In this document: one piece after another, positions 1 to 31,208 of the stretch | Numbering within the stretch: position 1 is the stretch's first letter | Layout: every line of letters starts with the position of its first letter | Virus record (IMG/VR): IMGVR_UViG_3300031673_000318 | Location: 1 to 31,208 of that record | Origin: a virus | Taxonomy: Duplodnaviria; Caudoviricetes | Direction: 5' to 3' (one strand) | Length of the DNA: 31,208 nucleotides | Translations under genes and position numbers: made by a program | Notes under the pieces: generated by a model | The model's input: the letters and a program-made list of their open reading frames with translations, nothing else | Database searches by the model: none | What the model was told of the DNA's origin: nothing

Positions 1-382
1 TTTTGGGGGTCAAGCTAACAGGGGTCTCACCCGACATAGCACGCATTTTATGGATTCGCAGCGTCGCGTCTGCGCTGTCGAGCTCGTAGTCACCCTTTGG
101 CCCGGACTGCTTCCCCTCCAGATACCCTTTTAATCCAGCTTTGTCGTTGCGAGTCAGAATTTTCTGACCCTTCTCACTGGTAGGCAGAACGATAGCGTGG
201 TTGGGGTAGAAGTCGAAGAACTTCCCCACCATCGTGGCTAAGGCCCCAGGGTAGCCGCTAGAGGATTGCACAGCCTGGCTGAACTGCCAAAACTGATTTT
301 TCCTCGGCGGTCCCTTCCCTGGCTCGTAGTTGCGGACAGCCGTGATGGTGACGTTGTAGGATGCTGGCCCTTTTTTAGCCAT
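1..382 (-). CDS. Hypothetical protein, 3' end runs off the window
   Basis: ATG at 382, 10 nt after the previous stop; I translated MAKKGPASYNVTITAVRNY...ETPVSLTPK with no stop to the window edge. Not in the ORF track. Confidence 0.75.
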   Translation of the reverse strand, partial: MAKKGPASYNVTITAVRNYEPGKGPPRKNQFWQFSQAVQSSSGYPGALATMVGKFFDFYPNHAIVLPTSEKGQKILTRNDKAGLKGYLEGKQSGPKGDYELDSADATLRIHKMRAMSGETPVSLTPK

Positions 383-392
383 GCTGCACCGG

Positions 393-1127
393 CTACGCGG
401 GTCCTGAAGCCAGCAACTGTATCGCTAGAGGATGGAATCCTGCGCGTTGCGCTGCGATGCGGGGCTCGGTGGAGGTCGCCCAGTCTGCTGCCTCATCGGT
501 GATCTGGATGATCGGGATGTATTGCACACCATCGATGACCACCGGGTGGGGCTCAGCAGAAGCCTGCATCTGTTGCTGCTGCTCCTGCTTCTTTGGCGCG
601 TGTGCTCCCCAGTCTACGGTGGGACCTTCTTTGCTAGGAACCTCCGCTGGAGACGTTTCAGTAGAGAAAGTGGCCCCCAAGCCCTCGGCGCTCTTGAGCG
701 CTTCAATGGCGGTATCAGCACCTTGAACCAGCTGCTTCATCGCACCACTAAGCTTGCTGAGTTTGGCTTTCTCAAGTTGAGCGGAAAAATCTGTTAGGCC
801 ACCCTTGAGGTCGCCCCAGTTTTTCAGTGCAGCAGACTTCTCGTCGTAAGAGCCTGAAGAGAACTTTTTCGCAAGCGCATCAATCTCGCTGTACGCCTGC
901 TGCATCAACTCACCGATACGCTGGTCTGTAACAGCCCCGGCAATTTTCTTGGACAGGTTTGCCAGCTTCGTGAGCGCTTCAATAGCGGCTACGTTCTCGG
1001 AAGCAGTTTTTGCCAACCGGTAAAGCCACCCTGCGTGCTTGATGAACTCTGGTGTCTCACCAAGACGACGCTGGTAAAGCTGACCCGCTACCCGAATGTA
1101 TTGGGGAGTGCCCATGAGAAACTCCAT
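393..1127 (-). CDS. Hypothetical phage protein with repeated P-x-[YF]-I-x-x-x-G-x-L-Y motif; possible head/internal protein
   Basis: 244 aa ORF co-oriented with its neighbours; TPQYIRVAGQLY and TPEFIKHAGWLY repeats, helical middle. Start could be the ATG at 1115. Confidence 0.7.
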   Translation of the reverse strand: MEFLMGTPQYIRVAGQLYQRRLGETPEFIKHAGWLYRLAKTASENVAAIEALTKLANLSKKIAGAVTDQRIGELMQQAYSEIDALAKKFSSGSYDEKSAALKNWGDLKGGLTDFSAQLEKAKLSKLSGAMKQLVQGADTAIEALKSAEGLGATFSTETSPAEVPSKEGPTVDWGAHAPKKQEQQQQMQASAEPHPVVIDGVQYIPIIQITDEAADWATSTEPRIAAQRAGFHPLAIQLLASGPA

Positions 1128-1144
1128 CTCTTTGAGGGTTGGTC

Positions 1145-1933
1145 TCAGTCGCCCGTATTTACGAATTTCTCGGCAAACGCCTTGTCACCGTAAGCACGGG
1201 TGAAGAAGTCCACCAGGAATTTCTTCTGCTCAGCTTTGGCCTTCGGAGCCTTCTCCGTAACGTCGACCACTGCTAGGCGGTCCACTGTGAGGGATTGCCC
1301 GTTGGCCTTCACCGTCACGGTGTCATTACCTACCTTGGAGACCTCTCCCTGCTGCAGAATTCCCTCGTAGGAAAAACGCACCCGGTCACCAGGTTCTAGG
1401 CTGTTGATGCCTGCGGTCACGAGATCAACCAGGCGAAGACGGTGATGCACACTAGCAGTGCGCTCACGAGACAGACGCTCGCGCATGATCTCGTCCAGGT
1501 CATCCTTCTCCGCACGAGCTAGGAAACGCTCGTTGCCATCGGTGAGGACTTCCCAGATCACTTTCTCGCTGTCCATGTACTTCGCTTTGCCCACCGACAG
1601 CATCTTGTGCGACTGTACATCCTCCATAGGACGGAAGCGTCTGTTCTTGCTCACAAAAGCCGTGACACGGTCGAGCTCGGGATACAAACGCACGCTCTCG
1701 AGAGTCAGTCTGACGTTGCCGTTGAAGGAGGACGTGGCCCACTGGTCCAATTCAGAACGCTTGGGATGTCCCATTTCCTTCGTGAAGGCAATCATGACCC
1801 GTGCTTCGTGGGGACTCGTGATCGCGTAGTCTGTGAGCTTCAGATCGAAACGTCCGCTCCTGGTACTGGCTACACGCTGGTTCAGGCGTGTGCTCAACCG
1901 GCTGGCAATGTCATTTTTGATGAAGTCCGACAT
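1145..1933 (-). CDS. Jumbo-phage protein with C-terminal SH3/KOW-like domain, probably virion-associated
   Basis: Strong SD (AGGAGAGAAGGAA) before ATG; C-terminal LEPGDRVRF...GEVSKVGNDTVTV has an SH3-like pattern. Function is inference. Confidence 0.7.
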   Translation of the reverse strand: MSDFIKNDIASRLSTRLNQRVASTRSGRFDLKLTDYAITSPHEARVMIAFTKEMGHPKRSELDQWATSSFNGNVRLTLESVRLYPELDRVTAFVSKNRRFRPMEDVQSHKMLSVGKAKYMDSEKVIWEVLTDGNERFLARAEKDDLDEIMRERLSRERTASVHHRLRLVDLVTAGINSLEPGDRVRFSYEGILQQGEVSKVGNDTVTVKANGQSLTVDRLAVVDVTEKAPKAKAEQKKFLVDFFTRAYGDKAFAEKFVNTGD

Positions 1934-2034
1934 TTCCTTCTCTCCTAGTAACCATCAGTGGTTTGTCCATAAATTGAACGACAAGTCCCAAGAGAAAACG
2001 AAACATACCTAGACAACCTTGGGCTTAGCCGCAA

Positions 2035-2046
2035 CTACATATAGAG
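2035..2046. promoter_or_regulatory. CTACATATAGAG motif, candidate late promoter or operator
   Basis: 11/12 match to CTATATATAGAG at 24674-24685; both are intergenic and head putative virion gene blocks. Confidence 0.35.
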
Positions 2047-2098
2047 GTTAACTTGAAACCAGAGTTGTGGAGGACGGAGCGGAAGAAGATTTTGTGAT

Positions 2099-2950
2099 CT
2101 ACTTAGACAGCTTCGATCTAGGAATTTCAACACAGTACCGGGTGCACCAGTCCGTGAAAACAGACGGACCAATACCAAGAGCAGCACACATGCTTTTTAC
2201 GTTGGCCCAGCGCTGCACGCACAAATCCAGAACGCGTTCAATAGGAAGCTCGAGCTCCTGCTCCAACCGAATTATCTGAGGCGGCTTGTAACGGGAGCAC
2301 CCTTTGCTGCAGTAGGTAAACCCGGACTTTACAATCATTTTCCTACGGGACTCAATTTTATGCTCGCACACTACACAGACATTTTCCGGATGCACACGCA
2401 CCACAAGCTCGTTCCCACTGTCCATCGCAATGGTTTCCTTGAGCGCACCCTGGCTTAGCTGCCGAAAGGTCCTGTTTAACAGCGAACGCAGGGCCCCTAC
2501 CTCTCTGTCAAGCAAAAATGAAAGCTCGTTTAGGTTGAGAGCATCCCGCTCATGGCGTAAACGGTAAAACAAAATACAGTTCAAGGACCATGGATCTTCC
2601 GTATGGAAAGCGCAGGAGGACACCAGGCAGGGCTGGTACATGTCGATACCAAGCTCTGGACAGTGGAACGGCGGCTCTGTGGAACGGTGGTTGAAGCGGT
2701 TGCTCACCAGCTGCTCGCGCTGTGCAAAAAGAGGCGTGATAAACTCAAGGACCTCTTTAGTAGTAGCGGGGGTGATGTTGTCGTAAAGAAGACGCACGTT
2801 GTGCAGCATGGTCAGACATGGCCACACGTCTGAAGCAATGCACGACGCTGCTATCTCTTCTTCAGGCATCTTGACTCTCTTCAACAACTTACATAGGTCT
2901 CTGCATACCTCGTAAGACGGGCAATCCAGGCGCACCTTCTTTGCGGACAT
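2099..2950 (-). CDS. Cys-rich zinc-finger / helix-turn-helix protein, putative transcription regulator
   Basis: CPELG..C..SSCAFH..C cluster, sigma region-4-like helix (LNLNELSFLLDRE), CVVC...YCSKGC treble-clef-like finger, C-terminal HTH-like NVKSMCAALGIGPSVFTDWC. ATG at 2950 preferred over TTG at 2968. Confidence 0.65.
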   Translation of the reverse strand: MSAKKVRLDCPSYEVCRDLCKLLKRVKMPEEEIAASCIASDVWPCLTMLHNVRLLYDNITPATTKEVLEFITPLFAQREQLVSNRFNHRSTEPPFHCPELGIDMYQPCLVSSCAFHTEDPWSLNCILFYRLRHERDALNLNELSFLLDREVGALRSLLNRTFRQLSQGALKETIAMDSGNELVVRVHPENVCVVCEHKIESRRKMIVKSGFTYCSKGCSRYKPPQIIRLEQELELPIERVLDLCVQRWANVKSMCAALGIGPSVFTDWCTRYCVEIPRSKLSK

Positions 2951-3006
2951 AACAACCCCAACTTGCAAAAGTAGTGTGAGCTAGAGTTGGCCTAAACCAA
3001 CCCGCA

Positions 3007-3041
3007 GAAGGTAATATGGAAGGTAATTGGGGGAAGGTAAT
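3007..3041. repeat. Three direct repeats of GAAGGTAAT in an intergenic region
   Basis: Exact copies at 3007-3015, 3019-3027 and 3033-3041, enclosed by the inverted repeat AGCTAGAG (2979-2986) / CTCTAGCT (3046-3053). Confidence 0.85.
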
Positions 3042-3059
3042 GGGTCTCTAGCTTAGAAG

Positions 3060-3767
3060 CTAGAAAGACTCATCAAATAGTGACGCTGCCCGACTGGCCT
3101 TACGGCTGTCTGTAGCTGCTGCTGTAGCAGGCTTCTTGGACTTGTTTTTTACGCCCTTTGGACGACCACGCTTCTTGGGTGCGTCGGCTTCAGGTGTGGC
3201 CTCAGCGTCCTTGTTTTTTACACCCTTTGGACGACCACGCTTCTTGGGCGCGTCGGCTTCAGGTGTGGCCTCAGCGTCCTTGTTTTTTACACCCTTTGGA
3301 CGACCACGCTTCTTGGGCGCGTCGGCTGCCTTCGCGTCGGTAGCTTTCTTGCTACCCTTTGGACGACCACGCTTCTTGGGCGCGTCGGCTGCCTTCGCGT
3401 CGGTAGCTTTCGCGTCGGTAGCTTTCGCGTCGGTAGCTTTCTTGCTACCCTTTGGACGACCACGCTTCTTGGGCGCGTCGGCTGCCTTCGCGTCGGTAGC
3501 TTTCTTGGGAGCAGCCTTTTTGGCGGTGGCTACGGGAGCCTCCACCTCGGCATCACTCGCAAGATCTTCGTCTGCGAAGTAGTACTGTACCATCGCCTTC
3601 GGAAGTGTGTACGTGCGGAGCTTGTTGGGGGCACGTCCCTTGGTTTTGTGCACAGCTTGTACGACGTACTCGGCGCCGCTGGCGTTTACCAACAAGCACT
3701 CGGTGACGGGCAGCTTTGCGCCGCGAACTCCTACTAATGTGATCTGCTGGGATGTCTTTTTGGCCAT
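3060..3767 (-). CDS. HMGA-like DNA-binding protein with five AT-hooks
   Basis: SD AAGGAGG then ATG at 3767 (MAKKTSQ); five KKRGRPKG motifs in a Lys/Ala-rich low-complexity region after a ~65 aa globular N-terminus; ends SLFDESF. Confidence 0.85.
   Translation of the reverse strand: MAKKTSQQITLVGVRGAKLPVTECLLVNASGAEYVVQAVHKTKGRAPNKLRTYTLPKAMVQYYFADEDLASDAEVEAPVATAKKAAPKKATDAKAADAPKKRGRPKGSKKATDAKATDAKATDAKAADAPKKRGRPKGSKKATDAKAADAPKKRGRPKGVKNKDAEATPEADAPKKRGRPKGVKNKDAEATPEADAPKKRGRPKGVKNKSKKPATAAATDSRKASRAASLFDESF
3141..3508. repeat. Intragenic tandem repeats encoding the AT-hooks
   Basis: CCCTTTGGACGACCACGCTTCTTGGG recurs at 3154, 3223, 3292, 3355 and 3448 (spacings 69, 69, 63, 93 bp), with nested 15-bp KATDA units. 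Confidence 0.9.
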
Positions 3768-3780
3768 GTTTAGCCTCCTT

Positions 3781-5421
3781 CTATGTGCTTTCTTCTTCAC
3801 TGTTCGATGACTCTGTGAGGTCCCAACGCAACCTCACGAATCTGTTAAACCGAGCTTTTGCTACACTGACCTTATCGCCCTGTAGCTTAATGTCCACCTT
3901 AACGCCGACTAACTCGGCACGACGTTGCCAGTATTCCATGCGTTCGTCTTGACCTGCCTTGAAGAGGAAACCTCCACCAACATTAACTTTTTCTCCATTA
4001 AGGTCAACAACAAACGCACCCAGCCGCTCGCTGTAGCGGTAGGATACAGCACCATCGAGATGTGTCGAAATTCGACGGTCACGATCATCTTTCACAAGCG
4101 TGCGTAGATGCTCTGCAGCTGCCTCCGGATCGTCTACGTAGGCGTTGAAGTAGTAACCATCATCCTCGACACCATCGAACTCGGTGACCATTGCGTCGCG
4201 GATGATGCTTTTGTCTCGGGGAGATGCAGCAGAATGCTGCTTGGTTCCAGCCACCGTCCCAACGATGGTGGCGGTCTCGTCTTTCACAGGCTTGAGCTTG
4301 AGCACGTATTTGTGCGCACGGTCGAACACATGCGGTGCATTCATCATCTTGATCATGGTTCCCTCGAAGCCACCATCAAGGGACCAGGCATGAAAAGCGT
4401 CAAGGGCAGCTGCGTCAGGGATGACCTTGTGTCCAAGCACGTAAAGGTTATCCGTCGCCTGACGGACCTTTGCGTACAAACGTGTAGCTCCTGCTGCCCG
4501 CATGAGAAGCTGCTTGCGGTCCTTCCAGGGCATCTCGTACTTCTTTTTCATGTAATCTTCGACAGGAGCCCAGTCGAACAAAATCACACGAGTCTTTGCC
4601 AAGAAGTCCTCCTCATCAAAGGTCTCCGTCTTGCTCACCACACTGGACGTCTCGTTCCAGTCAGTAGCCAAAAACTCGCCATCGAGGAAGAGGGGTGTGT
4701 TTTTCGGCGCACCGCGTAGCTCGTTAAGCGTTGCAGCGAACGCGATGCACTGGTCGATGAGAGATTCTACACCCTCTATTTCAGCTTTGCGTAGTAGACC
4801 ACGCGTGTGCACCTGAAGCTCATGCTCATCAGGGAAGATGTAAAGAAGGGCACGCTCACCATCCAACTTGAACTCCGCTGTTACAGGGAATTCGAGAGGC
4901 TTCTTCTCGGTCACCACCTTCTCAAAGTCTTTGGCCAGGCAGCATCCGTGGTAGTGAAATTCTCCCTCTTTTGTGCCTGTCCAGAAACCTGAACCGTAGA
5001 TTTTCTCGATGGTAGTACGACCAACACCAATGCGAAGGTCATGGTCTAACACGCGCAGGTACCACTTACGGACGCGTGGGTGGCACTTGGCGAGGAAGTT
5101 TGTCATCTTCTCGCGTGCTGTGTTTCCTGTAACGCGCCGTGCTGTAAGCGCGTCCAAAGCGATGAGAAATGACTTGAACGATTCTAGTGTACCGTAGCCG
5201 TTCTCAGCAGACGGAACGTCCTCCTTGAAGCGCACGTAGTACTTGTCGGTACCCAGCGCCTTCAGAAAAAACTCCTGCAGCACCGGGTTGGATTTGCTCT
5301 CCTCAACGATCCCCTTACGAACTTTGGGACCTGCCGCGTTCTCAAGCTCCTCGAGCACAAGTATCGCGGCTTTGAACGTGTCTATCTCGAGTGTCTCGAG
5401 GTACGAGTTGTCTCTCGGCAT
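3781..5421 (-). CDS. lig: ATP-dependent DNA ligase
   Basis: Motif I EFKLDGER, III FLDGEF, IIIa LFDW, IV EGTMIK, V LKLKP, VI RFNRFVRLRWD. Confidence 0.93.
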   Translation of the reverse strand: MPRDNSYLETLEIDTFKAAILVLEELENAAGPKVRKGIVEESKSNPVLQEFFLKALGTDKYYVRFKEDVPSAENGYGTLESFKSFLIALDALTARRVTGNTAREKMTNFLAKCHPRVRKWYLRVLDHDLRIGVGRTTIEKIYGSGFWTGTKEGEFHYHGCCLAKDFEKVVTEKKPLEFPVTAEFKLDGERALLYIFPDEHELQVHTRGLLRKAEIEGVESLIDQCIAFAATLNELRGAPKNTPLFLDGEFLATDWNETSSVVSKTETFDEEDFLAKTRVILFDWAPVEDYMKKKYEMPWKDRKQLLMRAAGATRLYAKVRQATDNLYVLGHKVIPDAAALDAFHAWSLDGGFEGTMIKMMNAPHVFDRAHKYVLKLKPVKDETATIVGTVAGTKQHSAASPRDKSIIRDAMVTEFDGVEDDGYYFNAYVDDPEAAAEHLRTLVKDDRDRRISTHLDGAVSYRYSERLGAFVVDLNGEKVNVGGGFLFKAGQDERMEYWQRRAELVGVKVDIKLQGDKVSVAKARFNRFVRLRWDLTESSNSEEEST

Positions 5422-5445
5422 GGTAATTGCCTCGTAATTAGAGCG

Positions 5446-6417
5446 TTATTCGGGGCTCGCTGTTTTCTTGGTGATCTGCGGGTCGCGTGTATTTTTCCAT
5501 TCCTTGTACTTGTAGGTGAACTTTTGCCCCTTGTGAGACTTCACGCCCGCCAGGATGATGTTACCGCGAGCGATGGACAAAATGAGCCCTTCAACACGCT
5601 CTTTAGATACCAGGTCTTTCCACTCCACCCAGTCGCCTGATTCGAACTTAGGCTTCGGTGGACGTTTCGGACGCGCTTTCTGGGAAGCAACCTTGGAGTA
5701 CTGACGGATGAAACCTTCAGCCAGATTCAGCTGCTCCAGATTGTTAAACGACATCACGAAGCCCTTGGCATTCGCGAACACCTCCCGCAGGTCTGCTTCA
5801 ACAGCATGACGCTCTAACCAGCCGCCGAGGAAGTCGGAGGCACCAAGAATCTTCTTCAGTCCTGGCAGCATGCTGCGAACGGTAAGAATTTCTGGAAGCG
5901 ACATGCTGAGGAAAGTACTGAGCTCTGCGTCGTACTCTTTGCAGACGAAGAAGGAGCCACATGAAAAACGCTCGGCGCTCATGACGGTGTCCGCGTCAAG
6001 ACGACGCCCTGCGCTACACCGCTTTTTACCAAGCCACTCACGTTCCCAAAGCGCGCAGTGCTTACATTTGATGGGGATGACGTCACCGGGATGGTACGTT
6101 TTTCCACCGGCAGCCGTGAAGCCACGCTGGACCTCGTAGCTGGAAGCCACATCCGAGGGATCACCTTCCTTTGAAGGCGGCGCGGGTGCCTCTTCGGATT
6201 TAGCGGGCGCAGCAGCTTCCTCTTCGCCTGAGCTCGCTTCTTCCTGCAACTCTTCTTCGGAAACCTCTTCAGATGTAGAAGGTTCATCACCCTCAGGAAC
6301 TTCCTCTTCGGAAGGTTCCTTTGAAGCAGGCTCCACGTTGTCGGGCTCATCGTCGGTCAGTGACGCTTCGAACAGGTCTGGGTCAAGACCCTTGACGACA
6401 TCTTCGTTTTTTGCCAT
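5446..6417 (-). CDS. Hypothetical protein: acidic disordered N-terminus, Cys cluster, C-terminal SH3/KOW-like domain
   Basis: SD GGAG; ~90 aa E/D/P/S-rich N-terminus; CKHC...C...C..C; FESGDWVEWKD...GLILSI. Confidence 0.75.
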   Translation of the reverse strand: MAKNEDVVKGLDPDLFEASLTDDEPDNVEPASKEPSEEEVPEGDEPSTSEEVSEEELQEEASSGEEEAAAPAKSEEAPAPPSKEGDPSDVASSYEVQRGFTAAGGKTYHPGDVIPIKCKHCALWEREWLGKKRCSAGRRLDADTVMSAERFSCGSFFVCKEYDAELSTFLSMSLPEILTVRSMLPGLKKILGASDFLGGWLERHAVEADLREVFANAKGFVMSFNNLEQLNLAEGFIRQYSKVASQKARPKRPPKPKFESGDWVEWKDLVSKERVEGLILSIARGNIILAGVKSHKGQKFTYKYKEWKNTRDPQITKKTASPE

Positions 6418-6453
6418 CTCGTAATGCTCCTCTTGATAGTGGATCGCTAAAGA

Positions 6454-7281
6454 CTAGCTGTCTTCTGTTAACTGTTGGTAACTGTTCGCCACGAGGGCGA
6501 CATCTTTCGCATCTACACAATACTGCTCAGCGACTTCTTCTTCAGTACGTTCAATATCATCATCAGAGTAGAGTAGCATATCTACTGCTTTGCTCAAATC
6601 GGGGCCGACACCATCGATGCCTTCCACCCACTTAAAGAAGCTTTTGATTAGGTCGTCGGGAACACCACCACGGGTAATCATCCCCTCGCAAGCGCTCTTA
6701 AAATCCTCACGCGTAGTGTCTCCCATCAACCGGAGTATCGAAGGAGTAGCTGCTTCATGCGCAAAGATGAACGTTTCTTTTTTACCCGACGCTTGAATAG
6801 CATCCCGGATCTTGAGCATCTGTTGACGGAAGGTGGGACCAGTGTAAGCGGAGGCCACGACAGCTTTTTTACGAGCGCGCTTAGCTGCGGAAAGAGGTAT
6901 ATCAATTTTCAGGCTGACTGCCTCTTCCTCGATACGGCGTAGTAGCTCATCACGACTCTGACGTGGACGCCCCACAATCTTGCCCTCCTCGTCTACCTCT
7001 GCATCCATTAAAGGGACACCCAAGTCAACGAGGTCGGAAGCGTCACCAAAAGCCACCACGAGCCCAATATTAGCTGCATGAGGTGCAAGCTGCCCCAGCT
7101 TCTCAAGTGCACGCAACGCGACAACTTGCCGACGACGCTCCTGTTGAAGCTTCAACGGTTGGTTGTTTGTTTTCGCAGGAAACAAATGGATGTGATCCTG
7201 CTTGTGATTGGCGACTAACACAAAAGCTTCCGGGCTGAAGTAGGCAAACCCAACTGCTTTCACTGAGGAAGGCTGACTCAT
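6454..7281 (-). CDS. Hypothetical protein
   Basis: 275 aa ORF; start overlaps the upstream stop (ATGA); no recognisable motif. Confidence 0.75.
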   Translation of the reverse strand: MSQPSSVKAVGFAYFSPEAFVLVANHKQDHIHLFPAKTNNQPLKLQQERRRQVVALRALEKLGQLAPHAANIGLVVAFGDASDLVDLGVPLMDAEVDEEGKIVGRPRQSRDELLRRIEEEAVSLKIDIPLSAAKRARKKAVVASAYTGPTFRQQMLKIRDAIQASGKKETFIFAHEAATPSILRLMGDTTREDFKSACEGMITRGGVPDDLIKSFFKWVEGIDGVGPDLSKAVDMLLYSDDDIERTEEEVAEQYCVDAKDVALVANSYQQLTEDS

Positions 7282-7790
7282 TTATCGATCCTCCGAAGCC
7301 TTCCGAAAAACAGTTCTCTTAATTCGGGACTGCTTAGCGGAAGTAGCACACTCGCAATGTTTTTGTCAACTTGAAAAATGGCTTTGTCAGATTTTTTTGG
7401 CTTACCCTTGCACGCAGAATGTTCGCAGCTGGCTACCAAGTTGCCGTCTAGCAAGAAAAACGGTACCCACTCAAGTCTTACACCACACACGTTTTTCACG
7501 TAGTCGTGCAGAAAGTCGTCTGTGTCATAGTAGACGTCGTGAAAGCACAGCAGTAGCCAGGCGACTGCTACAGCCAAAGGGCTGTCGGCGGTGCGTTCGA
7601 GTCGACTTAGAATCTGTGGACCACTAAGAGTTCTGTACTTAATGTGGTCACTTTTATGAGCAATAATCCGTACTTCCCCACCACTGGCACCTGGTATTTC
7701 AATCGAGTCAACACCAGGCATCGCATCAAGAAGCCACTGAATTATCTCTGGTGACTCCTTGGACAGCTGAAAAAATGCGTTAGCAATCAT
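7278..7790 (-). CDS. Hypothetical protein
   Basis: 170 aa ORF filling the gap between sbcC and the next gene in the same orientation. Confidence 0.65.
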   Translation of the reverse strand: MIANAFFQLSKESPEIIQWLLDAMPGVDSIEIPGASGGEVRIIAHKSDHIKYRTLSGPQILSRLERTADSPLAVAVAWLLLCFHDVYYDTDDFLHDYVKNVCGVRLEWVPFFLLDGNLVASCEHSACKGKPKKSDKAIFQVDKNIASVLLPLSSPELRELFFGRLRRIDK

Positions 7791-7799
7791 TGCTCACTA

Positions 7800-10238
7800 C
7801 TACTGTTTTACAAGTTCGGACGCCATTTGATGATATTTCGCAGGCGGGTCTTCCAGATAAAGTGTTGCGTTATTATTCTCGCGAATCGCCCACCATGTTT
7901 GGTCCCAAATCGGGTGTGATAGCACCTCCGGACGGTGGGATATCACGAACACCGATCCAAACTTTTGCTTTAACAGCGCAAAAATCGAGATAAGACCCTC
8001 TGTACCCAACGGGTCCAGGTTTCCAAACGGCTCGTCAACGATGAGCACGTTGGAGCTACTACCTGTGTAGAGCTCCTTCAAGTCGCGGAGGCCGAACAAA
8101 AAAGCGAGTCCAGCCTTGTGTCGTTCACCACCAGAAAGCAAGCTGCTGTTGGTAGACACTTCTTCGAGACGCCGACCAAGCCCAAACTGTAGGGAACCCT
8201 CCTGGTCTGTCAAGTGCAGCGATACATTTCTGTTTGGCCACAAAATGTCGGAGTACGCAGGAACTGTGCGCTCCGCTGCGTCGGACAAAATGGCATCGAA
8301 ACGATCCTGTTTCATACCCTTGCTGCCAAACGACTTGTGCAAAGCCTCTAGACAACGAATCTCAGCAATGAGGGCCTCCTGCTTGCGTAGGGTACGCTTG
8401 AGCACCTTCTCATGACGAAGCAGCTGCCGAAGCTCGTTCACACGCTCACGCAGATGAGCCTCATCACTACTTGCCTCCGCTATCTTAGTGGCTGCTCGCT
8501 TCAACCGGCTACGGAGCTCCCGCAACTTAGTTTCCACTTCCTGCATGTCACCACGAGGAAGCTGCTTGAGCTCCTCCAGCTTTTCTACGATGAATTTGCC
8601 CGTCTCGTAGCGGTCCCGGTACTTGTCTACAACGCGGCGCGCTTTTTCGCAGCGCTCCACCAAGTCATCCTTGCTGTCGGAAGGCATAGCCGCAAGCTCG
8701 GCTTCGATTTCTATGCGGCGTCGTGAAGTCTCAAGCTCAGCGGAAAGCCTGCGCTCCTTACCACTAAGTAGACGGATGTCCTCTGTCACCTCTTCTGGAG
8801 AACGCTTGGTCTGGAACATGGTCAAGCGGGAACGAATTCCCTCTGCATTTCGACCGTCGTTTATCTCTTTTTTCAAAACGTGCAGCCTCGAAGTGGTCTT
8901 CTGCAACTCGTCACGAAGCTGGGCAAGCTCGGTACGCTTGGCGTTAATTTCCTCTGCGGACAGATCGTAGGGACGTTTGCAATGTGGACACGCAGCATGG
9001 CGAAGCTCGGTGTCCAAATTTTTAACGTCGCGCTCTAGGGCTGCTTCGCGCAGCTTAGCTGCGTCCTGTTCCTCAACAAGCTCATCCAAAGGAGCCGTGG
9101 GCTCCGCAAGCCGCTGAAGTTTGATCATCAATCCCTGGCGCTCTTCTGCCTGTGGAAGCTCTACCTGGTTGAGGTAGGTAAGCTTCGTCTTTGTTTCTGT
9201 CAGGTCTTCTTGTATCTCTTCTGCATCTCGGTCGCTGAGTTTCTGTAACTGCGCCCGGAGAGCTTCACGCTTTTCTACCTTCTCCAGGTCAGACTGCGCC
9301 GAAGCATACTCCGCATTAAGATTGTCGTACTTACGCTTCCAACGGTCAACGTCTTTCTGGGTGATGTCCTTTGGGTGGTCGAACGTCTTGACCAGGTCGC
9401 TGCCCTTGAACCGAGACATTGTTTGTCTACGCCCAGACGTCCGCTGCTGCAGCTTCGAGTGTAGAGAAGACACCTCGGTGTACTCATCGGTGTCCTCTGA
9501 GTTTTCGTCCTTGAGATGCTCCAACATTATTTCTGCTGCTTCGTGGTCAGCCTCGAGGTCTACCAAATCTGGCATCGAAAAGATTTTCTGTTTAACCTCT
9601 CGAAGCTCGTTGCTCACCTGCGCGAAGTCGGACATCGAAGTCTCGTGCATAGAGAGCATCCGCTTGGCCAACACGTACAACTCGTCGTAAATGTCCAGGT
9701 CGAACATCACTGTCAACCGCTTACGTCGCTCGAACTCTTTGCCATGAATCATGACATTGTTGAGCTCTTGCACCAAGTAGATAAGGTTGAAGAAGGTGGT
9801 TTCGTCAAGTGATAGCAGCCCTTCACGGATCCACTTGTGAGGTGCACGTGAAGCGTCTATAGGGAGGACGTTCTGGCCCGTCTCTCTATCGATCACCATC
9901 ACTTTATTGTTGAACCGGTGGTGCTGGCGGTACTGCCGTATCTCGTAAGGGTGCCCGCCAACACGCAACTTCAGGGTGGCCGACATGTCGGCCCCGCTAA
10001 ACAAGTTGACGATATCGGATTTATGATCACCGCGCCGCTGGTCCCGCTTGCCCCCTTTACCTACCTGCAACTGTGCAAACACCTCGAAGATGGAAGACTT
10101 CCCCGCACCCAGAAAACCACCATCATCCATGTTCAACCCACGCACCAACACGAGTCCCTGATTCGCCAACGGGAAGCTGCACTTCCGGTAGATGTAGGCG
10201 TTCTCGAACTCCAGCGACTCGTATTCAATGAAGGGCAT
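7800..10238 (-). CDS. sbcC: SbcC/Rad50/gp46-like SMC-family ATPase
   Basis: Walker A GAGKSS, long coiled coils with central zinc hook CPHC, signature LSGGE, Walker B LIVDEP, H-loop ISH. Confidence 0.93.
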   Translation of the reverse strand: MPFIEYESLEFENAYIYRKCSFPLANQGLVLVRGLNMDDGGFLGAGKSSIFEVFAQLQVGKGGKRDQRRGDHKSDIVNLFSGADMSATLKLRVGGHPYEIRQYRQHHRFNNKVMVIDRETGQNVLPIDASRAPHKWIREGLLSLDETTFFNLIYLVQELNNVMIHGKEFERRKRLTVMFDLDIYDELYVLAKRMLSMHETSMSDFAQVSNELREVKQKIFSMPDLVDLEADHEAAEIMLEHLKDENSEDTDEYTEVSSLHSKLQQRTSGRRQTMSRFKGSDLVKTFDHPKDITQKDVDRWKRKYDNLNAEYASAQSDLEKVEKREALRAQLQKLSDRDAEEIQEDLTETKTKLTYLNQVELPQAEERQGLMIKLQRLAEPTAPLDELVEEQDAAKLREAALERDVKNLDTELRHAACPHCKRPYDLSAEEINAKRTELAQLRDELQKTTSRLHVLKKEINDGRNAEGIRSRLTMFQTKRSPEEVTEDIRLLSGKERRLSAELETSRRRIEIEAELAAMPSDSKDDLVERCEKARRVVDKYRDRYETGKFIVEKLEELKQLPRGDMQEVETKLRELRSRLKRAATKIAEASSDEAHLRERVNELRQLLRHEKVLKRTLRKQEALIAEIRCLEALHKSFGSKGMKQDRFDAILSDAAERTVPAYSDILWPNRNVSLHLTDQEGSLQFGLGRRLEEVSTNSSLLSGGERHKAGLAFLFGLRDLKELYTGSSSNVLIVDEPFGNLDPLGTEGLISIFALLKQKFGSVFVISHRPEVLSHPIWDQTWWAIRENNNATLYLEDPPAKYHQMASELVKQ

Positions 10239-10241
10239 AGG

Positions 10242-11384
10242 CTACCAGCTTTTGATGAGCTTCATTGTACGGAAAGTAGCTGCTTCAAGCAGTGCAATAG
10301 AATCGGTAGAGTACAACTTGGTGCGCTCTAACACGGTGCAGTAGTCGTCAAGAATGAGTGGTAAACTCTCCGTCGACTGTGGCTTACGCGCAGTGACACC
10401 CTTGAGCAGCCACATTTTTCCTGGGTCGCACAAGGCATCTTTGTCAATCCACGAGTAGAACAGCTGCTGGAACGTCTCGAGCACGCACTGTGTAAAGTAG
10501 CCTGGATTGGTTACGTGTTGGAGTGCCTGCAGCGCCATCGGCAGGTTGCCTGCTACCACAGCACCCACGTAGCGTCTGATGACCTCGGAAGTCTGCAGTT
10601 CGGTCGACTGCGCTACCACCTTGGTGAGTAGCTCCTGCCAGTTGGATGTCTCGCCTTTCGCAGCTTCAGCGTGATTGATAACCTTGCTGAGCAGCCCGAG
10701 GGCATCACGAAGATGCCCATCGCTAGCGGTAGCAATTTGCAAGCACAGCTTCTTCAGCATATCATTGGGAGGTTGAAAGCCTTCCTTGACGGCGATCTGA
10801 TACACACGCTTCGCCACGGCTTCTGTAGGCAGCGGCTCGAGCGAAAAAATCTCTCCACGGCTACGAATGGTGGAGGGTAGCTTCTCGAAGTTGGTGGTGC
10901 ACAGAATGTAGCGTGTGCGCCGAGGTGGATCCTCCAGCATCTTGAGCATCGCCTGGAAAGCAGCACCTGTAATCTGATGTGCTTCATCCAGGATGAACAC
11001 CCGAAAGTTGTACCGAGGTGCTTGAGGAGCGATGGACGCTAAGCGGCGAATCTCATCAATGCCACCATGCAGTGCTACGTTCAACTCTGTCACGTCGGGA
11101 TGTTCAGACCTACCCAACAATACGGGTTTCATCTGCTTGCAGCTAGAGCACTCCCCGCAAGGTTCAATGCCGCTGGGTTTCTGACAGTTGATGTAGTAGG
11201 CTACGAGACGCGCCAGCGTTGTTTTACCTGCACTGTACGGACCATGAAAAATCAACACAGGGTCGATTCTCTTGTTCATGATCATGCCACGCAGACTGTC
11301 TACTACCTCTACTTGCCCCACCATCTCAGCGAATGCTTTAGGACGCCACTTCGCTGCTAGATGCAAGTTATCCTTGTTCATCAT
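10242..11384 (-). CDS. dnaX: DNA polymerase III gamma/tau-like clamp-loader ATPase (gamma length)
   Basis: KWRPKAFAEMVGQ, Walker A GPYSAGKTT, zinc site C...CGECSSC, Walker B ILDEAH, LPSTIRSR, GHLRDA. Confidence 0.92.
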   Translation of the reverse strand: MMNKDNLHLAAKWRPKAFAEMVGQVEVVDSLRGMIMNKRIDPVLIFHGPYSAGKTTLARLVAYYINCQKPSGIEPCGECSSCKQMKPVLLGRSEHPDVTELNVALHGGIDEIRRLASIAPQAPRYNFRVFILDEAHQITGAAFQAMLKMLEDPPRRTRYILCTTNFEKLPSTIRSRGEIFSLEPLPTEAVAKRVYQIAVKEGFQPPNDMLKKLCLQIATASDGHLRDALGLLSKVINHAEAAKGETSNWQELLTKVVAQSTELQTSEVIRRYVGAVVAGNLPMALQALQHVTNPGYFTQCVLETFQQLFYSWIDKDALCDPGKMWLLKGVTARKPQSTESLPLILDDYCTVLERTKLYSTDSIALLEAATFRTMKLIKSW

Positions 11385-12447
11385 TGTCCTGTACCTGGTA
11401 TCTGTCTGGAAGTTCTACAGTCACGCCTGCTGTTTTTGCCAACTTTATGGCAATCCGCCATGCCAACGGGTACAAATCTTCTGGAAGGTGGGCTCTCTCC
11501 AACGCTGTTTCAAGATCATCAAAAATTCCCACCGTGACCATTTGTTGGTCGCGATCCTGGCGACGCTCAAGCGACACCACACTAGGATGAAATTCAACGT
11601 TCAGTGGCAGAGCGTTTTCGGGAAAAGGACCCTCTGGACGAAACTGGATCAGCGCTTCCTCAGGAGGAGGCCAATCCTCGAGTTCCTCAGTAACGATACG
11701 AAGAGGGATGGACGGAACAGGAACAAATTCGGGATCTGCTGGGCGGTTGGTATCAACAATGAGCACGCCCTTTTCCGCGACCTCGTCAAAACGGGTTTGG
11801 TGCGGCGACCCAGAGTACCACGCGCAATCCAGTAACGACTGGCAGATGTGCATGTCGCCCATCGCCCAGTAAGTCACAGAAGGAAGGTTGTTGTCGATAC
11901 GGATTTGGTTCGCCTTGGTGATGCTCAAACCAACGTCCGTTTTACAGCCCTGCACTGCTTCATGAAGAACAACTACTACCGGTAAATCCGGGTTGGTGCA
12001 GTAGTCCTCCAGCAATGCCTGCACAATCAAGAAAAGTTCCTGGTCCATCCATCCCTGGTAAGGCATTAGCACCAGGTAGCAACCGAAGCGTTCGTACACA
12101 CTGGGCTCACCATCGTGAACGAGGTGATTCCCTAAGCGCTGTGCGAAGGCGGAGAGGTAACTCAAACAGGTGTCGCCAACTTCCACAGAACGCTTGTCGT
12201 GATTACCGCTGATCATCACAACTGGTACACGGCACTCAGCGAGCCACTCCGACAGGAGCAGGCGCTCAGCGTGTGTAATATCACGTCGGTCGTAGATATC
12301 CCCCGCTACTACTATGAAATCGACCTCACGGTCCTCCGCAATATTCTGGATATGGCGAAGGCACGCCTTTGCACGGCCCAGATAAAACTGGCTGAACCGA
12401 CGCAGAGCGTTGAGGTGCAAATCAGAGGTGTGTAAAAACGTTGGCAT
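11368..12447 (-). CDS. sbcD: SbcD/Mre11/gp47-like metallophosphoesterase nuclease
   Basis: LHTSDLH, AGDIYD, GNHD, LHE, MGDMH, YSGSP motifs; near sbcC. Confidence 0.93.
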   Translation of the reverse strand: MPTFLHTSDLHLNALRRFSQFYLGRAKACLRHIQNIAEDREVDFIVVAGDIYDRRDITHAERLLLSEWLAECRVPVVMISGNHDKRSVEVGDTCLSYLSAFAQRLGNHLVHDGEPSVYERFGCYLVLMPYQGWMDQELFLIVQALLEDYCTNPDLPVVVVLHEAVQGCKTDVGLSITKANQIRIDNNLPSVTYWAMGDMHICQSLLDCAWYSGSPHQTRFDEVAEKGVLIVDTNRPADPEFVPVPSIPLRIVTEELEDWPPPEEALIQFRPEGPFPENALPLNVEFHPSVVSLERRQDRDQQMVTVGIFDDLETALERAHLPEDLYPLAWRIAIKLAKTAGVTVELPDRYQVQDNDEQG

Positions 12448-12460
12448 ACTACCGTGGTGC

Positions 12461-12709
12461 TTACAGGTCTACTGGACGGACGGTCGTCCTCTTGTTACCC
12501 ACACAGCGCAAGGCGGAATCGAGCATCATCTGGGTGAACTTTTTCGCGAGGGAATCCGCGAGGGTACCGTCGACACGGAGACCGATGGAACTGAAGTACT
12601 CCTTCACCTTGGATGCGGTGATGACCTTCTTCCCGTGCTCCTCGAAGAAATTTCCTGTGGCTTTCCTCATCTGCATCTCATCTAGAACTTTTCTTTTCTT
12701 TTCTGCCAT
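12461..12709 (-). CDS. Prokaryotic-type histone-fold protein with basic N-terminal extension
   Basis: Good SD (AGGAGAG). VITASKVKEYF (alpha1), LRVDG (L1), a long alpha2, then NKRTTVRPVDL carrying the histone R-x-T-x-x-x-x-D signature, as in bacterial Bd0055-like histones. Confidence 0.85.
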   Translation of the reverse strand: MAEKKRKVLDEMQMRKATGNFFEEHGKKVITASKVKEYFSSIGLRVDGTLADSLAKKFTQMMLDSALRCVGNKRTTVRPVDL

Positions 12710-12724
12710 GACTCTCTCCTTTGT

Positions 12725-13768
12725 TCAGGCTTCTTCTGTACACTGTTTCAGGTACACTGTTGAGTGGCTGAAACGTAGCGCTTTCCATTTTGCCCATGGA
12801 GCGTCACCACGCATCAGCGAGCGAATGTGAGGGTTTAAAACGGTACCATCTTGATACAAAGCGACGGTACCATTCAAGGTGTTCAAGTAACTGAGTAGTA
12901 TGTGTGTGCCGTCGAGATCGAGCGCTCCTATGCCCTCGAAAGGAGGGTCCACCCAGAAAAGGGTGTGCGGGGCGTCATTGATCTGCAGCACTTTTTCAAT
13001 CGTATTATGCTCTATCTGCACACGGTACAGGCGGCTATGCAGCTGCGGCAGAACCGGGTCTACGCTACGCAGCGCAGCCATTACTTTATCAGAGGTGGTA
13101 TCGGGCAGTGTCTCCTGTGCAGGAGCGAGCTCCACCGCAGGGAACGCGTCACGCATGTAGCAGTACCACGCATACGCAGCTAACACAGCATCCCGGTCAT
13201 TCTGCTCTTCCCACACTGCAAACAGGTGGGAAGTCAGGAAGGAGTTGGTCGGGGGGACGAGTTGGCTGATCAGGTAAAACCAACTGAAAGAGGATGGATC
13301 GCGCAACGTATGGAAAAGGGTAATAGCAGCCCGAGCGTAGTCGTTGAATACCTCTACTGGAGCGGGTTCTCGAGCCATCAGAAGAGGCGCCCGTCCACCA
13401 AACACCTCCACGTACACTTGACAATCTGGGAGCGCCTGCGCGACTTCACGTAGAGGGCTGTCCTCGGGACGTCCTGCGTATGAAGGCAGTCCCGCTATAG
13501 GAGCACTCCAATCCTGAAGTGACTCATATTCGTAGAGGAAGACATAGCAGCCTAAACCGCGCAGCAGAAGCGCTACTTCTTTGAGATCATCACGCTCCCA
13601 CCGAAACTTGTAGAGCCCTGGCGCTAACGCGTCGAACGGTAGAGCACGGTTCCGCAAACTTGGCGCAGCTGTGATGAGTAGTACCCCGTAGGTACCATCA
13701 GCATGGCGTCGTACTAGCAGAAAAACCGAGCTAAATACGTCCGTAATAGATGATAATCCTCTAGCCAT
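12725..13768 (-). CDS. Dam-like (D12 class) DNA adenine methyltransferase, divergent, with N-terminal extension
   Basis: YVEVFGG (motif I), EVFND (motif II), LFHTLRD, FWVDPPF (motif IV, F for Y); start overlaps the recA stop (TAATG). Confidence 0.75.
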   Translation of the reverse strand: MARGLSSITDVFSSVFLLVRRHADGTYGVLLITAAPSLRNRALPFDALAPGLYKFRWERDDLKEVALLLRGLGCYVFLYEYESLQDWSAPIAGLPSYAGRPEDSPLREVAQALPDCQVYVEVFGGRAPLLMAREPAPVEVFNDYARAAITLFHTLRDPSSFSWFYLISQLVPPTNSFLTSHLFAVWEEQNDRDAVLAAYAWYCYMRDAFPAVELAPAQETLPDTTSDKVMAALRSVDPVLPQLHSRLYRVQIEHNTIEKVLQINDAPHTLFWVDPPFEGIGALDLDGTHILLSYLNTLNGTVALYQDGTVLNPHIRSLMRGDAPWAKWKALRFSHSTVYLKQCTEEA

Positions 13769-15057
13769 TAAAACGATTCGTCGAAGCTAAGGTCAGCGTG
13801 ATCTTCCTGCTTACTCTTGTTGACAGGTTTTTTGCCAACCTTGCGTCGGTTAACGCGGGTTTCTTCGTACTCCGCAGCTTCATCTGCTACCTGCTGTTTG
13901 AGGTCTTCTTCGTCGTTGTCGTCTACTTCGTCTGGAACGTCGTAATCGGCATCGTAGAAGTAGGTAGACTCGTTACTTTTCTCGAAGTAGGTGCGGTACG
14001 TTTCGTTCTCCCGCAACATAGCAAAGCACATAGCACGAAAGTCTGGATGCTCCACTGTGCGACGGAAGTCACCCCAACTGAGTATCTTGTTATCGTACCC
14101 CTCCAAATGGATTTTCTGCTTACCCGCACGAATCTCGAGGAGACCCAGGTGTTTCAGGAAGTAGAAAGCGTCGTAGGACTTGTCCAACCCGCGCCCAAGC
14201 ATGAGACGCATATCTGTGCTGCGAAACGGTGGGAACGCTTTGTTCTTGGTCGTTCGCCAGATGACAGGTACCGTCTGAACACCGATCTTGTCGGGCTCTA
14301 CACGCTTCACAGAGGAGCGCACTTTGTACCCGGGCCAGAATCGAAGTGCTTTGCCACCAGATTCGTGTTGGGGAGCTCCATAGCCCCCAATGTTGGTACG
14401 CATCTGGTTAGTGCCGATGAGCAATGCACCACGTCTTCGCAGGCGCGGAACTACGCGTTTGAGGAAGTAGCTGTGCATCCGGGCTTCGTCAGCAATCCGG
14501 CCACCGTCACCGACCTCATCTACCTCTTCACTACCCATCCCTGCGAAGCTATCCACCAAGAAAAGCATCCGAGGTGGACCGTCGTCCACGATAGGCATCT
14601 TGCTAAGCACACGAAGGATATGACGGTAGACCGCTTCTCCGGTATCTGGTTGCGTGTAGAAGAATCCTGGACGCTCGATGGTTTTTTTGCCATCTTTGAA
14701 CTTGACTTTGTAGTTTAGGTCGACGCCCATCGTACGCATGTAGACGGGATCTGACCCCGCTTCAGGGTCGTACAGGCAAGCTGGAATATTTATCAACTGA
14801 GAGCTAGCCAGGATGGAAGTGAGCAGAGTAGATTTACCACTCCCCTCCGGACCGAAGGTGGTCCCCATCAAGCCTGGCTTGAAGCCGCCACCAGTAATCA
14901 AGTCCAAGGAAAGGCTTCCGGTAGAGAGCACATCTTTTACGCGCTGTCCTTGCCGTAAGTTGATGCAGTCGAGCTCCTCCACCTCGTCAAAAGCGGCAGA
15001 AGCTGCTTCCGCAGGATGCACTATCTCTATCTTTAGCTTGTCTTTCTTTTTGGACAT
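13768..15057 (-). CDS. recA: RecA/UvsX recombinase with acidic C-terminal tail
   Basis: STGSLSLDLITGGG, Walker A GPEGSGKST, Walker B FLVDS, NQMR, SGGKALRF, KNK. ATG at 15057 with SD GAGG preferred over 15144. Confidence 0.93.
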   Translation of the reverse strand: MSKKKDKLKIEIVHPAEAASAAFDEVEELDCINLRQGQRVKDVLSTGSLSLDLITGGGFKPGLMGTTFGPEGSGKSTLLTSILASSQLINIPACLYDPEAGSDPVYMRTMGVDLNYKVKFKDGKKTIERPGFFYTQPDTGEAVYRHILRVLSKMPIVDDGPPRMLFLVDSFAGMGSEEVDEVGDGGRIADEARMHSYFLKRVVPRLRRRGALLIGTNQMRTNIGGYGAPQHESGGKALRFWPGYKVRSSVKRVEPDKIGVQTVPVIWRTTKNKAFPPFRSTDMRLMLGRGLDKSYDAFYFLKHLGLLEIRAGKQKIHLEGYDNKILSWGDFRRTVEHPDFRAMCFAMLRENETYRTYFEKSNESTYFYDADYDVPDEVDDNDEEDLKQQVADEAAEYEETRVNRRKVGKKPVNKSKQEDHADLSFDESF

Positions 15058-15064
15058 GGTACCT

Positions 15065-15412
15065 CTACAAAGGCAAGCCGACGAGCTTGCGCAGAGTTTC
15101 GTAAGTAGCCATCCCTCGATGACGACCAACTTCGCGGCCACCACGGTAAAACCGTACTTGAGGAACGTACGCAGTACCCAGCTGTGTGGCTGCTGTAGGG
15201 TCGTCTACAAGGGACACCCTAGCAATGTAGAGCAGTAAACGTCGGTGACGGATGAAGCCAAGTAGAGACTCCTCAAGTTGACTACACAATGTACTTTCAT
15301 TGCTAATCAACAAAAAGAATTCGACGTCGAGATCTCGCAGTGCCAAAGCAGCATCCCAAGAAATTGGGAAAACTTTCCCGGCAAAGTCTCGAATGCTTCT
15401 ACCAAGCAACAC
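15065..15412 (-). CDS. Thioredoxin-fold protein lacking CxxC
   Basis: C-terminal TAYVPQVRFYRGGREVGRHRG matches the Trx cis-Pro/beta-hairpin pattern; only one Cys (STLC); fills the gap between ssb and recA. Confidence 0.6.
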   Translation of the reverse strand: MLLGRSIRDFAGKVFPISWDAALALRDLDVEFFLLISNESTLCSQLEESLLGFIRHRRLLLYIARVSLVDDPTAATQLGTAYVPQVRFYRGGREVGRHRGMATYETLRKLVGLPL

Positions 15413-15428
15413 CCGTCACCACACGCTA

Positions 15429-16634
15429 CTACCACCCCGAGGGGTCGTCCTCTTCCACTGCTTTAGTAGTAACAGTGGAAGAGGTCTTTTCACTGGGAGA
15501 GTCGCCCCAGCCGTCGTCACTGAAAAGGGTGTCATCGAATTCGGGACCGCTTTCACTGCTGTCACCGCTGTCGGCGCTAGCAGCAGTCTCATCTCCCCAC
15601 GCGTCATCGGTGCTGGCAGATTTACCGTTGCCAGAGTCGTCACCCCACGCGTCATCGGTGCTGGCAGCAACGCTTGTCTCGCCCCATCCTTCGTCAGAAG
15701 GAGCAGACTCTAATGGCTCCGATGGCGAGTCGTCGTCGCCCCACGCTTCGTCTTCCGCTGGAGGAGGTGGGGCAGCCTTAGCTTTAGCTGGTCGTCCACT
15801 ACCAGTGGGCCTCCTGGATTGCTTCGCAGACTCAGAGTCACCCCAGCTACCTGAACGGTCGTTGCCAGGCTCATCGCGGCTTGCAACTACCTCGATCACT
15901 TCTTCAAGACGAGCGTACAGTCCAAGACGCTTCAGGTCTGCGCGGATCGTGTCGGGATCTTTGACCTCGACAATTTCATCGAACGGCGTGGGCTCACCCT
16001 TAAAGATGTTGCCCCCACCCTTCATCATCCAGATACCCTTTTCCTCGTCAAACTTCACAGGCATTTTGTTGCCCTGGTAGAAGCGTACGCGGTCCTTCGG
16101 GTCTTGAGCTTTTTCGTCGTAGTGCCACAGAACGGAGGTGCCCTTTTGGGGGTCATCCAATTCGCAGCCCATGATGTCACCGATCATCGCCAGGTCGTTC
16201 TTTCCATATTTGTTGGTGAACAGGACGCCGAAGACGTCCTTCCGACCTTCTTTGGCTGCGGTGATGTCGAAAGCTTCGATGTAGTAACGGAAGGACCCAA
16301 GCAGACGAAGCTCCTGAGGAAGGCTGTCGTCTTGGAAATCGGCGCACAGGGGGCACGACGCATCAGGCCCCTTCCTAAATTGTCCGGTGTCCCAGTCAAA
16401 ATCCGGGCACACCTCATAGAAACCGCTCTTGCTTCCGTCTTTGCGCTTGAACCGCACATAATGCTGGAAGATGGTAAAAATACCACCGACCAAGCGGATC
16501 TCCTTCGGTTTGCCCCTCTTCGGCTTCTCGAGGTAGTCAAGCTTCTGGTGCCACTTATCTGCGTAAGTTCCGCCACCAGGGGCATTGGAAATGGGACGAC
16601 GTCCCCGTGGATATGGTGACTTTTTGCTGGCCAT
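15429..16634 (-). CDS. gp32-like single-stranded DNA-binding protein with long acidic WG-repeat tail
   Basis: SD AAGGAG; IRL, H, C...CPLC zinc pattern of gp32-type SSBs; ~140 aa acidic disordered tail; next to recA. Confidence 0.75.
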   Translation of the reverse strand: MASKKSPYPRGRRPISNAPGGGTYADKWHQKLDYLEKPKRGKPKEIRLVGGIFTIFQHYVRFKRKDGSKSGFYEVCPDFDWDTGQFRKGPDASCPLCADFQDDSLPQELRLLGSFRYYIEAFDITAAKEGRKDVFGVLFTNKYGKNDLAMIGDIMGCELDDPQKGTSVLWHYDEKAQDPKDRVRFYQGNKMPVKFDEEKGIWMMKGGGNIFKGEPTPFDEIVEVKDPDTIRADLKRLGLYARLEEVIEVVASRDEPGNDRSGSWGDSESAKQSRRPTGSGRPAKAKAAPPPPAEDEAWGDDDSPSEPLESAPSDEGWGETSVAASTDDAWGDDSGNGKSASTDDAWGDETAASADSGDSSESGPEFDDTLFSDDGWGDSPSEKTSSTVTTKAVEEDDPSGW

Positions 16635-16713
16635 TACTGTGTGCTCCTTTTCACTGTCTGGTAAATGTCACAAGCTCAGCGTCACGGTCGTAGCTGCAAG
16701 CTGTACTCACGTA

Positions 16714-16736
16714 TTTTACAAGGTAGGGGATGGTTT
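16714..16736 (-). promoter_or_regulatory. Candidate phage promoter AAAC-N10-CTTGTAAAA upstream of ssb
   Basis: Intergenic; same layout as 28354-28376, with related copies at 7806-7828, 18286-18308, 20400-20422 and 26980-27003. Confidence 0.55.
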
Positions 16737-16754
16737 CTGAGGTTCCGCTTTATT

Positions 16755-18194
16755 TTAATCAGCGGGGAGCTCTTCCACACGTAGCAACGCTGTCTGACTG
16801 TTGGCGAGCGTGGACATCGATTTCTGCATGATAGCTTTGCAAGCAGCCTGCCTAAAGACTTCACGAACTTCTTGTCGTGGGTCTGGGCTTGTGGCCACGC
16901 GGTCGATGATACCATAGCGAAGACACACGAGGTTTCGCTGCCCTTCGTCAACGTGGCTGAGCACTTGCGACACGAACTCTGATACAGCCTGGAGCTCCTC
17001 CTCCTCCTCCACCGATTCATCCAGCAGTGCCTTGTCGGCAGCGGATTCGCTCTCGTAGCCGTCCTCGTTACTTGTCGCCATAGATTCCAGGGACACAACT
17101 CTGGTGCCACGGACTTTCGTTTTCACAAGCTCAACGGACTTGACGGTGGTATTGCAATGTTTGGCAACGTCTGCGGTGGTGTAGGAGTCACGGAGCTCAG
17201 GGTCTGCTTCAAAGTAACGCTCCGCCTTAATTATTTCCTGGTAGCGTTCGATGACGGAGCCGGGGAGTTTAATTAGGGAGCCACTGTGCTTAGCGCTGCC
17301 AAGTATTTTCTGGCGGATCCACCAGTTGGCGAAGGTAGGAAAGCTTGTACCACATCGGAGGTCGTACAGGGAGATCGCACGTGCGAGGCCCAGGCTTCCT
17401 GATTGGAAGAGGTCGAGGGCTTCCATTTCGCTTTGCGCACGGCTTTTTACGGGTTTGAGTACCAAACGCGAGTACGCCTTCAAGATACGTTCTTGAAGGC
17501 CGCGCACGCGTTTCAAAATTCGTACCACAGCACGAATGGTTCCATAAAGGAGGTTGGACTCTACACAACCCATGTCGAGCTCGAGAAGGTCCATCTGGTC
17601 GATAAGGCTCTCTGCACACCTTGTGAGCTCCTGCTCGTCGGCCTCACCTTTTTGAGTGGACCTTTTGTCGTTTTGCTGCCGCTTGTGGATCAGCTGAAGG
17701 GTTACCTCAGCGAGCTTGTCGGAAACTTCAATGTACTCCGCTCCCACTTTGGCGAACGCTATCAAGATGTTTTCATAGTGACTTGTGGAGATGCGAAGGG
17801 TACGAATGATACGCTTGGAAAAGGGAACAGCTGCTTGCCGCTCCATACGGGACAGCTTGAACAAGTCGAAGCCTATGCCGAAGATTCGTTTGTTCTCAGC
17901 GCCCATCTCCACTTCATCGTTTAACGCGATGCGCCTGCGAACGCGCTTTCCCTTGTAAACCTTCCTACTTTTAATGACCCCAGACGCAATCTCGGAGAGC
18001 AGGTAGCAGAGGTTGTCCTCAACGAAGGTGGTAGCGTGTAGAAGATGGTCTACACCACGAAACACCAACTGCTCGATCTGGGAAAACAACTGCGTTAGAT
18101 CTGCTTTCGCTAACGGATCGTATCCAAGAGTGCGTTTGGCTAAGTCGTTGAATGTTGACCAGTTTTCTGTTTGACTCTGATTTGTGACATACAT
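16755..18194 (-). CDS. Sigma-70 (RpoD-like) factor with degenerate region 4
   Basis: Region 2 DLFQSGSLGLARAISLYD...FPTFANWWIRQKI, region 3 IKLP...VVSLE, region 4.1 RNLVCLRYGI. ATG at 18194 preferred; the ORF extends to TTG at 18284. Confidence 0.85.
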   Translation of the reverse strand: MYVTNQSQTENWSTFNDLAKRTLGYDPLAKADLTQLFSQIEQLVFRGVDHLLHATTFVEDNLCYLLSEIASGVIKSRKVYKGKRVRRRIALNDEVEMGAENKRIFGIGFDLFKLSRMERQAAVPFSKRIIRTLRISTSHYENILIAFAKVGAEYIEVSDKLAEVTLQLIHKRQQNDKRSTQKGEADEQELTRCAESLIDQMDLLELDMGCVESNLLYGTIRAVVRILKRVRGLQERILKAYSRLVLKPVKSRAQSEMEALDLFQSGSLGLARAISLYDLRCGTSFPTFANWWIRQKILGSAKHSGSLIKLPGSVIERYQEIIKAERYFEADPELRDSYTTADVAKHCNTTVKSVELVKTKVRGTRVVSLESMATSNEDGYESESAADKALLDESVEEEEELQAVSEFVSQVLSHVDEGQRNLVCLRYGIIDRVATSPDPRQEVREVFRQAACKAIMQKSMSTLANSQTALLRVEELPAD

Positions 18195-18306
18195 TTGGTT
18201 GACCCATCCACCAGGATTAGTTACTCTCTGAAAGAGCACCCTTGATCTAGGATGATGCCGTAGATCTGCTTTCTCGTCAAACAAAATTTACAAGGTCGAA
18301 AATATT

Positions 18307-18927
18307 ATGCCAAAAAAACGCTACGCGGCCACCCCCATCAAGCGAATGAACCTCAAGCAGCTGGTGTTCGCCACCAACGCACGCTACCCAGAGATCATCA
18401 AGAGAGCCAACTCCCAGTGCCACATAATTCGGAAAGAGTACAACGTAGGAAGCAGGGATGGGTTCAGACGGGATTACCGACCAGACAGAACTTTCTACAA
18501 CGAGGCACGCCTTTACTCAGCGTGTACAGACGGAAAAAGAATCAGCTATGTGCGATTCTTCGGACCCCCAGATCCTTCCACTCCTGTTTGGGTATGGTGC
18601 AGCTGCCCTTACCATATATACAATTTAGAAGTGGTTCTAACACGTTACAACAGTTCGTCTATTATGCTGTCCAACGGGAATAGACCTATCGTGCGCAACA
18701 GACAGATGTTCCCGCACCTCTGCAAGCACCTAGTGAATGCGGCGAAGTATGCGCTTCAGCAAAGAGACGACCTTGCAGCCAGGAGAATGGAGGCGCTGCA
18801 AGAAACAAAGACAGCAGCTGCTAAGCAGCAGATGACACGTATGGCGCAGAAACCCCAAGCAAGCCGTATCCCAAAAAGACGGTTCGTTACCCCAGACCGA
18901 GGTGGTGACCTGTTTGAAATCCCCTAG
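18307..18927 (+). CDS. SWIM zinc-finger protein
   Basis: WVWCSCP...PHLCKHL fits C-x-C-xn-C-x-H; basic protein. Confidence 0.75.
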   Translation: MPKKRYAATPIKRMNLKQLVFATNARYPEIIKRANSQCHIIRKEYNVGSRDGFRRDYRPDRTFYNEARLYSACTDGKRISYVRFFGPPDPSTPVWVWCSCPYHIYNLEVVLTRYNSSSIMLSNGNRPIVRNRQMFPHLCKHLVNAAKYALQQRDDLAARRMEALQETKTAAAKQQMTRMAQKPQASRIPKRRFVTPDRGGDLFEIP

Positions 18928-19401
18928 CTAGTACCCGCTACGCTGGCGGTGATAGCGCCCACGGGGCCTGTCGTTGCGACCAGGAGACCTACGACGTCTT
19001 CCCCGTTGAGGACGTCGACCCTTCTCTAGTAGCATGATGTCGTACTCCACTCCAGAGTCACCAGAAGCAGAGCGGGCGATGGATCGAACAGCGTCCACGG
19101 TGTGCCCATCCTTACCGATGACCTGCCCTAAATCCTCCTCCTTGACATCCAACTCTATAATCACCAGACGACTTGCTCGGATAATGTTCACCCGGAGCTC
19201 CTTCGAATGGTTGGCAATACGTAATATGGAAAGCACAACGAGCGCTTCGATGCTGAGCTCACTGATGTCTTCAACTGAATCAATTTCGTTGTCCAGAAAC
19301 TCGGAAGCGCTCTGAAAACCGGCAGTACTCTGCGCGTCTGATCCTTTCTCTGTTGGCGTCTCGTCTGATGGAATCTCTTCGTGTTGGTCACGATCAGCCA
19401 T
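18928..19401 (-). CDS. khpA: KhpA-like KH-domain RNA-binding protein with acidic N-tail and Arg/Gly-rich C-tail
   Basis: IIELDVKEEDLGQVIGKDGHTVDAVRSIAR is the KhpA-type GxxG KH signature; SD AAAGGAAG before ATG at 19401. Confidence 0.8.
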   Translation of the reverse strand: MADRDQHEEIPSDETPTEKGSDAQSTAGFQSASEFLDNEIDSVEDISELSIEALVVLSILRIANHSKELRVNIIRASRLVIIELDVKEEDLGQVIGKDGHTVDAVRSIARSASGDSGVEYDIMLLEKGRRPQRGRRRRSPGRNDRPRGRYHRQRSGY

Positions 19402-19415
19402 GTCTCTTCCTTTCA

Positions 19416-20342
19416 CTAGTGGGACTCTAAGAACGATGCGAGGATGAATAGCTCGTGTTCCGACCTCTCCTGTGGTTGTCCTTCAATCTCTACCTTCCTA
19501 CTCAAAATTCCATCAATCGCGGGTGAGAAACAAACAGTACGCCAAGGGCAGTAGGTAGCATAGGAGTCAGAAGGTTCCACACAAAGACCACGTGGGATTC
19601 TTCCACTCGTTAAGCACTCCTCCGCGAGCTTAATGCGACCAAGTACGTCCTCGTAAATATGGCGGCTGATGGACACCTGCATAGGAAGCCACGTTTTCCA
19701 GGGTGTACCCCTATCTACATAGATGATAATTATCTTTTTCAGCTTTTCTGTTAAGCCGAAATCACTCAAGTGATCGTTGACGTAGTTGGCGTACGCGTTG
19801 ATCTGTAAGTAGTGCGACTCCTTAGGCTTGTTGGCTGCCTTGTACTCCCGAATCTTCTCCAGACTCGAGCCCTTGAAATCGATGAGGTAGTTGTCGGGGG
19901 TGCGCAGGATACCGTCAAGGTGCCCACTGAACGGATTGTCCTTCGTGCGCTTGATGGCGTACTCATGGTAAACCATTTCGCGGCCACAAGAACCACACAC
20001 CTGTATTCCTGTCTGATGCCGACGAATTACCTTGCAGTTGACACACACCCAGTTACCATGAAGCTGACCCTCGATAGCAAACCATTTCTGGAGCGCCAGG
20101 TGCAACGCGGTACCCATCCAGGCCGAGCTCTCTGCGATGAACGTCTCCTCCCTACGAGGACGCTTCCGTACAGGGAGGCGACGATAGATAACGTACGCTC
20201 GAGGACAAATTGGGAAGCTGCTCGCACGTATCTGAATGTACTCAGGGTGCTCTATCTTGCGCCGCATGTAGCGAATATCACCAAAGCTTTTGCGGATAGG
20301 AGCACTAATCCGCTCTGCGTTGGGAATGTCGAAGATGGACAA
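19416..20342 (-). CDS. Solo Cas4/AddB-like PD-(D/E)xK exonuclease with Fe-S cysteines and a zinc-ribbon insertion
   Basis: RASSFPICPR, GTALH, GHLDG...LIDFK, QINAY, C-terminal C...CPWRTVC; inserted CVNC...CGSC; SD GAGGAG before TTG. Confidence 0.8.
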   Translation of the reverse strand: MSIFDIPNAERISAPIRKSFGDIRYMRRKIEHPEYIQIRASSFPICPRAYVIYRRLPVRKRPRREETFIAESSAWMGTALHLALQKWFAIEGQLHGNWVCVNCKVIRRHQTGIQVCGSCGREMVYHEYAIKRTKDNPFSGHLDGILRTPDNYLIDFKGSSLEKIREYKAANKPKESHYLQINAYANYVNDHLSDFGLTEKLKKIIIIYVDRGTPWKTWLPMQVSISRHIYEDVLGRIKLAEECLTSGRIPRGLCVEPSDSYATYCPWRTVCFSPAIDGILSRKVEIEGQPQERSEHELFILASFLESH

Positions 20343-20435
20343 ATCTCTCTCCTCGCACTGTAAAATAGTTGGCAGAGCGCAGTCGCTCCACTAGTATTAC
20401 TTTACAAGATAGCTGTGTAATTCGGCACTTGAACA

Positions 20436-21374
20436 ATGACAGACCTCACAGACTTCATAGTCAGTCAACTCAATGCCAAGGGCATGATGGTCTTTGGAGT
20501 AGACGGGCGCCAGGAAAACCTGAAAACCTTCTGCTTCCGAGGGCACGACAACAAGACACCAAGTCTCTCCATCCGTCGATGGGATGGTGCGTTCCTCTGT
20601 TTCGGTTGTCATGTAAAAGGGCCGAACTGGAACGCTCTGGCGGCACACATCAATGGAGATCAGCTTTCTGATGAAGCGATGCCCGACCCCTTCTTGTTGC
20701 TGAACAAGAAGCTCGAGAAGCGCATCCAGAAAGCAGCCGCCGAAGTGAAGGTCCCCTGGGACGTGGAACCGTGGGTGAAACCATTTCGGCACGTCCCATT
20801 GGAGACGCTAGAACAGCTTAATGCTCTGCGCTGGTACGACGACATCAACCCCAAGGACCGTTGTGAGCGCGTGCTGTTCCCTGTCTCTATGTACGGCGAA
20901 ATCGAGGGATGGGTAGCACGTCGCACAGACAAAGCACCTCCAGGGGGGAAGCTGGACACGCCCTACAGGAACGCCAAGCACATGTCCTCGGCGGAGGCAC
21001 TCTACCCACTTGACCACGTTATTGGCATGAAGCGGCAAGTGGTAGTGTTGGTAGAAGGCCCCTACGACGCGATTCGTCTGGTGAACTACGGCATCCCTGC
21101 GCTGTCTATACTGGGCACAGGAAACTACCATCCTGACAACAGGATGCACATCTTGAACACAGGAGCAAAAACGGTGATACTCGCGATGGATTCTGACGGG
21201 GCCGGGGAGTCTGCACGGCTGGACATTGCCCCCAACATACGAGAAATGTTTGACCTGAAGCACTTTGTCTGCCCGGATGGAATGGATCCTGGCGGTATGC
21301 CAAAGCCCTACTTGGACAAGCTGTGGAGGATGGTGAAGGAAACCGAGAGGAGCTACGGGTTCTCGAGGCGATGA
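20436..21374 (+). CDS. DnaG-type DNA primase (zinc finger plus TOPRIM)
   Basis: CFRGHDNKTPS...CFGC zinc finger; VEGPYD and MDSDGAG TOPRIM motifs. Confidence 0.9.
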   Translation: MTDLTDFIVSQLNAKGMMVFGVDGRQENLKTFCFRGHDNKTPSLSIRRWDGAFLCFGCHVKGPNWNALAAHINGDQLSDEAMPDPFLLLNKKLEKRIQKAAAEVKVPWDVEPWVKPFRHVPLETLEQLNALRWYDDINPKDRCERVLFPVSMYGEIEGWVARRTDKAPPGGKLDTPYRNAKHMSSAEALYPLDHVIGMKRQVVVLVEGPYDAIRLVNYGIPALSILGTGNYHPDNRMHILNTGAKTVILAMDSDGAGESARLDIAPNIREMFDLKHFVCPDGMDPGGMPKPYLDKLWRMVKETERSYGFSRR

Positions 21375-22609
21375 AGCAGCACGTCGTACTTCGCTAGGTC
21401 TGCTGGCTCCATATTCTGTTTCATCCATGATGCAGTGAACGCGTTGATGTCTTCCACAGTAGGAGGTGTATCGCCGGGGTTGCTGGCAAACTGGCTGTTC
21501 ATGGCTGCCTGCAGCTGTGGCCAGTATTCTGTCTGAGTGATCGTTTCGTCGGTCCTTGTTCCGGGCTGATCACCAGCGGCTTTGTAATCCCCGAGGATCT
21601 TAGTTGTGGCAGCGAGGGCCTGCTTACCCATCTCCTCGTTGGGGTCTACTGTGCTGGGCTGCAGCAAGTCTCCCGCCACAGAGGTGTTTCGTGTTGGAGT
21701 TGCTGTCTTACCTGGAGGCGTAGCTACCAAGCCAACTTTCTTCTTTTTCCTGGTGGTACCCGAGTCCAACTTCGTAGTCTTATACGGCGTGGCTTGGTCG
21801 TCCGGGGTCGCACCCTTATCTGTCGCCCAGTATTTGTTGAACTCCGCCAAATCGAAGCTTTGAGGCAGGAGCTCACTCATGGCACCGTGATTGAGAATGG
21901 CGTTTGAGTACGCGTTACGAAGGCCCTCAGCGGCATTCCTTCCCCAGATTTTGGGCGACGTTTTGTACACCATAAACGTGGCGTTCCACGTCACGGAGTT
22001 GGCCGCGTCTGCTGTTTCAACGAACGTAATTGGATCTTGCGTGAAGTACCCTTCCAAAGTAATGCGAGGAAACAGGCGTGTGTTCACTCGCAAGATGTGC
22101 CGATTCTCCCTGTTGTTCTGATCGAGCATCGGTTGGTCAATCAACTCTAGAAAATCGTAGAAGTCCTCTATGCCTGGCGGAACAGGGGGATGGCGTAGAA
22201 TACTTGTCAGCACATCCGCGTAGCCGGGTTTGAATAAGTAGCTAGGCACCCCAGCGCCAGGCATCATGTTGCCCGTCTGGAATGTGATATTTATTGTAGG
22301 CTCATCGTAGTATGTACCACGATAACGGTTACGCCACGCGTTTCTGATTGCACCAGCAGCGGTTTTTGACACAGTTTCACGCTTAGCGAGATTCCATGTC
22401 ATTTCCCGTGGATTAACAAAGAGCCTTATTTGTTTCTGCAGGCGATCCCAATGAGTACTAGTCACCACCATGGGAGTGCGGTAGCCTGTAAAATCGCGTT
22501 CCCAAGCAAAAGGGGCCGCGTTGTCTGCACTGCCAGCGGCAACGGTAGCTGCAGTGGCAGCTGCATCTACCATATCCTTTACTGCTTTAAGTTGTGAAAC
22601 TAGCGCCAT
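21353..22609 (-). CDS. Putative tail/baseplate structural protein
   Basis: IRLFVNPREMTW...ETVSKTAAG...INITFQT...LEGYF...WNATF pattern recalls tail-tube-initiator/hub folds; product is inference. Confidence 0.5.
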   Translation of the reverse strand: MALVSQLKAVKDMVDAAATAATVAAGSADNAAPFAWERDFTGYRTPMVVTSTHWDRLQKQIRLFVNPREMTWNLAKRETVSKTAAGAIRNAWRNRYRGTYYDEPTINITFQTGNMMPGAGVPSYLFKPGYADVLTSILRHPPVPPGIEDFYDFLELIDQPMLDQNNRENRHILRVNTRLFPRITLEGYFTQDPITFVETADAANSVTWNATFMVYKTSPKIWGRNAAEGLRNAYSNAILNHGAMSELLPQSFDLAEFNKYWATDKGATPDDQATPYKTTKLDSGTTRKKKKVGLVATPPGKTATPTRNTSVAGDLLQPSTVDPNEEMGKQALAATTKILGDYKAAGDQPGTRTDETITQTEYWPQLQAAMNSQFASNPGDTPPTVEDINAFTASWMKQNMEPADLAKYDVLLHRLENP

Positions 22610-22629
22610 TGGTTACACCAGAACCTTTT

Positions 22630-23445
22630 CTACAGATCTTCGTCAGACAACACACTTGGCTTGTTGCCACGCTGCTTGTTTTTCTGGCCACCCTTCTTAG
22701 AAAAGGTAGGCTCCTCCGACCCACCCGCTCGCGATGCCTTGATGGACCGCAGGTACGCACAAATGTTGTCGAACTCGCTCAGCTGAGATAGCATGTACCC
22801 GATGTCATCGTCGCTCAGTATGACCTCGTCCCAACTCTTGAGCTCGCGTAGGTAATCACCCTTGAGAGAGTTGTCCTCCTGCAGGTCACGACAGAACTTT
22901 TGGATTTTGGGGGTAATCGTGATGGTCTCCGCTGAGACAGTTAACGCGTTCTGAGGCTCAGGTTGAGGAAGCCTCATCTCTGGAAGAGAACTGCTCTGGA
23001 AATCGGACATTGACAGGCGAGCTTCGTCCAGGTCGGCTACAGCGTGCGTCTCGCGAGAACCACCCTGTTTCACCTTGAATTGTGGACGCTGGTTGAGTGC
23101 CTCACCACGACGAGCTTCTAGCTTCTTGTACGCCTGCGTTACGGAAGCACGGACCTCTGGATCCGACAGAATTTCTTTCGCCTTCTCAACATCGATGATC
23201 TCGAGCACGCCCTTGTTCACCCAGTCGATGAACGCTGTGCTGAGTGGAATCGCACTGGGGGGTGCCACACGTCGAGTAAGGTTGATCGGGTGCTTGATCG
23301 GCGGAATCTTCACTGTGCTGCCACGACCACCCGTCGGATGTGGAAACTCGATCACCAGCACATGAGCGGTGCCTAATACACGTGCGCTGCGGTTCACTAC
23401 ATAAATAGGAATGTTGTTGTCTACCATCATTTGAATATCCATCAT
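22630..23445 (-). CDS. Hypothetical phage protein, probably virion-associated
   Basis: SD AAAGGAG; 271 aa; lies within the structural block. Confidence 0.7.
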   Translation of the reverse strand: MMDIQMMVDNNIPIYVVNRSARVLGTAHVLVIEFPHPTGGRGSTVKIPPIKHPINLTRRVAPPSAIPLSTAFIDWVNKGVLEIIDVEKAKEILSDPEVRASVTQAYKKLEARRGEALNQRPQFKVKQGGSRETHAVADLDEARLSMSDFQSSSLPEMRLPQPEPQNALTVSAETITITPKIQKFCRDLQEDNSLKGDYLRELKSWDEVILSDDDIGYMLSQLSEFDNICAYLRSIKASRAGGSEEPTFSKKGGQKNKQRGNKPSVLSDEDL

Positions 23446-23464
23446 CGAACTCCTTTGCTTGCTT

Positions 23465-24649
23465 CTACAGACCTATGCTGGTTGCAAGCGCTGCTACGTC
23501 ATAGGGCGACCCACTGCCCCAGTTGTCTACGCGCCACACACGATTGTTGTAGCGCCAGTTCTTTGGACGTACACCAACCAAACCAGGACCGTTCGCAATA
23601 CGGTAAATCAGAAGCTTACTCTCTGCGAACTTCTCCAGCATCGTGTTGATGTGCCCGAATATACCGCTGTAATCATGATTGTAAGTAAGCTGTACAGTCT
23701 GACCACCATGGTCAAACTGAAGCTCTGTCTCGAGTACCTGTTGGGCCATCAAACCCCACATTGCTGCGTAAAGTAACACCGCGTCAATTACGCCTCGAGA
23801 GCCGTTAATAGGTATTGATGCCAAATTCCAGTTAGTGGACGGTGCCACCGAATTTGTCATACCAACACCACGTATAATGTACTCGTAAACATCGCTGTCT
23901 GCGTACGCTTGCACCCAACCAACGCGCTTCTGCAGCTTGTCTATAAGCATCCGTAATGGCTGTATTAATCTCCAGAAATTCATTTCCGGTACGCGCAGTA
24001 GCTGTTGAACCTCGTCTTCAGGAGACACAACAGTTTCACGGACACGCCAGAAAATGAGGTACTCTCCTATCGCTAGCGGGTCGGTATCGAAGAAGTAGTG
24101 GTAGCGCCCATCCCTGCGCACGCGCCCAATTTTTCTTTTGGGCAAAGGGACCTTTATGGACGTCTCTTTCATCTCCTCTGTAGTCGTATTGTTGGCTGGA
24201 AAAATACTGACAACAAGCCGGTTAGAGGTATCAAGGATGTCTAGCCCGAGCTCCTCGGGCTGCGTGTCCATCGGCAGAAAAAGGCGTTCGTTCTTACCCG
24301 CTCGAGTCAAGTAGGTCCACTGACGTTCCTCGGGTTCAGGTTCTACAGCGTCAACAACATGGAACGTTTCCTGAAAATCCTTGTTGTGACCTGTATTGGT
24401 AACAAAAAACCAGGAGATGGACCATGGAGTGTCCGAAGTGTTTATCTCGGCGTCCTCTGGCACAAACCAACGGAAAGAATAATTTCCGCTACCTAGAGGC
24501 TTGCCTATACCTGTAGACACACTGGTGCCTGCGGGATCCTTGACATCCACCGCTGGATAGCTGTTCGTGTCTATGGAGGAAATTGGTTCCCCATCCATAT
24601 CGACGAACGTGGCTTCGAACACTGCTGAGGTGGCTCGAGCGAACTGCAT
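23465..24649 (-). CDS. Putative neck / head-tail adaptor protein with N-terminal Ig-like domains
   Basis: Beta-rich N-terminus (VKDPAG...GNYSFRW; GEYLIFW) and helical C-terminus (LRMLID...FDHGGQTVQL) typical of adaptor proteins; inference. Confidence 0.5.
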   Translation of the reverse strand: MQFARATSAVFEATFVDMDGEPISSIDTNSYPAVDVKDPAGTSVSTGIGKPLGSGNYSFRWFVPEDAEINTSDTPWSISWFFVTNTGHNKDFQETFHVVDAVEPEPEERQWTYLTRAGKNERLFLPMDTQPEELGLDILDTSNRLVVSIFPANNTTTEEMKETSIKVPLPKRKIGRVRRDGRYHYFFDTDPLAIGEYLIFWRVRETVVSPEDEVQQLLRVPEMNFWRLIQPLRMLIDKLQKRVGWVQAYADSDVYEYIIRGVGMTNSVAPSTNWNLASIPINGSRGVIDAVLLYAAMWGLMAQQVLETELQFDHGGQTVQLTYNHDYSGIFGHINTMLEKFAESKLLIYRIANGPGLVGVRPKNWRYNNRVWRVDNWGSGSPYDVAALATSIGL

Positions 24650-24671
24650 TATTTTCGCTTTCTATTTTTGC

Positions 24672-24685
24672 CTCTATATATAGAG
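24672..24685. promoter_or_regulatory. Perfect 14-bp palindrome CTCTATATATAGAG in a divergent intergenic region
   Basis: Sits in the AT-rich gap between divergent structural genes; near-copy at 2035-2046. Confidence 0.45.
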
Positions 24686-24763
24686 TAACAACAACCGACT
24701 AAAATTAAGGTTAGGTATAGATGGAGATATATCTTGTCCCTTGGGGGACACGTATGGGTAATC

Positions 24764-25702
24764 ATGGCCACACGAAGCTACCGACCGACCCACAAAAGAA
24801 CACCTGTAACCGATGGGTCACAAGTACTGGAGAAGCACGCTCACGATATAGCGACAGAACAGCTGATCCCGCGCATTGAGCAGCGGAACAAAATGGCAGT
24901 AGAAACAGTCCCCATCAAAATATTCTTCTATCAAGCGATGCGCGCCGGACGACGCTGCAGCTGCTTCGATATAGAAACCAGCCCAGACGGAATGTGCCGA
25001 ACCTGCTTTGGGACAGGCATAGTAGGTGGGTACAGCAAATACGGAACAACCACGCAGGTGCTGGATATCACGTACCCGAACCTGCGCACATCCAATATTA
25101 TCCCGGACTGGAAAAATCGACGCAAGCCTACGCCGTTTGTTCTTATTGACGGTGCGCGGTATGGATCGGTAGAAGCTCGCATCCCGCTCACGAGTAATAT
25201 TGGCGAAATTGATGCACTGAGCTCCGATTACTGGATCGAACCTGGTACTAACATAAAAGCCTATGTAAAGGCGCCAGCAGACCAAACATGGGTACTCCTT
25301 ACACGGAACAACGTGAAGCAGCGGCTGTTCAATCCCTGGATAGACATTCGTGTGGTGATGAGTAGAGAGTCACCGAAGACACCCACGCCTTATTTGAAGT
25401 CGGTGTACCTACGTTACAGGAACATCACCGACAACATTATAAAAGCAAACATCCTTCGCGTAGGGAAAAGTGACGCGTTTGAAGAATTGGGTCTCATAGA
25501 CAACTGGCAGGTCCAAACCTTCTGGATGGACAGCACCCTTAAATCGATCACCACAGAAGATTTTCTGGCCTCTGTGGAAGGGGATTCCCGATGGAAGATC
25601 TTCGAGGCGAAAGAATTTGCGCCGCACGGACAGCTTGTAAGTTGGGACATCGACGCAAAGGTGGTCCAGGAACATCAACCGTTTGTAAAGGTGCCACGCT
25701 AG
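24764..25702 (+). CDS. Putative head-closure/neck protein with zinc finger
   Basis: RRCSC...CRTCFGTGIVGGY motif, a pattern I associate with large-phage neck proteins. ATG at 24764 preferred over TTG at 24734. Confidence 0.55.
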   Translation: MATRSYRPTHKRTPVTDGSQVLEKHAHDIATEQLIPRIEQRNKMAVETVPIKIFFYQAMRAGRRCSCFDIETSPDGMCRTCFGTGIVGGYSKYGTTTQVLDITYPNLRTSNIIPDWKNRRKPTPFVLIDGARYGSVEARIPLTSNIGEIDALSSDYWIEPGTNIKAYVKAPADQTWVLLTRNNVKQRLFNPWIDIRVVMSRESPKTPTPYLKSVYLRYRNITDNIIKANILRVGKSDAFEELGLIDNWQVQTFWMDSTLKSITTEDFLASVEGDSRWKIFEAKEFAPHGQLVSWDIDAKVVQEHQPFVKVPR

Positions 25703-25712
25703 GAGCTCACCA

Positions 25713-26345
25713 ATGAGTATGGTCGAAATACACAACGTATCTCAGTACAGGGTTGGGCTCTCTTCGAGCTACCTAGGAGCTCAGGGGCGTCCTCTATACA
25801 TAGGACTGGGTCCTACTCAAATCAAGCAGATAACGCAAGAAGAGCTCAGGAATTGGGGGGATGGGTCGAAGGCCGACCTAGCTGGATACGTACAACACGG
25901 CGTCCTGAAAGTAACTGAGCTCACGTCGGTGCACCTAGTGGACGACCTTGGGAACCCTCTAGAACCAGTTACTGCTGTTAGCTTACAAGAAGCGTACGAT
26001 ACAGCAGACACCATCAGAATCGCCTACAATGCACACATAGTGAGCTTGGCGGTGCATGGGGTACCAGATCTAGCGAACATTGAGAGCCTGGCAAAGCCCA
26101 CAACCCTTCTGCTGCTTACTGCGTTCATTGCCTCTCTACAAGGAAACTTCAACGCACATATTGCGTTGGGGGTTGCTACGCATGATGTAGCGGACGCCTG
26201 GAATCCCGTAGTGGCGGTAACTGGAACGCTAGCGCAGAACATTCTAGCACTCCGGGAGTTGTACGCGAGATACCGCTCACACCAAATACAAAGTGACCCG
26301 CTTGGAAGCACCGTACTGAACCCAAACCAAATCATCGCCTACTAG
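25713..26345 (+). CDS. Hypothetical virion protein, paralog A with His/Asp repeats
   Basis: SD AGGAG; 210 aa; aligns end to end with the next gene. Confidence 0.8.
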   Translation: MSMVEIHNVSQYRVGLSSSYLGAQGRPLYIGLGPTQIKQITQEELRNWGDGSKADLAGYVQHGVLKVTELTSVHLVDDLGNPLEPVTAVSLQEAYDTADTIRIAYNAHIVSLAVHGVPDLANIESLAKPTTLLLLTAFIASLQGNFNAHIALGVATHDVADAWNPVVAVTGTLAQNILALRELYARYRSHQIQSDPLGSTVLNPNQIIAY

Positions 26346-26360
26346 CAGTCGGAGTGTACT

Positions 26361-26993
26361 ATGATCAAAGTCCAGAACATCTCGCCGTATAAAATCGGTA
26401 TTTCTTCGAGTTACGTAGGCACGCAGGGACGCCCATTATACATAGGGCTGGAACCGTCGCTGCACATGCAGATGACCCAAGAGGAGCTCAAAAAGTGGGG
26501 TAACGGTGCTAAAGCGGACCTTGCCAGCTACGTGCAACGCGGACAGCTACTCGTGACTACGATGACAGCGGTGCACGTAGTAGACGACCTTGGCAATGTT
26601 CCAGCACCATTTGGGGCGTTCGATCTCCAATCTGCTTACGACACAGCAGACGACCTGAGAAATGTGTACAACACACACCTGCTGAGCTTGGCTGTACATG
26701 GCGCACAAGATCTTGCAAACCCGGAGACGCTGGCTAAACCAGTCTCTCTAGCGTTACTCACCGCATTTATAACGTCGTTTCAGGGCAACTACACAGCGCA
26801 CATTGCACTGGGTGCAGCAACGCACACAGTTGCGGACAGCTGGAATCCGCTAGTTCCTGCACCAGTCGGTACGTTGGACCAAAACATAGCGGCGCTTCGT
26901 GAGCTCTACGGAAGGTTTTCTGGGCACAAAAAACAAAGTAACCCAGCAGGAACAACCACCCTCAACCCAAACGACATCATAACTTACGTCTGA
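26361..26993 (+). CDS. Hypothetical virion protein, paralog B with His/Asp repeats
   Basis: SD GGAG; 210 aa; tandem paralog of 25713-26345. Confidence 0.8.
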   Translation: MIKVQNISPYKIGISSSYVGTQGRPLYIGLEPSLHMQMTQEELKKWGNGAKADLASYVQRGQLLVTTMTAVHVVDDLGNVPAPFGAFDLQSAYDTADDLRNVYNTHLLSLAVHGAQDLANPETLAKPVSLALLTAFITSFQGNYTAHIALGAATHTVADSWNPLVPAPVGTLDQNIAALRELYGRFSGHKKQSNPAGTTTLNPNDIITYV

Positions 26994-27024
26994 ATTGTAA
27001 AATATATTACGGAGAATTACTACC

Positions 27025-27552
27025 ATGTCTGATTCCAACCTCATAGTACCGGACTTCCGCGTGCTTGGGTGCGACCCTGGGAAAGTCAATTTCGCCTGGG
27101 CTGTGTATGGAGATGATGGTCTCGAGGAGACCGAAGTAATAGAAGGTGCTGAAACTGTTGACAGACTGGACGCAGTAGCGGCATTCTTTGAGCGCGTTGT
27201 ACGGTATACAGAACCCGACATTTGCTGCATCGAACGCTTTCACCAACGACCAGGACCCGGATCTATAAAGAACATGGAGATGGTAAACCTGATGATCGGG
27301 CAGTGCCGGATGATCTGCAGGTTCCACCATGTCCCCTGTGAGCTCGTCACAGCCTCCGAGCACAAAGCGTGGCTGTCGAGAAACTTCGAGGTGGGGTATT
27401 CCACCAAGAAGACAAAGGGAAAAGTTAAGAAAAAGTTCGACATTACAACGTATAGTGAATGGCAAGGCATTCCTACCGAGCATGAGGTTGACGCGGCAAA
27501 TGTCGCCAAGTACGCACACGATCACAAGCTAGCCCACCTCAGGGCTACATAG
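27025..27552 (+). CDS. ruvC: RuvC-like Holliday junction resolvase
   Basis: VLGCDPGKVNFAWAV, CCIERF, HEVDAA catalytic motifs; SD GGAG. Confidence 0.85.
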   Translation: MSDSNLIVPDFRVLGCDPGKVNFAWAVYGDDGLEETEVIEGAETVDRLDAVAAFFERVVRYTEPDICCIERFHQRPGPGSIKNMEMVNLMIGQCRMICRFHHVPCELVTASEHKAWLSRNFEVGYSTKKTKGKVKKKFDITTYSEWQGIPTEHEVDAANVAKYAHDHKLAHLRAT

Positions 27553-27567
27553 AAAGAGGGAAACCAA

Positions 27568-28176
27568 ATGGGCCAAAACATGAAAAGATTCCGTCGTGGA
27601 GAAATCTCACGAGTCAACCCGCAAAAAGGCGTGCACACGGACGTACACTTTGGCGCTCTCCCTGAAAAGTCTCAGGCAGCTGCTGGGGCAAAACCGGATG
27701 CTACTGTGCAGAAGCTTACGGACAAAGTAACCCAACTGCAGACGGAGAACGCCGAGCTCAAAAAGGCGACAGCGGACCTTGACAACCAGCAGAAGGATGG
27801 CCACGTTGAATTGACAGCCAAGCTTGACGCTGTAAAAGCAGAGAATGGCAAGCTGGCGGAAGAACGTGATGAGTTGGAGCGGCAACTACAAGAACGCTCA
27901 GAGCCAGTAACAGGGCTGCGCGTGCTCAGTGTTACCGGAGTGAGTGAAGCCGACAGCATGCTACGCATCGACTGTGAGTTCAAGCCCACCAATGGCCCTC
28001 TGGGCGGTACAGGAGCCATCGTTTTACCGATCTCCGAGGTTGAGAAGCTCACCGTGAAAGACGAGGCTGAAGAAGACACGGCTGAGGAAGACGAGGAGGA
28101 AGCGTGGGGGGAAGACGCCGACGCTGAAGGAGACGAAGCCGAGGAAGACGAGGAGGAAGATGACGTTAAAGGATGA
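27568..28176 (+). CDS. Hypothetical coiled-coil protein with highly acidic C-terminal tail
   Basis: Heptad region (VQKLTDKVTQLQTENAELKK...LERQLQE), a small beta domain and a ~38 aa D/E tail containing AWG. Confidence 0.8.
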   Translation: MGQNMKRFRRGEISRVNPQKGVHTDVHFGALPEKSQAAAGAKPDATVQKLTDKVTQLQTENAELKKATADLDNQQKDGHVELTAKLDAVKAENGKLAEERDELERQLQERSEPVTGLRVLSVTGVSEADSMLRIDCEFKPTNGPLGGTGAIVLPISEVEKLTVKDEAEEDTAEEDEEEAWGEDADAEGDEAEEDEEEDDVKG

Positions 28177-28348
28177 TCCCCAAGAACGTGAAGCGGTCAA
28201 ACAACCCACACCAGGTAGGAGAATCTCTCCACCAAACTGCTGCCCCAAATGCAGCGGACCGCTGAAACGGAACATGTTCCGCACTGGATCGACAAACCAC
28301 CCTGGAAGAGACATGCTTGTCTGTTCCCGATGCGGCTGCAAGCAGTAG
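28160..28348 (+). CDS. Small zinc-ribbon protein
   Basis: CPKC...CSRC; GAGGAGG precedes the ATG; overlaps the upstream stop by 17 nt. Confidence 0.6.
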   Translation: MTLKDDPQEREAVKQPTPGRRISPPNCCPKCSGPLKRNMFRTGSTNHPGRDMLVCSRCGCKQ

Positions 28349-28353
28349 CCAAA

Positions 28354-28376
28354 AAACCCACCCTCATCTTGTAAAA
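28354..28376 (+). promoter_or_regulatory. Candidate phage promoter AAAC-N10-CTTGTAAAA upstream of nrdJ
   Basis: Intergenic; same spacing and C-rich spacer as 16714-16736. Confidence 0.55.
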
Positions 28377-28525
28377 CTGTTCTAAGGGGATGCCAAGCCG
28401 ACGTTGGCTTGTCCGCTCCGCCTCCCTCGTGCGACGCGCACTCCTACATGGGGTACCGCTGCTCACAACCAGCATGAGGAGGAAATGGTGCAACTAGCCG
28501 GAATCTATGACAAAGAGGACAGTAA

Positions 28526-31208
28526 ATGCCATCATCAAAGGACTACCAAGAGAGGATCCTTGCTGACCGATACGCACAGAAGGATACCAATGCAGACGCG
28601 GTAGTTGGAGATAAAGTGGTTGTCTCGATGAAGAGGCGATTTGAGCGTGACGGGGAAGAAATTGAGTCACGCGAACTAGGAGTTGTGACGAAGAAGAACA
28701 GCAGTGCAGGATCCCCCTTGTACAGCGTTAAGCTGATTGACCACACAAAAGACGAAGCTGACTGGGAAACGGTGACCTCACTAGACAGACGTGCGTTTGA
28801 CGTGTTGGTCGAAACCAGCTACGAGGACATCTGTAAACGAGTGTCCTCGGGAGCGGTGGCGCAGGAAAAAGACAACACCCTGTTCCGAGATGCTGTACAC
28901 AAAGCGATGGTGAACCGCGAGTTCGTGCCTGCTGGTCGCATTTTGGCAGGGCTTGGCTGTAAAGATCGTACACTCACCTTTTTCAACTGCTACGTATTCC
29001 CCCCTCCCCACGACAGCCGAGAAGGCATTGCGGACCACTGGAAAAGTTTGTTCAACACGTTCAGCTTGGGTGGCGGTGTAGGCTGGGACAACAGCAGCCA
29101 CCGACCTCGAGGAGAAGTAGTCCGCAAGGTGAACGGCAGAAGTAGCGGTGCTGTCAGCTGGATGGAGCAGTACTCGCAGATCACAGGTGCGGTAGAGCAG
29201 GGAGGATCGCGCAGAGGTGCAAGTTTACAGGGACTGTGGTGCTGGCACCCCGACATCGTCGAGTTCATCCAAGCAAAATCTCTGCGCGAGGAGTTCCTGG
29301 TAAACGGACGTAAAGTCTCTAGAAGCAAACAGCTGCTGAAGAACTCTAACGTGTCCGTGTTGATCTCGGACTCATTCATGGAAGCAGTAGCACGCGACGA
29401 AGACTGGGAGTTGATCTTTCCAGACACGAGCCATCCTTCCTACGACAAAGATTGGGATGGTGACATTACCGCATGGAAACAGGCGGGAAAGCCCATCAAG
29501 GTCTACAAGGTGATAAAAGCTAAGTGGCTTTGGCAGCTGATCATCGACCATGCATGGGCATCAGGAGAGCCTGGTCTCCTTTTTATGGAACGCGCCAACA
29601 AGATGTCAAACAGCTACTACTACGGCAAGCTTAGCTGCACAAATCCATGCGCCGAGCAGGTATTACCTAGCTATGCGGTATGTAATCTTGGTCATCTCAA
29701 CCTAGCGCGCTTTGTGAAAGAGGAGGCTGAGCAACTACCCAAGCAACAGCAGCCATGGAAGAAGGCTACAGAAGCCTTCGACCTCGACAAATTCTATGCG
29801 GTGATTTCTACCGGTGTACGTTTCTTGGACAACGTGACAGACCTGAACACTTACCATATAAAAGAGAATGAAAAGCAACAATGTGGGGAGCGGCGCATTG
29901 GGTTGGGCATCCTTGGCTATGGAGAGTTGCTAGTACGCCTGGGGCTCCGTTACGGATCGGACGATGCAGTTGCGTTCACGGACTGGTTGTTCGACAAGCT
30001 GGCGTATGGCAGCTACAAGGCGTCCATGCTGCTTGCGCGGGAACGCGGACCATTTCCAAAGTTTGTCGCCTCCAAGTACCTCAATTCCGGGTTCATGAAG
30101 ATCTTTGGAGAAGCGCACCCGGAGCTAAAAACGGACATCAGTGAGAACGGTGTACGCAATGTTACGTTGAACACCATTGCACCCACAGGCTCGGTGGGAA
30201 CGATGTTGGGAACTACTACAGGCATAGAACCGTACTTCCTACCTGCGTGGGTGGCAAGAAGTCGCATAGGGTCGGCAGACGAGGAAGCCAACATCCTAAC
30301 TGAGATGAAGAAGAAGTATGGAGAGGAGCTCCCAGACTACTTCGTGACAACCCAGGACATCACGCCTGAGGAGCATGTGCGCACCCAAGCAGCAGCGCAG
30401 CGATGGATCGACGCATCGATCAGCAAGACGATTAATTTACCCAACAACGCAACCCAGGAAGACGTTGCGAGGTCGTACAAGCTCATGTACGACCTCGGGT
30501 GCAAGGGAGGTACTGTCTACCGTGACGGGAGCCGTGACAAGCAGGTTCTCTACACGAAGGACAGTGGCGTTGAAAAGAAGCCACAAGAGGACCACGACGT
30601 TCCGGTTGTGGTGGTGGACGAGTACAAGCAGGGCAACGGGATGGCGGTGCTACGCCCGAAGATCGACTCGGGACTCGCGGTCATCATGAGCAAAGAGACC
30701 CCGGTTGGACGACTGCACGCAGGGCTGCGTTTCCACCACAAAACAGGGAAGCCATACGACCTGTTCCTTGTCAGCGGCAAAGGGGACATCTCCGCAGACG
30801 TGCAGGCTCTGGGAAGGCTCATCTCTGTTATCCTGCGTATGCCTGATGGCGAGGTGATCTCTCAAGAAGCACGTCTGGAAATCATCCGTGACCAGCTGCA
30901 CCGTATCCCAGGACGTGGTCAAGTGGGTTTCGGTCCCGACAAGGTGATGTCGCTGCCAGATGGTATCGCTCAGATACTACACGACTACTTGTCTGGAAAC
31001 TTCCCAATGGCCAACGTACCGATGGGTGAGGACCAGGTTGCGTCGTTCCTCACCCAGGTGGACGGCAACAAAGAAGTAGACCACCAAGAGGTGACCGCTT
31101 GGATCATGAACGAGGACCGTGAGCAGTTCTACAGCGAAGATACAGAAACAGACAACCTGGGGTTCGATTTTGACATCTGCCCAAAGTGTGGAAGCGCCAC
31201 TTACGTTA
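28526..31208 (+). CDS. nrdJ: Class II (adenosylcobalamin-dependent) ribonucleotide reductase, 3' end beyond the window
   Basis: Own translation from ATG at 28526 (SD GAGGA): PAGRILAG, FNCYV, GGGVG, QGGSRRGA, SGEPG, TNPCAEQ, CNLG, RRIGLG, IAPTGS, SISKTIN, TVYRDGSR, then a TSCPD-like domain (MSLPDGIA) and CPKCG. Absent from the ORF track because there is no stop in the window. Confidence 0.93.
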   Translation, partial: MPSSKDYQERILADRYAQKDTNADAVVGDKVVVSMKRRFERDGEEIESRELGVVTKKNSSAGSPLYSVKLIDHTKDEADWETVTSLDRRAFDVLVETSYEDICKRVSSGAVAQEKDNTLFRDAVHKAMVNREFVPAGRILAGLGCKDRTLTFFNCYVFPPPHDSREGIADHWKSLFNTFSLGGGVGWDNSSHRPRGEVVRKVNGRSSGAVSWMEQYSQITGAVEQGGSRRGASLQGLWCWHPDIVEFIQAKSLREEFLVNGRKVSRSKQLLKNSNVSVLISDSFMEAVARDEDWELIFPDTSHPSYDKDWDGDITAWKQAGKPIKVYKVIKAKWLWQLIIDHAWASGEPGLLFMERANKMSNSYYYGKLSCTNPCAEQVLPSYAVCNLGHLNLARFVKEEAEQLPKQQQPWKKATEAFDLDKFYAVISTGVRFLDNVTDLNTYHIKENEKQQCGERRIGLGILGYGELLVRLGLRYGSDDAVAFTDWLFDKLAYGSYKASMLLARERGPFPKFVASKYLNSGFMKIFGEAHPELKTDISENGVRNVTLNTIAPTGSVGTMLGTTTGIEPYFLPAWVARSRIGSADEEANILTEMKKKYGEELPDYFVTTQDITPEEHVRTQAAAQRWIDASISKTINLPNNATQEDVARSYKLMYDLGCKGGTVYRDGSRDKQVLYTKDSGVEKKPQEDHDVPVVVVDEYKQGNGMAVLRPKIDSGLAVIMSKETPVGRLHAGLRFHHKTGKPYDLFLVSGKGDISADVQALGRLISVILRMPDGEVISQEARLEIIRDQLHRIPGRGQVGFGPDKVMSLPDGIAQILHDYLSGNFPMANVPMGEDQVASFLTQVDGNKEVDHQEVTAWIMNEDREQFYSEDTETDNLGFDFDICPKCGSATYV

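Follow-up and report, generated by a model that had tools for sequence, protein, structure and literature searches.

A bacterial-type histone and a multi-AT-hook protein are encoded in the core replication operon carried by the window, the whole 31,208-nucleotide stretch of viral DNA analysed here (IMG/VR record IMGVR_UViG_3300031673_000318). On balance, we regard them as two independently acting DNA-architectural proteins, and the two other genes that the first-pass annotation grouped with them, one Dam-like and one coding for an acidic tail, as probably not being partners of the histone. The presence of both in a replication operon suggests that the phage packages its own replicating DNA; the two proteins would be expressed with the replication genes and most likely would compact and organise the branched phage DNA as it replicates, each working alone. 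The identities, motifs, folds and synteny of the block are matters of observation; a four-part chromatin system is unproven. Of the chromatin-like layer proposed for this phage, what stands is that the two characterised members of the histone's family wrap and compact DNA and that the genes are not patchy in the lineage; the single four-gene system is not supported.

Setting and conservation of the replication block

The block forms the replication-recombination core of a lineage of uncultured jumbo phages, organised as an operon. All named open reading frames (ORFs) lie on the minus strand, and the histone, AT-hook, Dam-like and acidic-tail genes are, as claimed, together in one replication block co-oriented with the genes for ligase, SbcC, DnaX, SbcD and RecA. 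At its head is a phage sigma-70-type factor (16755–18284), followed by a probable single-strand-binding protein (SSB) with an acidic Trp-Gly-Asp repeat tail (15429–16634), assigned by eye and without a match in Pfam, PHROG and PDB searches. Sequence searches identified a RecA/UvsX-like recombinase with an acidic-aromatic C-terminus (13768–15057), after which come the Dam-like protein (12725–13768), assigned by Dam (D12-class) fold matches, an 82-residue face-to-face (FtF) alpha3 histone (12461–12709) and, 13 nt downstream of it, an SbcD-like nuclease (11368–12447). A DnaX-like clamp-loader ATPase (10242–11384) and an SbcC-like ATPase (7800–10238), both found by sequence searches, precede two ORFs, 275 and 170 aa long (6454–7790), that have no assigned function or Pfam match and are kept in the relatives G001 and G002. 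The block continues with the 323-residue acidic-tail protein (5446–6417), an ATP-dependent DNA ligase (3781–5421) and the 235-residue multi-AT-hook protein (3060–3767). The first-pass annotation had placed acidic partners, in the plural, within 3060–13768; one is there, at 5446–6417, while the second, the SSB-like protein, lies outside that interval.

G001 (complete) and G002 are two large relatives of the window's phage, of 260 and 350 kb, and the lineage gene set includes a family-A polymerase, DnaB, gyrase and its own sigma factor. Assignment to the moraphages was rejected because these have a family-B polymerase, together with an H1-like gene (PMC12619734), whereas the G001 polymerase is of family A. 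In tblastn searches of cultured phages neither the histone nor residues 90–237 of the acidic protein gave a match. The best DnaX matches in cultured phages include PaBG and Yoloswag-type phages (27–37%), whose neighbourhoods, as annotated, contain SbcCD and no histone. Promoter and terminator scans gave results equal to those of shuffled sequences. A search for the host by NAPRTase found 0 in 5 genomes; by KhpA, identities were 26–42%, with the best matches Myxococcota-type among 26 hand-picked genomes.

All four genes occur together in both G001 and G002, and a scan that used SbcC as its anchor, and did not rely on any of the four, turned up two other genomes, each carrying the complete set. 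Within the lineage, then, the patchy distribution that would have spoken against a joint role is not seen. The order recA – Dam-like gene – histone – sbcD holds in 5/5 distinct loci covering the region (window, G001, G002, L105 and L107), and the order acidic – ligase – AT-hook in all six loci (window, G001, G002/G003 counted once, L130, L132 and L133). Yet the whole block is kept, with 31/31 ORFs in G001, so the four co-occur no more strongly than the other genes of the block do, and this does not single them out as one system. Likewise, other FtF-histone phage records, several of them incomplete, have neither the acidic gene (0/8, part searched without a positive control in the same run) nor the AT-hook gene (0/8) nor the Dam-like gene (0/5, no positive control in the same run). 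Only two large genomes besides the window enter this comparison and most loci were retrieved with a histone or acidic-protein query, so that gene loss in distant members would not be visible.

The histone and the AT-hook protein

The histone-fold gene at 12461–12709 is real, and of the FtF alpha3 type, as shown by its match to PDB 9QT0 (HLp; phmmer E 9.1e-8) and by the tetramer residues it keeps; Pfam, PHROG and NCBIfam searches gave no match. Residues R68, N72, R74, T76 and D81 are invariant in 8/8 close homologues, and R68, N72, R74 and D81 are equivalent to R49, N53, R55 and D62 of HLp, which form the tetramer interface and clamp. A truncated alpha3 with the RxTxxxxD motif lies at R74–D81, two residues from the C-terminal end. 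The N-terminus is short and Lys-rich; an extra N-terminal helix is predicted from the sequence, and this lineage-specific extension could serve as a partner-binding site. In purified form, HLp and HTkC both act as tetramers that wrap DNA and compact it (PMC12701072; bioRxiv 10.64898/2025.12.06.692711), and from these two characterised relatives we infer DNA wrapping by the phage histone, which by analogy would probably act as a homotetramer wrapping about 60 bp without sequence preference.

Phage FtF histones have already been described (Liu et al., 2025; PMC13681535), and supplement file 1 of that paper names G001 and G002 as histone-containing viruses. Among the freely accessible papers listed in literature searches, none was a description of a phage block with both an AT-hook protein and a histone.

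The five-AT-hook protein at 3060–3767 is likewise borne out: its ORF has an ATG start at 3767 with a purine-rich ribosome-binding site, and the product has five GRP cores, a pI of 10.2 and a net charge of +32, although the Pfam AT-hook model gave no match at E 0.05. It consists of a beta-barrel head of about 68 aa, a short acidic linker, five RGRP hooks and a C-terminal [SA]LF[DE]xxF. The head resembles SH3/Sm-like barrels (TM 0.5–0.6, in a low-confidence model), and the C-terminal motif is present in 5/5 distinct full-length homologues, behind a hypervariable hook array. The protein probably acts by binding AT-rich minor grooves and bridging them. AT-hooks are fused to a histone in P0020 and L112 and occur inside the acidic tail of 4/20 homologues of the acidic protein, recurrences which suggest that these proteins are functionally linked in some way and count against wholly separate action. 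The C-termini of RecA and the AT-hook protein share five identical residues in the window and in G001, where they are the sole such pair among 461 ORFs; because the chance probability is 0.08 genome-wide and the ends are not identical in G002, this was given no weight.

The Dam-like and acidic-tail proteins

The Dam-like gene (13768–12725) is directly upstream of the histone, as had been reported, stopping 15 nt ahead of it. Its product has a Dam fold (Foldseek E 1.7e-5; VIA Z 10.8; hhalign probability 98.2 against intact Dam). The catalytic DPPY is absent from 7/7 lineage copies and present in 73/75 ordinary homologues; motif IV ((D/N/S)PP(Y/F/W)) reads DPPF in the window and one close homologue and is broken in the five others. 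The glycine-rich SAM motif carries Arg in five of six parsed copies, and there is an extra 100-aa N-terminal domain; the copies have a net charge of -5 to -20. A separate intact Dam is present in G001. Judged by sequence, the protein appears to be a catalytically degenerate, dead-looking Dam (D12-class) paralogue. The start of its gene overlaps the recA stop in 5/5 loci and is 13–48 nt from the histone at its other end; its fold and adjacency to the histone stand, but the gene is coupled to recA instead, which does not support a role as histone partner. The dead methyltransferase would probably have been retained for a RecA-coupled role, as a scaffold or in DNA binding. A search of freely accessible literature listed no description of an inactive phage Dam, and this conserved dead Dam coupled to RecA is an unexplained family in itself.

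The acidic tail of about 90 aa described for the 5446–6417 protein also exists, although it sits N-terminally: it covers about 90–95 residues (95 in the window), is 35% D+E and is disordered. This tail, with an N-terminal DLF, is followed by a Cys-rich module, which probably binds zinc, a helical bundle and a C-terminal SH3-like (Tudor/KOW) barrel (model pLDDT 74.9). A tail of 58–150 aa with 27–47% D+E occurs in 19/20 homologues, the remaining one being without its N-terminus; L-F is found in 13 of the 19 tails and DLF in 10. The family was not found in GTDB contigs. The barrel (residues 252–323) gave a best Z of 7.5, which is generic, and its matches to ribosomal KOW, Spt5, CarD, LSm and Tudor domains score much alike (Z 6–7.5). 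An acidic tract had been taken as the mark of a histone chaperone. The tract is present, but no chaperone family was among the fold-search matches, which were SH3-like barrels at residues 252–323, with residues 90–250 barely covered. As modelled, then, the protein does not appear to be a recognisable chaperone and would probably act as a zinc/Tudor-KOW adaptor for transcription or replication.

Alternative readings and comparison with known systems

It is possible, if unlikely, that the AT-hook protein (through its C-terminal SLF) and the acidic Tudor/KOW protein (through its N-terminal DLF) dock on a phage DnaN-like clamp, coupling DNA organisation or sigma-driven late transcription to replication, as with T4 gp33/gp55/gp45 and Mu MuC. 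DnaX is inside the block, and a divergent DnaN-like gene is present in G001, in G002 and, in part, on an overlapping contig of the window's phage; the G002 copy matches TIGR00663 (E 4e-4), but this falls short of the curated cut-off, and none of the Pfam clamp models gave a match. The motifs are conserved as described above, and LF[DE]xx[LF] occurs five times in the 461 G001 ORFs, the only terminal cases being the AT-hook and acidic proteins. The T4 polymerase ends in the clamp motif KASLDFLF (PMC6212786), and MuC has an N-terminal QHDLF whose Gln is dispensable, while Mor has DLF only (bioRxiv 2025.01.04.631326). However, the Leu-Phe pattern was picked after the sequences were seen, the upstream Gln of the bacterial clamp motif is absent, terminal [SD]LF shows no enrichment in G001 (11 occurrences against 9.7 expected), and the usual clamp clients there (ligase, 5'-3' exonuclease, polymerase C-terminus) do not carry it. 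The conserved [SD]LF motifs and the DnaN-like gene offer a hint, at sequence level, of fork tethering. Building on it, the clamp would carry both the AT-hook protein and the acidic zinc/Tudor adaptor via Leu-Phe motifs, the adaptor would pass FtF tetramers on to DNA newly made behind the fork, and the dead Dam coupled to RecA would mark recombination-primed forks. This extended version we consider very improbable; if true, such replication-coupled phage chromatin would give a virus of prokaryotes its own counterpart of PCNA-linked chromatin assembly.

The four-part system would have the acidic tail as chaperone of the histone, the AT-hook protein as linker or HMGA and the dead methylase reading the fibre or setting its position; in our view it is improbable. 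It would fit the retention of all four genes in both large relatives, the near-universal acidic tail and Tudor-like C-terminal barrel, the histone–AT-hook fusions and the histone adjoining the Dam-like gene in 5/5 loci. Against this, the four co-occur no more than the block as a whole does, the partners are missing from other histone phages, comparable acidic tracts occur in five G001 ORFs and the barrel fold is generic; moreover, Liu et al. found no correlation between histones and chromatin factors in Caudoviricetes (PMC13681535), and the word chaperone is absent from the HTkC paper (bioRxiv 10.64898/2025.12.06.692711). Improbable to a similar degree is that the basic proteins act elsewhere, in a virion core with packaged DNA, in host-chromosome silencing or in competition with a host histone or CarD-type regulator. 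Moraphage H1-like genes have been discussed in such terms (PMC12619734), the AT-hook layout parallels myxobacterial CarD (PMC8156234) and the best KhpA matches are Myxococcota-type; but the histone and AT-hook genes are in the replication block, away from structural genes, and the CarD domain model had no match in G001 or G002. The fixed setting (recA – dead dam – histone – sbcD, the AT-hook protein and a clamp-like gene) makes a role for phage histones testable; no characterised phage FtF histone was found in the literature examined. It raises the question of histones organising or shielding replicating DNA, fork-tied or not, in a phage without a known nucleus shell.

Among known systems, the histone fits the VFFHFP class of Caudoviricetes FtF-fold proteins with a Lys-rich N-terminal tail of 5–40 aa (PMC13681535), for which the available part of that paper gives no gene neighbourhood, AT-hook partner or pseudo-methylase. 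With HLp (Leptospira perolatii, PDB 9QT0-2) and HTkC (Thermococcus kodakarensis) it shares a short alpha2, the truncated alpha3, the RxTxxxxD end, the tetramer residues R68/N72/R74 and the clamp D81; it differs in being phage-encoded and in carrying some 25 additional residues at its N-terminus, whose conserved pattern looks helical and was not noticed on inspection by eye of 107 cellular FtF histones (parsed from at least 120 loci). The AT-hook protein is arranged like Myxococcus xanthus CarD, with a folded N-terminal beta-barrel, an acidic stretch and then hooks (PMC8156234), but it lacks the CarD helical subdomain, its acidic stretch is about 10 aa rather than 50, the model that shows its head as barrel-like is of low confidence, and the CarD RNAP-interaction domain (PF02559) has no match in G001 or G002 at E 0.1. 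The Dam-like protein has the fold and motif order of the E. coli and T4 Dam enzymes (D12-class N6-adenine methyltransferases), without their DPPY and with the Arg in its SAM motif and the extra N-terminal domain. Terminal Leu-Phe motifs together with a phage sigma factor, a clamp loader and a clamp-like gene in one genome recall T4 gp33/gp55 and Mu MuC/Mor, although no sequence or fold relationship was found and clamp binding here is putative only. HMGA proteins are not known to have a folded domain, and they end in a long acidic C-terminal tail. The phage AT-hook protein resembles them in its disordered basic region, which holds four to six RGRP hooks, and differs in its folded, conserved head (about 68 aa) and in an acidic end of only two residues.

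A conserved replication block in a lineage of large phages

The first-pass annotation placed genes for a histone (12461-12709), an AT-hook protein (3060-3767), a Dam-like protein (12725-13768) and an acidic-tail protein (5446-6417) together in one co-oriented block, and their positions and shared orientation were confirmed. In the window, an entire 31-kb viral contig, the co-oriented run extends on the minus strand from 18284 down to 393 and comprises genes for a sigma factor, RecA, the Dam-like protein, an 82-aa ORF, SbcD, DnaX, SbcC, two unknowns, the acidic-tail protein, an ATP-dependent ligase and the AT-hook protein. Two large relatives were reached via the histone: G001, a complete record of 349,793 bp with terminal repeats, and G002, a 260-kb fragment. 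All 31 queried ORFs match G001 with order kept (34-87% identity, one match weak), and 20 ORFs lie in order within a 22-kb stretch of G002 (33-70% identity).

A Pfam scan of 99 long ORFs of G001 found a family-A polymerase with a UDG domain, DnaB, UvrD, gyrase A and B, topoisomerase IB (L017:491-1996), baseplate J, and a protein kinase and PP2C phosphatase (L008:7805-10815); G001 also has a BrxL-like ATPase (L007:9492-10973). Group 3.1 jumbo phages are defined by a T7-type polymerase (PMC7824862), and we infer that the lineage belongs to this group. The best cultured-phage matches of DnaX include PaBG and Yoloswag-type phages (~33%). Among the matches listed, the highest-scoring cellular histones come from Myxococcota, Deltaproteobacteria and Planctomycetota bins. 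A phage-encoded KhpA/KhpB-type KH RNA-binding protein (18928-19416) is kept in G001, G002 and two further loci of the lineage, L105 and L107; its six best KhpA matches among 26 hand-picked genomes are from Myxococcota or Deltaproteobacteria bins (33-36%). A tandem pair of 210-aa paralogues (25713-26993), both retained in G001, lacks any family match. The protein at 15429-16634 has a conserved Cys/His N-terminal domain and an acidic tail of Trp-Gly-Asp repeats that closes with Trp in every relative seen; by eye it looks like a gp32-type SSB, and a database match was not found.

The four genes as a proposed chromatin system

Within the lineage, the order recA, pseudo-dam, histone, sbcD is kept in 5/5 distinct loci and the order acidic, ligase, AT-hook in 6/6, most loci having come from queries with one of the four; an SbcC-anchored scan returned G001 and G002 again, each with all four. 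The four genes are thus not patchy within the lineage, but the entire block is equally conserved and so does not single them out as a module. Of 14 loci from a motif scan across viral contigs, four are of this lineage, one lacks a parsed histone ORF and nine have face-to-face (FtF) histones of other phages. None of these nine has a partner gene within 10 kb of the histone. The acidic and AT-hook genes were not found in the eight of these records searched whole, nor the pseudo-Dam in the five other-phage histone records searched, several of the records being incomplete. In the near-related loci L116, L117 and L118 (near 10001-11546) an FtF histone lies 5 nt from a RecA/DnaB-like gene, near a primase; these represent an unrelated phage group of 63% GC. 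The histone at L112:10001-10279 starts with its own AT-hook-like GRP motif, as does the FtF histone P0020, which has a hook-like tail. Linkage of FtF histones to replication genes and AT-hooks therefore recurs, while linkage to acidic and Dam-like genes does not.

The Dam-like protein was modeled with a pLDDT of 79, and its best matches are E. coli and T4 Dam (Foldseek E 1.7e-5; VIA Z 10.8, rmsd 8.1, 184 aligned), spanning residues 100-346 and leaving the first 100 as a putative extra domain. DPPY is missing in 7/7 lineage copies but kept in 73/75 ordinary homologues in the same alignment. The window copy has DPPF, so residual activity may remain there. In 5/5 loci the start of the gene overlaps the stop of recA, and the histone gene follows after 13-48 nt. 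We read the protein as a pseudo-enzyme tied to RecA. G001 encodes an additional intact Dam as a separate gene. GATC sites are scarcer than expected in G001 (observed/expected 0.57), despite its intact Dam-class enzyme, and in the window (112 vs 147).

The acidic protein has 20 homologues, 19 with an acidic N-terminal tail (58-150 aa, 27-47% D+E) and one without its N-terminus; four carry a GRP hook at the tail end. In its model, residues up to 90 are disordered; a module containing four invariant cysteines follows, then a helical bundle and an SH3-like barrel. The tail had been taken as a histone-chaperone sign. However, five G001 ORFs have tracts of similar density, so an acidic tract alone is not a chaperone mark, and the best barrel matches (ribosomal KOW, Spt5, Tudor, LSm and CarD) are generic and tied at Z 6-7.5. 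A fold search against BFVD had no match at E 0.001. A coordinated chromatin system of all four proteins is possible but unsupported.

A candidate link to a sliding clamp

The AT-hook protein is 235 aa long, carries five hooks and has a net charge of +32. Its homologues conserve a head of ~68 aa and an end, [SA]LF[DE]xxF, the latter kept in 5/5 full-length copies; the array in between is hypervariable and holds four to six hooks. The head resembles SH3/Sm-like barrels (TM 0.5-0.6, low-confidence Atlas model). The acidic protein starts with DLF in 10/19 tails and LF in 13/19. By sequence, the SLF of the former and the DLF/LF of the latter resemble clamp-type motifs, such as those of T4 polymerase (PMC6212786) and of Mu MuC and Mor (bioRxiv 2025.01.04.631326), and the lineage does carry an unannotated 400-aa DnaN-like protein. 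It is encoded between 5'-3' exonuclease and UvrD genes in G001, G002 and, partly, on an overlapping contig of the window's phage; the copies lie at L012:15777-16979 (G001), L138:1480-2694 and L140:3001-3843. The dnaN model matches the G002 copy only (E 4e-4, far under the model cut-off), and Pfam clamp models gave no match. Against this reading, the 461 G001 ORFs contain 11 cases of terminal [SD]LF against 9.7 expected (ORFs cut by 20-kb stretch borders left out), and the motif is absent from the ligase, the 5'-3' exonuclease and the polymerase end. Separately, RecA (13768-13790, minus) and the AT-hook protein (3060-3080, minus) have identical last five residues in the window and G001, the sole such pair among the 461 ORFs (chance 0.08 genome-wide); the two ends are not identical in G002.

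The two basic proteins and known systems

The core replication operon with an FtF histone, an AT-hook protein and a Dam that is degenerate is a real, lineage-wide arrangement, and a literature search found no description of this combination. The two basic proteins likely organize DNA. The histone matches HLp of Leptospira perolatii (9QT0; phmmer E 9.1e-8), whose tetramer wraps ~60 bp of DNA and whose tetramer and clamp residues are R49, N53, R55 and D62 (PMC12701072); these correspond to R68, N72, R74 and D81, invariant in 8/8 close homologues. Further DNA compaction is reported for HTkC of Thermococcus kodakarensis (bioRxiv 10.64898/2025.12.06.692711). At E 0.001 a profile search brought up 124 proteins, at most four of them false (peptidoglycan-binding or long) as judged by inspecting two. 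Some 20 of the top matches carry extra N-terminal residues in a helix-like pattern; inspection by eye did not reveal it in the 107 cellular FtF histones that could be parsed among the 120 loci listed. In five proteins (P0024, P0026, P0030, P0031, P0038) two FtF histones stand in tandem, and some of these also have an RRM-like domain or, at the N-terminus, a hydrophobic segment resembling a signal.

A class of phage FtF histones bearing Lys-rich tails has been published (PMC13681535), and supplement file 1 of that work names G001 and G002 among histone-containing viruses; the window histone is a known type of phage histone. The AT-hook protein of this lineage is previously undescribed. Its layout is reminiscent of myxobacterial CarD (PMC8156234), with no match to the CarD RID model in G001 or G002, and its motifs appear HMGA-like, yet it is not a member of the HMGA family.

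Follow-up and report, generated by a model that had tools for sequence, protein, structure and literature searches.

Histones of the alpha3 group have a shortened alpha2 helix and an alpha3 of only 3 to 4 residues (Schwab et al. 2024, PMC11390915). Among its face-to-face (FtF) members, HLp wraps about 60 bp of DNA and rearranges the nucleoid of E. coli (Hu et al., bioRxiv 2025.05.08.652872), and HTkC also wraps about 60 bp, the alanine mutant of its R45 being a dimer (10.64898/2025.12.06.692711). The dimer histones of bacteria are described as lacking the FtF Arg/Asn pair (PMC11390915). For phages, the table of Liu et al. 2025 (hLife, PMC13681535) holds 106 rows of a class named VFFHFP. Its supplement lists gene 17 of contig L001 and gene 28 of contig L002 in this class. 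Both contigs carry a protein 100% identical to the one described here, and we infer by gene counting, not by sequence comparison, that these two numbers designate it. Genes of the G001, G002, G003, G007 and G008 records are listed in the supplement too, with matching coordinates for L018 and L019, and the table predicts a Bacteroidales host for L001. The histone class, like the protein itself, is on record there (VFFHFP, Caudoviricetes).

A tailed phage histone is therefore already in print and, since the published table holds the protein, would not surprise a specialist. Three points remain useful: in one subfamily the "tail" is mostly a predicted folded helix accompanied by a matching change in alpha2; the gene belongs to the core of a single jumbo-phage clade, in which it is passed on vertically; and the protein, being small and easily expressed, lends itself to bench work. 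The main text of Liu et al. (PMC13681535) contains no N-terminal helix and none of the words "neighbor", "synteny" and "jumbo". In the literature found, no printed description of the helix (hereafter alphaN) or of the gene order was encountered, and the alphaN subfamily is undescribed there, although the supplements of Liu et al. and Schwab et al. may show the helix.

The histone gene and its neighbourhood

The stretch of DNA analysed, called the window, comprises 31,208 nucleotides (IMG/VR record IMGVR_UViG_3300031673_000318). An ORF running from 12709 to 12461 on the minus strand encodes an 82-aa protein starting with MAEKKRK, which sequence, profile and model assign to the alpha3 FtF histones with an N-terminal helix. 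This ORF is a real gene. A Shine-Dalgarno (SD) site, AAAGGAG (12716..12722, minus strand), stands 6 nt ahead of its ATG, and AGGA is found 5' of the histone start in 9 of 10 related phage genes. Comparison with the 91%-identical copy of phage L007 gave an uncorrected pN/pS of 0.124, showing that the gene is under purifying selection. Calculated by part, again without correction, the ratio was 0.077 for the core and 0.49 for residues 10-27, where sites are few. The antisense ORFs overlapping the gene do not retain their open frame across relatives. No match to the protein was returned by Pfam or PHROGs, and just 3 of the 36 members of its family matched a histone Pfam, weakly.

Of eight neighbouring starts in the window only that of an SSB-like gene also has an SD site, the starts used for recA and the sigma factor being uncertain; sbcD, dnaX and sbcC have none. 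The strong ribosome site suggests high expression of the phage histone, which is likely an abundant nucleoid protein. Strong SD sites are rarely used by Bacteroidota and fit poorly with a Bacteroidales host for L001. Promoter and terminator counts were at chance level, no tRNA was found in the window and no RNA holder was listed.

The neighbouring genes given here with coordinates lie on the minus strand. The histone is located 15 nt past a DNA methyltransferase (MTase)-like gene (12725..13768; PHROG 56, E 3.5e-8) and 13 nt ahead of sbcD, encoding an Mre11-like nuclease (11368..12447; PHROG 100, E 1.5e-19), as a sequence-only reading of the window had proposed. Library matches identified a DnaX-like clamp loader (10242..11384), an sbcC/Rad50-like ATPase (7800..10238) and a RecA/UvsX-like recombinase (13768..15144). 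The window order is sigma-70, SSB-like, recA, MTase-like, histone, sbcD, dnaX, sbcC and ligase, with primase and RuvC further away. These genes make the window a block for phage replication and recombination, within which the histone may be co-transcribed with the recA, sbcD, dnaX and sbcC genes.

Some of these neighbours have features of their own. The 401-aa, putatively SSB-like protein (15429..16634), conserved in relatives, gave no Pfam or PHROG match; its C-terminal half is a long acidic region with repeated D/E-x-x-W-G units, and its SD site is strong. The MTase-like gene, without a Pfam match at E 0.1, is presumably degenerate, having FGGRAP where a glycine-rich SAM motif is usual, together with DPPF; a separate and clear D12 adenine MTase is carried by the related phage G001. 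Finally, 18928-19416 (minus strand) encodes a KhpA/B-type KH RNA-binding protein (E 5e-11), which in relatives is found near the sigma-70 gene.

Histone fold and N-terminal helix

The identification of a phage-encoded prokaryotic histone with a short alpha3, initially made from the letters alone, was upheld by profile and structure comparisons. Residues 28-81 matched 9QT0 (HLp of Leptospira perolatii) in a phmmer search of the PDB with an E-value of 9e-8, and the 36-sequence family profile retrieved HLp at 5e-15, HTkC at 1.4e-10 and HBb/Bd0055 at 3e-5. The AlphaFold2 model of the query is of moderate confidence only (mean pLDDT 74, pTM 0.53). In this model and in the alignment to HLp, the histone fold spans residues 28-82 (12464..12628, minus strand), with DSSP helices at 32-41 (alpha1) and 50-71 (alpha2) and a one-turn alpha3 of 3 residues at 79-81, consistent with the shortened alpha2 and alpha3 of the group. 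The model superposes on HLp with an rmsd of 0.8-1.0 Å (0.8-0.9 Å over 53-56 residues), on HTkC with 0.9-1.0 Å and on HBb/Bd0055 (8CMP, 8FVX) with 1.1-1.3 Å. Foldseek scores against HLp were modest (E 1.2e-3, Z 7.2) because the fold is so small; HMf chains reached Z 4.8-5.3 against 7.2-7.3 for HLp.

The residues that build the FtF tetramer are present (12467..12508, minus strand). R68, N72 and R74 correspond to HLp R49, N53 and R55, the HLp RD clamp to R74-D81, and HTkC R45 aligns with R68. The R-x-T-x-x-x-x-D motif recognised in the first reading is indeed found as R74-x-T76-x4-D81; its residues are R74-T75-T76-V-R-P-V-D81, with no strongly conserved K/R following the Arg. Among the 36 extension-bearing proteins, R68 is retained in all, T76 in 35, and N72, R74 and D81 in 34 each. 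The HLp DNA-contact residues A13, S14, K15, K17, G29, T56 and T57 are found as A32, S33, K34, K36, G48, T75 and T76, so that the alpha1 lysines for DNA binding are kept, whereas the contacts K21 and T27 are replaced by S40 and V46. Taken together, sequence and model place the phage protein among the FtF alpha3 histones and, by analogy with HLp and HTkC, these residues make a closed homotetramer likely.

Other histone types were considered and rejected. The Arg/Asn pair and the RxT motif are present and a C-terminal helix is absent, which excludes both the dimer histones and the "phage histones" of Schwab et al. (VTTHFP). The Bd0055-like type first suggested has accordingly been replaced by the FtF type on the basis of profile ranking, superposition and conservation of R68 and N72, the motif being RTT and not RKTxxxD; as for VTTHFP, the chain ends at D81-L82. 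An alpha3 of 3 residues does not agree with the full-length alpha3 of the archaeal nucleosomal (HMf) type. RNA polymerase delta was matched weakly by phmmer (E 0.08-0.2), but HLp scored far better, and histones were what the fold search returned.

The extension preceding the fold had been read as Lys/Arg-rich over 28 residues, a description that applies only to its start. Residues 1-28 contain 8 K/R and 5 D/E; within the extension proper, of 27 aa, there are 7 K/R and 5 D/E, a net charge of +2. The sole tail-like part is the basic patch KKRK (residues 4-7; 12689..12700, minus strand), residues 1-5 having a pLDDT below 50, while residues 8-27 hold 3 K/R against 4 D/E and are predicted to be mainly helical. 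The alphaN helix is predicted at residues 11-29 in the AlphaFold2 query model (12623..12679, minus strand), and its M14, K16 and F21 are invariant across the 8 closest proteins. The model of P0022, a protein 34% identical, has a helix at 8-26 with a mean pLDDT of 89 and a pTM of 0.70, both models having been built from nearly one alignment. The models thus predict that most of the extension is a folded helix and not a tail. The accompanying premise that bacterial FtF histones are mostly tail-less is contradicted by Schwab et al. 2024 (PMC11390915), where tails are called common and mostly basic; Liu et al. (PMC13681535) and Hu et al. (bioRxiv 2025.05.08.652872) word tail frequency differently from Schwab et al.

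To describe the family, 1.84 billion representatives were searched with a profile, yielding 124 matches. Proteins of more than 130 aa and 7 doublets were dropped and the first 8 proteins added, giving a 114-row alignment; 36 of its proteins, whose extensions looked helix-like, were grouped by visual inspection. P0039 and P0058, repeat-containing proteins without the histone motif, were false positives of this search, and we take P0032, P0082 and P0095 to have a hydrophobic N-terminus and an RRM-like segment followed by an FtF-like histone fold. No longer, fused histone forms were found among 7997 scored, which is weak evidence.

With 6 near-copies left out of the helix group, extension columns 14, 21 and 25 are hydrophobic in fractions of 0.83, 0.83 and 0.53, columns 12, 15, 16, 19 and 20 are rich in K/R (0.40-0.70), column 10 is mainly T/D/S/E and column 24 is acidic (0.87). 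An aromatic residue in the F21 region is found in 29 of the 36 helix-group proteins and in 4 of the 78 others, a count that is circular because the group was picked on the extension. Three lines of evidence are independent of the choice by eye: the P0022 model, a shift in alpha2 and a core-only tree. Comparing 31 helix-bearing proteins with 77 others, the hydrophobic fraction is 0.87 against 0.05 at position 55, 0.77 against 0.43 at position 59 (where HLp itself has an equivalent Tyr), 0.65 against 0.21 at position 63 and 0.71 against 0.06 at position 70. As the helix-group members are related, this shift counts as one evolutionary event and not as many. In the core-only tree, built on 55 columns and with unsettled bootstraps, a 93/97 branch sets apart 35 of the 36 proteins, accompanied by P0080, which has a similar extension, and P0117, which has none, P0019 lying outside. 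A single clade for 37 helix-bearing proteins was neither rejected by the AU test (p 0.196) nor demonstrated. These observations suggest a contact between alphaN and alpha2; in the predicted arrangement, alphaN docks on the alpha2 face formed by positions 55, 59, 63 and 70, with R15 and K16 facing outward.

Extensions in relatives range from 25 to 69 aa with 3 to 25 K/R. In some of them, true Lys-rich tails precede the helix, up to 69 aa and 25 K/R. The query and P0022 models both align, alphaN included, over 67-72 residues to H3 43-124, but weakly (Z 4.7-5.5, rmsd 3.3-4.9 Å, 10-16% identity).

Distribution and inheritance among phages

The histone gene immediately precedes sbcD in all 10 related phages (the window, L003, L007, L009, L054, L011, L012, L018, L019 and L059). 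The upstream side varies, the neighbour being MTase-like, a macro domain, HNH, recA or a short ORF. The MTase-like gene adjoins the histone in 5 of 9 assessable phages; it is absent from L011, L018 and L059, and in L012 an HNH gene is inserted between the two. Of the two neighbours named in the first reading, sbcD is therefore constant and the methyltransferase is not conserved. In G002, the histone's immediate upstream neighbour (L011:2172-2675, plus strand) has a weak Macro-domain match, just under the cut-off (E 2e-4). The frame of the HNH nuclease (L012:9320-10237, plus strand) enters the histone without a stop, the histone retaining its own AGGAG site.

In order to avoid selecting on the histone, sbcD was used as query. 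Among 35 sbcD loci, the histone is present at each of the 9 best-ranked, which represent 8 phages, and the other 26 have none within 3 kb. Among 71 recA loci, 7 have it, in the same phages as in the sbcD search. The histone is absent throughout 8 sister jumbo-phage records, 3 of which are at least 90% complete. Sister large phages (L061-L065, L069) retain recA...sbcD without it, in the order recA-X-Y-sbcD; in L062-L065 and L069 the slot holds two other, unrelated genes, one of them a conserved hypothetical gene of about 200 aa.

Seven relatives of the histone share 59-76% identity with it. Over 45 non-independent pairs, histone identity correlates with sbcD identity (Spearman 0.57) and with dnaX identity (0.64), and the histone tree recovers the three groups of the sbcD and dnaX tree. 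Trees and identities thus argue for vertical inheritance in one phage clade and, judging from these comparisons, the histone is a core gene of that jumbo-phage clade and was not lately acquired from a host. Helix-less FtF histones occur in three other phages (L014-L016), in other gene contexts and in records where sbcD gave no match.

A single member of the clade is complete so far, the 350-kb G001 (a 349,793-bp DTR virus record). Its gene order is that of the window, which supports a phage origin of the histone. It has 335 ORFs of at least 120 aa, of which 269 were scanned, and PolA, gyrase, topoisomerase IB, DnaB, RNR, ParB, a baseplate protein, a protein kinase, PP2C and GNAT were found. 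No HU/IHF was matched in G001, while G002 has both a histone and an HU/IHF gene, so that the histone does not just stand in for HU. The G001 protein kinase adjoins the PP2C phosphatase, and GNAT, topoisomerase IB, NAD synthase and NAPRTase genes are also present (side genes at L033:9808-12815, L039:5291-5746, L041:10491-11993 and L041-L042); the kinase, PP2C and GNAT could modify histone tails. An SNF2-family helicase of 1061 aa in G002 contains an intein (Hint and LAGLIDADG; L028:2858-6043, plus strand, equal to G002:C1:94857-98042), and with its last 55 or so residues it is hit by the profile of alpha3 histones (E 1.1e-7). This end is possibly a fusion of a remodeller with a histone fold, or a small gene read in frame; the protein had no match in the complete G001.

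Tubulin was not matched in 3 records of the clade. The INPHARED phages gave no match to the histone and no cultured member was found there. Two GTDB pattern scans provided no true relative (0/61 and 1/168, the latter hit being part of an unrelated large protein), which is weak evidence. No NCBI source is listed for any of 24 matches, and for the protein of the window itself no sources are given. The four-helix form, alphaN plus histone fold, has so far been seen only in metagenomic phage sequence. The Moraphages (PMC12619734) do not correspond to this clade, as they have an H1-like protein and PolB as marker whereas G001 has PolA.

Possible roles and relation to known histones

On balance we regard it as probable that the protein is a jumbo-phage FtF histone, likely a closed homotetramer, which wraps about 60 bp and compacts the phage's own replicating DNA. 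Modelled on HLp and HTkC, the tetramer would bind double-stranded DNA without sequence preference and act as a nucleoid protein in the infected cell, and alphaN may add stability or extra DNA contacts. The AGGA site in 9 of 10 phages, with none at sbcD, dnaX or sbcC, suggests that the histone is made in excess over its neighbours, as would an architectural protein. The role on replicating or recombining DNA put forward in the sequence-only reading fits the conserved place before sbcD, gene order being its one basis; gene order does not show which DNA the histone binds. Against the role proposed here, the sister jumbo phages do without a histone.

A protein binding DNA non-specifically would also reach host DNA, and HLp does reorganise the E. 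coli nucleoid. The phage histone could accordingly be pictured as a takeover factor, coating the host chromosome or mixing with a host FtF histone and dampening host transcription or defence. Host transcription probably matters to the phage, since no RNA polymerase family was matched among the scanned G001 ORFs, and the atlas neighbours include clusters in which Bdellovibrionota and Myxococcota, phyla with FtF histones, are the most frequent phyla. We nevertheless hold this function to be distinctly unlikely: the gene is inside the replication and recombination block in 10/10 phages and co-diverges with it, and the failure of the two GTDB scans to find the helix-bearing form points weakly in the same direction. 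The one unchanging neighbour, sbcD, raises another scenario, in which the histone is a dedicated partner or regulator of SbcCD or RecA that attaches to branched intermediates or to DNA ends, where it restrains or steers resection by the Mre11-like nuclease, the extra helix serving as a possible protein-binding surface. This appears improbable, given that the strong SD of the histone and its absence from sbcD, dnaX and sbcC suggest a large molar excess, that sister phages keep recA and sbcD around two unrelated genes, and that the whole block is syntenic, so that the adjacency may be plain inheritance.

Giant-virus histones offer a precedent for a virion core protein packaging capsid DNA (Marseilleviridae; introduction of Schwab et al., PMC11390915), with which the strong SD and the long basic tails of some relatives would agree. 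The gene is nonetheless found among replication genes, and in G001 it lies at about 163 kb against about 115 kb for the single baseplate match. Terminase-driven packaging in tailed phages, moreover, normally requires naked DNA, and we consider a virion role very improbable. As to assembly, the hydrophobic change on alpha2 extends as far as position 70, which is only two residues away from R68 and from N72, and alphaN might then block or remodel the tetramer, leaving an HBb-like DNA-bending dimer or a different assembly. That outcome we judge quite improbable: R68 is kept in 36/36 proteins, the chain ends D81-L82 as in HLp, where these residues make tetramer contacts, and the dimer histones of bacteria are those without residues of the R68/N72 type (PMC11390915). 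Going beyond the compacting homotetramer that we favour, one may envisage an undescribed four-helix FtF subfamily that builds phage chromatin, in which an H3-alphaN-like helix would stabilise the wrapped DNA, the variable Lys-rich tails would be substrates for the phage's kinase, phosphatase and GNAT, and the access of SbcCD and RecA would be controlled; in this full form the proposal is unlikely. The literature found reports no bench test of an FtF histone from a phage, for which this small protein is a candidate.

Compared with known systems, the protein shares with VFFHFP its occurrence in Caudoviricetes, the alpha3 fold and an N-terminal extension. VFFHFP is described with a Lys-rich tail of 5-40 aa (PMC13681535) whereas the extension here, at 27 aa within that length range, is basic only at residues 4-7 and predicted to be helical, and the class also takes in the helix-less phage histones of other contexts (L014-L016). 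The "phage histones" named by Schwab et al. 2024 (VTTHFP) are likewise phage-encoded alpha3 histones, but have a C-terminal tetramerisation helix and no RxTxxxD, whereas in the query the motif is present and the chain stops just behind it. HBb/Bd0055 has the alpha3 fold but is a DNA-bending dimer without the FtF Arg/Asn pair. HTkC (9F2C), close by profile and by the equivalence of R45 and R68, is archaeal, cellular and without extension. HLp (9QT0-9QT2; Hu et al. 2025) is 45% identical over 53 residues, with tetramer residues and RD clamp kept, but is a cellular protein of 63 aa in which some 7 residues at the N-terminus are unresolved and alphaN is lacking, and its K21 and T27 are not shared. 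In both models, the extra helix falls on the alphaN of H3, a weak match and at most a convergent arrangement. If the phage histone wraps DNA, H3 would no longer be the only case in which a helix of the alphaN kind arose, and histone-based chromatin would extend to the replication programme of bacterial viruses.
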